Assembly: GCA_036563155.1 (NCBI GenBank)
Contig: DATCMT010000026.1
Coordinates: 7,034-71,033, forward strand
DNA: 64,000 nucleotides
Direction: 5' to 3'
Source of the DNA: Rhodanobacter sp.
GTDB taxonomy: Bacteria > Pseudomonadota > Gammaproteobacteria > Xanthomonadales > Rhodanobacteraceae
Shown: positions 1-64,000 of the stretch, one piece after another
Numbering within the stretch: position 1 is the stretch's first letter
Layout of the letters: each line of letters begins with the position of its first letter
Translations under genes and position numbers: made by a program
Notes under the pieces: generated by a model
Database searches by the model: none
What the model was told of the DNA's origin: nothing
Seen by the model: only the letters and a program-made list of their open reading frames with translations

Positions 1-530
1 GCCACCGTGTTGCGCCCGAACAGATAGCCCTGCGGGCCGCGCAGCACATCCACCTGCGCGATATCGAACAAGGGCATGTTCAGCGCCTGCGACTGGCCGA
101 CATAGACGCCGTCGAGGTAAACGCCGACCCGGGGGTCAAAGCCGATATTGCGGCCACCACCGCCGATACCACGAAGACTCAGCGTGGCGGTACCGGCGCG
201 GTCGAACGAGAAATTCGGTACCAGCTGCTGCACATCGGCCAAAGTGTGCGAACGACCCTTCTCAAGGGTTTCACGATCGATCACCGAGATGGCGATCGGG
301 ACGTCCTCCAGGGCCTGCGTGCGCTTCTGCGCGGTCACGATCACCGCATCAAGCAGACTGGCGTCGGCCTGTTTCGGCTGCTTCGCCTCGAGCGGCTTGG
401 CGTCGTCCGCCACACCGGTCTCGGCTTGCTGGGCCCAGGCAGCCGCGGGCGCCAGCGCAACGGCAATGACCATGAACAGGGCCCGCCGGTGGAGTGAATG
501 ATCGTCTTTGCTGTGCACGATTGCCCCCAT
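1..530 (-). CDS. TonB-dependent receptor, N-terminal part (truncated by window edge)
   Basis: Manual translation from ATG at 530: signal peptide (ALAPAAAWA-QQ), TonB-box-like DAVIVTAQKR, plug motifs LSLRGIG, VGVYLDGVY and VDVLRGPQGYLFGRNTVA. Not in the ORF track because it runs off the edge. Confidence 0.88.
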   Translation of the reverse strand, partial: MGAIVHSKDDHSLHRRALFMVIAVALAPAAAWAQQAETGVADDAKPLEAKQPKQADASLLDAVIVTAQKRTQALEDVPIAISVIDRETLEKGRSHTLADVQQLVPNFSFDRAGTATLSLRGIGGGGRNIGFDPRVGVYLDGVYVGQSQALNMPLFDIAQVDVLRGPQGYLFGRNTV

Positions 531-709
531 GAAAACGAAATGTCCCGCTGAAACAAGGTACCTGCGACTGCAGGGCCATCGATGGCGCCCGACCCGGGCC
601 GTGAATGTCGATGACGCCGGCAGTTTTCCCCTCGACATCGGGCTGACGAGCGGTCCTTGGTGCCACGCACGACGCCACCCTGCCTCCAGCCGCCGGTACC
701 CTCAGGAAG

Positions 710-1876
710 TTGCGGTATGGCATGCTGGTAGTCCGCAAGATCATGCTGTCTTGCGTAACCTATGCCACGGTGGTCACCAATGTGAATGACCGAACTCCGG
801 CGTCCTTGACCGAAGTTCCGCTGCTGACCCGGGAAACCGCGAGTGTGGCGGGACATCTGGTTCGCCTGGTCACCGACTACGCCGAACAACGCGGTGTGGC
901 CAGCGCGCCACTGCTGGGCGAAATCGGTCGATTGCCGGCCGACCTTGACGACACCGGTCACCGGCTGCGCTACGTGGATTTTTCGCATCTGTGCGAACGG
1001 ATCGCCCACGAACTGGCAGACCCGTTTCTCGGGCTGCACGCCGGCGTCCAGGTGAAACCGGGGCATCTGGGCTCGCTGGGTTTTGTGCTGATGAGTTGCG
1101 CCACCGTCGGCGAGGCATTGCACCGGTCACAACGCTATTCGAGCATGGTGCTGGATGCGTTCAGCAACGAGCTGGCCGAGCGTGACCAGTTGTGCGTCCG
1201 CTCCTGGCGCAGTCGCCTGGTCGGGGGCGAGAAGGTGGGACGACTGCAGGACGAACTGAACACCGCGGTCTGGATCACGCTCGCCCGCTGGATGATCGGC
1301 CGCGAGGATTTCAACCCGACCTGGGTTACGTACCAGCATCCGCAACCCGATGGCGCGGAGGAATACGCTCGCGTGTTCCGCTGTCCGGTACGGTTCTCGG
1401 CGGCCGAGACCGCCATCGCAATTCCCGCATCCATGCGCACCATGACGTTGCCGCAAGCCAATCCGGCCGTTCGGCATATTCTTGATGAATATTGCGAACG
1501 CCTGCTGCAACAACGCGTCGACCGCGACGCTCCGGCCTGGCTGGCCGTCGTCAAGAAGGCTGTCGTAGAGTCATTCGAGCGCGGCGGACCGGAGTTGGCG
1601 GCGGTGGCGGCAACGGCGCGCATGGGTACGGACGAGCTGGGGCTGCTGCTGTCCCGCCACGGCACCAGCTTTCGCGCGCTGGTCGACGAACTGCGCCGGG
1701 AACTTGCCCTGGCCTACGTGCAGAACCAGGACCTCAGCCTGGCGGACATCAGCTACCTGCTCGGCTTCTCCGAGCAAAGTGCGTTTCACCGCGCATTCAA
1801 GCGCTGGACTGGTCAGCCACCGGGCACGTATCGTCGGACGATTCAAGCAGCACCCGGCAACCGACTTTCAAGGTGA
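710..1876 (+). CDS. AraC-family transcriptional regulator (OruR/VqsM-like, N-terminal ligand domain); true start may be GTG 782
   Basis: C-terminal AraC HTH ([34 protein letters not shown]); N-terminal [20 protein letters not shown]; divergent from the TBDR. Confidence 0.9.
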
Positions 1877-2024
1877 CGCGGCTGCCGACTCACGATTCCG
1901 TGCCCGCCATGGCCACGGACAACACCACTCGCATGCAGTCGCTCGTCGGATGTGGCGAAGCCGCTCCCTGCACCGGCACCAACCCCGCGAGCGCATGTCG
2001 CGCCGCGCGTGGCAGAATCCCTCC

Positions 2025-3272
2025 ATGCAAATCTATCTGGTCGGCGGCGCGGTCCGCGACAAACTGCTGAACCGCCCGGTGGTCGACCGTGACCACGTGG
2101 TGGTCGGCGCCTTGCCGGAGCAGCTGCTGGCGCTGGGCTACAAGCCGGTAGGCAAGGACTTCCCGGTATTCCTGCATCCCGACAGCGGCGAGGAGTACGC
2201 GCTGGCGCGCACCGAGCGCAAGAGTGGGCACGGCTACCATGGCTTCGTGTTCCAGGCCGACCCCACCATCACGCTGGAGCAGGACCTGGCCCGGCGCGAC
2301 CTCACCATCAACGCGATTGCCCAGGACGGACACGGCGTGCTGACCGACCCGTTCGGCGGTGTGCGCGATCTCGAGGCGCGCCTGCTGCGCCACGTGTCGC
2401 CGGCATTTGTGGAAGATCCGGTGCGCGTGCTGCGGGTTGCGCGCTTCGCCGCACGCTTCGCGCCGCTGGGCTTCAGCGTGGCCGACGAGACGATGGCGTT
2501 GATGCGGCAGATGGTGGCGGACGGCGAAGTCGATCACCTGGTGCCCGAACGCGTATGGGCGGAAACGCGCAAGGCGCTGGCCGAGCCGCAACCATCCATG
2601 TTCCTGCGCGTGCTGCGCGCCTGCGGCGCATTCGCCGTGCTGTTTCCCGAGGTGGATGCACTCTACGGCGTGCCCCAGCGAGCCGAATTCCATCCGGAGA
2701 TCGACACCGGCATCCACGTGGAAATGGTGCTCGATGCAGCGGCGAGACTTGCGCCCGGCAATGACATCGTGGGTTTTTGCGCGCTGACCCACGACCTCGG
2801 CAAGGCGCTGACCCCGACCGCTGAACTTCCACGGCACACAGGCCACGAGCATCGGGGTGTGGCACCGCTGCGCGCACTGGCTGCCCGGTTGAAGGTGCCG
2901 ACCGAACATGCGGCGCTGGCCGAACTGGTCTGCCGCGAGCACCTCAATGCGCACCGTGCGCTGGAGCTGAAGCCAGCCACAGTGCTGAAGCTGCTGACGT
3001 CGCTGGACGCGCTGCGCCGGCCGGCCCGACTGGAGCTGTTCCTGGCCGCCTGCACCGCGGACAAGCGCGGACGCTTGGGCCACCACGACGATGCCTATCC
3101 GCCAGCGGACTACCTGCGCGCGGCGCGCGAAGCGGCGGCAGGCGTGAGTTCTGCCGAATTTACCGACCGCGGCCTGAGCGGGCCCGCCGTCGGTGCCGCC
3201 ATGGAAGGTGCGCGCATCGATGCGATCGCGCGAATGAGAGCCAATCGATCCATCGATCCATCCGCAGTATAA
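2025..3272 (+). CDS. cca: Multifunctional CCA tRNA nucleotidyltransferase / 2',3'-cyclic phosphodiesterase
   Basis: [50 protein letters not shown] domain ([15 protein letters not shown]). Confidence 0.97.
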
Positions 3273-3316
3273 AGTCCGGATATCTCGCACCCTTCGCGGG
3301 ACCCGATTGACCACTC

Positions 3317-5536
3317 TTGCTGGAGTTGCCCGTGTCGCGAGCATTCACCTCGATCTCTCCCTTGCGTCAACGCTTCCGTCCGCTGTGGTGGCTGGCGATT
3401 CTCTATCTGGGTATCTCGCTGGTAACCCGCGTGGTGCTGCTGGTGATGTCCGGCAGCGAGGTGCCGCACACAGCGTTGAATCTGCTGTATGCGTTCGGCG
3501 TAGGTCTGGGCTTCGACCTGATCACCTTCATCTACGTGGCCTGGCCGCTCGTCCTGTTCCTGTGGATCGTGCCGACCCGCTCCGGCCGGGTGGCACCGCT
3601 ACTGCGCTGGCTGCTCTACGCCATCGGGCTGGCCTTGGCCTGCGCACTTTGCCTGGTTGCGCTGCACCTGCTGTATCACGCCACGCTGAAGCAAACCTGG
3701 CCGCTGTTGCTGCCGTTCCTGTTCGTGCTGCCCCTCGCCGCATTCACCTACACCTCGCGGATTGGCCAGACGGTGTTGCACGGGTTCGCCTTGCTGCTGA
3801 TCTACGGGCTGCTGTTCGTGGCAGCGTCGGAACTGGTGTTCTGGGAAGAGTTCAGCGTCCGCTTCAACTTCATCGCGGTCGACTATCTGGTCTATACCAC
3901 CGAGGTGGTGGGCAATATCCGCGAGTCCTATCCGATCGGCCTGTGGCTGACGCTGCTGGCTGGTGCCACGCTGGTGTTGTTTGCCTTCAGCCGGCGCGCA
4001 CTGCGCGTGCGCGATGACGGCAGCCGCTTCTGGCAGCGCGGCAAGGTGGCGCTGCTGTGGCTGGTGTTGACGGTGATTTCGGTCGCCGCGGTGAACGGCA
4101 GCATGAAGGACCGCACCGGCAACAACTACGTCAACGAGCTGGCCGGCAACGGTATCTACCAATTCTTCAATGCGTTCCGCAGCAGCCATCTCGACTACGC
4201 CACGTTCTACCGCACGCTGCCGGATGACGAGGCGTACCGGCGTGTGCGCCAGATGCTCAAGACGCCTGAGGCAAGCTACGTCAGCGACGACTCGCGCGAC
4301 CTCACCCGCGCCATCCGCCGGGTTGGCCCGGAAAAACGGCTCAACGTGGTGTTGATCAGCGTCGAAAGCCTGTCCGGTGACTACCTGGGGACATTCGGCA
4401 ACCAGGACCACTTCACGCCGTACCTCGACTCACTGGTCGACCAGAGCCTGTTCTTCGACAACCTGTATGCGAACGGCACGCGCACGGTGCGCGGGCTGGA
4501 AGCGCTGGCGCTGTCGGTGCCGCCCACGCCCGGCGATTCGCTGGTGAAGGCACACGACAACGAAAACCTGTTCTCGCTGGCCGACATTTTCAACGACCGC
4601 GGATACCAGTCCGATTTTGTCTACGGCGGCTACGGTCAGTTCGACAACATGAATTACTTTTTCAGCCACAACGGCTACCGGGCGGTGGATCGGCGCGACA
4701 TTCCCAAAGGCATGCCGATCCATGGTGAGAACGTCTGGGGTGTGGCCGACGAGGATCTGTACACGCTGGCGCTGGGCCAGATGGACCAGATTCACGCCGA
4801 AGGCAAGCCGTTTTTCCTGCACATCATGACCACCTCGAACCATCGCCCGTACACGTTCCCCGCGGGCCGCGTGCCACAAGCCAACGGCACCCGCCAGGGC
4901 GCGGTGGCCTATACCGACTGGTCGATCGGTGACTTCATCCGGCGGGCCCGCGGGAAGTCCTATTTCGACGACACCGTGTTCGTGATCACCGCGGATCATT
5001 GCGCGTCCAGTGCGGGCAAGACCAGCGTGCCGATCAATCGGTACCACATCCCGTTGTGGATTTATGCGCCTGCGCACATCCAGCCGCAGCGGGTGGATCG
5101 CCTGATGGGGCAAGTCGATATCGCACCGACCCTGCTGGGCTTGCTCAACTTCAGCTACCGCTCGCGCTTTTTCGGCTACGACCTGTTCCAACTCGAGCCC
5201 GGCCGCGAACGGGCGTTCCCGGCCACCTACGAAAAGCTTGGCTACCTGCACGACGACGTGCTCACCGTGCTGGAGCCGCAGCGCAAGCTGGAGCAGATGA
5301 AGCCTGACTACGCCACCGGTGATGCCACGCCGATCGAGCCGCAGAACCAGGAGCGGATCGACGAAGCCGTCGCCTATTACCAGGTGGCCAGCGAGCTGTT
5401 CAAGCGGGGCCAGCTGGTGCGTCGCGCCGCCGATTCGACACCAGTGGAGCCGTTGCCGGCGCCGACCGCCTCGGTGGCGGCACCCGCACCAGCCGGCTCG
5501 GTCGGTGCCTCAGCCGCGCCGGTGCCGGTGCACTAG
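3317..5536 (+). CDS. LTA synthase family / sulfatase-like membrane phosphotransferase
   Basis: N-terminal TM segments then LNVVLISVES, GTRTVRGLEA, TTSNHRPY, YTDWSIG, ITADH sulfatase-fold motifs. Confidence 0.88.
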   Translation: MLELPVSRAFTSISPLRQRFRPLWWLAILYLGISLVTRVVLLVMSGSEVPHTALNLLYAFGVGLGFDLITFIYVAWPLVLFLWIVPTRSGRVAPLLRWLLYAIGLALACALCLVALHLLYHATLKQTWPLLLPFLFVLPLAAFTYTSRIGQTVLHGFALLLIYGLLFVAASELVFWEEFSVRFNFIAVDYLVYTTEVVGNIRESYPIGLWLTLLAGATLVLFAFSRRALRVRDDGSRFWQRGKVALLWLVLTVISVAAVNGSMKDRTGNNYVNELAGNGIYQFFNAFRSSHLDYATFYRTLPDDEAYRRVRQMLKTPEASYVSDDSRDLTRAIRRVGPEKRLNVVLISVESLSGDYLGTFGNQDHFTPYLDSLVDQSLFFDNLYANGTRTVRGLEALALSVPPTPGDSLVKAHDNENLFSLADIFNDRGYQSDFVYGGYGQFDNMNYFFSHNGYRAVDRRDIPKGMPIHGENVWGVADEDLYTLALGQMDQIHAEGKPFFLHIMTTSNHRPYTFPAGRVPQANGTRQGAVAYTDWSIGDFIRRARGKSYFDDTVFVITADHCASSAGKTSVPINRYHIPLWIYAPAHIQPQRVDRLMGQVDIAPTLLGLLNFSYRSRFFGYDLFQLEPGRERAFPATYEKLGYLHDDVLTVLEPQRKLEQMKPDYATGDATPIEPQNQERIDEAVAYYQVASELFKRGQLVRRAADSTPVEPLPAPTASVAAPAPAGSVGASAAPVPVH

Positions 5537-5935
5537 TCGGACTTCCAGGCTCGCCAGCACATTGGCCAGCGGTGTCCGCAACAGCAGCAGCGCCAGCAGG
5601 ATGCCGAGCCCGTCAGCGAGAACATCGACGGGGTCGGCATCGCGCGGCGGTGACAGCCACTGGGCCAGCTCGATGACGATGCCGAACGCCAGGCACCCCG
5701 CCGCGGCCCAGGCCCGCGCGCGGCGCTGCATGTAGACATTGCCCCACCAGCCCATCAGGCCGGTGAACGTGGCCGCGTGCAGCAGTTTGTCGGCATCGGG
5801 AAACGCCAACGAAAAGCCGGGGTCCGGGCGCAGTGCCAGCCACAGCACGCCCACCATGATGGCCATGCCCAGGGCAAACCAGACACGGTGCCAGCGCAAC
5901 CGGCCGAACGGCTGCGCCGCCGGCCCCGCCGTCAA
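5510..5935 (-). CDS. VanZ-family membrane protein
   Basis: DKLLHAATF..GIVIELAQ..RDADPVDVLADGLG; TTG start at 5935 overlaps upstream stop (TTGA). Confidence 0.85.
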   Translation of the reverse strand: MTAGPAAQPFGRLRWHRVWFALGMAIMVGVLWLALRPDPGFSLAFPDADKLLHAATFTGLMGWWGNVYMQRRARAWAAAGCLAFGIVIELAQWLSPPRDADPVDVLADGLGILLALLLLRTPLANVLASLEVRLVHRHRRG

Positions 5936-7125
5936 AGCCGCGCGCCCTGATCGGCGGCCAGCAAGTCGGCCGACAACGGCAACACATCGAGGCCGCGTGC
6001 CAGTAACATCGCCTGGAATCGCTCGCCCATCTGTTCGGGCAGCATCAGCCGCTTCGCCTCCTGTGCCAGTCGGAAGCGGCCGTGTTCGTCGGCCATCCCG
6101 GTCCGCGCGCACTCGAATACATCCTGCAGCCCGGCGCCAATCAGGAACTGCGCCTGCGGCAGATAGGCCGCCACGCCGAAGCCGGCGCTGTTGCCGGCCT
6201 CGGCCAGGGCCGTGAAATCGACCGAGGCGGTGAGGTCGTTCAGGCCGGGGAGATACAGCGGATCGCCGTGTGCCCGGTGGCGGTAGTGCGCCATCAAGGT
6301 GCCATCGTCGCGCTCCGGCAAGTAGTACTCGCGACGCACATAGCCATAATCCACGAACAGCATCACGCCGGCGGTCAGCGTACCTGCCACTGCCTGGATC
6401 CAGTACGGCAGCTGGGGCAAAACCTCCGAGCGATAGCCGTCGAGGAACTGCGCGCCCAGGTCGCGCTCGACGTGACGAACGGCACCGGCCACCAGTGCAT
6501 CGGCCGGACGATCGACGCGCAACAGCCGGCCTTCGCCATCCAGTGCCACGTGCTCTTCGTAAACCTCGCCGTCGCGCAGCGCGAAGCGGGTTGCCGGCAA
6601 TGCGTCGATCACTTCGTTGGCGAACAGCACGCCGCGCCAATCCTGCTCGGGCGGACGATCCAGCCAGCGCACGCGTTCACTCAGCTCGGCCGGCAGATTG
6701 GCCCGCAACCGCTCGCGCTGGCGCTCGCGCAAGTCGGCACTGGGTTCGAGGATCAGGTACTCCCGCGGCAAGACCTCGGCGGCGGCCATCGCCTTCAGCG
6801 CAACTTCGGCGAACGCGCCGCTACCGCCACCCAGTTCGAGGAAATCCGCGTCGTCCCCCAGCATCGCCAGTACCGGTTGCACCGCACTGACCACGCAACC
6901 GGCAAACAACTCGCCCAGTTCCGGCGCCGTGACGAAATCGCCGGCGGCACCGAACTTGGTGCGCCCGGCGCTGTAGTAGCCCAGACCCGGCGCATACAGG
7001 CAGCGCTCCATGTACTGCGAGAACGGCATCGGACCATGGCTCGCGATGCGCTCGCGCAGCAACTGCAACAGGCGATCGGAATGGGCGCGCTCGTCGGCCG
7101 TCGGTTCGGGAAGGCGGGAAGACAT
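5932..7125 (-). CDS. SAM-dependent methyltransferase, MidA/NDUFAF7 family
   Basis: PFSQYMERCLYAPGLGYY, DFVTAPELGELF, ELGGGSG, FANEVIDALP, DYGY, DLTASVDF. Confidence 0.92.
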   Translation of the reverse strand: MSSRLPEPTADERAHSDRLLQLLRERIASHGPMPFSQYMERCLYAPGLGYYSAGRTKFGAAGDFVTAPELGELFAGCVVSAVQPVLAMLGDDADFLELGGGSGAFAEVALKAMAAAEVLPREYLILEPSADLRERQRERLRANLPAELSERVRWLDRPPEQDWRGVLFANEVIDALPATRFALRDGEVYEEHVALDGEGRLLRVDRPADALVAGAVRHVERDLGAQFLDGYRSEVLPQLPYWIQAVAGTLTAGVMLFVDYGYVRREYYLPERDDGTLMAHYRHRAHGDPLYLPGLNDLTASVDFTALAEAGNSAGFGVAAYLPQAQFLIGAGLQDVFECARTGMADEHGRFRLAQEAKRLMLPEQMGERFQAMLLARGLDVLPLSADLLAADQGARL

Positions 7126-7212
7126 GTTTGTTGCCGGGCATGAAAAACGCGCCAAGCATAACGGATCACGTCGCGCGCCCTTTGCCGAAGAGCCGCGGCG
7201 CTACCCAACCTC

Positions 7213-7475
7213 GTAGGGCGGGCACTGCCCGCCGCAGGCGCCCCTTCACCGCGCCGCCAGAGCAAATGCCGGCGGGCAATGCCCGCCCTACGAACATGTA
7301 CGGCCGAACGAAAACCTGCAAAGCACCCCGACCCCGTAGAGCGGGCACTGCCCGCCGCAACGACACCTTCACCGTGCGGCCAAATCAAATGCCGGCGGGC
7401 AATGCCCGCCCAACGATGCTGACGCGCCTTCACTGTGCGGCCCGAGCAACTGCCGGCGGGCGGTGCCCGCCCTAC
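7213..7475. repeat. Cluster of five GTAG-type REP elements (two inverted pairs plus one)
   Basis: GTAG(G/A)GCGGGCACTGCCCGCC at 7213-7233 and 7336-7356; reverse-complement copies at 7271-7291, 7394-7414, 7455-7475; each has an internal GGCGGGCA..TGCCCGCC-type palindrome. Confidence 0.9.
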
Positions 7476-7538
7476 AAACGTGCGGCCGAATGGGGCGGGC
7501 GGCGTCTGTCTTGCAAGACGTACCGCGCGTTCCCGCGA

Positions 7539-9716
7539 TCAGAAATCCTTTTGCACGCTCAGATAGACGCCGCGACGTGGGCCGAACTGCGGGGCACCCA
7601 CGCCGATGCCGCTGCCATCGCGCAACTCGTAGCTGCGATCGAGCACGTTGAGTACAGCCAGTTGCGTCTGCAGCGGGCCGAGGCGGTCAAACGCGAACGT
7701 GCGCGCGACACTGAGGTTCAGCTGGAAGTAGGCCGGCAGCGACGCGCCATTCGGCACGTCGCCATCCGTGCGCAGCCCGCTACCGAACAGATAGTCGGCA
7801 CCAAACCGGGTCTTGTCGTTCCACGCGTAACTGATGCCGCCGGACGAGGTGAACTTCTGGTCGTGGTCCAGCATGATCCAGTGCTGGTCGATGTAGGCCA
7901 GATCATCCGGATCGAAGTTGTACTGGCTGGTGATGATGCGTTTGCCGATCGCCTTGGCCAGCGCCGCATTGAACCAGACTGACAGCGGATCCTGTTCGTA
8001 GTTGACGGTGAACTCCACGCCCTTCACCCGGCCCGCGGCGAAGTTGAAGGTGGAGTAGACCAGCGCCGAGCCAAACTGGCCTTCATCCTGCAGGCGGCGC
8101 ACCTTGCGATAGTAGGTGTCCACGCCTACCGTCCAGGCCGCGCCAAAGTTCTGCGACACACCGATGTCGTAATAATCCGAGCGCTCGGACAGCGGTGTGT
8201 TGTTGCCACTGTCCGCCACGGCGTTGGTGGTGCCGTCGAAGCGGGCGATATTGGCGCTGGCGATCAACTCGGTCGCCGGCGGCGTGAAATAGCGTGCATA
8301 ACCCGCATGCACGGCGGTGTCGGCGCCAACCTGCCACACCACGCCAACGCGCGGGCTCAACTGGCTCTCGCTGCGCGCCAACTGATAGCGATCCCCGCGC
8401 AGGCCATAATTCATGGTCCAGTCGTCGGCGAAGCGCCATTCGTCCTGCACATAGGCCGACCAGGTCGTGGCGCGGAGCCGGCTGCCATCGAGGATATTGA
8501 TCGGCACGGTACTGGTCTGGTCGCCCTGGGCATCCGCCGGGAAGACCCATGCATCATGGCTGCTGGTCGCGCGCTCGAAGCTGCCATACAGGCCATAGCG
8601 CAAGGTATGCCGATCACCCCAGGGCATGGCAAGGTCGGCCTGCAGAGTGCTGGCCCGATTGCCACGTACGACCGTCGACGCCACGCCGTTGAACATCAGC
8701 TCGCCGATGCGATCGGGCGCATAGGCAAGATGACTGTTGCGCTGGCCCAGCGACACCTGGTAGTCGGTGCGGTCCAGCTTGCCCTGCAGTGCGAGCACGC
8801 CGAAACGGGTGGTCTCGCGCTGGTGCTGATCCAGCGCGAGCGAATCGAAGCTCGACTGATCGACACCATCGCTTCCGCGATAGGCGAACGACGGTGTCTG
8901 GCCGGGCCGGTTCGGGATCTGGAAGCGATTGTTGGCCACGCCGAACAACAGGCTCACGCGGGTGTCGTTGTCGATCAGGTAGCTCAGACCACCAAAGCCC
9001 TTGGCCTGGTTGGTGCGGTCGTGAATGGGTTTGCGGCTGGCCGTGGGGTTCTCGATGCCCGCATCGCTGTGCAGGTAGTTGCCGGTGAGGAACACACTCC
9101 AGCGATCGTCGCTGGCCCACAGCGAGGCGTTCGGGTTGAGCAGCGCGTTGCTGCCCGCCGTGATACCCACGCTGCCGCCGTTGCCCAGCTCATGGCCAGC
9201 CCGCGTGGTGATGTCGACCACAGCGGCCGTGCGCAGCCCGTACTGCGCCGGCAAGGCGCCGTCGAGCAGCTTCACGGAATCGATCATGCGGGTGTCCAGG
9301 CTTTGGCCGAAGCCACCGATCGACTCGGGAATGATCACGCCATTGATGCGGTACTGCAGGTTTGCGTGGTCACCACGCACATGCATGCCGCCGTGGGAAT
9401 CCTGCACCACGCCTGGCGCCCGCAGCAGCACCTGGTTGAGCGGAGTGGATGCACCCAATGGCAGTTGTGCGATCGCCTTCTGGTCGATGACGTACTGGCT
9501 GCTGCCGGTGTCAGGCGACAGCGTGTTTCGTGCCAGATCGAGCGCACCCGACACTGAAATGGCAGCCAGCTCCTGCACGGGCAACGGCTGTCGGTTGCGA
9601 CTGCCCGCCTGCTTGGCGTCGGCGGCAGGCGCCACCGTTGCCGACAGGGCAACGGCGGGCATGGTGGTGGATCCGAGCGCCGTGGCGAGGCTCAAGGCAA
9701 GCAAACATGGTTTCAT
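7539..9716 (-). CDS. TonB-dependent receptor, probably zinc/metal uptake
   Basis: Signal peptide, plug (LLRAPGV..VRGDHANLQYRINGV), C-terminal GRRGVYLSVQKDF-type beta-signal ending in Phe (PRRGVYLSVQKDF); Zur-like box upstream. Confidence 0.9.
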   Translation of the reverse strand: MKPCLLALSLATALGSTTMPAVALSATVAPAADAKQAGSRNRQPLPVQELAAISVSGALDLARNTLSPDTGSSQYVIDQKAIAQLPLGASTPLNQVLLRAPGVVQDSHGGMHVRGDHANLQYRINGVIIPESIGGFGQSLDTRMIDSVKLLDGALPAQYGLRTAAVVDITTRAGHELGNGGSVGITAGSNALLNPNASLWASDDRWSVFLTGNYLHSDAGIENPTASRKPIHDRTNQAKGFGGLSYLIDNDTRVSLLFGVANNRFQIPNRPGQTPSFAYRGSDGVDQSSFDSLALDQHQRETTRFGVLALQGKLDRTDYQVSLGQRNSHLAYAPDRIGELMFNGVASTVVRGNRASTLQADLAMPWGDRHTLRYGLYGSFERATSSHDAWVFPADAQGDQTSTVPINILDGSRLRATTWSAYVQDEWRFADDWTMNYGLRGDRYQLARSESQLSPRVGVVWQVGADTAVHAGYARYFTPPATELIASANIARFDGTTNAVADSGNNTPLSERSDYYDIGVSQNFGAAWTVGVDTYYRKVRRLQDEGQFGSALVYSTFNFAAGRVKGVEFTVNYEQDPLSVWFNAALAKAIGKRIITSQYNFDPDDLAYIDQHWIMLDHDQKFTSSGGISYAWNDKTRFGADYLFGSGLRTDGDVPNGASLPAYFQLNLSVARTFAFDRLGPLQTQLAVLNVLDRSYELRDGSGIGVGAPQFGPRRGVYLSVQKDF

Positions 9717-9749
9717 CGGAAGTTTCATCCAAAGCAATGGGCGTTGCGG

Positions 9750-9764
9750 CGTTATGTTATAACA
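9750..9764. promoter_or_regulatory. Putative Zur box
   Basis: CGTTAT-GTT-ATAACA, one mismatch to TGTTAT-N3-ATAACA; minus strand reads GAAATGTTATA (enterobacterial Zur half-site); 34-48 nt upstream of the TBDR start. Confidence 0.7.
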
Positions 9765-9899
9765 TTTCAATCATCGATTCGCACCATACCGTGGCAAAAG
9801 TCACGCTTGAAGGCACGCTGTTGATGCCCGCTTGATGCACAGCACCTAGACTGCAAGGGCACCGCGACCAGCCCGCGGCCCCTTTTCACGGAGTCACGC

Positions 9900-10553
9900 A
9901 TGACCTCCCCGAGCCAGCAAGTTCCGGCCGTCCTCGCACCGCTTGAGCAAAGCCGGATCACCAAGGCCATTCTGGAGTTTCTTGGCCAGGTGCCGGCCAG
10001 CGCGCTGGAGGGCGCCGCCGCACCGGCCAGCGCCGCGCAGCATCTGGCCAAACGCGCCGCCCAGCGCGCCGCGCTCACCGCCGGTTCGCTGGCGCTGCCG
10101 CCGGGCCCACTTGGCTGGCTGACCCTGCTGCCGGAGCTGATCGCGATCTGGAAAATCCAGGGCCAACTGGTCAGCGACATCGCCGCCGTCTACGGCCGCC
10201 ATGCCACGCTGGGCCGCGAGCAGATGATGTGGTGCCTGTTCCGTCACACCGCGGCGCAGGCGTTCCGCGATCTGGTGGTTCGCATGGGTGACCGACTGAT
10301 TTTCCAGAAGATGTCGTGGGGCATGGCCGAGCGGGTGGCGAAGCAGATCGGGATCAAGCTCACCCAGCGCAGCTTGAGCAAGGGTGCGTCGCGTTGGCTG
10401 CCGGTGATCGGCGCGCTGGGTGTCGGTGCCTACGCGTACTACGACACCGGGCAAGTGGCCCGCACCGCGATAGCGCTGTTCGAGGGCGAAATCACGCTGG
10501 TCGAGGACGACGGCGAGTCGCCCGAGGTTCACGAGAGCGGCGAGCGCGGATGA
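9900..10553 (+). CDS. EcsC-family protein
   Basis: LPELIAIWKIQGQLVSDIAAVYG..RWLPVIGALGVGAYAYYDT pattern. Confidence 0.7.
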   Translation: MTSPSQQVPAVLAPLEQSRITKAILEFLGQVPASALEGAAAPASAAQHLAKRAAQRAALTAGSLALPPGPLGWLTLLPELIAIWKIQGQLVSDIAAVYGRHATLGREQMMWCLFRHTAAQAFRDLVVRMGDRLIFQKMSWGMAERVAKQIGIKLTQRSLSKGASRWLPVIGALGVGAYAYYDTGQVARTAIALFEGEITLVEDDGESPEVHESGERG

Positions 10554-10608
10554 CGTTGCGACCGCTTTGCGGCAAGCTGTCTTCCGGATACTGAACTGGA
10601 GCCACCCC

Positions 10609-11355
10609 GTGCCGACACCCGCTGATCGCCCGGTTGCCTTGATCACTGGCGCGGGACGGCGCGTGGGGGCGGTGATCGCGCGTACCCTGCATGCGGCCGG
10701 CTTCGATCTGGCCCTGCACTATCGCCATTCAATTGACGGCGCCGCGGCGCTGCGCGATGAGCTGGAGCAGCACCGCGCCGATAGCAGTTTGCTGCTGCAG
10801 GCCGAGCTGGCCGATCTCGCGGCCTTGCCGCGACTGGTCGAGCAAGTGCTGGGCCGCTACGGGCGGCTCGACGCGCTGGTCAACAACGCCTCGGCGTTCT
10901 TTCCCACGCCGATGGGAACCGCTACGGAGCAGCAGTGGAACGAGCTGTTCAGCCCCAACGCACAGGCCCCGTTCTTTCTCAGCCAGGCGGCGATGCCGGC
11001 ACTGCGCCAGGCGCACGGCGGCATCGTCAACCTGATCGACATCTACGCCGAACGACCGCTGGCCGACCACCCGCTGTACTGCATGGCCAAGGCCGCACTG
11101 GCAGCGATGACCCGTTCATTGGCCCTCGATCTCGGCCCCGACGTGCGCGTCAACGGCGTGGCGCCGGGCGCGGTGATGTGGCCCAGCGATGGCAAACCGC
11201 ATACCGACCAGCGCGCGATGCTGGAACGCACACCGCTGCAGCGCGCGGGCACGCCCGAAGACGTGGCCGCTGCCGTCTTGTGGCTGTTGCGCGACGCACC
11301 GTTCGTGACCGGCCAGATCATCCGGGTGGATGGCGGACGCACGTTGTCCGTGTGA
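10609..11355 (+). CDS. folM: Pteridine reductase (FolM/PTR1-like SDR)
   Basis: ALITGAGRRVG..LHYRHS, LVNNAS.F.PT, YCMAKAAL, VNGVAPG; GGAG RBS before GTG 10609; near folK/folB. Confidence 0.88.
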   Translation: MPTPADRPVALITGAGRRVGAVIARTLHAAGFDLALHYRHSIDGAAALRDELEQHRADSSLLLQAELADLAALPRLVEQVLGRYGRLDALVNNASAFFPTPMGTATEQQWNELFSPNAQAPFFLSQAAMPALRQAHGGIVNLIDIYAERPLADHPLYCMAKAALAAMTRSLALDLGPDVRVNGVAPGAVMWPSDGKPHTDQRAMLERTPLQRAGTPEDVAAAVLWLLRDAPFVTGQIIRVDGGRTLSV

Positions 11356-11365
11356 GGCCGGCCGA

Positions 11366-12226
11366 TTACTTCTTTTTGGGTGCGAAGGCTTGCTGCAGCA
11401 GCGCCTGATCAAAGCCGACACTGACTTCGCCGGCCTCGGCATAGCGATAAAGCGCCGCCGCATAAATACCCTGCAGCGAGGACTGGATCAGGCCGAGCAG
11501 GACGAAACCAAGCACCACGACCACCACCGTCAGCACGATCGCCGCCAGCGACTGCAGCGCCACGGCGCCCGCGATCAGCACGGCGCCGACGATCGCGGCC
11601 AGCACCATCAACAGCCCGAACACGATGCCGATACCACCCTGGCCGATCAGGTTTTCGCCCCAACTGCGTTTGAGCAATTCCACGCTGTGCTTGACCGCAT
11701 CGACCGGCCCAACATCCTTGCTGACCAGCACCGGCACCACCAGGAAGGTAGCCACCGTCCACGCCAGTCCGATGAAACCGATCACCATCCGCCCGATCAG
11801 TCCGAGCCGCTCTTGCACCATCCGCAGCAGCACGCCGACCGTGGCGGCGATCAGCGCGTAGCCAAGAATCTGCGGCAACTTCGCCCGGGCCAGCGCAAAG
11901 CCGGCACCAACACTGGCAGGCTCACCACGCAGGCGCATCAGCGCCACGGCGGTCAGCGCGGACTGGAAAAAAATGATTACGAAGTACTGCACCAGGTAAA
12001 AACCGAACAGCAGCACATAGGCAGCCGGTGACATATCCGGTTGCATTTCCGCCCCGGCCAATCCGCTGCTCATCGTCATGACGCCCACTGGAATCAGAAA
12101 GCTGGCCGCCACCAACAACGTGCACAAGCCCGACAACAGTGGAAACAACAGCAGCGACTTGTCCGAACGCAGCACCGCCGCGCTCGCCTTCAGCAACGCC
12201 CAACTGCGTGCCATCTTCCCGGCCAT
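11366..12226 (-). CDS. Conserved multi-pass membrane protein (DUF6159-like)
   Basis: RSWALLKASAAVLRSDKSLLLFP; several hydrophobic segments; RBS GGAGGG. Confidence 0.75.
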   Translation of the reverse strand: MAGKMARSWALLKASAAVLRSDKSLLLFPLLSGLCTLLVAASFLIPVGVMTMSSGLAGAEMQPDMSPAAYVLLFGFYLVQYFVIIFFQSALTAVALMRLRGEPASVGAGFALARAKLPQILGYALIAATVGVLLRMVQERLGLIGRMVIGFIGLAWTVATFLVVPVLVSKDVGPVDAVKHSVELLKRSWGENLIGQGGIGIVFGLLMVLAAIVGAVLIAGAVALQSLAAIVLTVVVVVLGFVLLGLIQSSLQGIYAAALYRYAEAGEVSVGFDQALLQQAFAPKKK

Positions 12227-12376
12227 GCGCACCCCTCCCGTCAATGATTGATTCCACCGCCCCGATTACCTCACCCGCGGTGCACAGGCACTGGCCCTGC
12301 CCGCCGACACTTGTCGCGAGCATCGAGGTACCCGCTATCTAACCATTAGCGCGGACCGGGCGACAGTGCAGCAGCG

Positions 12377-12865
12377 TCAGTCCAGCGGCGGCTCCGGCTC
12401 CAGCGGCTCAGACTGCAGTGGAAACGCCGCCCACATATCCGCCATGGTCTTCCCACTGAGCGGATGCCGGAACGCCGGGGCAATGTCAGCGATCGGCCGC
12501 AGCACGAAAGCATGTTGCAACTCCCTGCGCGGCAGTTGCAGATGGCCGGGGCCGTCGAGCACCAGGGCGTCGTAGAACACGATATCGATGTCCAGCGTGC
12601 GGTCCGAGAAGCGCGGCACGTCGCGGCGGCGCCCGTGACGGTCCTCCAGCGCATGCAGCCAGTCGTTCAATGCCTGCGGCGACAGCATCGTGTCCAGCCC
12701 CACCGCAAGATTGACGAAGTCCCCGCCGTCGAAGCCCACCGCACGGCTGCGATAGGCCGGCGACACGTCGATCGGGCCGAACTTTTCGCGCAGTTCGCGG
12801 AGCGCAGCCGCCAGATGGGCGCGTGGTTCCAGATTGGAGCCGAGGCTCAGATAAACGCGCGCCAT
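12377..12865 (-). CDS. folK: 2-amino-4-hydroxy-6-hydroxymethyldihydropteridine diphosphokinase
   Basis: VYLSLGSNL, FVNLAV, RTLDIDIV, FVLRPIADI. Confidence 0.96.
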   Translation of the reverse strand: MARVYLSLGSNLEPRAHLAAALRELREKFGPIDVSPAYRSRAVGFDGGDFVNLAVGLDTMLSPQALNDWLHALEDRHGRRRDVPRFSDRTLDIDIVFYDALVLDGPGHLQLPRRELQHAFVLRPIADIAPAFRHPLSGKTMADMWAAFPLQSEPLEPEPPLD

Positions 12866-12870
12866 CCCGA

Positions 12871-14151
12871 TCAAGCCCCGGCGGAATCGTCGGACCCGCT
12901 TTCGCCGCGCGGCCGAACTGGCTGTGCCGGGCCCGGTAGCAGCGCCGCCCGCACATCCTGGCCGGAAGGCTGCTGGTACAACGCCAGCCCGAACTCCGGC
13001 AGCAGCGCGAACAGGTGGTCGAAGATATCGGCCTGGATGCCCTCGTACTCGGTCCACTTGACCGTGGCGGTGAAGCAGTACAGCTCCAGCGGAATGCCCT
13101 GCGGCCCGCTGGCCAGCTGGCGCACCATGCAGGTGAAGTCACGATGGATGCGGGGATCGCTGTCCAGATACGCCTGCACATAGGCGCGAAACGTCCCCAG
13201 GTTGGTCAGGCGGCGGCGATTGGCCGCCACGCCGGCGGCATCGCCCAGTGCCTCGTTCCAGCGCGTCACCTCACGTTCTTTCGACGGCAGGTAGTCCGCC
13301 AGCAGGCGCATGCGGGACAAGCGTTGCACCGCAGCCTCGTCCAGGAAGTGCACGCTGGCCGCGTCGATATACAAGGCCCGCTTGATCCGGCGCCCGCCCA
13401 CCTCCTGCATGCCGCGCCAGTTCTTGTAGGACTCCGAAATCAACCGCCAGCTGGGAATGCTGGTGATCGTCTTGTCCCAGTTGCGCACCTTGACCGTGTG
13501 CAGCGCGATATCAATCACGTCGCCGTCGGCATTGAGCTGCGGCATCTCGATCCAGTCACCCACCCGCAGCATGTCGTTCGACGACAACTGCACGCCGGCC
13601 ACGAAACCCAGGATGGTGTCCTTGAAGATCAGCATCAGCACCGCCGACATCGCGCCCACGCCGGACAACAGCAGGCCAACCTGCCGACCGGTGATGGCCG
13701 CGATAATGACCAGCGTCGCGATGACGAACAGGGCAATCTTGATCAGCTGGACCAGGCCCTTGATCGAGCGCTGCTGACCACGCGGAGTCTGCCGGTACAT
13801 GTCCTCACTGGCGGACAGCGCCGCACTGATGGCCATCACCACGCAGAACACCACCACGGCCGTCATCACGTTACCGAGCAGGCTCTCGGTGCTGGCGGCC
13901 ACATCCGGCACCAGCACGATGCCGTATTGCACGATCAGTGCCGGCACCGCCCGCGCCAGCCAGCGGAACACGCCATGCCGCAGCAGCACATCATCCCAAC
14001 GGGTGGCCGTTCGCGCGGCGACCCCGCGCAGCACGCGCAACAGCACCCGACGGACCAGCAATCCGGCCAGCCAGGCCAACGCCAGCAAGGCCAGCAGGCC
14101 CAGCGTGGTGCGCATCCAGGGAAGGCTCATCAGGTCTTGCAAGGTCTGCAT
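12871..14151 (-). CDS. MscS-family mechanosensitive channel (YbdG-like)
   Basis: FKDTILGFVAGVQL..VGDWIEM..DGDVIDIALHTVKVRNWDKT; GGRRIKR. Confidence 0.92.
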   Translation of the reverse strand: MQTLQDLMSLPWMRTTLGLLALLALAWLAGLLVRRVLLRVLRGVAARTATRWDDVLLRHGVFRWLARAVPALIVQYGIVLVPDVAASTESLLGNVMTAVVVFCVVMAISAALSASEDMYRQTPRGQQRSIKGLVQLIKIALFVIATLVIIAAITGRQVGLLLSGVGAMSAVLMLIFKDTILGFVAGVQLSSNDMLRVGDWIEMPQLNADGDVIDIALHTVKVRNWDKTITSIPSWRLISESYKNWRGMQEVGGRRIKRALYIDAASVHFLDEAAVQRLSRMRLLADYLPSKEREVTRWNEALGDAAGVAANRRRLTNLGTFRAYVQAYLDSDPRIHRDFTCMVRQLASGPQGIPLELYCFTATVKWTEYEGIQADIFDHLFALLPEFGLALYQQPSGQDVRAALLPGPAQPVRPRGESGSDDSAGA

Positions 14152-14297
14152 CAACTCGTTCCTGTCGGCACGGCCCGCCCTCAGGTCGGCGGGGCGCGAA
14201 GCGGCGCGACTTCAGCCGCGACTGGCGTTCATGTACCCGGCAAGGATGGAGACAATCCGCGCGCGGCACAACCGCGAACAACCCCCTTTGGGCGACA

Positions 14298-14657
14298 TCA
14301 GGCCGGTCGCGTCCCCCGCTCGATGCAGACGCCGACAGCTCTGGCACCTCGCACGGCGCCGGGCTTGGACAGCTTCAGACGGACCCAGTCCACTCCGAAT
14401 TCCTCCCGGATGATCGCAGCACAGCGTTCGGCCAGCGTTTCGACCAGACCAAAGCTGGACGCTTCCACATAGCCGATCAGCCGCTTGGAAACGTCCTTGT
14501 AGTTGAGCGTCTTGCTGATGTCGTCGTGCGCGGCGGGCACCGTGTTGTCGAACGCCATCTCGATATCCAGCGACAGCGTCTGGCGCACTCGACGCTCCCA
14601 ATCGTAGATGCCGATGACGGCATCGATGCGGAGGTCTTCGATGAAAACAATATCCAT
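14298..14657 (-). CDS. folB: Dihydroneopterin aldolase
   Basis: MDIVFIEDLRIDAVIGIYDWER, LNYK, LVETLAE, KPGAV..VGVCIER. Confidence 0.97.
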   Translation of the reverse strand: MDIVFIEDLRIDAVIGIYDWERRVRQTLSLDIEMAFDNTVPAAHDDISKTLNYKDVSKRLIGYVEASSFGLVETLAERCAAIIREEFGVDWVRLKLSKPGAVRGARAVGVCIERGTRPA

Positions 14658-14792
14658 GGTGGTCGTCACGAAAGGCTACGGCGGTACAGGGTCGGCGAGC
14701 CGCCGCGCGGATGCAAGTCCGGTTTCGTTGCGCGAGATGGGTAGCCAGCCGCCACCCGGCCACCTCGACAACGGTTCGATGCGGCAAGCGGG

Positions 14793-15371
14793 TCAGGGTT
14801 CCCGGGACGCGCGCATCGCCTTGAGGCCACCGGTCCAGAACAGCAATTCGTCCAGCAAGCTGGTGGCGGACTTGTCGACCAACTCGTTGGAGTTGAAGCG
14901 GCCTTCGGCGTCGAGTTGTTTGGCCACCATCGGCACCATCACACCTTCCATCATCGGCATCATTTTCAGCGTGGTGACCAGCAGCTTGGCAGCCTGCACG
15001 CCGCGCAGACCACCGGAGACGCCGCCGTAGCTGACAAAGCCGCACGGCTTGTAGTTCCATTCGCGGTAAACGAAGTTCAACGCGTTGACCAGGGCGGGAG
15101 TCGGGTTGTAGTTGTACTCGGGCGTGACAAAGATGTAGGCATCAGCGGCGGCCACGCTCTCGCTCCAGCGCTTGGTATGCGCGTGCTGGTACTTCTGTTG
15201 CGCGGGATGCACCGGCTCGTCGTAGATCGGCAGATTGAAATCAGCCAGATCGATCAGGTGGGCGTCGAACTTGCCGTGTCGCACCGAAAAATCATGAAAC
15301 CAGCGCGCGACTGCCGGCCCGACCCGGCCGGGCCGGGTGCTGCAAATGATCGTGTGAAGCCGAGGTGACAT
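14793..15371 (-). CDS. NADPH-dependent FMN reductase
   Basis: CSTRPGRVG, FVTPEYN, NALNF..W.YKP, SYGGVSGGLR. Confidence 0.92.
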   Translation of the reverse strand: MSPRLHTIICSTRPGRVGPAVARWFHDFSVRHGKFDAHLIDLADFNLPIYDEPVHPAQQKYQHAHTKRWSESVAAADAYIFVTPEYNYNPTPALVNALNFVYREWNYKPCGFVSYGGVSGGLRGVQAAKLLVTTLKMMPMMEGVMVPMVAKQLDAEGRFNSNELVDKSATSLLDELLFWTGGLKAMRASREP

Positions 15372-15583
15372 GGTGATGACTCCTGATACGCAAGGAACGA
15401 AACCGACGACAAGCGTGGCTTGCCTGATTCATTCCATTGTATCGGCCGGCCTGTGAACGTCCCGGGCGTCGGCCGCAACACTGCGTTTTCCACACGAAAC
15501 GCAGGCGCTGAAGTGGCGCGCCCACAGGCATTGGTCATGGCGTCCATCATCTGTTGCGATTGCACTCATGCGATCATGCGCGG

Positions 15584-16963
15584 ATGACCGCCTTCAGTAC
15601 GCTTCCGCTCAAACCCGCCCTGCTCGCCAGCGTCGACACGCTGGGTTACACCGAGATGACCCCCGTCCAGGCGCAAAGCCTGCCGCCGATGCTGGCCGGG
15701 CGGGACGTGATCGCGCAGGCGCAGACCGGCAGCGGCAAGACCGCCGCGTTTGGCTTGAGCCTGCTGCAAAGCCTCGACGCGGACGCCATCCGCTTGCAGG
15801 CGCTGGTGCTGTGTCCCACCCGCGAGCTGGCCGATCAAGTCAGCAAGTCGATCCGCAAACTGGCCGCCAACATCCCCAACGTGAAGCTGTTGACCCTGTG
15901 TGGCGGCATGCCGCTGGGCCCGCAGTTGGCTTCGCTCACGCATGATCCGCATATCGTGGTCGGCACACCGGGGCGGGTGCAGGAGCATCTGAAGCGCAAG
16001 AGCCTGCACGGCGGCGGCATCACGGTGCTGGTACTGGACGAAGCCGACCGCATGCTGGACATGGGTTTTTCCGAAGCGATTGACGACATTATCGGGCGCA
16101 TTGCGAAACACCATCAGACCTTGCTGTTTTCGGCTACGTATCCGGACGAAATCCGCGCAGTGAGCGAACGCGTGCAAACCGACCCGGTCGTGGTGACGGT
16201 GGATGTACCGGCCGAGGAGCAGCCGGCGATCGAGCAGCGCTTCCACGAGGTCGAACCGGCGCACAAACCCGATGCGCTGGCGCAACTGCTGGGCGGGTCG
16301 CATGACGGGCAGGCGCTGGTGTTCTGCAACATGCGTCGCGAGGTCGATGCCGTCGCCCAGGAGCTCGACCGCCGTGGCTTTTCCGCCCTCGCACTGCATG
16401 GCGACATGGAGCAGCGGGACCGCGACGAAGTACTGGTGCGCTTCGCCAACCACAGCTGCGCCGTGCTGGTGGCCACCGACGTGGCGGCGCGCGGCCTCGA
16501 CATCATCGGGCTGCCGTTGGTGGTGAGCTACGACATCGCCCACGATCCCGAAACCCACACCCACCGCATTGGCCGCACCGGTCGTGCCGGCCAGACCGGC
16601 ACGGCAATTACGCTATGCACGCCGCGCGAGCGGCCGAAGGCGGCGAACATCGAGGAACTGACCGGCGCACCCTTGCCGTGGCGGCCGTTGAAGGTCTCGC
16701 CGCCTCGGGGCAAGACGCTGCATCTGGCGCCGATGAAGACCCTGGTGATCGACGCCGGCCGGCAGGACAAGCTGCGTCCCGGCGACATCCTTGGCGCGCT
16801 CACCGGCGATGCGGGACTGGCAGCGAAAGACATCGGCAAGATCGACGTGTTCGCCACTCGCGCCTACGTGGCGATCACCCGCGCGCTGGCGAACAAGGCA
16901 CTGGAGCGACTCCGCGCGGGCAAGATCAAGGGCCGCAACTTCCGCGTCCGTCCGTTAGGCTGA
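15584..16963 (+). CDS. dbpA: ATP-dependent RNA helicase DbpA
   Basis: AQTGSGKT, PTRELA, DEAD, SAT, HRIGRTGR, C-terminal DKLRPGDILGAL RNA-binding domain. Confidence 0.96.
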   Translation: MTAFSTLPLKPALLASVDTLGYTEMTPVQAQSLPPMLAGRDVIAQAQTGSGKTAAFGLSLLQSLDADAIRLQALVLCPTRELADQVSKSIRKLAANIPNVKLLTLCGGMPLGPQLASLTHDPHIVVGTPGRVQEHLKRKSLHGGGITVLVLDEADRMLDMGFSEAIDDIIGRIAKHHQTLLFSATYPDEIRAVSERVQTDPVVVTVDVPAEEQPAIEQRFHEVEPAHKPDALAQLLGGSHDGQALVFCNMRREVDAVAQELDRRGFSALALHGDMEQRDRDEVLVRFANHSCAVLVATDVAARGLDIIGLPLVVSYDIAHDPETHTHRIGRTGRAGQTGTAITLCTPRERPKAANIEELTGAPLPWRPLKVSPPRGKTLHLAPMKTLVIDAGRQDKLRPGDILGALTGDAGLAAKDIGKIDVFATRAYVAITRALANKALERLRAGKIKGRNFRVRPLG

Positions 16964-16990
16964 TCACCCCACCCGTCTGGAAGCCGACCG

Positions 16991-17767
16991 ATGCTGCGCT
17001 GGCCGCTTGTCATGTTCGCCGTCACCTTGCTGGCTTTCACCCAGGTCACGCGCGCCGCCATACCGGTCTACGGCTACGAAGTCGTGCGCGCCTACCCGCA
17101 CGATACCGGCGCCTACACCGAGGGCCTGTTCTACAAGGATGGCTTTCTGTATGAGAGCACCGGTCGACTCGGCGCCTCGACGCTGCGCAAGGTGGAACTG
17201 GAAACCGGCTTGGTAGTTCAGCTCCATCGTTTGCCGAAACGGTACTTCGGCGAAGGCATCGTCGACTGGAAGAACCAGCTGGTGCAGCTGACCTGGCAAA
17301 GCCAGCTGGGCTTTGTCTACGACCTGGCCAGCTTTGCTCCGCAACGCACGTTCAACTACCTCGGCGAAGGCTGGGCACTGACCCGCGATCATCAACACCT
17401 CTACATGAGCGACGGTTCACCGGTCCTGCGCGTGCTGGACCCGGAAACGCTGGCGGTCATCCGCCAGATCCACGTGACCGCCGAGGGCGTGCCGGTGAAC
17501 CGCCTCAATGAGCTGGAGTGGGTGGACGGCGAAATCTACGCCAACGTGTGGCTGACCGACCGCATTGCGCGGATCGACCCGGCCAGCGGCAAGGTCGTGG
17601 GCTGGATCGACCTCAGTGGATTGTTCGACAGCAGCCAGCTACCCAATCCCGTCGATGATGTGCTCAACGGCATCGCGTGGGATGCCACGCGCAAGCGCCT
17701 GTTCGTCACCGGCAAGTCCTGGCCGAAGCTGTACGAGATCAAGCTGGTGCGCAAGCCGATTCGCTGA
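16991..17767 (+). CDS. Glutaminyl-peptide cyclotransferase (beta-propeller, type I)
   Basis: YPHDTGAYTEGL, YESTG, YFGEGI, QLTW, GEGWALT, LNELE, VLNGIA. Confidence 0.93.
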   Translation: MLRWPLVMFAVTLLAFTQVTRAAIPVYGYEVVRAYPHDTGAYTEGLFYKDGFLYESTGRLGASTLRKVELETGLVVQLHRLPKRYFGEGIVDWKNQLVQLTWQSQLGFVYDLASFAPQRTFNYLGEGWALTRDHQHLYMSDGSPVLRVLDPETLAVIRQIHVTAEGVPVNRLNELEWVDGEIYANVWLTDRIARIDPASGKVVGWIDLSGLFDSSQLPNPVDDVLNGIAWDATRKRLFVTGKSWPKLYEIKLVRKPIR

Positions 17768-17783
17768 ATCAGCGCAAACGGGT

Positions 17784-19019
17784 TCAGCGCTGCAACCAAC
17801 GCGCGGCGCCGCGACCGGCAGTCAGTCCGCTGGCGAAACACGCGGTGAGCAGATAGCCACCGGTAGGCGCTTCCCAGTCCAGCATTTCGCCGGCACAAAA
17901 AACACCGGGACGATCGCGCAGCATCAGGCTTTCATCGAGTGCCTCCAGGCGCACGCCGCCCGCAGTGCTGATCGCCTCAGCCACCGGTCGCGGCGCCTGC
18001 AGAGACAGCGGCAGGGCCTTGAGTTGGGCCGCCAGCGCCAACGGATCGGCCAGTACCGCTTTGGCGGTCAGCTCGAACACCAGGGCCGCCTTGGCACCAT
18101 CCAGCCCCGCACGACGGCGTAACCAGTCGCCCATGCTGTGCCTGCCACGCGGCGCAGCGAGCCGCTCGGCCAGGGCGGATTCGGTGTAGCCCGGCACCAG
18201 ATCCAGGCTCAGGGTGGCGCAGCCGCGCTCGGCAAGCTGCTCGCGCAATTCGGCGCCGATCGCATAGATCAGGCTGCCTTCAATGCCGTATTCGCTGAGC
18301 ACGAACTCGCCCTGACGCGCGTGGCTCACGCCGCCGCGGTCGACCCAGTGCGCCACGACCGGCTTCAGCGGTGCCCCGGCGAAGCGGCTGCGCAGGTGTT
18401 CGCTCCACGCCAGCTCGAATCCGCAGTTGGCCGCTTGCAGCGGCGCGACATCGACCCCGGCGTTTCGCAGGGGCGCGACCCACCCACCATCGGATCCCAG
18501 CCGTGGCCAACTGGCGCCGCCAAGCGCCAACACGGTCGCACCCGCCGACACGGCCCGTTCGCCCTGCGGCGTGGCGAAGTGCAGCGCCCCGTCCGCCTGC
18601 CAACCGAGCCAGCGATGATTCACATGAAAGGTCACGCCCGATTCGCGCAGGCGACGCAGCCAGCCGCGCAGCAGCGGCGCGGCTTTCAGGTCGCGCGGGA
18701 ATACCCGCCCGGAACTGCCGACAAATGTTTCCACGCCGAGCCCACGGGCCCACTCGCGCGTGGCGGCCGCATCGAACACCGCCAGCCAGCGGCCCACCGC
18801 ATCGCGCCGCTCGCCGTAGCGCTCGACAAAGCGCGCGGCGGGCTCACCGTGGGTCAGGTTGAGGCCACCCTTGCCGGCGAGCAGGAATTTCCGCCCGACC
18901 GAGCCCTTGGCCTCGTACAGATCGACCGTCACACCAGCCGCACACGCAGCTTCGGCCGCCATCAGTCCCGCCGGACCGCCGCCGATGATTGCCAGTCTCG
19001 GGGTGGCCGGGCCGCTCAT
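17784..19019 (-). CDS. HI0933/BaiN-family FAD-dependent flavoprotein
   Basis: IIGGGPAGL, GRKFLLAGKGGLNLTH, VGSSGRVFP, AISTAGG, GEMLDWEAPTGGYLLT. Confidence 0.92.
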   Translation of the reverse strand: MSGPATPRLAIIGGGPAGLMAAEAACAAGVTVDLYEAKGSVGRKFLLAGKGGLNLTHGEPAARFVERYGERRDAVGRWLAVFDAAATREWARGLGVETFVGSSGRVFPRDLKAAPLLRGWLRRLRESGVTFHVNHRWLGWQADGALHFATPQGERAVSAGATVLALGGASWPRLGSDGGWVAPLRNAGVDVAPLQAANCGFELAWSEHLRSRFAGAPLKPVVAHWVDRGGVSHARQGEFVLSEYGIEGSLIYAIGAELREQLAERGCATLSLDLVPGYTESALAERLAAPRGRHSMGDWLRRRAGLDGAKAALVFELTAKAVLADPLALAAQLKALPLSLQAPRPVAEAISTAGGVRLEALDESLMLRDRPGVFCAGEMLDWEAPTGGYLLTACFASGLTAGRGAARWLQR

Positions 19020-19073
19020 GGGTCTATGGTCGCACGCCGCGGCGGCAAGTCGATAACGCCGCGCCAGGCCAGC

Positions 19074-21692
19074 TCAGTCGTGCTGGAACACCGCCAGCTC
19101 CGGCTGATGCAGGCTGAATCCCTGCACCGCGTTCACACCCAGGGCAGCCAGCGCCTGCACCGTCTCCGCGTCGGTCACCCACTCGGCAACCACCTCCAGG
19201 CCGAGGCGGTGCCCGATGTCAGTGACCGCTTTCACCATCAGATAGCTCACCGGGTCGGTCTGCATGTCGCGGATGAAGCTGCCATCGATCTTGATGAAAT
19301 CCAGCGGCAGGTTTTTCAGATAGGTGAAGGACGACATGCCGGCACCGAAATCGTCGAGCGAAATGGCGCAGCCGACAGCGCGCAGGCGCTCCATGAAGCG
19401 TACGACCTGGGACAGATTGCGCACCGCCACCGTCTCGGTGACCTCGAAACAGACCCGCGCCGGGTCCACCTGGTACTGCTCCAACCAACCCACGATGTCA
19501 TCGGCCAGCGAGCTGTCATCAAGACTGGCCCCGGACAGGTTGATGGCCGCCAACTGCAAGCCCGTGCCGACCCGATGCAGGCGATCGAAATTGGCCAGGG
19601 TCGTCTGGACGACCCAGCGGTCAATCGCCGGCATCAAACCAAACCGCTCGGCCGCCGGCATGAAGACGCCGGGCACGACCAGTTCACCGGAGTCGTCGCG
19701 GAAACGCAGCAGTACCTCGACACTGATCCTGCCGGATCCGGCACTGACCAGCGGCAGCGGCCAGATTTCCTGGCAGACCAATACCAGCCGCTTGCCATCG
19801 ATGGCGCCACGAAGGCGACTGGCCCACTCCATCTCGCTGCGACGAAGCGCCGTCTGGCCGTCGTGCTCGAGGTAAAAGTGGACACGATTGCGACCGAGCT
19901 CCTTGGCGACATAACAGGCGGTGTCGGCCTGGGAAAGCAGATCTTTCACCAGGATTCCCGGGCCATCGATCGCCACCGCGCCGATACTGGCACTGATGTT
20001 GTAGCTGCGCTGCTCCCAAATGAACACGTAACCGTCGATGCAGCACCGGACATTTTCGGCAATCCGGCTGGCCTCCCCGCGATCGCTCACTTCCGACACC
20101 AGCACGCCGAACTCGTCGCCACCGAGCCGCGCCAACAAGTCGGTGTCGCCCACTTGCTTGCGCAGGAGCAGCGCCAGCTGGGCCAGCAACTGGTCACCGG
20201 CCAGGTGGCCGGAAATGTCGTTGATCAACTTGAACTGGTCGAGATCGATGTAGAGCAACAAGGCCAGGTGCTCCCGCGCCGTGATCTGCGCGAGGAGGAG
20301 CTGCAGACGGCGCTCGAATTCGCGCCGGTTGAACAACTCGGTGAGCGCGTCATGGCTGGCCTGGTAGCCCAGCATCTCGGTCAGCTGGCGTTGCTCACTG
20401 ATGTCGCTGGCGACCATCAGCAACTTGCTGCTGCCATTGAGCTGCACCTGCGAGATCGCCACATTCGCCCAGAACGACTCGCCCTTGTCGTCGCGCAACA
20501 TCGCGTCAGCTTGACGACAGTCGCCGGAATCGGCGTCCAGCAGATGCTGGCGCGCGTCATGATCCACCAGCAGATTGGTCAACTGACTGTCGATCAGGTC
20601 TTCGCCAAAGCGATCGCGCGATGCCCGATTCGCATAGATGATCCAGCCACCCTGAAGTTCGGCCAGCACGACCAGCGCGGGCAGCAACTCGTTCAGCGCC
20701 CGGAAACGCTCCTCGCTCTCGCGGTAACGCCGCGTCATCCGCCAACCCAATTCAAGCGCGCGCTGGCGCGTTCCCACCACCGAATACACCAGCAGTGCCA
20801 GTAACAGACTTGCCAACAGCCCGATCGGCAACAGCGACCGGTTCCAGTCGAAGGCAGCCGGAGCATGATCCCGCGGATGCATCGCCACGTGCCACACGCG
20901 ACCACCGAAGTTCAGCTGGCGCTGGAATCGGTATCCGTCCGGGTCCGCTGCCGAATCGGGCTCGGCGCCGAACAGCGAAACCGTATGGTCGGGATCGGTG
21001 ATGTCCGTGACATGCAGGCGCAATTCGCGGGACGCGTGATCGGGCAACACATGGTCGATCAGGTCGCCGGCCACAAACGAAACCGCGATGGACCCCTGGA
21101 TGCGCTGTCGCCGCTCCTCGATAGACTGTGGCGGACTTCCCGGGCTGAACAGGGGCAGACGCAGGATGACGCCCTCGCTTTCGGTCGCGCCAGCCGACTG
21201 CTGTGCCAGGCGAAAGGGTGCCGACAGGGTTGCCCGGTCGCTGTCGCGCGAGGCCAGCAATGCGGCAAGATTGCCGGGCTGTCGAGCCACATCGAGCCCC
21301 AACACCGCGTCGTTGCCCGCTCGCGGCTCGACCCAGCGAGTCCTGTAGCGATCGCCATCGGGGCCCTGCTCGCGTCGGGCTTCGGCCAGTGCGATCAGGC
21401 TGGGGAACTGGTCGCGCGGGCGCAGATTGGCGTAGAAAGTGGTGAATTCCGCAGCGGTCACCTCATCGGAGGCGAGGTACAGGGTCTGCACCGCCCGCAG
21501 CAGAGACTCCGCCGCCTGCAAGCGCGTCTGCAGCGCAGCAAAGGTCTCTTCGGCCAACTCGCTGCGAACCAGGTCCTGGCTGAACTGCTGCCTTTCCAAC
21601 TGCCGATGGTGGGCAACCAGTGACAGCGTCAAACCCAAGACCAGGGCCAGCAGGCCCCACAGCCCAGCCATCAACCGCCGCGGAGCCGGCAT
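19074..21692 (-). CDS. CHASE-PAS-GGDEF-EAL c-di-GMP enzyme (start uncertain)
   Basis: TM, CHASE-like periplasmic region, TM, PAS, HDALTELFNR, RLGGDEF intact, EVL variant and DDFGAGMSS. Confidence 0.9.
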   Translation of the reverse strand: MPAPRRLMAGLWGLLALVLGLTLSLVAHHRQLERQQFSQDLVRSELAEETFAALQTRLQAAESLLRAVQTLYLASDEVTAAEFTTFYANLRPRDQFPSLIALAEARREQGPDGDRYRTRWVEPRAGNDAVLGLDVARQPGNLAALLASRDSDRATLSAPFRLAQQSAGATESEGVILRLPLFSPGSPPQSIEERRQRIQGSIAVSFVAGDLIDHVLPDHASRELRLHVTDITDPDHTVSLFGAEPDSAADPDGYRFQRQLNFGGRVWHVAMHPRDHAPAAFDWNRSLLPIGLLASLLLALLVYSVVGTRQRALELGWRMTRRYRESEERFRALNELLPALVVLAELQGGWIIYANRASRDRFGEDLIDSQLTNLLVDHDARQHLLDADSGDCRQADAMLRDDKGESFWANVAISQVQLNGSSKLLMVASDISEQRQLTEMLGYQASHDALTELFNRREFERRLQLLLAQITAREHLALLLYIDLDQFKLINDISGHLAGDQLLAQLALLLRKQVGDTDLLARLGGDEFGVLVSEVSDRGEASRIAENVRCCIDGYVFIWEQRSYNISASIGAVAIDGPGILVKDLLSQADTACYVAKELGRNRVHFYLEHDGQTALRRSEMEWASRLRGAIDGKRLVLVCQEIWPLPLVSAGSGRISVEVLLRFRDDSGELVVPGVFMPAAERFGLMPAIDRWVVQTTLANFDRLHRVGTGLQLAAINLSGASLDDSSLADDIVGWLEQYQVDPARVCFEVTETVAVRNLSQVVRFMERLRAVGCAISLDDFGAGMSSFTYLKNLPLDFIKIDGSFIRDMQTDPVSYLMVKAVTDIGHRLGLEVVAEWVTDAETVQALAALGVNAVQGFSLHQPELAVFQHD

Positions 21693-21872
21693 CGGAGCAG
21701 TGGCGCCATGATCGCCGCCCTCATCCGCAGGAACGGAGTGATATGGCTCGAGATCCTGTGTTCTTGGCAAGGAGTCCACCAGGCAACGGTGCGGAACACG
21801 ATGGTACACAAGTGGAACGCGCTTGGCAGGTGCAGCGGGGCACGGCGCGCTTGCACCGTCGGGCCCGCCCAC

Positions 21873-24398
21873 TCAGCGACGCGGTCTCGGCTTGGCCCGA
21901 TGGGTTGGCGTGGCCGTCCACGGATCGTCCGGCCAGGGATGACGCGGATAGCGCCCCTTCAACTCCTTTTTCACTTCCGGATAAGTCCGCTCCCAGAAGC
22001 CCTTGAGATCCCGGGTGACCTGGATCGGTCGGCCGGCCGGCGACAACAGGTGCAAAACGACCGGGATCCGCCCGCCGCCCACGCACGGAGTATCGGCCAG
22101 GCCGAACAACTCCTGCAGCTTGACCGCCAGAACCGGCGGCTCGCCGGCAGGGTACTCAAGCCGACGACGCTGCCCGCTGGGTACCACCAGATGCTCGGGG
22201 GCCTGTGCATCCAGCGCGCGGCGTTGGTCATGACCCAGCATCGATGCCAGCGCCTGGCTCAGCTGGTCGGGAGCCAGCGCATCGAGCCGGTGCCGGCCAT
22301 CGAGATAGGGGGCCAGCCAGTGCTCCAGTGAGGCCAGCAGGGCCGGCTCGGAGACATCCGGCAGGCCCAGCTCGGGCATCCACTCGCGCAGCGCCTGCAT
22401 GCGTGCACGCAGCCGTCGCGCGTGCTCGCTCCAGGGCAGCGTGTCCAGACCTTTTGATCGCACCGCAGCCAGCAAGGCAGGCAGGGCATCGGCGGGCTTC
22501 ACTGGCACGCTGTGACGTGCCAGCACGATCGCCCCGAATCGCCGTTCATCGAACGCCTCGGCGGCGCCCCGTTCATCGTTCCAATGCAAGGTGCGCTGAC
22601 GGGTGAAGCGCGCCGGAAAATCACGCTCCAGTACGTCCGGATCGAGCGGGGCGGCGGCAAACACCAGGCTGTCGCGCGCCTCCAGTCGCAGATCCAGCAC
22701 CACCAGCCACGGCTCGCCGAGCAGCGCGGTGTTCTCGTGCAGCCGCGCGCCGCGGCCATTGGCCAGCGTGTAGCGCAGTGGGTTGTGGTCGTCGCGTCGG
22801 GCGATGCGATCGGGAAACGCGTGCAGCAGCAAGTCGCCGACCGCGTGGCTGTCCGGCATCCCGCTGGCGGCTGTGCGCACACCCAGCCGCCGACGCCAGC
22901 CCTTGCTGGCCTGCTCGACGGCGGCCAGCGCCCCACCATCGGCCTCGCCGCGCTGTGCACGACCGCGGCGGTCGCGCCACGCATGCAATGCCAGCAGCCG
23001 CGCGCGGAAATCATCGCTGCGCGCCTGCTCGCCGCGCAATGGCGAGCGCGCCTCCATCAGGGCCAGCAAGTCGGCCGCCAGTGCGCGCCGTGCGGGAGGC
23101 GCGCGCAGCGCCGCGGCGGCCAGCCTCGGCGCGGCGCCCAGCTCCAGCATGCGGCGGCCGAGCGCGGTAATCCGGCCGTCGGGCTCCAACGCGGCGAGAT
23201 CCACCAACAACGCGCGCGCCTGCGCCAGCGCCCCCGGCGGCGGTGGATCGAGCCACGGAAGGTCCGCGCTGCTGTTGGCCGTGATGCCCCAGGCGGCCAG
23301 CTCCAGCGCCAGCGCCGACAATTCCGCGTGGGCGACTTCGGGACTGCGTGCCGACTCCAGCCGCTTGCTCTGCGGCCACAACCGGTACGCCGTGCCCGCA
23401 GCCACACGGCCGGCACGGCCGGCACGCTGATCGGCCGACGCCTGGGAAATGGCCACGGTTTCGAGTCGGGTAAAGCCGGAATTGGGATCGAAGCGGGGCT
23501 CGCGCGCCAATCCGCTGTCGACCACCGCGCGGATGCCCGGCAGAGTGATGCTGGACTCGGCCACATTGGTGGCCAGCACGATCCGGCGCGTACCCGGTTC
23601 GGCTGGCGCCAGCGCGGACTGCTGCTCGGCCAGCGAGAGTTCGCCATGCAGCGCGACCAGCTCCACGTCATCACGGCCGAGGGTTTGCGCCAGCACGGCC
23701 TGCGCACGCGCGATCTCGCGGCGGCCAGGCAGAAACGCCAGCACGTCGCCGTCGCTTTCCTCCAGCGCTTGCCGCGCGACACGGGCCAGCTGATGGCCCG
23801 CGCTTTCCTGGGTGCGCGCAGGCGGATATTCGATGCGCACCGGGAAACTCCGGCCCGGGCTGGACAACCGCGGCGCCTGCAGCCAGCCCGCGATACGTTC
23901 GCCATCGAGCGTGGCGGACATCAGCAGCAGGCGCAGCTCCGGCCGCAGCGTGGCCTGCAAGTCCAGCGCCAGTGCAGCGCCCAGGTCGCCGGTGAGGTGG
24001 CGCTCATGGAATTCGTCGAACACGATCGCGCCGACGCCGGTGAGCTCCGGATCGCTCTGGATCAGGCGGGTCAGAATGCCTTCAGTAACCACCTCGATGC
24101 GGGTCGCTGCGCTCACTCGCGAATCGAAGCGGATGCGGTAACCGACCGTCTGGCCGACCGCCTCACCCAGCTGTTGCGCCATGAATTGCGCGGCGGCTCG
24201 TGCCGCGATCCGGCGCGGCTCGAGCATTACGATCTTGCGCCCCGCCAGCCAGTCGGCGTCGCACAGGGCCAGCGGCACCTGGGTGGTCTTGCCTGCGCCA
24301 GGTGGCGCCTCCAGTACCAGCCGCGGATGCGCCGCCAGCGACGCGCGGATCTCCCGCAGCAGCGGGGTGATCGGAAAGGTCGGGGTGGCTGCTGTCAT
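21873..24398 (-). CDS. hrpB: ATP-dependent helicase HrpB
   Basis: APPGAGKTT, DEFHER, SAT, ATNVAESSITLPG, QRAGRAGR, C-terminal LQELFG..GRYPRHPWP. Confidence 0.97.
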   Translation of the reverse strand: MTAATPTFPITPLLREIRASLAAHPRLVLEAPPGAGKTTQVPLALCDADWLAGRKIVMLEPRRIAARAAAQFMAQQLGEAVGQTVGYRIRFDSRVSAATRIEVVTEGILTRLIQSDPELTGVGAIVFDEFHERHLTGDLGAALALDLQATLRPELRLLLMSATLDGERIAGWLQAPRLSSPGRSFPVRIEYPPARTQESAGHQLARVARQALEESDGDVLAFLPGRREIARAQAVLAQTLGRDDVELVALHGELSLAEQQSALAPAEPGTRRIVLATNVAESSITLPGIRAVVDSGLAREPRFDPNSGFTRLETVAISQASADQRAGRAGRVAAGTAYRLWPQSKRLESARSPEVAHAELSALALELAAWGITANSSADLPWLDPPPPGALAQARALLVDLAALEPDGRITALGRRMLELGAAPRLAAAALRAPPARRALAADLLALMEARSPLRGEQARSDDFRARLLALHAWRDRRGRAQRGEADGGALAAVEQASKGWRRRLGVRTAASGMPDSHAVGDLLLHAFPDRIARRDDHNPLRYTLANGRGARLHENTALLGEPWLVVLDLRLEARDSLVFAAAPLDPDVLERDFPARFTRQRTLHWNDERGAAEAFDERRFGAIVLARHSVPVKPADALPALLAAVRSKGLDTLPWSEHARRLRARMQALREWMPELGLPDVSEPALLASLEHWLAPYLDGRHRLDALAPDQLSQALASMLGHDQRRALDAQAPEHLVVPSGQRRRLEYPAGEPPVLAVKLQELFGLADTPCVGGGRIPVVLHLLSPAGRPIQVTRDLKGFWERTYPEVKKELKGRYPRHPWPDDPWTATPTHRAKPRPRR

Positions 24399-24539
24399 CC
24401 CTGGGCATGATAGTGGCTGGTGGCGGAGCAGGCGCGCGCCGCTGCGCCACCCGGTGACCCTATGGCGACTTCAACGGCACATCGCACGGGGCCGGTCGAT
24501 CGCGCCATGCTGCGCCACCAGCCCGGACCCGCTCCACGG

Positions 24540-26867
24540 CTAATGGGCCGGCGGCGAAACCGTCGTACCCGATGCGCGCAGCGGCGTCAGCGACTCGAAC
24601 TTGCTCTGGTAGTCGTCGGTGATCTGCTTGGCATCGGCACCGCCGCGGATCACCCGGGGCGTGATCAACACGATCAGCTCGGTGCGGTTGCGGCTGCGAT
24701 TGGTGCTGCCGAACAGGCGACCCAGCACGGGAATCCGGTTGAGCCCGGGAATACCGGTGTCGGTGTTGCCCTCGGCCTGCTCGATCAAACCGCCCAGCAA
24801 CACGGTCTGGCCACTCTGCACAGCGACCTGGGTGGCCAATTTACGCTGCGAGATGGCCGGATTGCCGTTGACCAGCGGTATCGACTTGTCCGCCTGGCTC
24901 ACCTCCTGGCTGATGTTCATGTAGACCAGACCACCGGGATTGATGCGCGGCTGCACATTCAGGATCACGCCGGTGCTCAGGTAGCTGACCTGGTTGTAGC
25001 TCGTGGCATTGCCAATGCCGGTGTTCACACTGGTCTGATTGATCGGAATCTGGTTGCCAACCGCAATGCTGGCCATCTGGTTGTTCATCACCACCATCGA
25101 TGGCGCCGACAATGTCTTGGTGTTGCCACTGGTTTCCATGGCCCGCACGGCAACCTGCAGGTTGCTGTTGAGGAACGAGTAGAAGAACGGCTCGCCACCG
25201 AACGCGTTGCCACCCTGACCCAACGCGGCCTGGCGGTGCCGGAACGGCTGCCCGGGCACGAGGTTGCCGCTGCCGTCCACGGTGCTGCCGGTCAGTCCCT
25301 CCAGATACCACTGCACGCCAAACTGGAATTCGCCGGTCAGGCTGACTTCGAGGATGCGCGTTTCGATCTGCACTTGCAGCGGCACGTTGTCGAGCTTGCC
25401 GATGGCCGACTTGATCTCTTCCCACTGCGACGGCCGCGCGCGCACCAGCAACTGGTTGTTGCTGTCCACCGAGCTGATCCGCACGCTGCCGTCACTGGAG
25501 CTGTATTGCTGCTCGTTCGCGGCACCCGTGTTGCCACCCGCCGAGTTGGTGGTGAAACCGCCTGCCGTGGCACCGAAGCCGCCGGCCGCCGCGCCGCTGT
25601 CGTGGCCGCTGCCGCCGAGGCCGAAGCCGCTGCCGCCACTCTGGCCGGCATCGCGAGCGGCGCCGGCGCTACTGCCGAAGCTGCCGGCGGTACTGCCCAT
25701 GCTGGTGGCGCCCGCATTGTCGGCGCTGCCCAGGGTCATCCCGGTCAGGCCTGGGCCAACCTGCCCGCCGCTGTCGCCGCCGCCACTCGCACCGGCACCG
25801 TTGGTGTAGATCTGCGCCAGGTAGCGCGCCAGATCCGACGCCTTGATGTTGCGTACGTCGTAGACGAACAGTTGTGGTTCATTGCCGCCGCCGCGGTCGA
25901 TGCGGGTAATCCAGTCACCGACTTCCTGCAGATAGTCCGGCTGGGTGCTGATCACCACCAGCGCGTTGGTGCGTTCGATCGGGATGAAGCGCAACATGCC
26001 GGCCAGCGGCGTGTTGCCATTTGCGCCAAACATGCCGTCGAGCTTGGGCATCAACTCGGCCACGTTCGCATACTGCAGGTTGAACACGCCGACCGACATG
26101 CCGCGCAGCCAGTCGACGTCGAAGGTACGCACCATGCTCTGGTAATTGGCCAGCTCCTGCGGTGTACCGGACATCACCAGCAGGTTGCGTGCCGGATCCG
26201 CCAGCAGGATGGCGCCCGGGCGCGCGAACGGCTTGATCAGCTTCTGCATCTCGGTCGCCGAGATGTAGCGCAGCGGGAACAGGCGCGCCTGCAGACCGCC
26301 CTGTGGCGCGGCGGCGCCGAGGCTCGGCACCAGGTTGCCCGCGACAGCGTCCTTTTCCGGCATCACCACGTAGCCACCACTGCGATGGACCAACGCATTG
26401 CCGGTCCAGCCCAGCAGGGTTTCCAGAATCGGCAGGGCTTGCCCGGCGTCGACCGGCTCGGCGGTGGAGAACGAGATATTGCCCTGCACGCCGGGCACGA
26501 TCGTGTAGTTCTGCTTCAGCAGGTCGCCGAGAATCGCCTTGACCACCGCCTGCACCGGCTGGTTCTCGAAGTTGAACGTGACCGCGCCGCTGCCGCTGGC
26601 CGCCGGTCGCGGTGTGGTCAATCCGCCGGGGCGGATGAACTGGCCGCTGCCGTGGCTGATCTCGGCGGTGGCGGCCGCGCCGGCTTCGCCTCCCGCATCA
26701 GTGTTGAGGGGCAGCGGTGCCGGTACCGGATTCTGCGTGCCAGCCATCGCCTCGCGCTGCAACGCGCCGTCGTCATGCGGTCGCGGCAGACTGGCGCAAC
26801 CGGCCACACCCACCACCAGGGCGAGTGCGACGACGCGCAGGGTTTGCTGAGTGAGCGTGGGGAACAT
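24540..26867 (-). CDS. gspD: T2SS secretin (lipidated XpsD type)
   Basis: Lipobox VAGC, N0 VTFNFENQPV, Gly/Ser-rich N3 insertion, GQTVLLGGLI..RTELIVLITP. Confidence 0.96.
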   Translation of the reverse strand: MFPTLTQQTLRVVALALVVGVAGCASLPRPHDDGALQREAMAGTQNPVPAPLPLNTDAGGEAGAAATAEISHGSGQFIRPGGLTTPRPAASGSGAVTFNFENQPVQAVVKAILGDLLKQNYTIVPGVQGNISFSTAEPVDAGQALPILETLLGWTGNALVHRSGGYVVMPEKDAVAGNLVPSLGAAAPQGGLQARLFPLRYISATEMQKLIKPFARPGAILLADPARNLLVMSGTPQELANYQSMVRTFDVDWLRGMSVGVFNLQYANVAELMPKLDGMFGANGNTPLAGMLRFIPIERTNALVVISTQPDYLQEVGDWITRIDRGGGNEPQLFVYDVRNIKASDLARYLAQIYTNGAGASGGGDSGGQVGPGLTGMTLGSADNAGATSMGSTAGSFGSSAGAARDAGQSGGSGFGLGGSGHDSGAAAGGFGATAGGFTTNSAGGNTGAANEQQYSSSDGSVRISSVDSNNQLLVRARPSQWEEIKSAIGKLDNVPLQVQIETRILEVSLTGEFQFGVQWYLEGLTGSTVDGSGNLVPGQPFRHRQAALGQGGNAFGGEPFFYSFLNSNLQVAVRAMETSGNTKTLSAPSMVVMNNQMASIAVGNQIPINQTSVNTGIGNATSYNQVSYLSTGVILNVQPRINPGGLVYMNISQEVSQADKSIPLVNGNPAISQRKLATQVAVQSGQTVLLGGLIEQAEGNTDTGIPGLNRIPVLGRLFGSTNRSRNRTELIVLITPRVIRGGADAKQITDDYQSKFESLTPLRASGTTVSPPAH

Positions 26868-26870
26868 GGA

Positions 26871-27566
26871 TCAACGTACTCCTTCGTTGGCCGCGGCGGC
26901 GCGGGCGGCCCGACGTTTCTGGATATTTTTGCGCAATCGCTCGGCGGCGGATTCCCCCGCGGCATTCGGCGCGACGGCCCCCCGGGGGACGCTGGTGGGC
27001 ATCCGCTGCACGGGCGAGCCGACCGACGGCTCGGCGGCAGCGCCATCGTCTACGGGCTGCTCGGGTGCTACACCCCGGGGCGGGTCGATCGGTGCGCCGG
27101 CGGGCAACTTCAGCTCGGTACGCCCCGTGGCCGATTCGAACACCGCCGAGCGAGGATGCAGCTCGACCAGTCTCACGCTGCCATCGGGCAAGGACTCACC
27201 CTGGCGCAGGCGCACCTCGCGCTCGGCATTCCGGTCGCGCAGCAAGGCCATCTGCAGGCTTGGGGTGAGAATGATGCCGGTCAGCTCAAGATCACCCAGA
27301 TTGCTGCCACCCTCGGCCGCACGCGCGACCGGTTTGCGATCAGGACTGAACAGGGGTTTCTGCCACACCAGCGCGTAGTGCTGCAGCGAGATGGGCTTGG
27401 GCAGGTCAGCCGCGCTGGCGCCAGGCGGCAATGGTGCCAGCGAGCGCGGGCTGTCCCAACGCACGCCCTGGCCGAGCCCGCCCAACAACAGCAGCAGCAA
27501 GGCCCCCAACAAGGCCGCCATGACCACCAACAGCGGGGTCAATTGACGTTGATTGGCGGCATTCAT
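26871..27566 (-). CDS. gspN: T2SS XpsN (GspC-like)
   Basis: Single TM, PLFSPDRKP, LTGIILTP; position between M and D as in xps clusters. Confidence 0.8.
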   Translation of the reverse strand: MNAANQRQLTPLLVVMAALLGALLLLLLGGLGQGVRWDSPRSLAPLPPGASAADLPKPISLQHYALVWQKPLFSPDRKPVARAAEGGSNLGDLELTGIILTPSLQMALLRDRNAEREVRLRQGESLPDGSVRLVELHPRSAVFESATGRTELKLPAGAPIDPPRGVAPEQPVDDGAAAEPSVGSPVQRMPTSVPRGAVAPNAAGESAAERLRKNIQKRRAARAAAANEGVR

Positions 27567-28204
27567 GGCGACACTCCTGCGCCCTCACGTAAGCGACCCG
27601 ACGTCGGCGCACGCGCCGGACGCACGTAGCCGGACAGGGTGAACTGTACTTCCAGCGCCGACCCCTGATTCTGCTGTGCGGACACCGGATTGCGGTAAAT
27701 GCTCAGGTCGTCGACGAAAAGATACGGTGTGCCCTGCTCCAGCGCCTGCAGTACTGCCGCCAGCGGCTCCACGTCGCAACTCAGGCTGATGCTCACCGCG
27801 GCCTTGCGATACGGCTCGCCGGCCGTGGCAGGCGGATTCGGCAGCGGCATCTTCTGACTCACCACGCAACGTCCACCAACGGTGTTGGCGGCAACCACAT
27901 CGACCACCCGTTGCATCAGATCGGCCGCCGCAGTATTGGGATCGTCGGTGGCAAGGAACGCGCTGCTGGCCGCCTGACCGGCACCCAGCGTCGCCAGCCG
28001 CTGCTGCAGTGCCGATCGCTCCGCGATCACGGCGGCATAACGGCCGTGGGTATCGCGCAGATCCGCCATCTGGCTGCGGACCTGTTGCAGCGGCGCCACG
28101 AACCACCAGTGCAGCAGCACGAAATAGGCCAGCAACAGGGCCAGCAGCAACAGCGTGACCGCCGCAATCCGGCGATCGCGCGCCTTGAGGGCGTCCATCC
28201 TCAT
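27563..28204 (-). CDS. gspM: T2SS protein M
   Basis: N-terminal TM, LE...PYLFVDDL, VQFTLSGY; ATGA overlaps. Confidence 0.88.
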   Translation of the reverse strand: MRMDALKARDRRIAAVTLLLLALLLAYFVLLHWWFVAPLQQVRSQMADLRDTHGRYAAVIAERSALQQRLATLGAGQAASSAFLATDDPNTAAADLMQRVVDVVAANTVGGRCVVSQKMPLPNPPATAGEPYRKAAVSISLSCDVEPLAAVLQALEQGTPYLFVDDLSIYRNPVSAQQNQGSALEVQFTLSGYVRPARAPTSGRLREGAGVSP

Positions 28205-29373
28205 CGGGCAACCCCGTCAGTTGCCGAAGCGGAAACCGCTGGCCTGGGCTGGTTCACGCGGGCAGTCAGATAGAAGCGTTCCTTGCCGCTGGTCGGGTCG
28301 GGTTGGATGCTGCCCTGGAAGCTGGCATCGGTGATCAGCGGCGAATCCTTCAGTGCATCGAGCAGCTTCGCAGCCTGCTGGCTCTGGCCCTGGAATCCGA
28401 TCTGGCCCGAACTGTCCACGCTGAAACGTTCCAGCCATGCGCTGTCCGGCAATCGCGCCGTGGCGTCCTGCAGCAAGGCAAGCATCGAGACCGTGTTCTT
28501 CTTGCGCTGGGCCAGGAAGCCTGCCGCGCCGGCGTTGTCCTGCAGTTGCTGGCGCAGTGAGGCCACCTGTTGTGCCTCGCCGCGCATGGCCTCGACCTGC
28601 GCCTGCATGCGCTCCAGCGCAACCCGCCGATTGTGCAGCCATTCGCCCAGCACCAGGGCAGTCAACACCACGCAGGCGGCCACCAGCACCAGGTTGAGGC
28701 GACGCCGGGGGTGCCGACGGTGCGGCACCTGTTCCGGCGGCAGCAGATTGACGCCCAAACGGCCGTTGGCCACGGCCACATCCACGGCATCGACCACGAT
28801 ACCCTGCGCGCGCAGGCGTGTCAGCGGCGGATCCAGCGTGTCTCGCCGCACCACCACCAAATCAGCATTGAAGCGACCGGCCGGCGCGGGCGCCGCCAGT
28901 TCGCGCACGGCGAAGTACACCTGGGCCAGCGTGAATGGCGTCTGCCGATCCATCTCGAAGCCAGCCACCTGCCGCAGGTTGTCGCGCGCGGCCAGCGGGA
29001 GTACCAGGGTACGTCGCAACACCGACTCCGGCGCCAGCAGCATCGCCACCCGCAGGTCTTCGCGATCGACATGTCGCAATGCCGCGTCAAACGCGCTTGG
29101 TGTGGCGCGCTCGTCGCGACTGATCGGGTCGGTGGGTTCGCCCCAGCCGGCCAGTACTTCGTCCTGTCCGCTGCGGCGCAACTGCCATTGGCCGTCCCGG
29201 TACTCCAGCACATGCCAGTCCGCACCACTGCCGAACCAGGCGCGCCAGCGTGGTGGCAGCAGGCCACGAAGCTCGGTCCCCCACCAGCAAAAAAATGTCG
29301 GCATCGGCGAAGCGCGCCAGCCGCGGCGCAAGCGATCCACCCACGGCTGCCATGCATGCGTTGCCGTACTCAT
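28201..29373 (-). CDS. gspL: T2SS protein L
   Basis: FFCWWGTEL, FEMDRQTPF, NLLP, TM, PilN-like C-terminus. Confidence 0.9.
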   Translation of the reverse strand: MSTATHAWQPWVDRLRRGWRASPMPTFFCWWGTELRGLLPPRWRAWFGSGADWHVLEYRDGQWQLRRSGQDEVLAGWGEPTDPISRDERATPSAFDAALRHVDREDLRVAMLLAPESVLRRTLVLPLAARDNLRQVAGFEMDRQTPFTLAQVYFAVRELAAPAPAGRFNADLVVVRRDTLDPPLTRLRAQGIVVDAVDVAVANGRLGVNLLPPEQVPHRRHPRRRLNLVLVAACVVLTALVLGEWLHNRRVALERMQAQVEAMRGEAQQVASLRQQLQDNAGAAGFLAQRKKNTVSMLALLQDATARLPDSAWLERFSVDSSGQIGFQGQSQQAAKLLDALKDSPLITDASFQGSIQPDPTSGKERFYLTARVNQPRPAVSASATDGVAR

Positions 29374-30239
29374 TCAGCCTCCCCCTCACGCCAACGCAGC
29401 ACGACATACGGCTGCGCCTGGCCGACCTGCATGCGAATGGTCGCGCGCAACACCGCGCGCGTGCCATCAGCCAGCACGGCCTCAGACCGAATACTATGCG
29501 TTGTTCCGCTGTCGAGAACCAGTCGGGGATCATCCGCGTTCTTCCGGCGGGCCGCCTGGATTTCCGCGATGCCTTCCGGTGTCATCCCCGGAATGGCCGC
29601 CAACGCCAGCGGCGGCGCGGTATTCGGGTTGGGACTCGAACCACCGGCCCAGATGGTGATCACGGGCGCCACCTGCCGATACAGCGCCGGGGTCATGCCC
29701 AGCACCATCTGCAATTCCTCGACGCTGGCGAACGGCCCGTTGCGCGGCCCGTACTCGCGACCGTCGGCGAGGTACGCCGTGCGCTGGCCGGCGGCGTCGC
29801 CCTCAAAGCCCGCCGGACTGCGCCAATCGACCACGCGCTGTGCCAATTGGCCTGCCGCCTGCGGTTTGAGCCCGGCGGCCTGGAACAGGCCGGCCAGCAC
29901 CTCCGCCGACGCCGTATTGAGGTCGACCTTGCCGCCTTCGTCGATGGCCCGAACGCTCACCGTGGCGCTGTCGTAGTAAAACGTGTAGTTGCGGCCATCG
30001 GCGATCCAGCGTTGACCCGGCTGCGGAGTCTGCAAGCCGTAGACGGCACGCATCAAGCCGGCCTCGGCCGCGTAATGCGCCTGCGTTTGTGCGAACTCAT
30101 AACGGGCCAGCAAGCCCTCGGTGCGCGCCATCGCGGCGTAACCACCCAGCAGGATCGCCAGCAACGTGCACGCCCACAACACCAGCAACAGGGCAACCCC
30201 GCGCTGTCTGCCCACGCTGCGCAGCGGCCCGCGCCTCAC
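29370..30239 (-). CDS. gspK: T2SS minor pseudopilin K
   Basis: QRG-VALLLVLW, DEGGKVDLN, FASVEELQMVLG; GTGA overlap with gspJ stop. Confidence 0.92.
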   Translation of the reverse strand: MRRGPLRSVGRQRGVALLLVLWACTLLAILLGGYAAMARTEGLLARYEFAQTQAHYAAEAGLMRAVYGLQTPQPGQRWIADGRNYTFYYDSATVSVRAIDEGGKVDLNTASAEVLAGLFQAAGLKPQAAGQLAQRVVDWRSPAGFEGDAAGQRTAYLADGREYGPRNGPFASVEELQMVLGMTPALYRQVAPVITIWAGGSSPNPNTAPPLALAAIPGMTPEGIAEIQAARRKNADDPRLVLDSGTTHSIRSEAVLADGTRAVLRATIRMQVGQAQPYVVLRWREGEAE

Positions 30240-30892
30240 CGCAGTCTCCCGCCGAGCATGCTCCGCGGCACCGCGCCACTCGGCGTCGGATTGACCCGCA
30301 GCGGCACGTCCAGTTGCGGCCATTCGACTTTGCTGTGCAACTGCAATTCAATGCGCACCAACTGTGGCAGCAGGCGCGCATTGTCCCAGCCCGTCGACCA
30401 CCCCAGGCTGGTGCCGTGCTGGTCGACGCCGCGGTAATGGAAGCTGCCATCGGCAATATGGTCCAGCAACACCTGCGGTGGACCCAGCGCCTGCGGTGAT
30501 TGGCCATCGGGCGGCAGTACAACCACACTCAATTCCAGGCGAAAGCCGCCGTCACCATCGTCAACCAGTTGCAGCCGCTGCAACTGCGGGCCCAGTTTGC
30601 CGAGGTAGCCGGGCAACGGCGCCACGAAGCGCATTTCGTGCTCGCTGCCGGCGAAAAAGACCGGCTCGCCATGATCGGTCCTGGTGATCGGTTGCATCAG
30701 GCTCTGGGCGAGCTCGCGGCGCAGGAACTGCTGCGCCGAACGCACCTGGTCCATCCGCTCGATCGCGGCGCTGCCCGCCCGTACGCTGTGGGTGGCGGTG
30801 CGGATGCCCGAGTACACGCCGGTCAGCAACAGTGCCAGCAACACCAGCGAGGCCAACACCTCGAGCAGGGTGAAGCCGGCCGCGCGCTTCAC
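30236..30892 (-). CDS. gspJ: T2SS minor pseudopilin J
   Basis: AAG-FTLLEVLASL class III signal; GTGA overlap. Confidence 0.9.
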   Translation of the reverse strand: MKRAAGFTLLEVLASLVLLALLLTGVYSGIRTATHSVRAGSAAIERMDQVRSAQQFLRRELAQSLMQPITRTDHGEPVFFAGSEHEMRFVAPLPGYLGKLGPQLQRLQLVDDGDGGFRLELSVVVLPPDGQSPQALGPPQVLLDHIADGSFHYRGVDQHGTSLGWSTGWDNARLLPQLVRIELQLHSKVEWPQLDVPLRVNPTPSGAVPRSMLGGRLR

Positions 30893-31356
30893 GGCAGCGC
30901 CTGCGCGGTGGTATTGGCCAGCACCGGCCCGCCCAGCCGCAAGCTGCGGAAATGGGCCGACCGTGGCCGCGCCGGCGGCCCCCACGACACCGAAAGGTCC
31001 AGCTGGTACAACTGCATCGGGGCGCCCGGCAGGGCCGTCCCGGCACCGTTCCACGCGGTCACATCCAGTTGCCAGCGATAGCGTTGGCCGAAGTGGCCGG
31101 CGCTGTGGCCCGGCCGGATTGGTTCACCCACGAACGCGCCGTCCAGCAGGCTGCGCGCATGCAGGGCTGCCTCGCTGTGTTCGGCCGCGTTGTTGCTCAG
31201 CGCCATGGATGCCCCGGCCACCTTCATCAAGGCCGTGAAGGCGATCGCCAGCAGCATGATCGCGGCAATCACCTCGAGCAGGCTGAAACCACGCTGGCGG
31301 GAGCGCTTCCCACCAAGGCACGGCCCGGTGTGCTGGTTTGCGCGCAACGCTTTCAT
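30889..31356 (-). CDS. gspI: T2SS minor pseudopilin I
   Basis: QRG-FSLLEVIAA; ATGA overlap. Confidence 0.88.
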   Translation of the reverse strand: MKALRANQHTGPCLGGKRSRQRGFSLLEVIAAIMLLAIAFTALMKVAGASMALSNNAAEHSEAALHARSLLDGAFVGEPIRPGHSAGHFGQRYRWQLDVTAWNGAGTALPGAPMQLYQLDLSVSWGPPARPRSAHFRSLRLGGPVLANTTAQALP

Positions 31357-31904
31357 TGCCGCGCCACCGTATCGACCACGCTGACGCCACCGGTAAGCCA
31401 CGACACGTTGACGTGCCACTCACGCTCACCGCTGCGCAAGGTGATGCGCCCGCCGGTGGAACTGCCATCGGGGAAGAAGCGGATGCGGCCGGTGTGGTCG
31501 TTGGGCTGGTCCTCCTGCGCGCTGGTGATGCTGACCTGCAAACCCTTGGGCAGCGACACGTTCTGTCGCTTCGCGCCGTCGTAGCTGTTGGCGCGGGTGT
31601 CCACGTCGAAATGCTGCTCCTGACTTTGCACGATGGCCTGGGCGCGGGTGGCGCGCAGCGCAGCGGCCAGCTCACTGCTGGCGGCCCGCACCCGCGCGCT
31701 GGCCAGGCCACCGGTGACCGACACCGATACCGCTGCAGCAGCGATCCCGATCAACAGGATGACCGCCAGCATTTCCAGCAGCGTGAAACCCCCGGTGCGT
31801 CTGGCGCGCCCGACGCGAGTGGCGCGGAACACGGAACAGGCAGCAGCGCCGCTGCCGCGGTACGCCCATGCCCGACCCGCCACGCTGCGGTCGCCGGCGT
31901 TCAT
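31353..31904 (-). CDS. gspH: T2SS minor pseudopilin H
   Basis: GG-FTLLEML, LRATRAQAI, IRFFPDGSSTGG. Confidence 0.92.
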   Translation of the reverse strand: MNAGDRSVAGRAWAYRGSGAAACSVFRATRVGRARRTGGFTLLEMLAVILLIGIAAAAVSVSVTGGLASARVRAASSELAAALRATRAQAIVQSQEQHFDVDTRANSYDGAKRQNVSLPKGLQVSITSAQEDQPNDHTGRIRFFPDGSSTGGRITLRSGEREWHVNVSWLTGGVSVVDTVARQ

Positions 31905-32416
31905 TGCCAGTTTCCGACGTCCTTGCTGTAGCCGTCACCGCCGGGCTGGCCGTCCTGACCGTAGAAGATCAGGTCGAAACCGCCATGCTCACCGGGTGTC
32001 TTGTATCCGAAGGCGTGCCCCCACGGATCGCGCAGATCCGATTCCTTGGCATAGGGCCCCTGCCAATTCGGTGCATTGGCTGGCCGGGTCACCAGCCCTT
32101 CCAGCTGGGCCGGCGGCGAGCCGTTGTCCAGCGAGTAGTTCTCGATTTTCTGGCTCAGCGTCATCAGCTGTGCCTTGCCTGCCCCGTACTTGCCCTTGTC
32201 CACATTCTTGCCGACCTGGGTCACCACCACCGCGCCGATGATGCCGATCAGCACGATGACCGCCAGCATCTCCAGCAAGGTGAAGCCGCCGGCGCGGTGC
32301 GCGCGCCCGCGACTCGGGATTCGGGCTGAGCGGTTCGGATTGGCGGTACTCTGGCGCCGGAGCACCGGGTGGAAGCCCAGCCCGCCAATGCCGGCCCCCC
32401 TCGTCTGTTCAGTCAT
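31901..32416 (-). CDS. gspG: T2SS major pseudopilin G
   Basis: GG-FTLLEMLAVIVLIGII, WQGPY, DPWG..Y, DGQPGGDG. Confidence 0.95.
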   Translation of the reverse strand: MTEQTRGAGIGGLGFHPVLRRQSTANPNRSARIPSRGRAHRAGGFTLLEMLAVIVLIGIIGAVVVTQVGKNVDKGKYGAGKAQLMTLSQKIENYSLDNGSPPAQLEGLVTRPANAPNWQGPYAKESDLRDPWGHAFGYKTPGEHGGFDLIFYGQDGQPGGDGYSKDVGNWQ

Positions 32417-32431
32417 GAAAATCTCCACGTT

Positions 32432-33649
32432 TCACTGGATGTTGCTCGTCAGACTCAATAGCGGCAGCAAGATGGCCGCCATGATGATCGCCACCAGCAC
32501 CGTCATCACGATGGTCAGTGCCGGCACCAGCGCCGCCAGCAAACGGTCGATCGCGCGCCTGGACTCAAGTTCAAAAGTGTCGGCGACTTTCAACAGCATG
32601 GTATCGAGCTGACCGGCTTCCTCGCCCACCTGCACCATCTGCATCGCCAGGCGCGGAAACAGCTTGGCGTGGCCCAGTGCCAGGCTCAGCCCGGCGCCGG
32701 CCTTGACTTGTTCGTGCGCTGCACTCAGCGCGCTGTCCAGCGCGAGGTTGCCGGTAACCTGGCGTGCAATGGTCAAGGCGCTCAGCAACGGTACGCCGTT
32801 TTTCAGCAAGGTGCCCAGCGTGCGCGCGATCCGGGCGGTCTCCACTTTGAGCAGCAACGGGCCGACCAGTCGCCACTGCAGCAGCCGGCTGTGCCAGGCC
32901 AGCCGCGCGACCGGGTCGCGCAGTCGGGCGCGCCACACGAACGCGCCGCCGCCAAGCATCAGCAGGATCAGCCACCACCAGGACTGCAGCGCGTTGCCGA
33001 GCGCCAGCACGGCGGCAGTGATCCACGGTACCGGCACCTGCATGTCTTCGAAGATCGGCACGAACTGCGGCACCACGTAGGCCAGCAACAGCACCAGCGA
33101 ACCCAGCACGCCGACCAACAAAAATGCGGGGTAGATCAGCGCATTGATAATGCTTCCGCGCAGCGCCTGGGCGCGTTCCAGATAATCGGCCAGGCGCCGC
33201 AGGGTTTCCTCCAGCGAACCACCCGCCTCGCCCGCGCGCACCAGCGACACGTACAGTTTCGGAAATACGCCGTGCTCCTCGTCCAGCGCCGAGGACAGCG
33301 CATTGCCGCCGCGCACCCGATCACGCACCCGCTCGATCAACTTGCGGGCGTGCTCGCCCTCGGGCAGTTCGAGCAGGATCGTCAACGCCCGATCGAGCGG
33401 TTGGCCGGCACCCAGCAAGGTGGCCAGCTGATGGGTGAACTGAGCCAACTGGTCGCCGCTGAACGGACCGCGCCGGAACAGCGCCGCCAGGCCGCTGTTG
33501 CCGCCCGCACCATCGGTCGGCTGCGCTGCCAGCGGGGTGTGACCCTGATCCTGCAATCGGGCGATCACTTCCTCGACACTGGCCGCCTCCATCTGGCCCT
33601 GCAGGGTCTCGCCGGCCTCGCTGACGGCCTTGTAGCTGTACTGGGTCAT
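32432..33649 (-). CDS. gspF: T2SS inner-membrane platform protein F
   Basis: QLATLLGAGQPL, AGEAGGSL, ALIYPAFL, VGEEAGQL. Confidence 0.96.
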   Translation of the reverse strand: MTQYSYKAVSEAGETLQGQMEAASVEEVIARLQDQGHTPLAAQPTDGAGGNSGLAALFRRGPFSGDQLAQFTHQLATLLGAGQPLDRALTILLELPEGEHARKLIERVRDRVRGGNALSSALDEEHGVFPKLYVSLVRAGEAGGSLEETLRRLADYLERAQALRGSIINALIYPAFLLVGVLGSLVLLLAYVVPQFVPIFEDMQVPVPWITAAVLALGNALQSWWWLILLMLGGGAFVWRARLRDPVARLAWHSRLLQWRLVGPLLLKVETARIARTLGTLLKNGVPLLSALTIARQVTGNLALDSALSAAHEQVKAGAGLSLALGHAKLFPRLAMQMVQVGEEAGQLDTMLLKVADTFELESRRAIDRLLAALVPALTIVMTVLVAIIMAAILLPLLSLTSNIQ

Positions 33650-33754
33650 GCCGCCGCGATCCGTCCTGATGCAAGGGCGTGCCACTCACCCCGGTCCTCT
33701 GCCCGCGTGGGAAGCGGCATCCCCGCACGATTCAAATCCCCAGTGGCGCGATGC

Positions 33755-35488
33755 TCAGCCTTCCTGCGTGACACGCAGCACCTCCTCCAGCGTGGTAATG
33801 CCGGCCACCGCCTTGGCGATGCCGTCTTCATACATCGTACGCATGCCTTCGGCGCGCGCCTGCCGCTCGATCGCGCCCTCGTCGGCGCGCTGCATGACCA
33901 GCCGACGCAGCGGGTCGCTCATGGTGAGGAATTCCATGATCGCGCGGCGGCCGCGATAGCCGGTGGGGTTGGCGGTGCTGCTGCCCGGTTTCCACAGCCG
34001 GATCGGTCGTTCCTCGGTGTACTTCGCCAACTCGAACTGTTCGATCACCTCGGGCAGTGCCTCGTACGCGATTGCGGTCTCCGGGTCGAGTCGCCGAACC
34101 AGCCGCTGCGCCAGAATGCCGTTGATGGTCGAGCCCAGCAGATAATCCTCCACACCCATGTCGAGCAGGCGCGTGATGCCGCCCGCGGCGGAATTGGTAT
34201 GCAGGGTGGAGAGCACCAGGTGACCGGTGAGCGCGGACTGGATCGCGATGCGGCAAGTCTCCAGGTCGCGCATCTCGCCGATCATGATCACGTCCGGGTC
34301 CTGCCGCATGATCGAGCGCAATGCGCCGGAGAAATCCAGTCCGATCTGCGGCTTCACCTGGATCTGGTTGATGCCCTCGAGCTGGTATTCGACCGGATCT
34401 TCGACCGTGATGATTTTCACGTCCGGCGTGTTGATCTGCGACAGCGCGGTGTACAGCGTGGTGGTCTTGCCCGAGCCGGTCGGCCCGGTCACCAGCAGGA
34501 TCCCGTGCGGGCGGTTCAACACCTCGACAAAGCGCGACTGGAAGCTGTCGGTGAAACCCAGCGAGGCGAAGTCGAACACCACCGATTCGCGATCCAAAAT
34601 GCGCATCACCACCGATTCACCGAAGCTGGTCGGTACGGTGGATACGCGCAAATCCAGCTCCTTGCCCTGCACGCGCAACTGGATGCGGCCATCCTGCGGC
34701 AGGCGGCGCTCGGCAATGTTGAGCCGCGCCATGATCTTCACGCGCGAAATCACCGCCGCGGTCGACGACGAGGGCGGTGCCTCCACTTCGTGCAGCACCC
34801 CGTCGATCCGGTAGCGCACTTTCAAGCGGTTCTCGAACGGTTCGATGTGCACATCCGAGGCGCGCTGTTCGGCCGCACGCTGCAGGATCAGGTTCACCAG
34901 CCGGATCACCGGTGCTTCCGAGGCCAGGTCGCGCAGGTGTTCGACGTCGTCCTCTTCGGCCGCGCTGCCATCGAGGTTTTCCACGATCGCGCCCATCGCC
35001 GAGCGCCCGCTGCCGTAATAGCGTTCAATCAGCCCGTCGATCTCCGAGCGCAGGCCCACGCGCAGCGCCACCGGACGACCGGCGGCCAGTTCGACGGCCT
35101 GCCGTGGATACGGGTCGGCCGGATCGGATACCAGCAAGGCCAGTCCGTGTTCACCGTCCTGCAGCGGCACCACATGCTGCTCCTTGAGAAAACGCAGCGA
35201 CACGTCCAGGTCCGCCGGCGGCAACTCCGGTGCATCGCGCGCGGTCAGCAGCGGCACCTGCAGCAGTTCGGCCCAGCCTTCGGCGAGGTCGCGCTCGGAG
35301 ACCAGCCCCAGCCGCGCCATCAGCGTGGTCAGGGTGCCCTCGCTGGATTCCTCGTGCAGCCGCCGCGCTCGGCCCAGGTCGCCGTCCTTCAGGCGACCAC
35401 GCGCCACCAGCCAGGCGCAGACTTGCGCCTCACGGTCGTCCACGGCGATGCCTGCACCGCTGACCGCCGGTTCAAACACCTCCGTCAT
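33755..35488 (-). CDS. gspE: T2SS ATPase E
   Basis: ASDVHIEP, GPTGSGKTTTLY, TVEDPVE, DPDVIMIGEMRD, TGHLVLSTLH. Confidence 0.97.
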   Translation of the reverse strand: MTEVFEPAVSGAGIAVDDREAQVCAWLVARGRLKDGDLGRARRLHEESSEGTLTTLMARLGLVSERDLAEGWAELLQVPLLTARDAPELPPADLDVSLRFLKEQHVVPLQDGEHGLALLVSDPADPYPRQAVELAAGRPVALRVGLRSEIDGLIERYYGSGRSAMGAIVENLDGSAAEEDDVEHLRDLASEAPVIRLVNLILQRAAEQRASDVHIEPFENRLKVRYRIDGVLHEVEAPPSSSTAAVISRVKIMARLNIAERRLPQDGRIQLRVQGKELDLRVSTVPTSFGESVVMRILDRESVVFDFASLGFTDSFQSRFVEVLNRPHGILLVTGPTGSGKTTTLYTALSQINTPDVKIITVEDPVEYQLEGINQIQVKPQIGLDFSGALRSIMRQDPDVIMIGEMRDLETCRIAIQSALTGHLVLSTLHTNSAAGGITRLLDMGVEDYLLGSTINGILAQRLVRRLDPETAIAYEALPEVIEQFELAKYTEERPIRLWKPGSSTANPTGYRGRRAIMEFLTMSDPLRRLVMQRADEGAIERQARAEGMRTMYEDGIAKAVAGITTLEEVLRVTQEG

Positions 35489-35662
35489 CGTCCACCCCGC
35501 CTCATCTATTGAAAGGCCGTCGACGCTCCCCATGGCGAAACGGCGGACGCCATAGGTATCACATCCGCGCGGCAACAAGCGAGCGCCGGGACGCGGTTCG
35601 AGTTTGCGAAAAGGCCGGCACCTGCGCGGACGCCGGCCTTTTCCAACGCGCTGGGTAGCAGG

Positions 35663-37537
35663 CTACCAGCCGATGCCCACGCCGACACCGCCCGACGTTT
35701 CGTTGCCGCTTACTGCCGCGCCAAAGGTCAGGTTGGCCTTGGGCGACAACTGCCGCGAATAGCCCACCGACAAGGCCGCTTGGCCACCATAGCCACCCAC
35801 GCCCACGCCCAGGCGGTTCGGGGTGTTGATGCCCTGCGTGCTGAATGCCATCTGCGCCATCGCCGTGCCCATCGCACCGACCTGGTTCACGCGCTTGTCC
35901 ATCACGTGGAACCGCTGGTTCACGTCGCTGCGCAGCGAACTGAGGTCGGCCGTGCTGGCCAGGCTGCCGAACTTCTGGTCGGTGTACGCATTCGCGCTTT
36001 GCAGCGTTTGTTGGGCGTTGGCGTCACTGTAGTTCCTCGCGGTGACCAGGGCTTCCTGCACCTGACCCCAGTTCGCCGCGTCGGTGGTCTGCGTCCCAGC
36101 GGCCACGTTGGTGATCTGGCGCTCAAAACCGACGCTGCCCACGGAAACCGTGTTGGCCCGATCTGCCAGCGACTGGGCCCCAAGAGCCACTGAATTGTCG
36201 GCATCCAGCTGGACCCACGCAGCGGAGCCCAGTGCCGTGCCGTTGGTCGCACCGGAGCCGGCCAACCAACCGAACGCTGCGGCATAGTCGGCCATGGCGT
36301 AACTGCCGGCGCCCAATGCCGTGGCGCCAAACCCGGACGCCTCGGTCACAAAGGTGGCGCCTGCCGCCGAGCCGCCCAAGGCCACGGACTCGTTGCCACT
36401 AGCGTGGCTGCTGTCACCCACCGCGACGCTGCTGGCGCCGCTGGCTTGTGCGGCTGCCCCACTGGCGAGCGAATAGTCGCCGAGCGCCAGCGAGCTGTAA
36501 CCGAGTGCTGAAGACAGAAAACCCGTTGCCCCGCTGAAACCACCAAGCGCCATTGCACCCGCGTTCAGCGCACCACTGTTGAAGCCCAGCGCGACTGCCT
36601 GTTGACCCGTGGCACCACCGTTGCCGCCAGCGGTCTGGCTGCCAATGCCGATAGCGTAGCTACCCGCGGCGTAGCTGTCCGCACCGAGCGCCATGGCGCC
36701 GGTTGCCAGCGCAACGGCGTTGCTGCCCAATGCGGTCGCCGAGTCGGCACCACTGACGGCCGCGCCACCGACCGCAGTGGCACCGGCGCCCTGCGCCCAT
36801 GCCCCATTGCCGGTCGCGGTTGCATTGTCGCCGATGCCCACCGTCTGGTAGCCAAGCGCCATCGCCCCGCGACCTTCGGCCGCCGCCAGGGAGCCCACCG
36901 CGATCGACCCTTCACCCTGGGCCTCGGTGGCCAGATACCCGTTGGCCGGGTCCGGATCGCCGCCGCCGATCGCGATGCTGCCGCGATCAGAAGCCTGTGC
37001 GTTGGCCCCCAGCGCCACGCTGTTGTAACCGTCGGCCCCGGCGTTGCTGCCGCCCGCGAACGCTCCCTGGCCGGTCGCGTAGGCGAGCGCGCCCACGGCG
37101 GTGCTGTCGGCGCCATCCGCGCCGGCGCCGGCGCCCAGTGCAGTGGCCCCGAACGCGCTCGCCTCGGTGTTGTAGACGGTGCCGTCGATGTCGACGTAGG
37201 CACCACCCACGGCGGTGGCCGAACCGGCGGTCGCGCTGGCGTTGGAACCGACCGCGCTGGCGTTGTCGCCAACGGCGTCGGCGTCCACGCCGCAAGCGAA
37301 CGCGCCGTCACCGACGGGCGTGGCCGGTACCGTGGTGGTGACGCCGTCGGTCGTAATGGTGCATGTGGCCGGTGCCGTCTGTGCCTGCACGGTCAGAGGT
37401 GCGAGCGCCAGCGCCAGTGCGCCGACAAGCAACCGCAAACGCGTGGCGCCCGCTTGGCGGCGGCTGTGCGCCAACTCGGACGCGACGACCATCGCGCCGG
37501 GCGCCGGATTCCATATCTTGCTGTGGATCTTGTTCAT
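35663..37537 (-). CDS. Trimeric autotransporter adhesin (YadA/XadA-like) with ESPR leader
   Basis: MNKIHSKIWN..MVVASE ESPR, many A.A.G..S.A.G head repeats, neck VSVG..ERQITNVAAG, anchor ending GVGIGW. Confidence 0.93.
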   Translation of the reverse strand: MNKIHSKIWNPAPGAMVVASELAHSRRQAGATRLRLLVGALALALAPLTVQAQTAPATCTITTDGVTTTVPATPVGDGAFACGVDADAVGDNASAVGSNASATAGSATAVGGAYVDIDGTVYNTEASAFGATALGAGAGADGADSTAVGALAYATGQGAFAGGSNAGADGYNSVALGANAQASDRGSIAIGGGDPDPANGYLATEAQGEGSIAVGSLAAAEGRGAMALGYQTVGIGDNATATGNGAWAQGAGATAVGGAAVSGADSATALGSNAVALATGAMALGADSYAAGSYAIGIGSQTAGGNGGATGQQAVALGFNSGALNAGAMALGGFSGATGFLSSALGYSSLALGDYSLASGAAAQASGASSVAVGDSSHASGNESVALGGSAAGATFVTEASGFGATALGAGSYAMADYAAAFGWLAGSGATNGTALGSAAWVQLDADNSVALGAQSLADRANTVSVGSVGFERQITNVAAGTQTTDAANWGQVQEALVTARNYSDANAQQTLQSANAYTDQKFGSLASTADLSSLRSDVNQRFHVMDKRVNQVGAMGTAMAQMAFSTQGINTPNRLGVGVGGYGGQAALSVGYSRQLSPKANLTFGAAVSGNETSGGVGVGIGW

Positions 37538-37698
37538 GGCAATTTCCCTGTGCGGTCGCAACGACTTGTCGCGCAGCGGCACCGCTTTCGTGTGATCTGG
37601 ATGCATTGGGCCCGGACCGCCACCCGGAACCGAGCCGGGTGGTTGTCCCCGCCTCAACAGGAAGGGTGAGCGACCGGCGGCCGCTGCACAGATGGCCT

Positions 37699-39294
37699 TT
37701 ATCTGGGCGGATTGGCGCAGATGACGCTCACCGCATCAAACGCCGCCGCAACATCACTGTCGCTGTAGCCGCGATCCACTGCTGCCTGCTCGACACCGCA
37801 AGCGCCCGTGTCGAATGTCTCCGTCGGGCCCCAGTACAGCGCGTTGGCGTCGTGGAAGACCTCAAACGCCATGCGGGTGTTCCAACCGGAGGTTTTCGCG
37901 AGCTGGCAGAACGCACGGTTGTAAACACCACTGCTGTAGTGCACGTCGAGTCCGTCGTAGTAGTCGCGTGCACTGTCGATGGACACCCCGTCGTTGCTGG
38001 GCGTGCACATGTCGCGCAACGCCGCCATGCCCAGCAAGGGCACCGTGGCCGGCTTGACCATGTCCGCGCCGACCATGAAGTCGTTGCGGCCGCGGTCGAA
38101 GTACTTCACCGCCTCGCCAGCCATGTCGGAGAACGCCTCGTTCATGCCGCCGGACTGCCCCGTGTACTCGAGGCTGGAATGCTGCTCGGTGAAGCCGTGA
38201 CTGATTTCGTGTCCCGTCACGTCCAGCACCACCAGCGGATAGAAATACTGGTCGCCGTCGCCGAAAACCATTTCGCTGCCATCCCAGAATGCGTTGCCGT
38301 AGTTGGTACCGTAATGCACCCACATGGACAGTTGCATGGGTGAGCCGTCCGGATTCTGCAGCGGCGGCGCGCCAAACCAGCTGCTGTACATGTCGTGCAC
38401 CACGCCACCGAAATGGTGGGCGTCGTTGATCGGCGAGTACGCCCCATTGATGGCATCGCCGAAGCTGACCCAGTTCGCGGGATCGGAACCGGCGCAGCCG
38501 AACGACCACTGATTGACGCGCTGGCCGCCAGCCAGGTTGTAGGTTGCCACCTCGTCATTCCGCAGGTAGCAGACGTTGCTCACGCGTTCGGCACTGAGAA
38601 ACTCCCGACCCGGACCCGAGTTGTCGTAGTGATAAAGCCCGGTGAGATCGTTGCCGCCGGGGCCAGTAGCAGACACCGGGATCGGAGTGACGCCGCCACG
38701 CGGGCGCCGACCGTAAGTGAGACCCTCCCACTGCTTGACCACTTCGCCGGTATTGGCGTCGATGATGGCGGTGGGGCGGGACGGGTGCCCCTGGACGTTG
38801 ACGACATACGAGGTTTCGTACACCAGCCTGGTGGCACCCTGGCTCTGCGGATAGACGAACAGTTTCGCCTTGGTGTTGGTAACCGGCAACGCGGCGTGAC
38901 CCATCTGCGACTGCAACGCGCTGGTCGCCTGCGCTGCCGGCAACCGTGGGGTCACGGAAATCAGGTCCGCGCCGACATCGCGCTCAGCCGTGCCGCGAAC
39001 CGACACCACCAGGCCGCGCGCGTCACGCTCCACCACCAGCGCGCGCCCATAAACGGGGACGTCTTTGTATGTTTGCTGCTCACGGGTCTTGACCGTGCCC
39101 CGCCGGGTGCGCAACTCATGCTGCACCACGAAGGCCGATCCGACACCAAGATTCAGATGGTTGGCCAGCGCGGTCGGTGCAACACGGCCCAGCTGCGTTG
39201 CGTGAACGTCAACCTGCGTCGCTGCCATGCACCACGGCGTGGCAGCGCTACCGAAGACCATCAACAGCGCGCCGGCGAGTTTCTTCTTCAACAT
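37699..39294 (-). CDS. Secreted M4 (thermolysin/elastase-family) metalloprotease
   Basis: Signal peptide, FTP/PepSY propeptide, NAFWDG, HEISH, GGMNEAFSD, DVHYSSGVYN. Confidence 0.95.
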   Translation of the reverse strand: MLKKKLAGALLMVFGSAATPWCMAATQVDVHATQLGRVAPTALANHLNLGVGSAFVVQHELRTRRGTVKTREQQTYKDVPVYGRALVVERDARGLVVSVRGTAERDVGADLISVTPRLPAAQATSALQSQMGHAALPVTNTKAKLFVYPQSQGATRLVYETSYVVNVQGHPSRPTAIIDANTGEVVKQWEGLTYGRRPRGGVTPIPVSATGPGGNDLTGLYHYDNSGPGREFLSAERVSNVCYLRNDEVATYNLAGGQRVNQWSFGCAGSDPANWVSFGDAINGAYSPINDAHHFGGVVHDMYSSWFGAPPLQNPDGSPMQLSMWVHYGTNYGNAFWDGSEMVFGDGDQYFYPLVVLDVTGHEISHGFTEQHSSLEYTGQSGGMNEAFSDMAGEAVKYFDRGRNDFMVGADMVKPATVPLLGMAALRDMCTPSNDGVSIDSARDYYDGLDVHYSSGVYNRAFCQLAKTSGWNTRMAFEVFHDANALYWGPTETFDTGACGVEQAAVDRGYSDSDVAAAFDAVSVICANPPR

Positions 39295-39495
39295 TCGCTT
39301 CCCCCTGAGAAACAGAACCCACGACCGGCGCCCGCGAAGGTGCCAGCTGGTTTGAATCGAGTGATATCGGTCGCCCCCGAGCTGCCGACCCGTGCAAACT
39401 AGAACGCAGCAGAAGTTCCGTCAATCGGAAAAATTCCGAGATGGGCTTCGCCCGGCAACATATCGCTGAGACAATGACCCTTTTGCAGGCCCCGC

Positions 39496-40284
39496 ATGAA
39501 CCTCGTCGACATCGGCGCAAATCTCGGTCACGAATCCTTCGCGCACGACCTCCGCGAGGTGCTTGATCGTGCATCGGCACAGGGGGTGCAGCGCATGATC
39601 GTCACCGGCGCCTCCTGCGAAGGAAGCACTGCCGCGCTGGATCTGGCACAGCGTCACCCGGGCATCCTGTTCGCCACAGCCGGCGTGCATCCGCACCACG
39701 CAATTGACTACGACGACGATACCGATGCGCTGCTGCGCCGGCTGGCACAGTCGTCGGAAGTACGCGCGGTAGGCGAAACCGGCTTGGACTACCACCGCAA
39801 CTACTCGCCACCCGACGTGCAACGGCAGGTATTCGAGCGGCAGCTGCAGATCGCGGTGGATCTGCAAATGCCGCTGTTTCTGCACCAGCGCGATGCGCAC
39901 GCCGATTTCATCGCGCTGCTGCGGCGCTATCGCGACAAGGTGCCTGCCGCGGTGGTGCACTGTTTCACGGATACCGGCGAGGCGCTGCGCGACTACCTGG
40001 ACCTGGACTGCCACATCGGCATCACCGGCTGGATCTGCGACGAGCGCCGCGGCACCCACTTGCGCGAGTTGGTGCGCGAAATTCCCGCCAACCGATTGAT
40101 GATCGAGACCGACGCGCCTTACCTGTTGCCGCGCACGGTTCGACCGCAGCCGCCGCACCGTCGCAACGAGCCGATGTACCTGAGACACATCTGCGAGGAA
40201 GTCGCCCGCGATCGCGGCGAATCCGCGGACGTCACGGCGGCGAACAGCACGGCCACGGCCGAGGCGTTCTTCGGCCTGCTTTGA
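39496..40284 (+). CDS. tatD: TatD-family nuclease
   Basis: GVHPH, VGETGLD, FLHQRDA, VVHCF, IETDAPY, RNEP. Confidence 0.95.
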   Translation: MNLVDIGANLGHESFAHDLREVLDRASAQGVQRMIVTGASCEGSTAALDLAQRHPGILFATAGVHPHHAIDYDDDTDALLRRLAQSSEVRAVGETGLDYHRNYSPPDVQRQVFERQLQIAVDLQMPLFLHQRDAHADFIALLRRYRDKVPAAVVHCFTDTGEALRDYLDLDCHIGITGWICDERRGTHLRELVREIPANRLMIETDAPYLLPRTVRPQPPHRRNEPMYLRHICEEVARDRGESADVTAANSTATAEAFFGLL

Positions 40285-40300
40285 TCCCGGGCCAAATGCG

Positions 40301-40837
40301 CTACGGCGCGATGATCCGCATCTCACCCGGCGCCAGACCATCGAGTGTGTAGTCACCAATCCGCACGCGGATCAGTCGCAAGGTCGGAAAGCCCACTGCC
40401 GCGGTCATCCGGCGCACCTGGCGGTTGCGGCCCTCGCGCAGGGTCAGGCTGAGCCAGCTGGTGGGTATCGATTTGCGGTACCGCACCGGCGGGTCGCGCG
40501 GCCACAGCCACTCGGGTGCGTCGGCGAACAAGGCCTGTGCCGGCAAGGTCGGCCCGTCGTTCAAGGTCACGCCGTGGCACAACGCCCGCAACGCAGCCTC
40601 GTCGATCGTTCCGTCGACCTGCGCCAGGTAAGTCTTGGCCTGCTTGTGGCGCGGATCGGTAAGGCGATGTGCCAGCGGCCCGTCGTCAGTGAGCAGCAAC
40701 AGGCCTTCACTGTCGTGATCCAGCCGTCCGGCCGCATAGACGTCCTTGTGCCGCACATAGTCAGCCAGCGTGGGCCGACCACGATCGTCGGTGAACTGGC
40801 AAAGCACGCCATAAGGCTTGTTGAGCGCGATCAGCAC
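40301..40837 (-). CDS. rluE: RsuA/RluE-family rRNA pseudouridine synthase
   Basis: [33 protein letters not shown]. Confidence 0.88.
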
Positions 40838-40889
40838 GGAACCGGTTCAGCCCCGGGAGGACCGGGGCCAAGCGCCTGCGGGGCGCACC

Positions 40890-41840
40890 CTACATCGGCT
40901 CCGCGGCACTGCCGGATTGCGCCGGTGCCACCGGCTTGACGAAACGCAGCGTCATCCGATCAGACTCACCGATCGCCAGATAGCGTGCGCGATCCTTGTC
41001 GCCCAATGTCAGTGTGGGCGGCAACGTCCATACGCCCTTGGCGTAAGTCCGGGTGTCCGCGGGATTGGCGTTGATCTCGCTGCTTGCGTCAAGCATGAAG
41101 CCGGCATCGGTGGCGAGCTTCACCACGTAGCTCACGGGCAGATAGCCGCTGTTCTTCACCGCCTCCAGCGAAGCGGCGGGATCGGCACGGTGATCGACCA
41201 CACCGAGCACGCCACCGGGCTTGAGCACCGCAAAGAACGCCTTGAACATCGCCGGCGCCGTGTCGGCCATCACCCAGTTGTGCACATTGCGAAACGTCAG
41301 CACGGTGTCGGCCGAACCCGGCGGCCCCAAAACCGGCTTGGCACCATCGAACTGGATGATCTGCGCCTTGCCATAACGCGCGGGGTCCGCGGCGAATTTC
41401 CGGCGCAAGGCGCTGTCGTTGTCGCGCGCCTCGCGGTCCGCGGCGGGCGCTTTCTCGGCGGCAATATAGTGGCCGTTGTCGTGCAGCAGGGGGGCCAGGA
41501 TCTCGGCATACCAGCCGCCACCGGGAGTGATCTCGATCACCGTGCGGTCCGGCCGCACCCCGAAGAACTGCAAGGTGGCCTTGGGGTGGCGATAAGTATC
41601 GCGGGCGCGGTTGGCTGCCGAGCGCCAGTCGCCGGACAGGACGTCGTCCAGCCGCGAGGCGGTGAAATCAGTGGCGCTGGTGGGCGGCACCAGCGCGTCG
41701 GTCGGCTGGTCCGCATCGGCGGATGCCACCTGGTTGGCCTGCGCGCTGGCCACGGCCGGCAGGCCCAGACACATCGCCAGCAACAAGCCCGCAACTACGC
41801 GCGCCGGCCCTTGCGACGCCCTTCGCTTACCACGAATCAT
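40890..41840 (-). CDS. Exported class I SAM-methyltransferase-like protein
   Basis: Signal peptide, RDTYRHP..TL.FFG, IEITPGGGWY, TFRNVHNW, GESDRMTLRF. Confidence 0.85.
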   Translation of the reverse strand: MIRGKRRASQGPARVVAGLLLAMCLGLPAVASAQANQVASADADQPTDALVPPTSATDFTASRLDDVLSGDWRSAANRARDTYRHPKATLQFFGVRPDRTVIEITPGGGWYAEILAPLLHDNGHYIAAEKAPAADREARDNDSALRRKFAADPARYGKAQIIQFDGAKPVLGPPGSADTVLTFRNVHNWVMADTAPAMFKAFFAVLKPGGVLGVVDHRADPAASLEAVKNSGYLPVSYVVKLATDAGFMLDASSEINANPADTRTYAKGVWTLPPTLTLGDKDRARYLAIGESDRMTLRFVKPVAPAQSGSAAEPM

Positions 41841-42047
41841 GGGTGACTCCCCGAACGGTTGACCATCTGTTGCGACCCAATATCACCAATAGCGTGTGCA
41901 CATTCGGTAGACGACCTGAAGTGCCCGGACAGCGCCACATGCACACGGCACCGGAGCCCCATCCATACGAGAGGCTGCGAGCCGCCATTCTACGCCACGG
42001 CGACCCCGTCGCAGGGCCATTCGTCCCGGCCACTTCGCATCCGGCAA

Positions 42048-42222
42048 GTAGCGGATCACCGAACGGATCACCTTGCCCTCATGGATCCGCTCAAACGCGC
42101 CGTTGGTGCACATCGGCGGCGTCACCCCGGTGATCATCGGGTGGGTCTTGCTGCCACTGGCCACGTATCGCGCAAGGCAACCGGACGGCTGCGAGTGTCC
42201 CACGCGGCCAGCGCCCGGTCAC
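42048..42222 (-). pseudogene. Degenerate C-terminal remnant of a class III alcohol dehydrogenase (FrmA-like)
   Basis: VTGRWPRGT in one frame, then PMITGVTPPMCTNGAFERIHEGKVIRSVIRY in another; resembles the FrmA end VTGRVWRG..ITH..INEAFDLMHEGKSIRSVIHY. Confidence 0.6.
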
Positions 42223-42317
42223 GTTCGGCGCCGGTTGCAAGCTCGACGCCGGCTTGATTCCGGGCTCGACCGCTACCAGTTCATTGAAATCGTTCGACGC
42301 TCGCCCCGAGGTGTTTC

Positions 42318-43262
42318 ATGCAACAGCGCCGACTCGGCAGGTCGCCCCTGTCCACCGCTCCGCTCGCACTGGGCGCCAATGTGTTCGGCTGGACGGTGGA
42401 CGAGAAACGGGCATTCGAATTGCTCGATGCATTCGTCGATGCCGGCGGCAACCTGATCGACACGGCCGACGTCTATCCCGCGTGGGTCCCCGGCAATCGG
42501 GGTGGCGAGTCGGAAGCCATCATCGGCAAATGGCTGAAGAAGAGCGGCAAGCGCGAGCGGGTGGTGATCTCAACCAAGGTGGCCAAGTGGGCCGAACATC
42601 CGGGCTTGTCGCCGGTGAACATCGCCCAGGCGGTGGACGGTTCGCTGGGCCGTCTGCAGGTGGATTGCATCGATCTTTACCAGGCACACGAAGACGATGC
42701 CAGCGTGCCGATGGCCGACACGCTGGGCGCATTCGCCCGATTGATCGAGGCGGGCAAGGTGCGCGTGATCGGCGCGTCGAACTTCGGCGCGGCGCGCTTC
42801 GCTGACGCGCTGGCGGTCTCACGGCAACACGGCCTGCCCCGCTACGAAACCCTGCAGCCGGAGTACAACCTGGTCAGCCGCGCCGGCTACGAAAAGGAAC
42901 TGGAAGCGCTGGTCCGTCGCGAGGAGATTGGCGTCATCAGTTACTACGGACTGGCCAGCGGTTTCCTCAGCGGCAAGTATCGCAGCGAAGCAGACCTGGC
43001 CAAGAGCGCCGCGCGCGGCAGCGCGGTGAAGAAGTATCTCAACCCGCACGGGATGCAGGTGCTGGCTGCGCTCGATGCGGTGGCGGTCGCGCAGCACGCC
43101 ACGCCGGCCCAGGTGGCACTGGCCTGGCTGATGGCGCGACCGGGCCTTGCGGCACCGATTGTCAGCGCCACCAGCCTGGCGCAGTTGCACGAGCTGCTGG
43201 GCGCCAGTGAGTTGCGCTTGAGCGCGAACGAGGTCGCGCAGCTCGATCTGGCCAGCGCCTGA
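42318..43262 (+). CDS. Aldo/keto reductase
   Basis: LGANVFG, IDTADVY, STKV, IDLYQAH, IGASN, QPEYNL, QVALAWL. Confidence 0.94.
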   Translation: MQQRRLGRSPLSTAPLALGANVFGWTVDEKRAFELLDAFVDAGGNLIDTADVYPAWVPGNRGGESEAIIGKWLKKSGKRERVVISTKVAKWAEHPGLSPVNIAQAVDGSLGRLQVDCIDLYQAHEDDASVPMADTLGAFARLIEAGKVRVIGASNFGAARFADALAVSRQHGLPRYETLQPEYNLVSRAGYEKELEALVRREEIGVISYYGLASGFLSGKYRSEADLAKSAARGSAVKKYLNPHGMQVLAALDAVAVAQHATPAQVALAWLMARPGLAAPIVSATSLAQLHELLGASELRLSANEVAQLDLASA

Positions 43263-43304
43263 CGCACCGCACTTTGCCGCGCGAAGTCGTTCAGGACCAG
43301 GCCA

Positions 43305-44324
43305 TTACTCGGGCACGTCGACCCGGTAGCCCTCGGCCTTCAGCGCGGCCAGATATCCATCGGGCTTGAGCAGCTCGTCCATCGGCAGCAGCGCGAATGT
43401 CTGCTGGTTGGTGGCCAGTGCCTGGCGGGCGGCAGCCAGCCATACCGCCCGCAGCCGGGTCGGCACGTCATCCAGGCCCAGCGTCCGCGCGAAGCCGGCT
43501 TCGGTGAGCGCCGCCACGCACGCGTCACGGCGATCGCTGTCGGGCAATGCCCGCAACGCCTGCAGGTCGCCGGTCGCCCAGGCATTGGCGCGCGCCGCCA
43601 TCGCCGGCATGTCGTGTTCGACGCTGTCGAGGGTGCGGATGAAACAGGTCACGTCATGCGGCGCGGCTTGCTTGAACGCCTTGATGGCCGCACGGGGATG
43701 ATCGATCAGCACCTGGTAGTCCGTCGCCGTCTCGGGCACTCCGTGTTGTCGCGCCAGCGCATCGACGGTTGCCTCGATGCCGCCTGAGCGACTCAGCCCG
43801 TTTGCCTTGAGCGCCTTGCGAAACAGTTCCTGCGCCGCAAACATCGGGCGCCAGCGCTCGATGCCGCGCGCATCACCCAGGTACTTGTGTTTCAGTACCT
43901 CCCAGCGGGCATGGACGGCCGGCGGCACAATCTGCTGCAGCCGCGCACCGTTGGCGTTTTTGCGCGCGCTGTAGGCCGAGGGCAACAGGAACAGCTTGCC
44001 GAGGAAGCCCACATCCGCCTTCAGCTTCACCGACGGACTGCGCAACACCTCCTGCGAGTCCGTGATCACCTGTTCGACGTCGACCGACCGCCACTGCATG
44101 CCGCGCGGCAGCGGTGACAGCGTGCCCAGCACCCACAAGACGTGTTCACCGGTTGCGGGGTCGCCCCGGGTAACCTTCCACAGCCCGGGCCCGGGCTGCA
44201 TGCCGGTGACCACCACGACGGGCAGATCGGCCACGGCCGCCGGCGGCTCCGGTGCGGCGGATTGCGCCAGCAGCGGCGCGCATCCACTCAGGGCAAACAG
44301 CAAGGCGACGCGCCACACCTGCAT
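43305..44324 (-). CDS. TraB/GumN-family exported protein
   Basis: Signal peptide, PGPGLWKV..LWVLGT..PLP, C-terminal L..EGY.V. Confidence 0.85.
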   Translation of the reverse strand: MQVWRVALLFALSGCAPLLAQSAAPEPPAAVADLPVVVVTGMQPGPGLWKVTRGDPATGEHVLWVLGTLSPLPRGMQWRSVDVEQVITDSQEVLRSPSVKLKADVGFLGKLFLLPSAYSARKNANGARLQQIVPPAVHARWEVLKHKYLGDARGIERWRPMFAAQELFRKALKANGLSRSGGIEATVDALARQHGVPETATDYQVLIDHPRAAIKAFKQAAPHDVTCFIRTLDSVEHDMPAMAARANAWATGDLQALRALPDSDRRDACVAALTEAGFARTLGLDDVPTRLRAVWLAAARQALATNQQTFALLPMDELLKPDGYLAALKAEGYRVDVPE

Positions 44325-44443
44325 CCGGTCCACTCCAGTGTTGATGGCGATGATGATGGCAGGGTGAGCCTGAGCCGCGGGCAAACCGCGACCCGGAACA
44401 GGCGTGGGGCGTGCACGACGCCCCTGCCACTACCGTCAGTCGA

Positions 44444-47411
<2,968 letters not shown>

Positions 47412-47427
47412 GTGGTGTCTCCTGGTT

Positions 47428-47722
47428 TCATGGTCGCGACGGGATCTTCAACAGCTGGCCAGGCCGGCTGCGATCCGGATCGGTGAGCTGATCGTGGTTT
47501 GCGTCGAAAATCCGCTTCCACGCACTCGCATTGCCATGGAGGTGCCTGGCGATCTTCGACAAGTTGTCGCCTGCCGCCAGGGCATAGGCAGGCCGTGTCG
47601 GCAGTCGAGCTGACCTGCGACTGCACGTCACCGAAATCGACCCCGGGTGGGGCATCTGGCGCGGTGGACTTCGCCCAGTCCCGCACATCCGAACAATCCG
47701 GTTTGCTGGTCTCGTTGCCCAT
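47428..47722 (-). pseudogene. Frameshifted LysM peptidoglycan-binding protein
   Basis: N-half MGNETSKPDCSDV..DFGDVQSQVSSTAD; LysM (AGDNLSKIARHLHGNASAWKRIFDAN..PDRSRPGQLLKIP) continues in another frame near 47595. Confidence 0.8.
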
Positions 47723-47910
47723 CGCACGCAACTCCGCCCGGGAAGAGAGCGCCAGTGATAACCACGTTGCGGTCAACGGCTTGTGAGTGCGTTTGCGGGG
47801 CGTTCAGCTGGGCAATCTCTCATGCGCAACGATACCGTTCATGGTCGGCCCGATCCCGCTCGCACCACTCCATCGTTATGATGAAAACCACCACATCTCA
47901 CGAGCCTCCC

Positions 47911-48816
47911 ATGTCCGACGATACCCTCAATGCCGACCGCCTCGACGACGTGATACTGGCCCTGTTGTGGGCCAACAGCTTCAAGGAAGAATTCGGCGGT
48001 TACCGCGCCTGGAAATCACTGCCCCGGGACGCACTGGACCGGTTGCATGCCAAGGGCCTTATCGGCAATGCACATGGCCACGCTCACAGCGTCACGCTCG
48101 GTGATGAGGCCTGGTCACGTGGCCAGGCGCTGTTCGAGCAATGGTTCGGCACCGGTGTACCTGCATCCACCAGGCCCGCCACACGAAGCCGGGCCAAGGC
48201 GACAGCCACAGCTGCCGCAAGCGTCCATCAGTTCAAGATCACCCTCGACGGCGTGAAGCCTCCAGTGTGGCGACGCATCCAGCTGCCCACCGACGCCAGC
48301 TTCTGGGACCTGCATTGCGCCATCAACGACGCCATGGGCTGGGAAGACATGCACCTGCACGCGTTTCAGATCGGCGACAAACGCAACGGCATCGACATCG
48401 GCATCCCGATGGAAGACGACATGCCCTGGAACGACACCACCATGCTCGCCGGCTGGGACGTTCCCATTGCCAACCACCTGGACAAGCCCGGCACCCGTTG
48501 CACTTATCTCTACGACTTCGGCGACGACTGGAGTCACAAGGTTGTTCTGGAAGCCATCACCCCACGCGAAGCCAAGGCCAAATACCCCCGCTGCCTCGCC
48601 GGCGCCCGCGCCTGCCCACCCGAAGACTGCGGTGGCATTTATGGTTATACGCGCCTGTGCGACATCCTGAAAAACCCGGCCAAAGCCAACGAGGAAGCCG
48701 AGGAACTGCTCGACTGGCTCGGCGACGACTTCGATCCCGAGGCGTTCGACGCGGGCAAGGTGAAGTTCGGTTCGGCGGCGAGGCGGTTGAAGGCGTTGCG
48801 CGGCAGCATGCGTTGA
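47911..48816 (+). CDS. Fusion of DUF6429-like winged-helix domain and pRiA4b ORF-3 family domain
   Basis: N-terminus LALLW..RAWK..LDRLHAKGLI..SVTL; C-terminus FKITL..PPVWRRI..LHCAINDAMGWEDMHLHAF, YLYDFGDDW, CPPEDCGG. Confidence 0.82.
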   Translation: MSDDTLNADRLDDVILALLWANSFKEEFGGYRAWKSLPRDALDRLHAKGLIGNAHGHAHSVTLGDEAWSRGQALFEQWFGTGVPASTRPATRSRAKATATAAASVHQFKITLDGVKPPVWRRIQLPTDASFWDLHCAINDAMGWEDMHLHAFQIGDKRNGIDIGIPMEDDMPWNDTTMLAGWDVPIANHLDKPGTRCTYLYDFGDDWSHKVVLEAITPREAKAKYPRCLAGARACPPEDCGGIYGYTRLCDILKNPAKANEEAEELLDWLGDDFDPEAFDAGKVKFGSAARRLKALRGSMR

Positions 48817-48932
48817 GCAATACACCAGCAGCAGCGAGTCGTATAGTCGGACACTGCGCCATCCCCTTCCGTCTCGATCCCTGAGACGGACGACGGATAC
48901 GTTCGCGACCAGGCATCCAAAGGGGATCGCTT

Positions 48933-49355
48933 GTGCAACGTCGTCGTTTCCTCATTCACCTGTCCGAGGCACTGGCCGCCTTCGGCGCGCTTCCGGGTGC
49001 AGCGAACGCCAGGCCTCGCGCGGACAAGGCCACGCAAATCCACCTGCAGGACTGTCGCATCGCCGGCGGTCATTACTACGACTGCCCGAGCGTCCTGTCC
49101 GACCTTCGCCCCAGCGATGCGCGGCGGTCTCGCCGCCAACCCGGGAACCCGCACGAAGAACGCGCCATCGAGGTGCTCTGGCACGGCCGCAAACTCGGCT
49201 ACCTGCCGCGTCCGGACAACGCCGCTGCTGCGTCGCTGCTTGATCGCACGCACGACCTTCGCGGCAAAATTTTTGCTGTCGACAATCAGGAAGAAGAGTT
49301 GGAGCCGATCAGGTTACGCGTGTGGATTTACGCCCACCATGGCGACGCACGGTGA
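48933..49355 (+). CDS. Stand-alone HIRAN-domain protein with twin-arginine-like leader
   Basis: MQRRRFL leader; IAGGHYY, PGNPHE..AIEV..KLGYLPR.DN..A.LLD. Confidence 0.75.
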   Translation: MQRRRFLIHLSEALAAFGALPGAANARPRADKATQIHLQDCRIAGGHYYDCPSVLSDLRPSDARRSRRQPGNPHEERAIEVLWHGRKLGYLPRPDNAAAASLLDRTHDLRGKIFAVDNQEEELEPIRLRVWIYAHHGDAR

Positions 49356-49381
49356 ACGCCACAATACCAACGCACTGCGCT

Positions 49382-49828
49382 TCAAGCAGGTCGCTGCATA
49401 TCAAGCAGCGCCATGCCCAACTCGCCCGCGCCCGTGTTGAGCTTCGCATTGAAACAGGCGAACACGAGGTTCGCTGCACCGACCGTTACACACACGCGCT
49501 CGGCGACGGCCAGATGCACACTGTCGTAGGCTCGCAACCCGAAGCGACGCGCCAACGCCGCCGCACGCTGCAACAGCACCTCATCGACACTGATACGCGT
49601 CATCGCCAGCCAGTCCGACTGAAACTTCGTCCACACCACATGGTGATCGGCGGCGGAAATGCGCTGCATCCTTTCCGCCTTGGTCAACGCCGCGGCCATC
49701 TCGGCATAGGCAATCAGGTGGCTGCACGGCGTGACGCCCTCGCGCCCCACCAACTCGACCACCGAACCCCGGCCGACCTCCGGGAGATAGAGGCGTGCCA
49801 GCGCGGAGGTATCGAGATACGCAATCAC
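49382..49828 (-). CDS. vapC: PIN-domain toxin VapC
   Basis: YLDTSAL, YAEM, LRAYDSVHLA; GTGA overlap with upstream antitoxin. Confidence 0.9.
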   Translation of the reverse strand: MIAYLDTSALARLYLPEVGRGSVVELVGREGVTPCSHLIAYAEMAAALTKAERMQRISAADHHVVWTKFQSDWLAMTRISVDEVLLQRAAALARRFGLRAYDSVHLAVAERVCVTVGAANLVFACFNAKLNTGAGELGMALLDMQRPA

Positions 49829-50100
49829 TCCCTGTCTTCCAGCAACAAATCCGTGAAGCTCGGCCCTTCCCCGCGCCAGCCGACCGGCGTGTCCAACCCC
49901 AGGTTCGACACCACGTGGCTCGGTAACACCGCCCAGGACTGGTGTTGCAGCACGTCGGCGGCGGACAAGGACGGCGCCGCGGGAGGCGACAACCGCGCCA
50001 CCACGGTTCCACGAGAGGTCACGGAAATTTCCTCGCCATTGCGCACCCGGCGCAAAACGGCGGAGAGGTTGGCTTTTAGATTGCGGGTGCTGACTTGCAT
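49825..50100 (-). CDS. Phd/YefM-family antitoxin
   Basis: MQVSTRNLKANLSAVLRRVRNGEEISVTSRGTVVARLSP; GGAG RBS. Confidence 0.92.
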   Translation of the reverse strand: MQVSTRNLKANLSAVLRRVRNGEEISVTSRGTVVARLSPPAAPSLSAADVLQHQSWAVLPSHVVSNLGLDTPVGWRGEGPSFTDLLLEDRE

Positions 50101-50115
50101 CGCAAGTCTCCAGAA

Positions 50116-50145
50116 TGTGGTCACATCATTGTTGTTGTGGTCACA
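50116..50145. promoter_or_regulatory. Tandem palindromic operator of the TA operon
   Basis: TGTGGTCACA (TGTG-N2-CACA) at 50116-50125 and 50136-50145, just upstream of the antitoxin RBS. Confidence 0.7.
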
Positions 50146-50369
50146 CAATCAATTTAGTTCAAGAACGTGCGCTGTATGCGGCGGTATCGAACGTCACGCG
50201 CTGCGCAATGCCTGGTCCAGCATCGGCATCGATCGCGTTGCTGCTGCCGTGAGGGTTTGGCGCGGGAAATGCGGTGGTCCGCTGCATGGGGTGCCCTGCT
50301 ATCCAAGAGGCTTCAAAGAGGCCGCGCCAAGTGAACATTGTACTTGGAGTTACGCAGAGCAAGCTCGAT

Positions 50370-50425
50370 ACCTTGATTCGATTGATTCGTTCCTTCTAAC
50401 TAATAGTAATTGTATTTATTCTTCG
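50370..50425 (+). promoter_or_regulatory. AT-rich candidate promoter of the cas operon
   Basis: Strongly AT-rich stretch with TTGATTCG twice (50373, 50382) and TAATAGTAAT downstream; exact -35/-10 not assignable. Confidence 0.4.
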
Positions 50426-50444
50426 AGCGAAGTAGAGTTGCCGC

Positions 50445-50639
50445 ATGGTCAACCATCAGCCCCCCTCCACTTTGTGTCGCCCCGCCGTCTCTGTGGTGGT
50501 GCACCTGCCGTACGAAATCGCCGATTGGCTGGCTTCGCAGCCAGACAGACACACATGGGTGACGCAACTCCTCGTCTCTTTTTATCGCCAGCGGCAGCCA
50601 GATCGACCTACGCAGGACGGAGCATCACATGAGCTTTGA
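50445..50639 (+). CDS. Small putative ribbon-helix-helix protein overlapping cas3 start
   Basis: VSVVVHLP-YEIADWLASQ-PDRHTWVTQLLVSFY gives a strand-helix-helix pattern; 11-nt overlap with cas3; RBS weak. Confidence 0.4.
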   Translation: MVNHQPPSTLCRPAVSVVVHLPYEIADWLASQPDRHTWVTQLLVSFYRQRQPDRPTQDGASHEL

Positions 50640-53088
50640 TGCATTCTTTCAGCACGCGACGCGGGTGCCGCGCCTGCCTTACCCCTATCAAACACGCCTG
50701 GCCACGGAGCCGTGGCCGGATGCGCTTCATGTGCCCACGGGCATGGGCAAGACCGCCGCCGTGGTGCTGGCGTGGTTATTCAAACGCGGTCACAGGCACA
50801 GCAACCCGCAGAGCACCCCGGACCCACAGACGCCGCGCAGGCTGGTGATTTGCCTGCCCATGCGTGTGCTGGTTGAGCAGACGGCCGCAGAAGTTCAAGG
50901 CTGGCTCGAATCGCTCGGTCTGCATGGCAAGGTGGGCGATGGCAAGGTGTCCGTGCATGTATTGATGGGCGGCAGCGAAAATGTACGCCATCCTGAATGG
51001 GCCGGTCAGCCGGAAGAAGACGCGATCATCATCGGCACCCAGGACATGCTGCTCTCGCGCGCTCTGATGCGCGGCTACGGCATGAGCCGCTATCAATGGC
51101 CGGTGCATTTCGCCCTGCTGCACAACGATTGCATGTGGGTCTTCGACGAAGTACAGCTGATGGGCGCGGGGCTTCCGACCAGCACGCAACTGGAAGCCTT
51201 CCGTCGCGATACCGGGCTGGCGCCCACCCACGCCAGCCGCAGCCTGTGGGTGTCGGCCACCTTGCACAAGGACTGGCTGGGCACCGTGGATTTCAAACCG
51301 CACCTGGCCACGCTCGCGATTTCCAGCCTGCAAGCCGACGACCGAGCGCAGGAAGTTGTACAACAGCGTTTGAGCGCATCCAAGCGGCTGCACCGGGCGC
51401 AAACCTCGCTCTCGGGTGGCGCCAAGGGCGATATCCAAGACTACGTCGCGTCGCTGGCTGGCGAGATCGTCGGCCAGCATCAAGCTGGTTGCCAGACACT
51501 GGTCATCCTCAACAACGTCGAGCGCGCGCAGCGGTTGCACACCGAGCTTGGCAAACGGCTGGCCGACGTACCACGGTTGCTTTTGCATGCCCGCTTCCGT
51601 GCGGAAGAGAGGCAGAGACTTGAGCGGCAACTTCGTGACCAACCAAATGCTCGCGGCCGCATCATCATCGCCACTCAGGCAATCGAGGCCGGCGTGGATA
51701 TCTCCGGCCGCACACTGTTCACCGAACTCGCGCCGTGGGCGTCGATGGTGCAGCGTTTTGGTCGCTGCAACCGGGACGGCAAACACGACCAGGCAGATGT
51801 GTTCTGGATCGACATCGCTGCCGACGCGGAGAGGCTCGCACGTCCCTATGACAACGTCACGCTGGCTGCCTCGCGCGACACGCTAGCCGCGCTGGAAGAT
51901 GTCGGTCCGACCCACCTGCCGCAGGTGGATGCCAACCGCCCGCTGACCCAGGTGCTGCGGCGGCGTGATTTCCTCGAACTGTTCAACACGGACGCCGACC
52001 TGTCCGGATTTGACGTGGATATCTCACCGTACATCCGCGACAGCGGCATACCGCCGATCCGAGTGTTCTGGCGCCATATCGAAAAGGGAAAACTGGACGC
52101 CATCGACAAACCGCAACACCAGGAACTTTGCCCCGCCTCCATCGGGCAGATCAGCGCCCACTTGGGCAGCAAGCTCAAGGGAGAGTCCCGCAGCGCATGG
52201 CGTTGGGATGTGCTGGATCGCAAGTGGGTTACGGTCCGCGCGGAGCAGGTTCACCCCGGCATGACCCTGCTGTTGAACACCGCGGAAGGCGGTTATAACG
52301 TGGATCTTGGTTTTGTTCCCGCAAGCAACATGCGCGTCGACACGGTCACCGTACAAACAGCCGATGACGAAGCAGACAGCAACGATGGCGACCCGTTGAC
52401 GCAGATCGGTTGCTGGGTATCGCTGCCCCAGCACCTGGGCGATGTCGCCACTGACGCTGCGGCACTATGCCAGTCGCTACACATCGACGCCGCACTGGCA
52501 GCCGCCGTCACCGAGGCTGGGCGTTGGCATGATCTCGGCAAGGCCCACGAAGCATTCCAGAACGCGCTCGAAGACAGTGGTCACGACCCCGACGGTACGC
52601 CGCCGTGGGCCAAGTCAAACGGCCGCGGACGACTACGCTATTTCGTCGAGACGGCCGACGAAAAGCAGCCGCGCAAGCACTTCCGCCACGAGTTGGCCTC
52701 CATGCTGGCGTGGTTGGAACACGGCTCGCGTGACACTCACCACGACCTGATTGCCTATCTGATCGCCGCCCATCACGGCAAAGTACGTATGGGCCTGCGC
52801 ACCCTACCCGGCGAAAGCGAACCCAAGGGAGACCGCGAGAAACTGTTCGCGCGTGGCGTGTGGGACGGCGACCATCTGCCCGCGCTCGCATTCGACGGTC
52901 GTGAGGTGCCGGAGACCACACTGCACCTGGACATCATGCAACTCGGCCGCAGCGAGCGGCAAGGCGCCTCATGGACCGCCCGGACACAGGCCTTGCTCAA
53001 GCAGCATGGTCCGTTCCGGCTGGCCTGGCTGGAAACGCTGGTGCGCATCGCCGACTGGCGCGCCTCAGCACGGGAGGCCAAGCCATGA
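50629..53088 (+). CDS. cas3: Type I-G Cas3 (SF2 helicase with C-terminal HD nuclease)
   Basis: PTGMGKT, FDEVQ, SAT, QRFGRCNR, then LPQHL..HDLGK..RHELAS..AHHGK..IADW. Confidence 0.96.
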   Translation: MSFDAFFQHATRVPRLPYPYQTRLATEPWPDALHVPTGMGKTAAVVLAWLFKRGHRHSNPQSTPDPQTPRRLVICLPMRVLVEQTAAEVQGWLESLGLHGKVGDGKVSVHVLMGGSENVRHPEWAGQPEEDAIIIGTQDMLLSRALMRGYGMSRYQWPVHFALLHNDCMWVFDEVQLMGAGLPTSTQLEAFRRDTGLAPTHASRSLWVSATLHKDWLGTVDFKPHLATLAISSLQADDRAQEVVQQRLSASKRLHRAQTSLSGGAKGDIQDYVASLAGEIVGQHQAGCQTLVILNNVERAQRLHTELGKRLADVPRLLLHARFRAEERQRLERQLRDQPNARGRIIIATQAIEAGVDISGRTLFTELAPWASMVQRFGRCNRDGKHDQADVFWIDIAADAERLARPYDNVTLAASRDTLAALEDVGPTHLPQVDANRPLTQVLRRRDFLELFNTDADLSGFDVDISPYIRDSGIPPIRVFWRHIEKGKLDAIDKPQHQELCPASIGQISAHLGSKLKGESRSAWRWDVLDRKWVTVRAEQVHPGMTLLLNTAEGGYNVDLGFVPASNMRVDTVTVQTADDEADSNDGDPLTQIGCWVSLPQHLGDVATDAAALCQSLHIDAALAAAVTEAGRWHDLGKAHEAFQNALEDSGHDPDGTPPWAKSNGRGRLRYFVETADEKQPRKHFRHELASMLAWLEHGSRDTHHDLIAYLIAAHHGKVRMGLRTLPGESEPKGDREKLFARGVWDGDHLPALAFDGREVPETTLHLDIMQLGRSERQGASWTARTQALLKQHGPFRLAWLETLVRIADWRASAREAKP

Positions 53089-53594
53089 AGCTGGCCGCGT
53101 TCGAAACCGTGGCCAAGGCGCTGGACACCGCTCAGGTGCGCTATCTGGTGGCCGGTGGCCTGGCCGTCAACGCGCACGGCTACATCCGCTTTACCGCCGA
53201 CATCGACATGGTCATCGCGCTCGACGCGGACAACATCGCCCGCGCCTTCAAGGCACTGTCGGAGATCGGCTGTACACCTTCGGTTCCCATCACCGCTGAC
53301 ATGTTTGCCAAACCGGAACAACGACACCAGTGGATGAAAGAAAAGGGCATGCAGGTGCTGAACTTTCACAGCAATGCCCATCCGGGAACCTCGGTGGACG
53401 TGTTCGTGCATGAGCCCTTCGATTTCGCGCAAGAGTACGCCGCTGCCATGCAAGGCGAACTCCTGCCAGGCATCACCGTGCGATTCGTTTCCATCCCTAC
53501 CCTGATCCGCATGAAGCAAGTCGCCGGACGCGCCCGCGACCTCGACGACATCGAGCACCTGCGTTGGTTGCAGAAGGACAGCGAACATGACTGA
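53085..53594 (+). CDS. Pol-beta-superfamily nucleotidyltransferase (DUF6036-like)
   Basis: YLVAGGLAVNAHGYIRFTADID (GG + DxD), VDVF, LIRMKQVAGRARDLDDI; GGAGG RBS; overlaps cas3 stop and cas8g start. Confidence 0.88.
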   Translation: MKLAAFETVAKALDTAQVRYLVAGGLAVNAHGYIRFTADIDMVIALDADNIARAFKALSEIGCTPSVPITADMFAKPEQRHQWMKEKGMQVLNFHSNAHPGTSVDVFVHEPFDFAQEYAAAMQGELLPGITVRFVSIPTLIRMKQVAGRARDLDDIEHLRWLQKDSEHD

Positions 53595-55974
53595 GCGCCG
53601 CGACGATATCGACTGGGAGAAAACCACCTTCGACGGCAGCCGCCGCGAGCAACTGCGCCGTGGACAGGCCATGAGCCTTCGCCAGCGGCTGGAAGCGCTG
53701 GATCAACTCACCGACTTGGCCGCCCGCATGCAAACCATGCCACGACATGGCGACTATGCCCGTCGCCGCGAAACTTCGGCCAGCGTGCACGAAGAACGGA
53801 GTCGTTATGCGGAGGGCGCCTCCATCCACACCCTGATTCTCGAAGGCTGCACGCCGACACCACTGGCAAGCTACCTGAAAGCACTCGGCATACTGCGTCT
53901 GGTCGCAGAGCAGGCCGATCCCGATACCTGCGGATACTGGATGGATGACGTGTTCACCTTGCAGACCACGCAGGATCGCGAAGCGCTGCAAGCTTTCTTT
54001 CTCGACCGGTATCAACCGACCCCTATCCTCGCGCCGTGGAATGGTGGCAGCGGATTTTACCCAGGAGACAATCAATCCGGCGTGGAGCCGGTAAGTCGCA
54101 GTGCCACACCTCGCCTTGCCACGTTGCGCGAAACCGTTGCCGCTATCAGGAAGGTGCTTGCACGATCCAACATCGAAGAAAAGCCTGACCTCGATACAAA
54201 GCTGGTGCTGCTTCGACACTTGCGTAACCACTTGGACGACAGTGCGCTGGTCTGGCTTGACGCCGCCACCTTGCTATCGGACGACAAGCCGCTGTATCCA
54301 CCTCTTTTGGGAACCGGAGGCAACGATGGGCGACTCGACTTCACCAATAACTTCCTGCAACGGCTAGTCAGCCTGATCGACTGCGATAGCGGTGAACCAA
54401 CGCTTCTGGCGAGGCAACAACTTCCAGAGAGCCTGTTCGGTGTCGCCACACCTGGGCAAGTCTCCGCTGCCATCGGCCAGTTTTCCCCCGGCGGCGCGGG
54501 TGGCCCCAACGGCACCACCGGATTCGACAGCAAATCCGGCTTCAATCCGTGGGACTTCGTCTTCATGCTGGAAGGCGCCGTACTGTTCGCGGCTGCCGCG
54601 ACCCGCCGTCTGGAATCGGGCGACACATCCGCACTCAGCTATCCGTTCACGGTGCGCACCACGGGAAGCAGCGACGGAAGCACGGCGCCGGACGACGAGA
54701 GCGCCGCGCGCGCGGAAATATGGATGCCACTGTGGGATCGTCCAACATCGCTGGATGAACTGCGGACCCTGTTGTCAGAAGGCCGCGTTACCCTGCACCG
54801 GCGCCCTGCACGCGACGGCCTAGACTTCGTGCGCGCCGTATCGCAACTGGGGGTTCAGCGCGGCATCCGTTCCTTTCAGCGCTATGGCTTCCTGATGCGA
54901 TCCGGCAAGGCGTATCTGGCCACGCCGTTGAACCGCATTCTGGTGGAACGCAATCCGGCCGCCGATCTGATCAATGAACTCGACACCCATTACTGGTTGC
55001 AACGCTTCCGCTCTCTGGCGCGGCGCAAGGAGGCCCCGGCCCGGTTACGCAGTCTGGTACGTCGCCTTGAGAGCGCCCTCTTCGATCTGTCGCGCTTTTC
55101 CGATCCACGCTTTGTGCAGCAGGTGCTGATCGTACTGGGGCAGGCGCAAGGCTATCTGGCTTCCAGCCCCGGCGCCCGCGAAAATTGCCCACCGGTTCCG
55201 CGCTTGAGCGTTGCCTGGAGCATCGCCGCCGACGATCGGAGCGCGACGTTCAGAATTTCCGCAGCACTGGCCGGCCTGCATCTGCAACCGGACGATGACG
55301 CCAAGCGGCCCTCCATGCCCATGGCCGTGCATTTCGCGCCCATCGACCCGGACGGCAGAAGCGGTTGGCCCAAGGATCCGAATTCAGCTGCCATGGTCTG
55401 GCATGCGGGCGACCTGAGCCGCAACCTCCATGCCGTCGCACAGCGACGGTTGCTGGATGCCCTGCGCGATGGCGATGTCGGCAAACCGTTCGCGCATTTT
55501 GCCACCGCACCACTGGTGCACATTGCCGAGTGGCTGGCCTCGCCCGCCATGGACACGCAAGTCGATGCCTTGCTGCGTGGCTTGGTACTGGCACGCATAC
55601 CACGCGGCTTCGCCGGCAAGGCACCTACCGCCACGCCATTGCCGGTCACCTTCGCCGCGCTGAAGCCATTGTTCTGCACCGAGCAGCAATTGCGCGATTG
55701 CGGGCTGCTGGCCACGGACCTGCGCCTTCCGCTGGAACCATCGATGCTCAAGCGCCTGTGGCTTGGCTCCGCCGACGCCATGCGGTATGCCGCCCGGCGC
55801 CTGCTCGCTGCCGGGCTGCATGTCGATACCAGCAACATCGACATGACCGCGGTTGATTCCCGCCGTTTGCTGGCAGCCCTGTTGGTTCCCATCACTAACG
55901 ACGATCTGAAACGGCTGTTGAAACCCCTGCAACCGTCCACTCGTGACAACGAACCTGAACTCGCTACCGCCTGA
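53587..55974 (+). CDS. cas8g: Cas8g (Csx17) with a 79-aa N-terminal extension
   Basis: From residue ~80: LEGCTPTPLASYLKALGILRLVAEQAD, PWNGGSGFY, LLGTGGNDGRLDFTNNF, NPWDFVFMLEGA, EIWMPLW; preceded in frame by an unrelated helical segment. Confidence 0.92.
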   Translation: MTERRDDIDWEKTTFDGSRREQLRRGQAMSLRQRLEALDQLTDLAARMQTMPRHGDYARRRETSASVHEERSRYAEGASIHTLILEGCTPTPLASYLKALGILRLVAEQADPDTCGYWMDDVFTLQTTQDREALQAFFLDRYQPTPILAPWNGGSGFYPGDNQSGVEPVSRSATPRLATLRETVAAIRKVLARSNIEEKPDLDTKLVLLRHLRNHLDDSALVWLDAATLLSDDKPLYPPLLGTGGNDGRLDFTNNFLQRLVSLIDCDSGEPTLLARQQLPESLFGVATPGQVSAAIGQFSPGGAGGPNGTTGFDSKSGFNPWDFVFMLEGAVLFAAAATRRLESGDTSALSYPFTVRTTGSSDGSTAPDDESAARAEIWMPLWDRPTSLDELRTLLSEGRVTLHRRPARDGLDFVRAVSQLGVQRGIRSFQRYGFLMRSGKAYLATPLNRILVERNPAADLINELDTHYWLQRFRSLARRKEAPARLRSLVRRLESALFDLSRFSDPRFVQQVLIVLGQAQGYLASSPGARENCPPVPRLSVAWSIAADDRSATFRISAALAGLHLQPDDDAKRPSMPMAVHFAPIDPDGRSGWPKDPNSAAMVWHAGDLSRNLHAVAQRRLLDALRDGDVGKPFAHFATAPLVHIAEWLASPAMDTQVDALLRGLVLARIPRGFAGKAPTATPLPVTFAALKPLFCTEQQLRDCGLLATDLRLPLEPSMLKRLWLGSADAMRYAARRLLAAGLHVDTSNIDMTAVDSRRLLAALLVPITNDDLKRLLKPLQPSTRDNEPELATA

Positions 55975-56994
<1,020 letters not shown>

Positions 56995-56996
56995 TC

Positions 56997-58544
56997 ATGC
57001 TGGCTATCCGTTTTCTTTTCCCCACCGGCCGGTATCACGCGACCCCGTGGGGGCGGCACGTCAACGAGGCCGATGTGGAATGGCCACCCTCGCCGTGGCG
57101 TCTGCTGCGCGCGCTGGTTGCCACCTGGCATCGCAAACTCGACCCGATCCGCTATCCCAGGATGCAACTGGCTGCGCTGATCGAACGCTTGAGCGAAGCC
57201 CTCCCGGTATACCGGTTGCCACCCGCCGTGCGCGCCCACACGCGTCATTACATGCCGGTGCGTGAAGGCAGCAAGGACAAACCGGTCCTGATCTTCGACG
57301 CCTTCGTCCATATGCAGCCGGATGCCGAACTCATCATGGCATGGCCGGACCTTGCGCTCGGCGATAGCGACGGCGAACTTCTGCACGCCCTGCTGGATGG
57401 CCTTAGTTTTCTGGGCCGCGCCGAAAGCTGGGTCGAAGCGTCGGCGCTGGATCGCTGGCAGGGCGAACCCAACTGCGTGCCGTCCGAACTGTCCATGGAC
57501 ATGCGTACCGGTGAGGCATTGGAGCCGGTGCGGGTGATCGCCCCCTTGTCGGTTAGCGCCTGGCAGTCCTGGCGCCAGAGTTTCATCGCCGGAACCGACT
57601 GGGACGCCATGACCCACAAGCCGCGCGAACAACTGCAAGCCACCTTGCCCGAGGCGCTGCTCGAGGCCATCAGTCTGGACACGGCAGACTTGCAGGCAGT
57701 CGGCTGGAGCCGGCCACCGTCAGCGCAATTCGTGACCTACCAACGATCCATGAGCTGCTTCTCGCCGAGTGCAACCATGCGTCCATCACGTCCGCCTACT
57801 TCGGCTCACAGCGTACGCCTGGCCCTGCAAGGCAAACCGCTGCCGCGCATCGAAGACGCCGTACGCATCGGTGAACTGATACGCCGCGCTGCGCTCAAGT
57901 CCGCGGACAAGCTTGGAATCCCGGTTCCACCGGTGCTTTCCGGCCACGATCTGCCTGCCGGGAATTGCCATGCCCATGCGTTCTTCCTACCGGAAGACGC
58001 CGATAACGACGGGCATATCGACCACATCCTTGTGTACGCAAGGGATGGCCTCGATGCCAACGCGATTGCCGCACTTGCCGAGGTTCATTTTCTCTGGCAA
58101 CGCGATGGCGGCAAATGGCGCATCCTGTTCGAAGGCGCCTTGCGCGGCAGCGACCCAGCCTCCCGTTACGCAGCTACAAGCCGTATCTGGGAATCGGCCA
58201 CGCCCTATCTTCACCCATGGCATGCGAAAAGTGCCTTCGGTTATGCCGAACAGATTCGCCGTGAATGCCGCCTGCGCGGCCTGTCAGAGCCGCAGGTCGA
58301 GACTCTACCAACCATCACGATCAACGGTCGGCAGCGTCGGTCAATCCATTTTTATCGGTTTCGCAACAAACGTGGCTTGCAGCAGCCGGATCGCCAAGGC
58401 TGCCTTCTGCGCCTGACTTTCCCGCACCCCGTCGCCGGTCCTCTGGCCCTGGGCTTCGGCTGCCATTTCGGGCTTGGCCTGTTCGTACCATTGTCCACTG
58501 TGGGTGCCTCGTCGCCGAACCCGGCCAATTCAGCAACAGCATAG
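56997..58544 (+). CDS. csb2: Csb2 (Cas5/Cas6 fusion)
   Basis: GRYHATPWGRHVNEADVEWPPSPWRLLRAL, LGRAESW, HAHAFFLPED, WESATPY, GPLALGFGCHFGLGLF. Confidence 0.95.
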   Translation: MLAIRFLFPTGRYHATPWGRHVNEADVEWPPSPWRLLRALVATWHRKLDPIRYPRMQLAALIERLSEALPVYRLPPAVRAHTRHYMPVREGSKDKPVLIFDAFVHMQPDAELIMAWPDLALGDSDGELLHALLDGLSFLGRAESWVEASALDRWQGEPNCVPSELSMDMRTGEALEPVRVIAPLSVSAWQSWRQSFIAGTDWDAMTHKPREQLQATLPEALLEAISLDTADLQAVGWSRPPSAQFVTYQRSMSCFSPSATMRPSRPPTSAHSVRLALQGKPLPRIEDAVRIGELIRRAALKSADKLGIPVPPVLSGHDLPAGNCHAHAFFLPEDADNDGHIDHILVYARDGLDANAIAALAEVHFLWQRDGGKWRILFEGALRGSDPASRYAATSRIWESATPYLHPWHAKSAFGYAEQIRRECRLRGLSEPQVETLPTITINGRQRRSIHFYRFRNKRGLQQPDRQGCLLRLTFPHPVAGPLALGFGCHFGLGLFVPLSTVGASSPNPANSATA

Positions 58545-58651
58545 CTACGGATTTTCCGTTACGCATATGTCACAGGGAATTTCCATAATTTCGATGCCAA
58601 TGGATCCGCCGCCACCGCCGCAACGGAGTTGCCAGTGACTACCTTCGACCC

Positions 58652-59368
58652 GTGCCACACTTGATGGGCAGTCCGTTGGACAACCCGCTCCCTTCAGGCG
58701 AACAGCGCAGCGACGCGATCCGCCTCGTCATGGATGACCGCGAATGTCGGGGCCCCATGCCTGCGGCCATCGCGGCGTGCGGTGCGTTTGCTGTGGAGGT
58801 GCGACGCCTTCCGGTAGGCGACTACTGCGTGGATGACGCGTTGCTGTTCGAACGCAAGACGCTGCTCGACCTGGCGGCCTCGATCAAGGACGGCCGGTTG
58901 TTCGATCAGGCGCTACGCCTGACCCATGCGGAACTACGCAGCGCACTGATTCTTGAAGGCAGCTCACGTGATCTGGTTACCAGCGGCATGCGCATGGAAT
59001 CCATCCGCGGCGCGCTGGTGAATGTTGCGCTGTTCATCAGCCTGCCCGTGCTGCGCACACGCGATGCGATGGATACGGCACGAACGTTGGGTTATGCCGT
59101 ACGACAGCGACGTGCGCTGGTCAACGGCGGATTGCCGCGCCACGGTTGCCGACCGAAGGGCAAGGCGGCATTGCAATCCTACGTGTTGCAGGGGCTTCCA
59201 GGCATTGGGCCGCGTCGCGCGGCGCGCCTGATCCAGCGATTCGGCAGCATCGAGGCAGCCATGGCGGCAGACATGGATGCGCTGGCCGAAGTAGACGGCA
59301 TTGGCGCACACACCGCGCGCAGGCTGCGCTGGTGTGTGGAAGAAGCGCCCGCGGCATTTGCCGTTTGA
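58652..59368 (+). CDS. XPF/ERCC4-family structure-specific nuclease with (HhH)2 domain
   Basis: DDRE, LPVGDY, FERKT..D...SIKDGRLFDQ, LILEG; two HhH motifs GLPGIGP and VDGIG. Confidence 0.92.
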   Translation: MPHLMGSPLDNPLPSGEQRSDAIRLVMDDRECRGPMPAAIAACGAFAVEVRRLPVGDYCVDDALLFERKTLLDLAASIKDGRLFDQALRLTHAELRSALILEGSSRDLVTSGMRMESIRGALVNVALFISLPVLRTRDAMDTARTLGYAVRQRRALVNGGLPRHGCRPKGKAALQSYVLQGLPGIGPRRAARLIQRFGSIEAAMAADMDALAEVDGIGAHTARRLRWCVEEAPAAFAV

Positions 59369-59411
59369 AGAAGAACACTACCGGTGAACGTGCGTTGCCC
59401 ACCACGTCATC

Positions 59412-59781
59412 TCACACCCGATACAGCACCATCACCTCAACCTTCTCCCCACCCACCTTGAAATCCCGCGTATTCCGCGTAACCAGCACCAGCCCATGCT
59501 GCACAGTCACCGCCGCCTGCAACGCATCGGGCGACTTCCAATGCTCGCTGCAATGCAGGGAGGCGGCAAGGTCAACCATCTCGCTGGTGATCGGCAGGTG
59601 CGGAAATACATCGGGCAGCTCGTGCGCCAACGGCTCGGTGCGAACGGTGAAACCGGCGAGCACTCCGGCGCGGGTGATGACGGAGATGGCGCGCCCACTG
59701 TTGTATTTGGCCAGGAAGGTGGTGGCGGCTTCGACGCTGTTGAAGTGGTCGATCAGGATGACCGAATCGAGCGGGTATCTC
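59412..59781 (-). pseudogene. Inactivated VapC/PIN toxin
   Basis: ARYPLDSVILIDHFN..ITRAGVL..KSPDALQAA..LVTRNTRDF; expected start codon reads GCG, an in-frame TGA lies just upstream, conserved Glu appears as Gly. Confidence 0.8.
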
Positions 59782-60021
59782 GCCCGCGGTCATCCCACTC
59801 ATCTCGCAGGCGGCGCTGATGGTGCAAGCCATCGCTGTGTTCCCAGATAGCGGCGGTGCGACGCAGCGCGACTTGCAAGTCAGCCCCCGGCTTTCGTGCC
59901 GGACGCGATAACCGCGCACGGCCTGCCGTACCGGTTCGGTCATCGGCGGGTTGCGCGCGTGGGCCTCGCGGTCCAGCCACGCTTTGTCGCCGGGGTCCAG
60001 ATCGATGGGTGTACGTGCCAT
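59753..60021 (-). pseudogene. Frameshifted RHH antitoxin
   Basis: MARTPIDLDPGDKAWLDREAHARNPPMTEPVRQAV, continuing in another frame after ~59885 as DLQVALRRTAAIWEHSDGLHHQRRLRDEW. Confidence 0.75.
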
Positions 60022-60137
60022 GGAGAGGGCGATATCGCACGTCGCATCGTCAGGTATCACCCTTGCCCCACCAAGTGAAACCAGAGTAAAAGCTTGACCG
60101 TTAAGGATCATCGACAGACGCAGGGGAGCGACGTCCG

Positions 60138-61856
60138 ATGGAACCGAAGCAGGGGGACTTGCAGCTGCCATTCCCGGAGCTGGGCGGCGACCAGCCGCTG
60201 ATTCCGGTGCGCATGCTCAATGAGCACGTGTATTGCCCGCGGCTGGCGTATCTGGAATGGGTGCAGGGCGAGTGGGCCGATTCCGCCGACACCGTCGATG
60301 GCCGACACCGGCACCGACGCGTTGACAAGCCTTCCGGAGACCTGCCTGCAGCTGACAAGGCGCGCGAAGAGAGCGCCGAGATCCACGCCCGTTCGGTCAC
60401 GCTGTCGTCCAACACCATCGGTCTGATCGCCAAGCTCGACCTGATCGAGGGCGAAGGCGATACCGTCACGCCAGTCGATTACAAGCGCGGCAAGCGGCCG
60501 CACACGCCACGCGGCGTGTACGATCCCGAACGCGTGCAACTGTGCGCACAAGGCCTGCTTCTGCGCGAACACGGCTATGTGTGCGACGAAGGCGCGATCT
60601 ACTACGTGGCGAGCAAGGAGCGCGTCGCCGTGCCCTTCGACGACGAGCTGATCGCACTGACCCGCAACGCGATTGCCGAGCTGCGTGCGATGGCCGCCGG
60701 CGGGCGTATTCCCGACCCGCTGGTGGACAGCCCCAAATGCCCACGCTGCTCGCTGGTGACGATCTGCCTGCCCGACGAGGTGCAATACCTGCATCGTGCC
60801 GAGCTGGCACCGCGCCCACTGGCCGTTCCGCATCACGAGGCACTACCCCTGTACATTCAGCAGTTCAACGCCAAGCTGGCAAAGAAGGGTGAAGTGCTGG
60901 AGGTCAGCAAGGATGATCAGGTGCTGGCCAAGGCCCGCATCGGCGAGGTCTCGCAGGTGGTGTTGATGGGGAATGTCTACATCACCTCGCCGTGCCTGGG
61001 CGAGCTGATGCAGCGGAACATCCCTGTCACCTGGCACAGCTATGGCGGCTGGTTCTACGGCCACACCGTCGGCAACGGCCACAAAAACGTGGAGCTGCGC
61101 ACCGCGCAGTACCGCACCAGCTTCAACGACGCCGCCTGCCTGCGCGTCGCGCGAGCGCTGGTGGCCGCAAAGATCGCCAACAGCCGCACCCAGTTGCGGC
61201 GCAACTGGAAACTCGAAAAAAAGCCGGAGCGCCTGTTGGCCGACATGAAGCGCATTCAACGGCAAAGCGAGAATGCCGAGAACCTGCAGACCCTGCTTGG
61301 CATCGAAGGCAACGCCGCCGCGCACTACTTCGAGAACTTCCGCAACACGCTCAAGCCCACGACCGTCGAAGACGAAGCGCTGCTGTCGTTCGATTTCACC
61401 CGGCGCAACCGGCGCCCACCGACCGATCCGGTCAATGCGATGCTGTCATTCGCCTATACCCTGCTGGCGCGGACGCTGACGGTGACACTGCAAGCGGTGG
61501 GTTTCGATCCGTTTCGCGGCTTCTACCACCAGCCGCGTTACGGTCGCCCCGCGCTCGCCCTGGACCTGATGGAGCCCTTCCGCCCGTTGCTTGCCGATTC
61601 GGTTGTGATCCAGGTGATCAACAACGGCGAGGTGCACCCCAGCGACTTCGTCAGCGCCGCCGGCAGCGTCAACCTCACCCCCGATGGACGCAAGCGATTC
61701 ATTGCCGCGTTCGAGCGCAGGCTCAGCCATGAGGTCACCCACCCCATGTTCGGTTATCGCCTGAGCTATCGCCGCCTGCTGGAACTGCAGGCGCGGCTGC
61801 TGGGGCGATTCCTGCTGGGCGAGCTGGACGACTACCCCAACTTCACCACCCGATGA
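60138..61856 (+). CDS. cas1: Cas4-Cas1 fusion
   Basis: Cas4: YCPRL, KLDL, DYKRG, CPRCSL..C; Cas1: GIEGNAAAHYF, NAMLSFAY, GFYH, LDLMEPFRP. Confidence 0.97.
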   Translation: MEPKQGDLQLPFPELGGDQPLIPVRMLNEHVYCPRLAYLEWVQGEWADSADTVDGRHRHRRVDKPSGDLPAADKAREESAEIHARSVTLSSNTIGLIAKLDLIEGEGDTVTPVDYKRGKRPHTPRGVYDPERVQLCAQGLLLREHGYVCDEGAIYYVASKERVAVPFDDELIALTRNAIAELRAMAAGGRIPDPLVDSPKCPRCSLVTICLPDEVQYLHRAELAPRPLAVPHHEALPLYIQQFNAKLAKKGEVLEVSKDDQVLAKARIGEVSQVVLMGNVYITSPCLGELMQRNIPVTWHSYGGWFYGHTVGNGHKNVELRTAQYRTSFNDAACLRVARALVAAKIANSRTQLRRNWKLEKKPERLLADMKRIQRQSENAENLQTLLGIEGNAAAHYFENFRNTLKPTTVEDEALLSFDFTRRNRRPPTDPVNAMLSFAYTLLARTLTVTLQAVGFDPFRGFYHQPRYGRPALALDLMEPFRPLLADSVVIQVINNGEVHPSDFVSAAGSVNLTPDGRKRFIAAFERRLSHEVTHPMFGYRLSYRRLLELQARLLGRFLLGELDDYPNFTTR

Positions 61857-61895
61857 ACGCCCATCCGAAACGCGATCGCACCCTGTGAGACGAAC

Positions 61896-62186
61896 ATGGA
61901 CGAACATCTGTACCTGGTAACCTACGATATTCGCGACGACAAGCGCTGGCGCCGCGTCTTCAAGACCATGAAGGGTTTCGGCGAATGGCTGCAACTTTCA
62001 GTATTCCAGTGCCGCATGAGCCAACGTCGGCATGCCGAGATGCTGGAACTGCTCGACGGCATCATCCTGCATCGCACCGATGCCCTGCTGATCATCGACC
62101 TCGGCCCTGCCGACAAGGTCAAACCCCGCGTGGTCAGCCTCGGTGACAAATTCGAACCCGTCGCGCGCGAGCCGATCATCGTGTGA
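61896..62186 (+). CDS. cas2: Cas2
   Basis: YLVTYDIRDDKRWRRVFK..GFG..LQLSVFQC. Confidence 0.97.
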   Translation: MDEHLYLVTYDIRDDKRWRRVFKTMKGFGEWLQLSVFQCRMSQRRHAEMLELLDGIILHRTDALLIIDLGPADKVKPRVVSLGDKFEPVAREPIIV

Positions 62187-62415
62187 CGGCCGCCCACCAT
62201 CGCCCACCCTCTTTCGCCCCTCCCACGCGAGCGCTCCGGTGACGCCGCAAAACCCGGCCACCTCTCGCATCACCATGCTCTTTGAAAATCCGATAGTTAG
62301 CCGCCACCGTTGCCACCCGGCATCGCGCGCGCTAGCCTGCCTCGCGCTTGTGCCGACCACCCCTCGCACATTCCCGTCAAACCGCCATACCGCACAAGGA
62401 CTTGCGGGAGGGGCG
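62187..62415 (+). promoter_or_regulatory. CRISPR leader
   Basis: Non-coding gap between cas2 and the first repeat, containing GCGAG..CTCGC inverted motifs. Confidence 0.7.
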
Positions 62416-64000
62416 GTGTTCCGCAGCAGTTCGCTGCGGCCTCATTGAAGCTCCTGCGGCCGTGCGTTGCGCGCAGCCACCGCCGTCGTGTTCCGCAGCA
62501 GTTCGCTGCGGCCTCATTGAAGCCGACGTACTTGTTGCCTTTCTTGATGCACGGGACGGTGTTCCGCAGCAGTTCGCTGCGGCCTCATTGAAGCCGCCAT
62601 GTTGGTCAGCCATGCGGTCATCAATGCCTCGTGTTCCGCAGCAGTTCGCTGCGGCCTCATTGAAGCAACCCACTGCATTTGATCTACCTGCCGCGCGCAG
62701 CGGCGTGTTCCGCAGCAGTTCGCTGCGGCCTCATTGAAGCTACTACTACGGCGAGACGCCGCCGTCCGAGTTGCGGGTGTTCCGCAGCAGTTCGCTGCGG
62801 CCTCATTGAAGCTATCTGTGGGCGTGCAACCTGTACGTGTCCGCTTGCGGTGTTCCGCAGCAGTTCGCTGCGGCCTCATTGAAGCAGGTACTCCTTGAGT
62901 GAGTGGTGTTGGGGGAGGTCGGTGTTCCGCAGCAGTTCGCTGCGGCCTCATTGAAGCCGGATCAGCAGCAAGGCGCCGGCACGCAACGTACTGAGTGTTC
63001 CGCAGCAGTTCGCTGCGGCCTCATTGAAGCGCGCAGGCCTGGAAGATGGCCGCCTGTTGAAGGCCCGTGTTCCGCAGCAGTTCGCTGCGGCCTCATTGAA
63101 GCAAGGTCAAGGGCGTATCGACGTACTACAACAAGGACGGGTGTTCCGCAGCAGTTCGCTGCGGCCTCATTGAAGCACTTCCCATCGCTATTCTCCTTTG
63201 TCGCCTTTGCCGTTGTGTTCCGCAGCAGTTCGCTGCGGCCTCATTGAAGCTACGTCCACGCGGTGACCGGCGTACTACCACCAAGCGTGTTCCGCAGCAG
63301 TTCGCTGCGGCCTCATTGAAGCCGCCACGGCTACGTGTCGGGCGAAGCGGCTGTGTGGGTGTTCCGCAGCAGTTCGCTGCGGCCTCATTGAAGCGCGCTG
63401 GCCTCCGGCGTCAACACCCGCTCGATGGGCGTGTTCCGCAGCAGTTCGCTGCGGCCTCATTGAAGCGCTTCGTTCTGCGCGATGCGGGGGATGCTGGGTG
63501 CAGTGTTCCGCAGCAGTTCGCTGCGGCCTCATTGAAGCGGCGGCACGGGTGGCGAAACTGACGAGAAACGGCTTGTGTTCCGCAGCAGTTCGCTGCGGCC
63601 TCATTGAAGCGGCTCGGGCCGCGTCCCAGCCGGCGTGTCGATCGTGTGTTCCGCAGCAGTTCGCTGCGGCCTCATTGAAGCGGATAGCGCGCCGGTCTAC
63701 TCCGCGACGCTGATTGTCGTGTTCCGCAGCAGTTCGCTGCGGCCTCATTGAAGCTCGCTGGTGTAGGCGGTATCCCAGTTGCTGGCCGTGGTGTTCCGCA
63801 GCAGTTCGCTGCGGCCTCATTGAAGCATGATCGAAGCCGACGAATCGATCAACGTCCGCGACGTGTTCCGCAGCAGTTCGCTGCGGCCTCATTGAAGCGC
63901 CGACTCCACTCGCGCGGTTAACGATGCCTACGGTGTGTTCCGCAGCAGTTCGCTGCGGCCTCATTGAAGCCAGCCTCGCCTGCTGACCGTAACCGGTGGC
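62416..64000 (+). CRISPR. Type I-G CRISPR array, 22 identical 36-bp repeats, 21 full spacers (35-38 nt) plus one truncated
   Basis: Repeat GTGTTCCGCAGCAGTTCGCTGCGGCCTCATTGAAGC (stem CCGCAGC/GCTGCGG, 5-nt loop, ATTGAAGC end) from 62416-62451 to 63935-63970; probably continues past the window. Confidence 0.99.

Follow-up and report, generated by a model that had tools for sequence, protein, structure and literature searches.

Links between toxin-antitoxin systems and CRISPR-Cas are known at the level of RNA and transcription, in CreTA and related modules. In these CRISPR-repressed toxin modules of types I-B and I-F, a toxin encoded within the type I cas locus is subject to Cascade-dependent silencing, and the effector is made addictive or guarded against anti-CRISPRs (PMC9458426; bioRxiv 10.1101/2024.01.05.574328). 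A second point of reference is MenT1, a toxin of the nucleotidyltransferase type whose functional residues are T39, D41, D43, K137 and D152 (PMC10435456, PMC11375011). Here we describe a type I-G locus of a Rhodanobacter sp., contained in a 64,000-nucleotide stretch of DNA (the window), in which the gene of a minimal nucleotidyltransferase (NT) lies between cas3g and cas8g, and in which a small putative partner domain of the NT makes up the N-terminus of Cas8g. A literature search found no published description of this NT/partner-Cas8g arrangement.

The neighbours of the NT gene are type I-G cas genes by NCBIfam assignment (Cas3g, Cas8g1/Csx17, Csb1/Cas7g, Csb2, Cas4g/Cas1g and Cas2), all on the forward strand. 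The first, cas3g (50629..53088), encodes the 819-amino-acid helicase-nuclease of the system (TIGR02621, 816 bits; Pfam DEAD, Cas3-like_C_2 and Cas3_HD). It is followed by the NT gene (53085..53594) and by the Cas8g ORF, of which the Cas8g1/Csx17 core spans residue 79 to the end (53821..55974; TIGR04113 over residues 84-782, 726 bits; alignment to 8B2X_M). Downstream lie csb1/cas7g (55990..56994; TIGR02570, PF09617), csb2, a Cas5-Cas6 fusion (56991..58544; TIGR02165, 217 bits), a cas4g/cas1g fusion (60138..61856; NF049935, 836 bits), cas2 (61896..62186; profile matches) and a CRISPR array (62415..63970) that reaches the window end, with a 36-nt repeat (GTGTTCCGCAGCAGTTCGCTGCGGCCTCATTGAAGC), a period of about 72 nt and at least 21 units. 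On the reverse strand, a Phd-VapC pair precedes cas3g (49382-50148; both ORFs intact, with a PIN match), and a truncated PIN remnant (59412-59663) aligns to the C-terminal half of the model only. A sequence-only reading of this DNA had regarded both VapC modules as decayed or attenuated and had seen in this a sign that the NT is under selection, a weak argument given that one of the two VapC genes is whole. Scanning the operon for promoters and terminators gave nothing over shuffled background, and a search of RNA-seq runs found none containing the window sequence.

The NT gene is tightly packed between its neighbours. Its start codon (ATG, 53085-53087) shares two bases with the stop codon of cas3g (TGA, 53086-53088), the two together reading ATGA, and lies 7 nt 3' of a GGGAGG ribosome-binding site (53072..53077), read from the sequence. 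Its stop codon (53592-53594) overlaps the ATG at 53587 of the 795-amino-acid Cas8g ORF by 8 nt (ATGACTGA, 53587..53594), with AAGGA placed 8 nt 5' of the Cas8g start. This overlap, which recurs in relatives, points to translational coupling between the NT and the partner-Cas8g ORF. We set the NT start at 53085 rather than at that of a longer ORF from 52971 because about 1350 homologues of 168-169 amino acids begin with MKLAAF. Within the 169-residue NT, the motif G24-G25...T37-x-D39-x-D41 is intact (codons G24G25 53154-53159, T37 53193-53195, D39 53199-53201 and D41 53205-53207), as are D105 (53397-53399), K144 (53514-53516) and D155 (53547-53549). The features on which the sequence-only reading had built, namely the two overlaps, the strong ribosome-binding site and the GG..DxD motif, are thus all present as it described them.

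Profile and fold comparisons place the NT as an intact Pol-beta-fold nucleotidyltransferase of the MenT1/AbiEii class, with MenT1 its closest relative by both criteria. The NT family profile matches MenT1 (PDB 8AN4) over residues 5-162 with an E-value of 2e-10. The AlphaFold2 model of the NT (pLDDT 89.7) retrieves MenT1 as each of the top five PDB matches in Foldseek (probability 1.00; TM 0.60-0.70 in either normalisation, TMq 0.62-0.70), the best being 8an5_B (TM 0.64-0.70), and TM1012, ANT(2'')-Ia and LnuA rank below. Every functional residue of MenT1 is kept: T39, D41, D43, K137 and D152 correspond to T37, D39, D41, K144 and D155, with NT R-F-T-A-D-I-D aligned to MenT1 R-F-T-R-D-V-D, and K144 and D155 assigned by HMM alignment. 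In a 28-sequence alignment, G24, G25, T37, D39, D41, D105, K144 and D155 are invariant; in one of 50 sequences, G24, G25, T37, K144 and D155 remain so, and D39, D41 and D105 are at least 90% conserved. Curated libraries leave the NT unnamed: its Pfam scores fall just below the curated cut-offs (PF19502 DUF6036, 23.3 vs 23.6; PF08843 AbiEii, 20.0 vs 22.5), NCBIfam gives no match and the AbiEii matches from PADLOC are weak. We also considered and rejected an antibiotic nucleotidyltransferase of the ANT(2'')-Ia or Lnu type: the PF10706 match covers residues 8-73 only and, at 19.8, stays under its cut-off of 21, and the corresponding fold matches (TM 0.55-0.60) rank under MenT1.

Across its family, the NT seldom stands without a companion. 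We drew metagenome loci with a narrower alignment, the 50-sequence alignment being too diverse for a pattern scan (a single-protein scan of genome contigs gave 5 loci only). Among 80 such loci, with NT identities of 47-71%, about 74 carry an NT ORF followed by a homologous partner ORF, whose start overlaps the NT stop in nearly all of these pairs, commonly by 4-17 nt. Stand-alone partners are helical proteins of 57-90 amino acids. The NT and its small helical partner form an obligatory, translationally coupled two-gene module. In another I-G locus (L001), the NT is accompanied by a stand-alone 82-amino-acid partner that is 45% identical to Cas8g residues 6-67. Run against the PDB, the partner profile did not retrieve MenA1, the lowest E-value (0.049) going to a designed coiled coil, and it matched no Pfam family; AlphaFold2 models the partner of a natural NT-partner fusion with only moderate confidence (pLDDT about 70-77). 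Because similarity to MenA1, Pfam families or PDB chains is undetectable, an antitoxin role of the partner is purely putative.

In the window, the partner, a hairpin followed by a VxExxxxY tail, corresponds to the first ~75 residues of Cas8g. Residues 1-52 (53587..53742), predicted to fold as a two-helix hairpin, are homologous to the stand-alone partner ORFs found after the NT gene in other loci; alignments place the tail motif [VIL]xExxxxY (V67-HEERSR-Y74, 53785..53808) in the linker to the Cas8g core. The window Cas8g is accordingly ~75 amino acids longer than the solved protein, residues 6-714 of 8B2X_M aligning to its residues 79-790. Among 17 Csx17 loci of the same class, the N-terminal extension occurs in two, exactly those with the NT upstream. 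The fusion stays in frame while the Cas8g cores have diverged to 37-44% identity, and it arose at least two times. Nor is it confined to Cas8g: the partner is fused to Cas3 in I-C (L076) and I-E-like (L075) systems and to a Cas3g beside Cas8g2 (L106), in L074 it immediately precedes an I-E cas3 and in L130 an I-F operon, and the NT/partner module stands at the head of I-C, I-E and I-F operons. Fusion of the partner to Cas proteins is recurrent and independent. Tblastn alignments of other Cas8g genes into the window linker are spurious, since the start of each of those genes is 4-10 residues away from its L.GC.P.PLA motif. We also looked for a second Cas8g isoform from an internal start. The window has an out-of-frame ATG at 53807 and, 8 nt after a GGAGG (53811-53815), an in-frame ATC (53824); because neither candidate start is conserved in relatives, we do not propose one.

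Other fusions bear on what the NT may do. The partner is also joined to Fic-like domains, to SEC-C-motif proteins and to inactivated NT copies. When single-chain NT-partner fusions are aligned, D105 is lost in 10 of 10 and D39 in nine of 10, and this catalytic loss is consistent with the active NT being toxic. Likewise, a Fic/DOC domain, another toxin-type transferase, is fused to Cas3g at the same cas3-cas8g junction in 5 of the 17 I-G loci, which again fits NT toxicity. A small ORF in the Cas3g-Fic linker was tried as a partner homologue and rejected (hhalign probability 5%); a PDB search found no relative of it, and a VbhA-like SxxxEG motif within it is a hint at the motif level only.

We favour the reading that the NT is a MenT-like toxin restrained by an antitoxin-like partner domain on Cas8g, and give it a probability of about one half. 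Toxicity, substrate, neutralisation by the partner and the release trigger are the parts that we infer. By analogy with MenT1, the NT would be a growth-arresting enzyme that adds nucleotides to tRNA 3' ends. The partner domain would bind and silence it, whether through a blocked active site or through auto-phosphorylation of T37 that the partner induces, and binding would place the NT on Cas8g and hence on Cascade/Cas3. Loss, degradation or perturbation of Cas8g, brought about by gene loss, by an anti-CRISPR or possibly by target engagement, would then free the NT and stop translation. The outcome may be addiction to the effector genes, a back-up abortive response, or both. A simple addiction to cas8g would be leaky, because a nonsense mutation within cas8g spares the N-terminal partner. 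Counterpoints to this scheme can be listed as well: the gene order is toxin-first, opposite to menA1-menT1; the well-studied type I-G system of T. sulfidiphilus works without an NT gene in its model locus (PMC9638904); and many relatives have no cas genes nearby.

A bolder extension, which we put forward tentatively and at well below even odds, is that type I CRISPR-Cas systems in general use the partner as an adaptor, a tripwire made of protein, by which a toxin that modifies tRNA in the manner of MenT is docked on the effector. The partner would sit on Cas8g in I-G, on Cas3 in I-C, I-E-like and I-G, or upstream in I-E and I-F, and the toxin would be let go once the effector is inhibited, destroyed or engaged.

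The distribution of the NT speaks to whether it belongs to the CRISPR system at all. It lies outside the usual I-G set, as had been proposed, because, in a sample of 17 genomes of the same class that carry Csx17, 15 have no NT at the cas3-cas8g junction; two have it there, and one further genome of the 17 carries NT copies elsewhere in its I-G locus. Many NT relatives (47-70% identity) have no cas genes nearby and occupy varied genomic contexts, and because so many are free-standing we read the wider family, mostly free-standing, as a mobile toxin-antitoxin-like pair. The NT has two distant matches in a plasmid collection and no match in a phage collection. One could argue for a selfish passenger: a mobile toxin-antitoxin pair of the common sort, made up of NT and partner, would have settled in a defence island, and its fusion to Cas8g would be a tolerated overlap accident without a CRISPR role; I-G loci are indeed rich in toxin-antitoxin inserts (Phd-VapC, MazE-PIN and RHH-PemK; see also PMC9638904, Figure 1 legend), and most lack the NT. 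We consider this unlikely, although it is the strongest of the rivals. Accident hardly explains why the partner was joined in frame several times independently, to Cas8g and to the Cas3 of three kinds of system (I-C, I-E-like and I-G), and the Cas8g fusion has kept its frame through the divergence of the cores described above. In the class sample, moreover, all three genomes that have both a close NT homologue and an I-G system carry the homologue inside the I-G locus. Recurrent linkage to cas genes, named beforehand as the test of the proposal, is what the window's own NT clade displays: 10 of 10 rows lie in cas loci (SH-aLRT 97). Direct evidence of selection, in place of that drawn from VapC decay, comes from the dN/dS of the NT, which at 0.09-0.14 indicates strong purifying selection; no other protein of the operon is as conserved (dN at deep divergence 0.16-0.17 for the NT, 0.35 for cas3, 0.49-0.57 for cas8g).

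The tail of the partner raises a further alternative. Its [VIL]xExxxxY motif is kept at fixed spacing, in a flexible segment, in all aligned Cas8g fusions and in two of the Cas3 fusions (L076 and L106), and some stand-alone partners have it as well. The NT might nucleotidylylate this tyrosine (Y74 of Cas8g, or its equivalent in the Cas3-fusion tail) instead of tRNA and so act as an effector switch, in a way similar to MntA, which polyadenylylates a HepT tyrosine; Fic/DOC, found at the same junction in other loci, is of a protein AMPylase family. Against this, the motif occurs in only 10 of 71 complete partner ORFs from the metagenome sample and for that reason is not needed for core pairing, and the closest characterised relative modifies tRNA, its self-modification falling on a threonine that is conserved here (PMC11375011). 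We regard such a protein switch as improbable. A role in nucleic-acid tailing, with the NT extending crRNA, prespacers or nicked target DNA during interference or adaptation, seems more doubtful still: the Pol-beta fold is akin to that of terminal transferases (among the lower-ranking fold matches) and the NT would be tethered to the DNA-handling Cas8g or Cas3, but free-standing NT-partner pairs exist without cas context, some inactivated NT-partner fusions adjoin cas operons, where catalysis would be dispensable, and I-G interference and adaptation proceed without the NT (PMC9638904, PMC6547450). Of the three families that the sequence-only reading had offered, the MenT/AbiEii toxin type fits, whereas a CD-NTase-like second-messenger synthase or an AMPylating MntA-type antitoxin, which share only the Pol-beta GG...DxD motif with the NT, are very improbable, given that no CD-NTase is among the top 50 fold matches of this 169-residue single-lobe enzyme, that none of the neighbouring genes scanned in the window showed a nucleotide-sensor domain, and that a HEPN partner is absent, the partner being a two-helix hairpin with no Rx4-6H motif and no HEPN Pfam match.

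If the NT is indeed a toxin restrained by its partner, the locus would hold a protein toxin whose partner is built covalently into Cas8g or Cas3, a new coupling of adaptive immunity to growth arrest, and one that is compact, comprising a 169-amino-acid enzyme and a ~75-amino-acid domain. The covalent partner fusions are repeated across at least three type I subtypes. The module could be an addiction device that stabilises the cas genes, or an anti-anti-CRISPR or abortive back-up; some Cascade complexes would carry an extra, as yet unseen subunit, and the MenT toxin family would gain a new family of partners and a range that extends far outside the mycobacteria. Should the partner prove to be a general tripwire, DNA-targeting type I systems would have growth arrest built in, as a counterpart of the collateral responses of types III and VI, together with a defence against anti-CRISPRs, and the Fic/DOC domain that other I-G loci carry on Cas3g at this junction would be a second solution of an analogous kind.

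Among described systems, MenAT1 of Mycobacterium tuberculosis (MenT1 Rv0078A and MenA1 Rv0078B; PDB 8AN4, 8AN5 and 8RR5) is the best match by profile and fold. The two enzymes are of similar small size (196 amino acids for MenT1, 169 for the NT) at ~20% identity, and each comes with a small helical protein (~70 amino acids) from an adjacent gene. Unlike MenA1, the partner here is unrelated in sequence, is encoded downstream rather than upstream, and is fused to a CRISPR effector subunit. AbiEii/AbiEi (DUF1814; type IV/VII toxin-antitoxin, abortive infection) shares motifs I-IV, including K...R.RD..D, and a defence role, and some database entries call NT homologues 'AbiEii/AbiGii toxin family'; however, AbiEii is ~100 amino acids longer and two-lobed, the NT scores under the Pfam AbiEii cut-off, and the antitoxin AbiEi is a large wHTH protein from an upstream gene. 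HEPN-MNT (HepT/MntA) likewise pairs a minimal nucleotidyltransferase with a second gene, and the partner-tail tyrosine here is a possible modification site, but there the nucleotidyltransferase is the antitoxin and its partner a HEPN RNase, which ours is not. CapRel-type fused toxin-antitoxins resemble our proposal in that an antitoxin-like domain is covalently attached and its release is the proposed trigger, and NT-partner single chains do exist; unlike CapRel, these natural single chains have lost catalytic aspartates, and active NTs keep the partner on a separate chain. Finally, silencing in CreTA is transcriptional and relies on a crRNA-like RNA, whereas the link proposed here would be a protein domain on Cas8g or Cas3, and the toxin a protein enzyme.

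The ORF at 53085-53594 (forward strand), which encodes the 169-aa nucleotidyltransferase NT, is real and lies where it was first described. Its ATG sits on the TGA of the preceding 819-aa ORF, cas3g, as ATGA, its TGA sits on the ATG of the next, 795-aa ORF, cas8g, within ATGACTGA at 53587-53594, and a GGGAGG ribosome-binding site stands 7 nt ahead of its start. The sequence-only reading had reported this arrangement and proposed an ancillary effector; the observation is confirmed, and its interpretation is supported in part. HMM matches reveal a complete type I-G locus around NT, comprising Cas3g (TIGR02621, 816 bits), Cas8g1/Csx17 (TIGR04113, 726 bits), Csb1/Cas7g, Csb2, Cas2 and Cas4g/Cas1g (836 bits), with a CRISPR array of 36-nt repeats beyond the I-G genes.

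The TIGR04113 match in the 795-aa ORF begins only at residue 84, and residues 79-790 of this ORF align with the 720-aa Cas8g solved from T. sulfidiphilus (8B2X chain M); the window's Cas8g is therefore extended at its N-terminus by ~75 residues. Another I-G locus, L001 of a Chromatiales MAG, has an NT of 61% identity between its csb2 and cas4/cas1 genes. There NT overlaps a stand-alone 82-aa ORF with 45% identity to Cas8g residues 6-67 of the window, and Cas8g itself has no N-terminal extension. A homologous ORF, which we call the partner, directly follows NT in ~74 of 80 metagenome loci (NT homologues of 47-71% identity). It is usually 57-90 aa long, and its start overlaps the NT stop in nearly all of these loci, commonly by 4-17 nt. 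Because the pairing recurs in L001, in these loci and in a more distant pair (35% identity) within a BrnT/BrnA toxin-antitoxin island, NT and partner form an obligatory, translationally coupled module. In the window, by these alignments, partner and Cas8g are fused. Two helices are predicted in the partner, whose consensus is IDWxxTTWEGSRRxQLRRxxxLxLRERLxALE; Pfam and PDB searches found no family, no structural relative and no similarity to MenA1, the antitoxin of the M. tuberculosis toxin MenT1. At the junction with the Cas8g core (53807-53826), an out-of-frame ATG at 53807 is preceded by GGAG, and a GGAGG at 53811-53815 lies 8 nt before an in-frame ATC (53824). Both may be relics of the start that cas8g had ancestrally, and relatives conserve neither.

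All placeable NT homologues of 73-90% identity (Dokdonella, Thioalkalivibrio, another MAG and several metagenome contigs) share the order cas3-NT-(partner-Cas8g) and the window's overlaps. A maximum-likelihood tree places the window in a 10-row clade (SH-aLRT 97) in which every row is cas-linked. Recurrent cas linkage thus holds for this clade and fails for the family as a whole, in which many members are free-standing. Elsewhere in the tree lies a second Cas8g fusion (L067), and in other loci the partner is attached to the N-terminus of a type I-C Cas3 (L076, followed by Cas5c, Cas8c, Cas7c, Cas4 and Cas1), to a Cas3g adjoining Cas8g2 (L106) or to an I-E-like Cas3 (L075). A stand-alone NT-partner pair directly precedes an I-E cas3-cse1 operon (L074), and a single-chain NT-partner protein lies upstream of an I-F operon (L130). 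Two further fusions (L070:1402-2640, L096:8494-9615) join the partner to ~300-aa proteins of no known family, which have a SEC-C metal-binding motif at their end; in L096, an I-G cas3-cas8g pair follows ~3.6 kb further downstream. Among 401 genomes of the window's class, Csx17 occurs in 17 and an NT homologue (E <= 1e-15) in 31. In about 10 genomes a homologue reaches 50% identity or more; in the three of them that also have an I-G system NT lies within the I-G locus, and the remaining homologues of this identity are free-standing. Cas3 domains neighbour NT in six of 35 longer metagenome loci, WYL, YhcG-type nuclease and TPR-repeat matches occur in 3-4 ORFs each, and the other matches are diverse, mostly housekeeping families. 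One 69-71%-identical pair sits in a cas-free defence island of the WYL/PIN/Fic-like kind. From these mixed contexts, the wider family behaves as a mobile toxin-antitoxin-type pair, repeatedly captured by and fused to type I effector genes.

Genome G249, one of the three with NT inside an I-G locus, has NT-partner copies on either side of that locus and Fic-like modules as well. Upstream of cas3, its 11.8-kb contig (L132, G249:C155) holds two NT-partner modules, one with an NT fragment and one with an intact NT, together with Fic-like pieces and a partner fragment; after csb2 comes a stop-interrupted NT with partner. The arrangement suggests that such modules were repeatedly inserted and decayed around I-G operons. 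For the window's NT, whose intact look had earlier been taken to suggest selection, dN/dS is 0.09, 0.13 and 0.14 against relatives of 90%, 84% and 80% identity; for the first 52 codons of the partner it is 0.06-0.11. Flanking segments of cas3 and cas8g have similar or higher values. Among more diverged sequences, dN is 0.16-0.17 for NT, two to three times less than for cas3 (0.35) and cas8g (0.49-0.57). NT is the operon's most conserved protein, not a decaying insert.

The surroundings hold further accessory genes. Upstream of the cas operon lie a DUF6429 plus pRiA4b ORF-3-like gene (47647-48816, forward; E 3e-61) and a HIRAN-domain gene (48933-49355, forward; E 3.8e-11); HIRAN also precedes cas3 in L011, L131 and the locus of protein P0003, and WYL-WCX regulators lie upstream in L009, L011, L128 and L131. 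An ERCC4-(HhH)2 (ERCC4/XPF) nuclease gene (58652-59368, forward; Pfam ERCC4 E 1.5e-19) separates csb2 from cas4g/cas1g, a position occupied by a related HhH fragment in L011 and a full ERCC4 gene in the P0003 locus; the same 'xpf-like' gene was noted, uncharacterised, in T. sulfidiphilus (PMC9638904). Relatives hold MazE-PIN or RHH-PemK at this position, which is therefore a toxin-antitoxin insertion hotspot in I-G loci. Both nearby VapC modules had been described as decayed or attenuated. This is true of the truncated PIN/VapC remnant between the ERCC4 gene and cas4/cas1 (59412-59663, reverse), which matches model positions 60-115 only; the Phd-VapC pair directly upstream of cas3 (49382-50148, reverse) is apparently intact.

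In five of the 17 Csx17-bearing genomes (L020, L023, L024, L025, L027), Cas3g has a ~260-aa C-terminal extension at the cas3-cas8g junction, and all three extensions scanned against Pfam contain a Fic/DOC domain (29.5-44.8 bits; cut-off 24); thus two different toxin-type transferases are found at one and the same place in I-G operons. The partner is also fused to Fic-like domains (L115, L138, P0157), and Fic-like modules stand beside NT-partner modules, as at L132:1469-2958. Over the Cas3g-Fic linker runs a conserved ~60-75 aa ORF in another frame (L020:675-965, L024:666-968, L025:651-950, L027:649-924; L023:4219-4515, reverse), with the consensus MDWKQxIxRWRALSPxEQRRLRLRxIPRxVAxSMAFEGEPVD. 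Its SxxxEG motif resembles the inhibitory helix of VbhA-type Fic antitoxins. Neither Pfam nor the PDB gave a match for this ORF, homology to the NT partner was rejected (hhalign probability 5%), and the frame may reflect dual coding or a misreading.

A tail motif, [VIL]xExxxxY (V67-HEERSR-Y74 in the window), marks a subset of partners. It is kept in every aligned Cas8g fusion (window, L006/L007, L009, L011, L026, L067) and two Cas3 fusions, and occurs in 10 of 71 complete partner ORFs of the metagenome sample. Nucleotidylylation of its tyrosine as a regulatory switch would suit the fusions, and given the motif's rarity among complete partner ORFs we regard this switch as improbable.

Curated HMM thresholds are narrowly missed by NT (DUF6036, 23.3 against 23.6; AbiEii, 20.0 against 22.5; ANT(2'')-like, 19.8 against 21). 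A homologue-built profile matches MenT1 (PDB 8AN4) over nearly its full length (E 2e-10), and the five best PDB fold matches of the AlphaFold2 model (pLDDT 89.7, pTM 0.84) are MenT1 entries 8AN5, 8AN4 and 8RR5 (TMq 0.62-0.70), followed by TM1012, ANT(2'')-Ia and LnuA. MenT1 (Rv0078A) is a tRNA nucleotidyltransferase toxin with key residues T39 (the phospho-acceptor), D41, D43, K137 and D152 (PMC10435456, PMC11375011). These align to NT T37, D39, D41, K144 and D155, which, together with D105, are invariant in a first alignment; in a wider one T37, K144 and D155 remain invariant and D39, D41 and D105 are at least 90% conserved. We therefore file NT, on profile and predicted fold, as a probable MenT1-like member of the MenT/AbiEii/DUF6036 superfamily. 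Nucleic-acid tailing that serves a CRISPR function seems a long shot with so many free-standing relatives, and a CD-NTase or MntA reading is very improbable.

None of the natural single-chain NT-partner fusions (P0122, P0272-P0279, P0133) retains D105, and most also lack D39 and/or D41; T37, K144 and D155 are kept. Both that were placed adjoin cas operons. On one reading, catalysis is dangerous or dispensable when the partner is attached in cis; this fits a toxin without proving one.

In the model with the best support, NT would, by analogy with MenT1, be a growth-arrest enzyme that adds nucleotides to tRNA 3' ends. The partner would silence it by occluding the active site or by inducing auto-phosphorylation of T37, the way MenA1 acts on MenT1. 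With its partner built into Cas8g, NT would travel on Cascade, to which Cas3 is also stably bound via Cas8g in type I-G (PMC9638904). NT would then be freed if Cas8g were lost or perturbed, yielding an addiction device and/or an anti-anti-CRISPR or abortive back-up. We hold the descriptive part (a MenT1-like NT, a two-gene module, a partner fused to Cas8g, selection, recurrent cas fusions) with high confidence; the functional model is tentative, at somewhat under even odds, and the explanation as a whole has a probability of about 0.5. Among the rivals, a merely selfish toxin-antitoxin insert is the strongest, and it is unlikely.

Our literature search found no paper on a nucleotidyltransferase in I-G loci or on a Cas-fused partner of this kind. 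In the I-G structural study, Cas3 and Cas8g bear consecutive accession numbers, and only toxin-antitoxin pairs and the xpf-like gene between csb2 and cas4-1 are mentioned (PMC9638904). MenT-type toxin-antitoxin modules are known; new are the partner family and the physical wiring of a toxin-antitoxin-like module into type I CRISPR effectors. An NT held by a partner on Cas8g would be the protein-level counterpart of CreTA (PMC9458426; bioRxiv 10.1101/2024.01.05.574328).

Follow-up and report, generated by a model that had tools for sequence, protein, structure and literature searches.

A type I-G CRISPR-Cas large subunit fused to the candidate partner of a MenT1-like nucleotidyltransferase

What is the segment of 79 residues that precedes Cas8g in a type I-G CRISPR-Cas locus of Rhodanobacter sp., and how is it related to the small nucleotidyltransferase (NTase) encoded immediately upstream? 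The window, which is the whole stretch of DNA that was analysed (64,000 nucleotides; GCA_036563155.1, DATCMT010000026.1:7034-71033), contains a complete type I-G system. Around cas8g lie the genes expected of an I-G operon (cas3g, cas7g/csb1, csb2, cas4-cas1, and cas2) together with a CRISPR array:

50629..53088, + strand: cas3g, 819 amino acids, helicase with C-terminal HD nuclease (TIGR02621 cas3_GSU0051, E 5.9e-245; Pfam DEAD, Helicase_C, Cas3-like_C_2, and Cas3_HD)
53085..53594, + strand: putative toxin, a MenT1-like minimal Pol-beta nucleotidyltransferase of 169 amino acids (Pfam, phmmer, and the predicted fold of a homologue)
55990..56994, + strand: cas7g/csb1 (TIGR02570, PF09617)
56991..58544, + strand: csb2, a Cas5-Cas6 fusion (TIGR02165, E 6.7e-64)
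58652..59368, + strand: ERCC4/XPF-(HhH)2 nuclease, occupying a variable slot flanked by csb2 and cas4-cas1 (PF02732, E 1.5e-19; HHH_5)
60138..61856, + strand: cas4g-cas1g fusion (NF049935, E 1.1e-251)
61896..62186, + strand: cas2 (PF09827, E 1.5e-16)
62413..63970, + strand: CRISPR array of about 21 units with a period of 72 and a 36-nt repeat, GTGTTCCGCAGCAGTTCGCTGCGGCCTCATTGAAGC (Tandem Repeats Finder)

The open reading frame between the NTase gene and cas7g (53587-55974, + strand) encodes 795 amino acids and has the coordinates and sequence given in the first-pass annotation of this DNA. The TIGR04113 model (Cas8g1/Csx17) covers amino acids 84–782, corresponding to model positions 2–715 of 718, with a score of 725.6 bits (cutoff 150). 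This near-full-length match identifies the protein as a type I-G Cas8g1/Csx17, and its start agrees with the earlier remark that the resemblance begins only at about residue 80. Canonical Cas8g proteins begin with a Met that lies 3–5 residues ahead of an (I/V)-L-x-G-C-x-P-x-P-L block; here, 79–83 extra residues are present, a variant architecture that leaves Cas8g membership unaffected. The solved Cas8g from T. sulfidiphilus (PDB 8b2x_M, 720 amino acids), residues 6–714 of which align to residues 79–790 of the query (E 2e-205), has no N-terminal extension. Residues 1–79 are an additional module, the ATG of which (53587) overlaps the NTase stop codon by 8 nt; the NTase TGA (53592–53594) lies inside this overlap, as had been claimed. 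The reading frame can be divided as follows:

53587..53739, + strand: residues 1–51 of Cas8g, candidate helical-hairpin partner domain with the core DW-x-K-TTFDGSRREQLRR...SLRQRLEALDQLT-LA-RM
53740..53823, + strand: residues 52–79 of Cas8g, predicted disordered tail or linker with the motif VHEERSRY at amino acids 67–74 (53785–53808)
53811..53815, + strand: GGAGG within the codons GAG GGC, ahead of an ATC codon (I80) at 53824
53824..55974, + strand: residues 80–795, Cas8g/Csx17 core, large subunit of I-G Cascade (TIGR04113, PDB 8b2x_M, AF2)

The AF2 model of a fused Cas8g (P0001) contains helices at residues 15–28 and 31–50, a stretch with pLDDT below 50 between residues 54 and 75, and pLDDT above 90 from residue 81 onward. 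The module is thus a two-helix hairpin (residues ~8–50) with a tail, and two helices are likewise present in a second AF2 model (P0193), that of a protein in which NTase and hairpin form a single chain. The predicted architecture is that of a partner tethered to the Cas8g body through its own disordered tail of ~28 residues, and the model of P0001 predicts no docking of the hairpin or the tail motif on the Cas8g body.

Several results show that the fusion is genuine and that it recurs. The source sequencing run contains the identical contig at ~20x coverage with the frame intact, the check that had been proposed against a stop-loss error. In two independent metagenomes (one from seawater, one from a bioreactor), this stretch differs by a single substitution (T53755G, Y57D) and has neither an indel nor a stop codon. 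The preservation of the frame there, together with the presence of the fusion in more than 25 diverged loci, rules out a stop loss or frameshift introduced by sequencing or assembly. Indeed, the extension occurs in 27 further Csx17 clusters (90% identity; 789–878 amino acids), and a survey of I-G loci for repeat occurrences of the order cas3-NTase-partner::cas8g, which the first-pass annotation had suggested, recovers it in about 22 named species-level genomes. The extension is absent from 30 of 38 Cas8g-seeded I-G loci as well as from the solved structure, which rules out that it is the ordinary N-terminus of Cas8g.

The positions of the GGAGG and the ATC codon had been reported exactly, together with two readings of them: either the ancestral cas8g ATG was lost, or a non-canonical internal start exists. 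The loss holds in every fused locus. In alignments with the nearest unfused Cas8g proteins, which begin with MTHRV, MPHTV, or MSHVL, it is S79 and not I80 that takes the place of the ancestral Met, and the canonical Met codon is replaced here (S79/I80) and likewise in 20 other fused loci. A conserved internal start did not hold up. None of 20 fused loci contains an in-frame ATG or a start preceded by a Shine-Dalgarno (SD) sequence at the canonical Cas8g start, which rules out initiation at ATC 53824 as a conserved feature, and the GGAGG is missing even in Dokdonella, the closest fused relative. By these alignments the GGAGG is not a conserved internal ribosome-binding site but possibly a relic SD sequence or a chance match; a weak internal start specific to this strain is also possible.

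The NTase gene begins within the cas3 stop codon (ATGA, a 4-nt overlap). Its product scores just under two Pfam gathering thresholds, AbiEii (PF08843; 20.0 versus 22.5 bits, E 7.4e-4) and DUF6036 (PF19502; 23.3 versus 23.6 bits), and matches the AbiEii profile of PADLOC with an E value of 0.003. A phmmer search of the PDB retrieves MenT1 (8an4, E 1.2e-4) and aligns RFTADID with R37-F-T39-R-D41-V-D43, placing the RFTxDxD stretch of the NTase in identical register to R37, T39, D41, and D43 of MenT1. The motifs of a Pol-beta NTase core (G-G/S...DxD, another acidic residue, and a conserved Lys and Asp in the C-terminal helix) are present as GG24–25, D39-x-D41, K144, D152, and D155. These residues are conserved across 35 NTases and, like D105 in the VDVF strand, invariant in 41 close homologues. 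R35, T37, D41, K144, D152, and D155 are kept in at least 33 of 35 aligned NTases, and the 19 CRISPR-linked NTases among them all keep the catalytic residues, with the DxD motif (D39 and D41) intact. Roles have been assigned to the active-site residues of MenT1, including T39 as phospho-acceptor (PMC11375011). The phospho-acceptor position is occupied by T37, the counterpart of MenT1 T39 in the alignment, and 35 of 35 aligned NTases share this Thr. At the level of alignment, the NTase retains every catalytic residue along with the phospho-acceptor Thr of MenT1.

The fold was taken from P0193, the single-chain NTase::hairpin protein, which is 51% identical to the NTase P0003. Its AF2 model has a pLDDT of 94.5 and a pTM of 0.90, with the hairpin part at pLDDT 88–97, and predicts that hairpin and NTase form one compact unit when they share a chain. 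The five top Foldseek matches of this model are all MenT1 or MenAT1 structures (8an5, 8an4, and 8rr5 among them; E 2.9e-8 to 1.2e-5, probability 1.0). A MenT toxin is the closest solved fold (TMt 0.59–0.63), but the likeness is remote (18–22% identity, TM 0.5–0.63) and is that of the homologue P0193 rather than P0003. Fold and catalytic motif together support a MenT1-like enzyme and putative toxin. The NTase family is present in 339 species-level genomes of the collection; the genome examined here, which is 99.8% complete, encodes one NTase and one hairpin.

What, then, is the hairpin? Matches to it (E ≤ 1e-3) comprise 234 representative proteins, mostly free open reading frames of 55–120 amino acids. 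A hairpin frame lies directly 3′ of the NTase in 77 of the 79 NTase-seeded loci from named genomes (54 free, 22 fused to Cas8g, and 1 fused to the NTase), so that a small all-helical protein is encoded beside the enzyme in 77 of 79 cases. The first-pass annotation had mentioned small free frames of this type beside such NTases, and the 54 loci without fusion bear this out. By gene order, the hairpin is an obligate neighbor of the NTase family. Single-chain NTase::hairpin proteins form at least 10 clusters; such permanent fusions fit a simple inhibitor poorly and suggest a regulatory switch or adaptor. The extension matches no known domain in Pfam, in NCBIfam (searched with the full protein), or among PDB sequences; its one PADLOC match, a weak one (E 0.0037), is to the C-terminus of RT_UG32. 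No MenA1 chain is among the PDB matches (E ≤ 10) of a profile built from 93 hairpin proteins. Two frames of 73–74 amino acids located 5′ of NTase::hairpin genes were considered as MenA1-like antitoxins and rejected, the first being the C-terminus of a WYL regulator and the second seemingly spurious. The hairpin is also fused to various downstream genes, namely those for Cas3, a SEC-C protein, Fic, and an MNT NTase, so some of its fusions may be neutral read-throughs. Four loci (L049, L030, L004, and L003) have the hairpin beside I-G genes without a detectable NTase.

The tail carries a motif of its own. V[RHQ]E-x4-Y is found in 29 of 30 Cas8g-fused proteins, about 10 residues ahead of NEIVL-GC, and in only ~7–12 of 52 free partners, where it lies close to the C-terminus. 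Several of the free partners that have it adjoin cas genes (L153, L030, and L140). Its absence from most free partners rules it out as a family-wide feature.

Comparison of I-G loci supports co-occurrence of NTase and extension. When loci were seeded with the Cas8g core, 4 had both, 30 had cas3 abutting a canonical Cas8g with neither the NTase nor a fused extension, and 4 had a Cas3::Fic fusion. One apparent case of an extension without an NTase (L027) was resolved, as the NTase is encoded 8 kb upstream on the same contig with a type III module inserted between them. Cas3g::Fic proteins are encoded at four loci of Chromatiaceae, with an E value of 9.5e-13 for the Pfam Fic model. Another I-G variant, L124, has the hairpin at the N-terminus of Cas3 instead of Cas8g; the hairpin also lies N-terminal to the same kind of Fic domain in P0101 and is joined with an MNT-type NTase in P0083. 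NTase::hairpin genes head I-G-variant and I-E operons. Overall, ~30 of the 79 NTase-seeded loci lie within type I cas operons. The 47 with no cas gene within 9 kb indicate that the NTase-hairpin module works without CRISPR.

CRISPR-linked and free pairs are interleaved in the NTase tree, in which well-supported branches force at least 4 changes, and the Cas8g tree requires at least 5 gains or losses of the extension. The fusion persists even where Cas8g cores have diverged to 36–47% identity, and among about 26 loci no unfused intermediate occupies the position between cas3 and cas8g. The NTase pair also occurs free between csb2 and cas4-cas1, a slot filled by MazE/PIN, Phd/PIN, or PemK modules in other loci. 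A conserved bicistronic pair that moves between contexts is what a generic toxin-antitoxin (TA) module would look like, and by these comparisons the NTase pair behaves like a TA cassette. The core proposal of the first-pass annotation, that the partner of an NTase has been built covalently into Cas8g, is supported by the adjacency of the two genes, the NTase::hairpin chains, the co-occurrence in I-G loci, the MenT1-like NTase, and the lost ATG.

MenAT1 of M. tuberculosis (MenT1 Rv0078A, MenA1 Rv0078B; 8an4, 8an5, 8rr5) provides the closest comparison. MenA1 is a helical antitoxin of 68 amino acids without a DNA-binding domain, and the menA1 homologue precedes a menT-like gene in 15 of 21 cases (PMC10435456). 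Judged from sequence and predicted fold, the two systems share a minimal NTase of fewer than 200 amino acids with MenT1 as its best fold match, an identical R-F-T-x-D-x-D active-site stretch that includes the phospho-acceptor Thr, and a small all-helical partner (~55–100 amino acids) without a DNA-binding domain in a tight bicistronic arrangement. They differ in that the partner described here has no detectable sequence similarity to MenA1, is encoded downstream of the putative toxin gene, and occurs joined to Cas3, to the NTase, or, as here, to a CRISPR large subunit. AbiE (AbiEi/AbiEii), a type IV TA and abortive infection system of the DUF1814 NTase family, resembles the module in its Pol-beta NTase, in the weak AbiEii profile matches, and in its defence-locus context. 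However, AbiEii proteins, at ~250–300 amino acids, include a C-terminal domain that the NTase lacks, the Pfam gathering score for AbiEii was missed, and AbiEi, a large wHTH antitoxin, is specified by the upstream gene.

A conceptual precedent is CreTA, a CRISPR-repressed RNA TA system that addicts cells to Cascade, safeguards cas genes, and may serve as an anti-anti-CRISPR backup (PMC12737573). By analogy, neutralization of the toxin in both cases would depend on Cascade subunits; unlike the proposed link, a protein domain covalently present in Cas8g, CreTA is RNA-based and relies on crRNA-like guided transcriptional repression. Effector fusions of Cas8 and Cas3 (e.g., HNH-Cas8 in type I variants) likewise place an extra module on the large subunit or Cas3. 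Those known to us are nucleases that act on the target, whereas the part fused here is the predicted binding partner of a separately encoded NTase and not an enzyme. CapRel-SJ46-type defence proteins are fused TA systems, and the NTase::hairpin chains resemble their combination of a toxin with a regulatory antitoxin domain, which a trigger could open, although toxin fold and partner fold both differ.

These findings lead us to propose, as the probable explanation, that the I-G system took in a TA-like pair of NTase and partner, the second gene of which became fused to cas8g so that the hairpin restrains the NTase. The first gene of the module encodes a minimal Pol-beta NTase of the MenT1/AbiEii kind, and the second, normally, a protein of 55–100 amino acids in which a two-helix hairpin is followed by a flexible tail. 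In this genome and in a scattered set of I-G lineages, the partner gene has lost its stop codon and cas8g its start codon, so that every Cas8g molecule carries the partner at its N-terminus. The 4-nt and 8-nt overlaps would couple translation along cas3, NTase, and partner::Cas8g. The hairpin would bind the NTase and keep it inactive, as MenA1 does MenT1, leaving the enzyme parked on Cascade near the Cas8g-Cas3 interface. If Cas8g were not made or were degraded, or if its N-terminal module were displaced, the NTase would be released and would arrest growth, on the MenT model through nucleotide addition at tRNA 3′ ends. The cell would gain a backup dormancy or abortive response, and losing the 5′ part of its cas operon would carry a cost. 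Such an addiction device is leaky, in that a nonsense or frameshift mutation inside cas8g still yields the N-terminal partner.

A different role for the hairpin, possible but unlikely in our judgment, is that of an adaptor that places an active NTase on Cascade-Cas3, with target binding or Cas3 loading as the switch. The NTase would then act on tRNA or on the ends of target nucleic acid as an abortive or damage-amplifying arm. Stated as a target-coupled second arm of immunity, and with the same slender likelihood, R-loop formation, Cas3 engagement, or anti-CRISPR attack would displace the hairpin and free or activate a tethered tRNA-modifying toxin, and the Cas3::Fic and hairpin::Cas3 proteins of sibling loci would be its equivalents. 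Several observations are consistent with such coupling: Cas3g::Fic puts another nucleotide-transferring toxin domain at the same position, the hairpin sits on the Cas3 N-terminus in L124 and on a Fic domain in P0101, NTase::hairpin genes head cas operons, and the tail Tyr motif is near-universal in Cas8g fusions while rare in free partners. Cas3 is also reported to bind I-G Cascade through Cas8g. Against it stand the 47 pairs remote from cas genes and the undocked hairpin and tail in the AF2 model, and no structural or biochemical link is known between R-loop formation and the N-terminus of Cas8g. Reversible control of Cas8g or Cascade, in which the NTase nucleotidylylates the tail Tyr (Y74) or is auto-phosphorylated on T37 when bound, seems very improbable to us. 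It would account for a Tyr that is conserved in an otherwise variable, disordered tail and for a hairpin that partners with three kinds of nucleotide-transferring enzymes (MenT-like NTase, the MNT-type NTase of P0083, and Fic in P0101). MntA and Fic enzymes modify Tyr or Thr of partner proteins. MenA1 induces auto-phosphorylation of MenT1 at T39 (PMC11375011), the equivalent of the invariant T37. Since most free partners lack the Tyr motif, however, the Tyr cannot be the general basis of the NTase-partner pair.

The module may instead be an ordinary TA cassette that colonizes defence loci, its antitoxin frame having run into cas8g and the extension being tolerated with no role in CRISPR immunity. 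Several kinds of TA cassette do occupy I-G loci, the interleaved NTase tree and the repeated gains or losses in the Cas8g tree speak of mobility, and the hairpin is fused to varied downstream genes. We nevertheless regard this explanation as distinctly unlikely. One stop codon and a new start would undo the fusion, yet its frame and tail motif persist at 36–47% core identity, the position between cas3 and cas8g shows no unfused intermediate, and a rare CRISPR subtype harbors the module far out of proportion, with ~30 of 79 loci in type I cas operons.

To our knowledge, type I systems are thought to defend solely through degradation of target DNA, and the couplings of type I systems to toxins that we know of are either RNA-based (CreTA) or a matter of simple neighborhood. 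The locus shows coupling that is covalent and at the protein level, with the candidate partner of a MenT-like NTase residing within the Cascade large subunit of many diverged I-G systems. The literature searched, which included a review of TA-CRISPR associations (PMC12737573), contains no description of the NTase in I-G loci, of the hairpin partner family, or of Cas3::Fic. Should the NTase prove to be a Cascade-controlled toxin, the module would represent a new route by which type I CRISPR systems achieve dormancy, resistance to anti-CRISPRs, or self-retention, and the hairpin a new partner (antitoxin) family for MenT-like NTases. The three genes would also make a compact and tractable system, with obvious point mutants and an I-G Cascade of solved structure to compare against. 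If the target-coupled arm were true, type III and type VI systems, with their collateral effectors, would have a protein-level analogue that targets DNA. It matters for annotation, too, that residues 1–79 of such "Csx17" proteins are a functional module separate from Cas8g.

A complete type I-G CRISPR-Cas system lies at 50.6-64 kb of the window and comprises the following features.

50629-53088: cas3g
53085-53594: NTase, a MenT1-like nucleotidyltransferase of 169 aa
53587-55974: extended cas8g ORF, 795 aa
55990-56994: cas7g
56991-58544: csb2
58652-59368: ERCC4/(HhH)2 nuclease
60138-61856: cas4-cas1
61896-62186: cas2
62413-63970: CRISPR array, ~21 repeats of 36 nt

The start of the NTase shares ATGA with the cas3 stop, and the 795-aa ORF begins within the NTase gene, its ATG opening an 8-nt overlap that contains the NTase stop. 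The first-pass annotation held that Cas8g carries an in-frame extension of ~79 residues uninterrupted by a stop codon, and alignments bear this out. The curated Cas8g1/Csx17 model scores 725.6 bits in a match that opens at residue 84 (model position 2 of 718), while residue 6 of the solved Thioalkalivibrio sulfidiphilus Cas8g (8b2x_M; 720 aa) aligns to residue 79; the window Cas8g therefore has ~79 extra N-terminal residues. The contig of the probable source run (~20x) is identical across the region, and near-identical contigs from two unrelated metagenomes cover the junction without indels, T53755G (Y57D) being the one substitution. The frame is thus intact in all three, which excludes a stop-loss artefact. 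The substituted position falls in the disordered tail of the extension; D also occupies it in P0165 and P0166, two close homologues.

In 30 unfused I-G loci, the canonical Cas8g start is a Met 3-5 residues ahead of an (I/V)-L-x-G-C-x-P-x-P-L block (preceded, for example, by MTHRV, MNEI, or MIHVH). The corresponding codon specifies another residue (R, V, D, S, and others) in the 20 fused loci examined, in agreement with the earlier proposal that the ancestral cas8g ATG was lost. An internal start had also been considered at an ATC codon (53824) behind a GGAGG (53811-53815). Both elements are where the annotation placed them, the GGAGG falling within codons GAG GGC, but as a conserved feature this start has no equivalent in the 20 fused loci. 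None of these contains an in-frame ATG or SD-preceded GTG or TTG within 14 codons of the canonical start, and the GGAGG is missing from the closest fused relative; a conserved internal start is therefore not supported. Judging from these sequences, fused loci appear to make Cas8g as the fusion.

Free ORFs of 55-120 aa make up nearly all of the 234 representative proteins that an exhaustive HMMER search with residues 1-83 retrieved (E<=1e-3). Conservation spans residues 5-55, with the consensus I-D-W-x-x-T-T-[FW]-[DE]-G-S-R-R-x-Q-L-R-R ... L-[ST]-x-R-[EQ]-R-L-E-A-L; the family has no Pfam entry and no solved-structure relative by sequence. AlphaFold2 modeling of the whole 795-aa Cas8g with 60 homologues yielded three parts: helices at 15-28 and 31-50 (pLDDT 68-87), a disordered stretch at 54-75 (pLDDT <50), and the body from residue 81 (pLDDT >90). 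This model predicts that the extension is an independent helical hairpin, flexibly tethered to Cas8g.

The apparent linker of Cas8g is the C-terminal tail belonging to the small partner protein. A tail motif, V-[RHQ]-E-x4-Y, occurs in 29 of 30 Cas8g fusions ~10 residues ahead of the Cas8g body (VHEERSRY, residues 67-74, in the window) and in only ~7-12 of 52 free partners, near the C-terminus; several of the latter lie beside cas genes. AlphaFold2 predicted no docking of the motif on Cas8g. Among other roles, it could serve as a protease handle or modification site, or could contact the NTase or Cas3. At locus L030 (3190-3474), a small ORF that reads as DUF2283-like ends in VRESGVKYGRKGK, which matches the hairpin-protein tail motif, raising the possibility that this is a portable short linear motif that has a partner of its own. 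The PADLOC model RT_UG32 weakly matches window 53587-53835 (E 0.0037), with residues 4-73 of the extension on the last 70 model positions; the UG32 defence reverse transcriptase may be another effector-hairpin fusion.

The annotation had also proposed that the extension is the NTase's small partner built into Cas8g. Our NTase-seeded survey found relatives in 339 of 185,579 species-level genomes, and 79 of the 80 best loci were mapped. A free hairpin ORF lies directly downstream of the NTase in 54 of these 79, as expected if relatives of the extension are free genes beside NTases; the hairpin is fused to Cas8g in 22 and to the NTase in one. It is missing beside the NTase in two, one cut off by a contig end and the other with an 8-kb type III module inserted between NTase and extended cas8g. 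Single-chain NTase-hairpin proteins form at least 10 clusters. One of these proteins, P0193, was predicted by AlphaFold2 to fold as a single compact unit (mean pLDDT 94.5, pTM 0.90; hairpin pLDDT 88-97).

I-G loci were also seeded on the Cas8g core, a choice unbiased regarding the extension. Four contained both NTase and extension, 30 neither, and four a different insert; the extension is thus not a normal Cas8g N-terminus in loci lacking the NTase. An HMM of the hairpin finds none in the unfused I-G loci apart from L049, where a free copy precedes cas3. The window genome (99.8% complete) encodes exactly one NTase and one hairpin, the latter being that of Cas8g. From neighbor survey, single chains, co-occurrence, and sole genomic copy, we conclude that the hairpin belongs to the NTase.

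The fused arrangement recurs. Residues 1-83, searched against proteins of Cas8g length, identified 27 further clusters (90% identity) of extended Cas8g (789-878 aa), several of which their sources label Csx17. All four long-contig loci share the order cas3, 168-169 aa gene, extended cas8g, cas7g, csb2, variable insert, cas4-cas1, and cas2, with extended cas8g overlapping the preceding gene by 4 or 8 nt. The same arrangement appears in Dokdonella, Dyella, Vulcaniibacterium, Hydrocarboniphaga effusa AP103, Fontimonas thermophila, Sinimarinibacterium, Pelomicrobium, Thiogranum, Wenzhouxiangellaceae, and others, with an unbroken reading frame in every named genome. Repeated cas3-NTase-fusion loci, which the annotation had suggested looking for, are thus found in many genera, with Cas8g cores 36-47% identical to that of the window (70% in Dokdonella alone). 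These results show that the fusion between Cas8g and the NTase's obligate partner is genuine and has been selected.

The NTase scores just below the Pfam thresholds for DUF6036 and AbiEii, and its sole PDB relative by sequence is MenT1 of M. tuberculosis; R35-F-T37-A-D39-I-D41 aligns to R37-F-T39-R-D41-V-D43 of MenT1. When the P0193 model was searched with Foldseek, the top five matches (E 2.9e-8 to 1.2e-5) were MenT1 and its MenAT1 complex; ANT(2'')-Ia, LnuA, JHP933, and TM1012 ranked next. The NTase thus resembles MenT1 in active-site register and, through the P0193 model, in fold. The toxin MenT1 extends tRNAs at the 3' end; the 68-aa helical protein MenA1 neutralises it, bridges two toxin molecules, and induces MenT1 auto-phosphorylation on T39 (PMC10435456, PMC11375011). 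All 19 aligned CRISPR-linked NTases retain the Thr, both Asp residues, and the Lys/Asp of the C-terminal helix, and by this conservation they look like active enzymes.

In a quick tree of Cas8g cores, the extension requires at least five gains or losses. The NTase tree interleaves CRISPR-linked pairs, free pairs, and single-chain forms, and places Thiogranum (CRISPR-linked) sister to Halomonas (free) with an SH-aLRT of 99. A WYL-type regulator often precedes free pairs and likewise I-G operons. Evidently, I-G loci have both acquired and lost the module; alternatively, the loci decayed around it. Either is expected if the pair cannot be lost piecemeal.

Approximately 30 of the 79 NTase loci lie within type I cas operons. 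Free pairs occupy the slot between csb2 and cas4-cas1 of otherwise canonical I-G loci (L097, L113), and pairs precede cas7g-csb2 variants (L153, L074) and a type I-E operon (L075). Those of L075 (223-933; directly upstream of cas3, cse1, cse2, and cas7e) and L074 (5903-6619; upstream of a cas7g-csb2-...-Cas10-like cluster) are single-chain genes; the module thus extends beyond canonical I-G.

We propose that the hairpin would bind and silence the MenT-like putative toxin, so that the toxin would be parked on Cascade and freed when Cas8g is unmade, degraded, or has its N-terminal module displaced. We consider this function probable. A role in addiction alone is less convincing, as cas8g with internal truncations would still yield the partner. 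An effector coupled to target recognition is a less likely reading, favored by two parallels. In L124, a short-Cas8 I-G variant (HIRAN, NTase, cas3, 294-aa gene, cas7g, csb2, cas4-cas1), the hairpin is on the N-terminus of Cas3 (9497-12406; 970 aa) instead of Cas8g. In four Chromatiaceae I-G loci, a Fic domain is fused to the Cas3g C-terminus, the position of the NTase in the window; other hairpin fusions involve a Fic domain of this kind or an MNT-type NTase. A selfish cassette whose fusion is neutral seems somewhat less likely still, and a modification switch centered on Y74/T37 is improbable.

The finding relates to MenAT-like toxin-antitoxin systems and to type I accessory or fusion modules. 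The literature searched, including a 2025 review on TA-CRISPR coupling, contains no description of the NTase in I-G loci, the hairpin family, or a Cas3-Fic fusion.

The Cas3g-Fic loci (L061:1483-4986, L060, L064, and L068, including Thiocapsa marina 5811) have a canonical Cas8g start; the Fic/DOC domain of L061 spans residues 1017-1118 of 1167 (Pfam E 9.5e-13). Links between the hairpin and a SEC-C-motif protein recur (L137:1435-3132, P0037, L032 3917-5347): a 566-aa NTase-hairpin-SEC-C triple fusion following a WYL regulator, a 387-aa hairpin-SEC-C fusion, and two tandem hairpin ORFs with a SEC-C gene upstream. At L030 (1818-4272), a diverged hairpin ORF comes after an 83-aa N-terminal cas3 fragment, and a second hairpin ORF sits just before intact cas3; P0045 is a Cas3-fragment-hairpin chimera. 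The pattern suggests that insertion occurred more than once and duplicated the 5' end of cas3.

In L049 (Nitrosospira), the free hairpin ORF (613-860) immediately precedes cas3g; the I-G locus is canonical in other respects, and its 8.7-kb contig contains no NTase. This ORF could act in trans or be a relic of the partner alone. In a Hyphomicrobiaceae MAG (L027/L123; DATLZB010000166.1), ~8 kb of type III genes, which read as RAMP-like ORFs together with a Pfam-confirmed Csm6 HEPN protein, split the I-G operon between a possibly truncated NTase (matching query residues 1-150) and extended cas8g.

Between csb2 and cas4-cas1, I-G loci have a slot for variable cargo. It holds the ERCC4/(HhH)2 nuclease in the window and in Dyella, and MazE/PIN, Phd/PIN, PemK, or a free NTase-hairpin pair in other loci (cargo at L005 14188-14765, L007 14247-14889, L008 13878-14527, L097 9001-9736, and L113 8781-9537). 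Genes for pRiA4b ORF-3-like and/or HIRAN-domain proteins repeatedly lie just upstream of hairpin-containing I-G loci (window 47647-48816, L004 212-1623, L124 8175-8663); in the window, DUF6429 and PRiA4_ORF3 lie upstream of cas3.

What the first reader, a model, noticed from the sequence alone, without database searches (positions are those of the whole stretch)
58652..59368. Bacterial XPF/ERCC4-(HhH)2 nuclease between the interference and adaptation modules
Seen: intact GDY..ERKT..D catalytic motif plus two HhH motifs, on the same strand as the cas genes, between csb2 and cas4-cas1. Established: this short architecture matches crenarchaeal XPF, a 3'-flap/branched-DNA endonuclease. Inference: it might trim prespacer overhangs, process Cas3 products or R-loop flaps for priming, or resolve integration intermediates; alternatively it is passive cargo.
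Basis: partly seen in the sequence, partly recalled or inferred. Interest (0 to 1): 0.65.

Follow-up and report, generated by a model that had tools for sequence, protein, structure and literature searches.

The report
XPF nuclease gene inside CRISPR operon
A small, intact DNA-junction-cutting nuclease of the XPF family sits inside a type I-G CRISPR-Cas operon; the same placement recurs in about 30 other loci, a 2022 paper mentions it in one figure legend, and nobody has tested what it does.

Summary
Window 58652-59368 (+) encodes a 238-aa ERCC4 nuclease plus (HhH)2 protein with every catalytic motif intact. Its closest solved relative is the short XPF of Aeropyrum pernix. It lies between csb2 and cas4/cas1 of a complete type I-G locus with a CRISPR array.

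The association with I-G is not chance:
- 22 of 86 species-representative homologue loci carry I-G genes, as do 7 of 10 metagenome contigs.
- Placement is nearly always between the interference and adaptation modules.
- Two independent loci show an ATGA overlap with csb2, and one locus is a compact operon with no other cargo.
- The gene is under purifying selection (dN/dS 0.12-0.20).

It is also an optional accessory:
- None of 20 independently sampled I-G loci has it.
- XPF-positive and XPF-negative loci interleave on the Cas4/1 tree.
- A derived clade of the family lives without cas genes, often beside other defence systems.
- The slot also collects toxin-antitoxin genes.

Shangguan et al. 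2022 already noted an "xpf-like gene" at this position in Thioalkalivibrio and guessed prespacer processing. Later work showing that Cas4/1 is self-reliant weakens that guess.

My best reading is a junction nuclease acting on Cascade-Cas3 products. No experiment has tested this.

The parts
58652..59368 (+). xpf-like gene: 238-aa ERCC4 nuclease + (HhH)2
   Evidence: The start is at or near GTG 58652; the public 212-aa call from ATG 58730 would truncate beta-strand 1.
58733..58744 (+). DDRE motif (residues 28-31), first acidic cluster of the ERCC4 active site
   Evidence: Invariant in alignment A1. Aligns to DVRE of A. pernix XPF.
58817..58870 (+). GDY (56-58) ... ERKTLLD (67-73) catalytic signature
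   Evidence: G56, D57, E67, R68, K69 and D73 are invariant in A1 and A2. Identical to the 2bgw signature in the alignment.
59186..59329 (+). tandem helix-hairpin-helix (HhH)2 domain, residues 179-226
   Evidence: HHH_5 E 9e-11 and HHH_2 E 1e-8. Matches the Hef HhH domain 1x2i.
50629..53088 (+). cas3g (helicase with a C-terminal HD domain)
   Evidence: TIGR02621, 816 bits.
53587..55974 (+). csx17 / cas8g
   Evidence: TIGR04113, 726 bits.
55990..56994 (+). csb1 / cas7g
   Evidence: TIGR02570 and PF09617.
56991..58544 (+). csb2 (Cas5-Cas6 fusion); its stop lies 107 bases before the xpf start
   Evidence: TIGR02165, 217 bits. No terminator-like site lies between csb2 and xpf.
59412..60040 (-). decayed vapBC toxin-antitoxin pair, convergent with xpf
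   Evidence: The PIN frame 59412-59789 has no start codon. The antitoxin is split over two frames. It is 74% identical to the intact VapC of L001.
60138..61856 (+). cas4g/cas1g fusion
   Evidence: NF049935, 836 bits. Cas4 motifs are intact.
61896..62186 (+). cas2
   Evidence: PF09827 and TIGR01573.
62416..64000 (+). CRISPR array, 36-nt repeat GTGTTCCGCAGCAGTTCGCTGCGGCCTCATTGAAGC, at least 22 units, runs off the window

Best explanation
The gene encodes an active short XPF-type, structure-specific DNA endonuclease. By analogy with A. pernix XPF it is a homodimer that binds DNA through its (HhH)2 domains and cuts next to a double-strand/single-strand junction.

It is an optional accessory of a subset of type I-G CRISPR-Cas loci. 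In this window it is expressed as the last gene of the interference operon cas3g-cas8g-cas7g-csb2-xpf.

Most likely it acts on the branched or gapped DNA that Cascade-Cas3 produces on a target: forks, 3' flaps, and the edges of the Cas3-made single-strand gap or R-loop. Cutting the remaining strand there would turn one-strand damage into breaks and fragments. That would complete target destruction and supply duplex fragments to Cas4/1-Cas2 for primed spacer acquisition.

Shown here: identity, fold, intact active site, purifying selection, and a recurrent operonic association with I-G.

Inferred, not shown: dimerisation, the substrate, and the step at which it acts.
For: Identity:
- ERCC4 plus HhH2 domains, all catalytic motifs, 2bgw as the best sequence and fold match, pLDDT 84.

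Functional constraint:
- dN/dS is 0.12-0.20 among Rhodanobacteraceae loci.

Association with I-G:
- I-G cas genes lie within 10 kb in 22 of 86 species-representative homologue loci. Cas4/Cas1 is the commonest conserved neighbour.
- 7 of 10 metagenome contigs of close homologues are I-G loci.
- 21 of the 22 I-G-linked homologues fall in one well-supported set of 41 rows, drawn as the basal grade when the tree is rooted on the archaeal outgroup.
- In an even sample of 400 genomes of the class, I-G covers about 2e-4 of the DNA. Yet 2 of the 4 close family members in that sample lie in I-G loci.

Operonic embedding:
- ATGA overlap of csb2 and xpf in L133/L134 (sequence checked) and in the P0034 contig.
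- Gaps of 52-196 bases after csb2 in the window, L077, L083, L021, L128 and L129.
- L128 is a compact cas3-cas8-csb1-csb2-xpf-cas4/1-cas2 operon with no other cargo.
- The P0034 contig keeps xpf with the interference genes while no adaptation genes follow.
- In rearranged I-G variants (csb1-csb2-cas3g-extension) xpf still lies between interference and adaptation genes.

Repeated association rather than one inherited linkage:
- XPF and Cas4/1 trees are incongruent outside one family, and dS of xpf exceeds dS of cas4/1 for the same locus pairs.
Against: - No experiment exists for any member of this family.
- Interference by the XPF-bearing T. sulfidiphilus system works in E. coli with Csb2, Cas7, Cas8g and Cas3 only (PMC9638904). 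Cas4/1 plus Cas2 of G. sulfurreducens suffice for naive and primed acquisition (PMC6547450).
- None of 20 independently sampled I-G loci has xpf. XPF-positive and XPF-negative loci interleave on the Cas4/1 tree, with at least 5 gains or losses.
- The csb2-to-cas4/1 slot also collects PIN toxin-antitoxin pairs, PDC-S01, PDC-S37/Hhe and SEC-C proteins. Co-location alone is therefore weaker evidence here than elsewhere.
- A clade of 46 homologues has no cas neighbours. Close relatives persist in the same chromosomal island without I-G (L123, L125).
Confidence: 0.4

Rival explanations
1. Independent defence-island or repair nuclease. XPF works on its own, as a general 3'-flap/fork nuclease or a stand-alone defence gene. 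It merely lodges in the cargo-accepting slot between the two I-G modules, as the toxin-antitoxin genes do.
For: - The slot is a hotspot. XPF-negative I-G loci also carry 0.2-3 kb inserts there. XPF-positive loci carry PIN toxin-antitoxin pairs, PDC-S01 and PDC-S37/Hhe.
- A derived clade of 46 homologues has no cas neighbours.
- Solo copies lie beside Wadjet JetA2/B2/C2, a DpdE/ZorD-like helicase, and a UvrD-like helicase with subtilase and AAA ATPase genes.
- L123 and L125 share the window's chromosomal neighbourhood (isocitrate dehydrogenase, PRiA4_ORF3 gene) and keep xpf without I-G.
- None of 20 random I-G loci has xpf.
- Published reconstitutions of interference and adaptation need no XPF.
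Against: - Ordinary cargo does not show this preference. About a quarter of all homologue loci, and 11 of the 18 closest (at least 60% identity), are I-G loci (my tally of the loci).
- Placement is nearly always the same slot and strand.
- Translational coupling to csb2 occurs in two lineages, and one compact operon has no other cargo.
- 8 of 25 genomes with a 'solo' copy still carry a true Cas4g/Cas1g elsewhere, against 20 of 399 in the class sample. This comparison is not corrected for phylogeny.
Confidence: 0.3
2. Adaptation partner, the reading in the Shangguan et al. figure legend. XPF trims 3' overhangs or flaps of prespacers, or otherwise matures prespacers, for Cas4/1-Cas2.
For: - XPF enzymes cut 3' single-stranded arms at duplex junctions (established for archaeal XPF), and prespacers have such arms.
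- Xpf lies 43-234 bases upstream of cas4/cas1 in L128, L034, L027 and L030.
- Xpf precedes cas4/1 even when the interference module is rearranged.
- A 38%-identical relative lies 3.7 kb from a type I-C-like locus that also has cas4.
- PMC9638904 states this view.
Against: - I-G Cas4/1 processes both prespacer ends itself and is described as self-reliant (PMC10504553).
- No residue of Cas4/1 distinguishes XPF-positive from XPF-negative loci, and the Cas4 motifs are intact in both, so XPF does not replace a lost activity.
- Xpf is more often coupled to csb2. In this window a convergent vapBC remnant separates it from cas4/1.
- The P0034 contig has xpf but no adaptation genes.
- XPF cuts inside the duplex near the junction, which would not leave the overhangs that integration needs (established knowledge of XPF; inference for this case).
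Confidence: 0.15
3. Self-protection or locus maintenance. XPF removes branched lesions made by the system on the host chromosome, such as abortive integration intermediates or off-target R-loops. Alternatively it acts together with the neighbouring toxin-antitoxin genes to stabilise the locus.
For: - vapB-vapC-xpf are tightly packed in L013, L004, L016, L020 and L002.
- A roughly 490-aa SEC-C protein with an antitoxin-like domain adjoins xpf in 7 loci.
Against: - Half-site integration leaves a branch attached by its 3' end, that is a 5' flap, which is not an XPF substrate (inference).
- The toxin-antitoxin families next to xpf differ between loci.
- The window copy lacks an intact toxin-antitoxin partner.
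Confidence: 0.1

Closest known systems
xpf-like gene WP_012638991.1 in the type I-G locus of Thioalkalivibrio sulfidiphilus HL-EbGr7 (Shangguan et al. 2022, NAR, PMC9638904, Figure 1 legend)
   Same: It occupies the same slot between csb2 and cas4/1 and is accompanied by toxin-antitoxin genes. The homologue in T. sulfidiphilus ALJ17 (L077) is 53% identical to the window protein and has the same neighbours.
   Different: The host family differs. The paper gives only one sentence: the gene is uncharacterised and its suggested role (prespacer processing) is a guess.
Crenarchaeal short XPF (Aeropyrum pernix XPF, PDB 2bgw/2bhn; Sulfolobus XPF)
   Same: Same two-domain architecture (ERCC4 nuclease plus (HhH)2) and the same size. 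GDY, ERKxxxD and GRLF motifs are identical. Sequence match E 1.3e-26 over residues 24-226; top Foldseek match.
   Different: About 32% identity. It scores far below NCBIfam's archaeal Xpf equivalog cut-off (79 against 300 bits). It is bacterial, so no PCNA partner exists, and no PIP-box-like or clamp-binding motif is evident at the C-terminus. It sits in a CRISPR operon rather than a repair context.
Hef nuclease domain (Pyrococcus furiosus, PDB 1j22-1j25, 1x2i) and eukaryotic XPF-ERCC1 / Mus81-Eme1
   Same: Same nuclease fold (TM 0.88, rmsd 2.0 A to 1j24) and the same HhH2 fold. NF010337 Hef gives E 1.4e-40 over the C-terminal 210 residues.
   Different: It has no helicase domain and no catalytically dead partner subunit. 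It is presumably a homodimer.
Host and Cas nucleases known to serve CRISPR adaptation (Cas4; DnaQ-like and other 3'-5' exonucleases; RecBCD)
   Same: It is a nuclease gene placed next to the adaptation module and could act on the same DNA ends.
   Different: The fold and chemistry are unrelated. No evidence shows that XPF takes part. I-G Cas4/1 needs no helper in vitro.

Membership tests
XPF/Mus81/Hef (ERCC4) nuclease superfamily | ERCC4 domain above the curated threshold | tested here: met
   PF02732: 70.7 bits against a cut-off of 24, E 1.5e-19.
XPF/Mus81/Hef (ERCC4) nuclease superfamily | Catalytic signature GDXn-ERKX3D plus the upstream acidic motif | tested here: met
   DDRE 28-31, GDY 56-58 and ERKTLLD 67-73 are invariant across homologues and aligned to 2bgw.
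XPF/Mus81/Hef (ERCC4) nuclease superfamily | Nuclease fold (type II restriction-enzyme-like core) | tested here: met
   The AF2 model has pLDDT of about 88 or more over residues 21-150. Match to Hef 1j24: TM 0.88, rmsd 2.0 A.
Short (crenarchaeal-type) XPF | Architecture of nuclease domain plus C-terminal (HhH)2 only, about 210-250 aa, no helicase domain | tested here: met
   238 aa. HHH_5/HHH_2 at residues 179-226. Full-length alignment to 2bgw.
Short (crenarchaeal-type) XPF | Equivalog-level sequence membership (NCBIfam NF040956 Arch_Xpf_endonucase) | tested here: not met
   79.4 bits against a cut-off of 300. This is a separate bacterial family.
Short (crenarchaeal-type) XPF | Homodimer; cleavage of 3' flaps and forks; PCNA dependence through a C-terminal PIP motif | not testable with these tools
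   Only monomer prediction is offered. Bacteria lack PCNA, and the C-terminal tail (residues 231-238) is predicted with low confidence.
CRISPR-associated accessory gene of type I-G | Recurrent presence inside cas operons in many lineages, beyond chance | tested here: met
   22 of 86 homologue loci plus 7 of 10 metagenome contigs, across at least 8 families of Pseudomonadota. The background share of DNA in I-G loci is about 2e-4.
CRISPR-associated accessory gene of type I-G | Operonic or translational coupling with cas genes | tested here: met
   ATGA overlap with csb2. Compact operon in L128. A 107-base gap with no terminator-like site in the window.
CRISPR-associated accessory gene of type I-G | Presence in most loci of the subtype (core status) | tested here: not met
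   Absent from all 20 independently sampled I-G loci. XPF-positive and XPF-negative loci interleave on the Cas4/1 tree.
CRISPR-associated accessory gene of type I-G | Demonstrated contribution to adaptation or interference | not testable with these tools
   No experiment exists. Published reconstitutions work without it.
Known anti-phage defence systems (PADLOC-DB 2.0) | Match to a model of a described defence protein | tested here: not met
   No PADLOC family at E up to 0.01.

The most novel reading that the evidence does not exclude
XPF is a dedicated, exchangeable fourth nuclease of type I-G systems, beside Cas3, Cas4 and Cas1. It may be recruited by Csb2, Cas8g or Cas3 to the ds/ss junctions that Cas3 leaves behind, where it cuts the intact target strand. 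This would convert unidirectional single-strand degradation into double-strand breaks and mechanistically couple interference to primed spacer capture. The frequent neighbour, a roughly 490-aa SEC-C protein with an antitoxin-like domain, could be its regulator.
Probability: 0.2. Interest if true: 0.7.

Novelty: new member of a known kind. Interest (0 to 1): 0.5.

Why it matters
Type I-G is the least studied type I subtype and is being developed for genome engineering. How Cas3 products become prespacers is an open question for all type I systems.

An XPF-family junction nuclease wired into a cas operon would be the first use of this archaeal/eukaryotic repair enzyme family in CRISPR immunity. 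It offers a simple handle for testing that link: a single small gene, dispensable, with known catalytic residues. If it makes second-strand cuts, it could also change the deletion outcomes of I-G editing tools.

If it turns out to be only cargo, the locus is still a clear example of the interference/adaptation junction acting as a landing pad for defence and toxin-antitoxin genes.

Tried and rejected
1. Phage link. Earlier scan notes describe phage ERCC4-HhH nucleases next to Cas4-like exonucleases. A tblastn of the window protein against 50,697 phage records found nothing at E 1e-5. This family is not the phage one, so the lead was dropped.
2. Known defence system component. There was no PADLOC hit.
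3. XPF compensating for a degenerate Cas4 or Cas1. No alignment column of Cas4/1 separates XPF-positive from XPF-negative loci, and the Cas4 motifs are intact in all 33.
4. Strict co-inheritance with Cas4/1. The Mantel correlation is r = 0.63 for all 13 loci but r = 0.17 (not significant) once the four Rhodanobacteraceae loci are removed. The trees are partly incongruent.
The promoter scan found no sigma-70-like site in 58300-60300, which says little in a high-GC genome.
6. The long ORF 49322-50632 before cas3 as a relative of the SEC-C protein. No similarity was found. That ORF has no family match and may not be a real gene.
7. The systematic survey of CRISPR-linked genes (Shmakov et al. 2018, recalled from memory). 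The paper is not held, so I could not check whether ERCC4 is listed there. Full-text searches for ERCC4 or XPF with CRISPR terms gave only the Shangguan figure legend.

Full report
**What is there**

The ORF at 58652-59368 (+) translates to 238 residues.
- Pfam finds an ERCC4 nuclease domain at residues 27-146 (70.7 bits against a cut-off of 24). It also finds a tandem helix-hairpin-helix domain at residues 179-226.
- NCBIfam matches the nuclease end of Hef (E 1.4e-40) and archaeal Xpf (E 2.8e-22), but far below their equivalog cut-offs.
- The motifs DDRE (28-31), GDY (56-58) and ERKTLLD (67-73) are present and invariant among homologues.
- The best solved relative by sequence is the short XPF of Aeropyrum pernix (2bgw/2bhn, E 1.3e-26, full length).
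- An AlphaFold2 model (mean pLDDT 84) finds the same entries first. It superposes on the Hef nuclease domain with TM 0.88 and rmsd 2.0 A.
- The public gene call of 212 aa starts at M27 and would remove the first beta-strand. The conserved N-terminal stretch in P0003 and P0004 argues for a start at or near GTG 58652.

**Surroundings**

The gene lies in a complete type I-G locus, all on the + strand:
- cas3g 50629-53088
- csx17/cas8g 53587-55974
- csb1 55990-56994
- csb2 56991-58544
- xpf
- cas4g/cas1g 60138-61856
- cas2 61896-62186
- a CRISPR array of at least 22 repeats of 36 nt, running to the end of the window

Xpf starts 107 bases after csb2, with no terminator-like site between them. The 770 bases between xpf and cas4/cas1 hold a convergent vapBC pair that is decayed: the PIN frame has no start codon and the antitoxin is frameshifted. 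In this window xpf is therefore the tail of the interference operon, and cas4/cas1 must have its own promoter.

**Is the association more than chance?**

A pattern scan of one genome per species found 433 stretches encoding relatives. I analysed 86 homologue loci together.
- 22 of the 86 carry I-G cas genes within 10 kb, nearly always in the order interference genes, xpf, cas4/cas1, cas2, array.
- Hosts include Rhodanobacteraceae, Nevskiaceae, Lysobacteraceae, Wenzhouxiangellaceae, Ectothiorhodospiraceae, Zoogloeaceae, Pelomicrobium and unnamed Betaproteobacteria.
- An all-against-all clustering of flanking ORFs gives Cas4/Cas1 as the most widespread neighbour family.
- Ten further close homologues looked up on metagenome contigs gave seven I-G loci and three without cas genes.
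- In an even sample of 400 genomes of the class, 21 have a true Cas4g/Cas1g. I-G loci thus occupy about 2e-4 of the DNA. Yet two of the four close XPF family members in that sample (the window and G172) sit in I-G loci, and a third sits 3.7 kb from a type I-C-like locus.
- Among the 18 homologue loci at 60% identity or more to the window protein, 11 are I-G loci (my tally of the loci).

**Operonic embedding**

- In L133/L134 and in the P0034 contig, the csb2 stop and the xpf start overlap as ATGA. I checked this in the L133 sequence.
- L128 is a compact cas3-cas8-csb1-csb2-xpf-cas4/1-cas2 operon with 151- and 43-base gaps and no other cargo.
- In the P0034 contig, xpf follows csb2 and is followed by housekeeping genes with no adaptation module.
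- In rearranged I-G variants (csb1-csb2-cas3g-Cas3 extension; L001) xpf still lies between the last interference gene and cas4/cas1. L017 and L025 show only weak cas3g matches and no csx17, csb1 or csb2 matches and appear to be the same kind of variant.
- In L027, L030 and L034, xpf abuts cas4/cas1 instead, with gaps of 86-234 bases.

**The gene is functional but optional**

- dN/dS of xpf is 0.12-0.20 among four Rhodanobacteraceae loci, against 0.05-0.10 for cas4/cas1.
- None of 20 I-G loci fetched from the even class sample contains xpf.
- On a Cas4/Cas1 tree, XPF-positive and XPF-negative loci interleave, with at least five changes forced by well-supported branches.
- XPF and Cas4/1 distances correlate overall (Mantel r 0.63, p 5e-4). 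They do not correlate once the Rhodanobacteraceae cluster is removed (r 0.17). dS of xpf exceeds dS of cas4/cas1 for the same locus pairs. The two genes therefore have partly separate histories, and the association has been re-made or broken several times.
- No Cas4/1 residue marks XPF-bearing loci, and the Cas4 motifs are intact everywhere. XPF does not replace a lost Cas4 activity.

**The other side: a cargo slot and solo copies**

The stretch between csb2 and cas4/cas1 is a landing pad.
- XPF-negative loci also have 0.2-3 kb inserts there.
- XPF-bearing loci also hold PIN/VapC pairs of several families, an AAA_14-DUF4143 ATPase (PADLOC PDC-S01) and a 1762-aa helicase-nuclease (PDC-S37/Hhe).
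- In seven loci a roughly 490-aa protein with a SEC-C motif and an Xre/MbcA/ParS antitoxin-like domain sits next to xpf.

On the XPF tree, 21 of the 22 I-G-linked homologues fall in one well-supported set of 41 rows (SH-aLRT 97). That set is drawn as the basal grade when the tree is rooted on the archaeal outgroup. A derived clade of 46 (Chromatiaceae, Zetaproteobacteria, Thiodiazotropha, Desulfobacterales) has essentially no cas neighbours.
- Solo copies often lie beside other defence genes, for example Wadjet JetA2/B2/C2 and a DpdE/ZorD-like helicase.
- L123 and L125 share the window's chromosomal neighbourhood and keep xpf without any I-G genes.
- A betaproteobacterial group keeps xpf next to a WYL regulator and decaying I-G fragments.
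- Eight of 25 genomes with a solo copy carry a true Cas4g/Cas1g elsewhere, against 20 of 399 in the class sample. This comparison is not corrected for relatedness.

**What is known**

Shangguan et al. 2022 (PMC9638904) state in the legend of Figure 1 that T. sulfidiphilus has, between Csb2 and Cas4-1, two toxin-antitoxin systems and an xpf-like gene. They call it 'uncharacterised but most likely' a 3'-flap endonuclease for prespacer processing. The same paper shows plasmid clearance and phage P1 immunity in E. coli with Csb2, Cas7, Cas8g and Cas3 only.
- Almendros et al. 2019 obtained naive and primed acquisition with Cas4/1 and Cas2 of G. sulfurreducens.
- Dhingra and Sashital 2023 showed that I-G Cas4/1 trims both prespacer ends and is 'self-reliant'.
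- Other full-text searches found no further mention.
- The 2018 survey of CRISPR-linked genes is not held, so I could not check it.

**How it most likely works**

- Shown: an intact, constrained XPF-type nuclease that is recurrently and operonically embedded in I-G loci.
- Inferred from established properties of short XPF and Hef: a homodimer that cuts the strand running from duplex into a 3' single-stranded arm at flaps, forks and bubble edges.
- Three observations point to Cascade-Cas3 products as the most likely substrates. The gene is most often coupled to csb2. It can stay with the interference genes alone. Cas4/1 needs no trimming helper.
- I therefore favour forks and the ds/ss borders of Cas3-made gaps or R-loops as substrates. 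A cut of the intact strand there would give breaks and fragments that finish the target and feed primed adaptation (confidence 0.4).
- The main rival is an independent defence-island or repair nuclease that merely lodges in the slot (0.3).
- Direct prespacer trimming (0.15) and self-protection or locus maintenance (0.1) follow.

**Verdict**

The association with type I-G is real, conserved and statistically strong, but the gene is an optional accessory whose function is untested. The case is not new as an observation, since one sentence has been published. The breadth of the association, the coupling to csb2, the gain-and-loss pattern and the solo clade are, as far as the searchable literature shows, undocumented. 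Interest is moderate (0.5).

Noticed in passing
L012:8817-9866 (Rhodanobacter MAG), just upstream of its xpf at 10001: A long array of 28-nt type I-F-like repeats (about 145 units, 60-base period) ends next to a solo xpf. Its last spacer (GCAGCGATTCGCTGCCGCCTCATTGAAGCATG) matches 26 of 29 bases of the 3' part of the window's I-G repeat. It could be a relic of an I-G repeat or a spacer against I-G arrays. That genome has no Cas4g/Cas1g.
   Followed up: partly
L001:10805-12286, L013:10712-12229, L081:10557-12197, L015:8526-9977, L016:3337-4860, L127:8827-10284, P0004 contig: A roughly 490-aa protein with an N-terminal SEC-C zinc motif and a C-terminal Xre/MbcA/ParS antitoxin-like domain adjoins xpf in seven loci (40-64% identical to each other). 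It is absent from the window. It may be a second accessory gene or a partner of XPF.
   Followed up: partly
window 59412-60040 (-): A decayed vapBC pair. The PIN frame lacks a start codon and the antitoxin is split by a frameshift. Intact relatives of this VapC lie in the same slot of other I-G loci, including the XPF-negative locus L101.
   Followed up: yes
L127:1-2396, L128:1-2921, L129:1-3141, L133:187-3405, P0034 contig: Cas3g proteins of these I-G loci carry a Fic (PF02661) domain hit on the same 1050-1140-aa product, suggesting a Cas3-Fic fusion.
   Followed up: no
L119:5456-6181 (-) and L119:9887-18334 (+) (G115, 39% GC): A 38%-identical XPF homologue lies 3.7 kb upstream of a locus whose gene sizes and order look like type I-C (cas3, three effector genes, cas4, cas1, cas2). 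This is a single case, and the subtype is not confirmed by family models.
   Followed up: partly
L123:6181-7245 (+): A second protein with only an ERCC4 domain (354 aa) lies two genes upstream of a mazE-PIN-xpf trio. This is in a defence island that shares the window's isocitrate dehydrogenase neighbour but has no cas genes. The protein has no PADLOC match.
   Followed up: no
L125:6814-7728 and window 47647-48816: A PRiA4_ORF3/DUF6429 gene lies upstream of the cas locus in the window. In L125 its relative (55-71% identical in the tblastx pieces) sits directly before a solo xpf, as if the cas genes between and after them had been deleted or never inserted.
   Followed up: partly
L074:2938-13590, L033:1585-7387, L061: In a betaproteobacterial group, xpf sits beside dnaJ and a WYL regulator and is followed by fragments of I-G genes (a truncated cas3g, a cas4/1 piece). 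This looks like a decaying I-G locus in which xpf survives.
   Followed up: partly
window 49322-50632 (+): A 436-codon ORF overlaps the cas3 start by 4 bases. It has no match in Pfam, NCBIfam or PADLOC. It shows weak tblastn similarity (28-29%) to stretches inside two other I-G loci (L095, L106). It may be a spurious long ORF in high-GC DNA covering smaller real genes.
   Followed up: no
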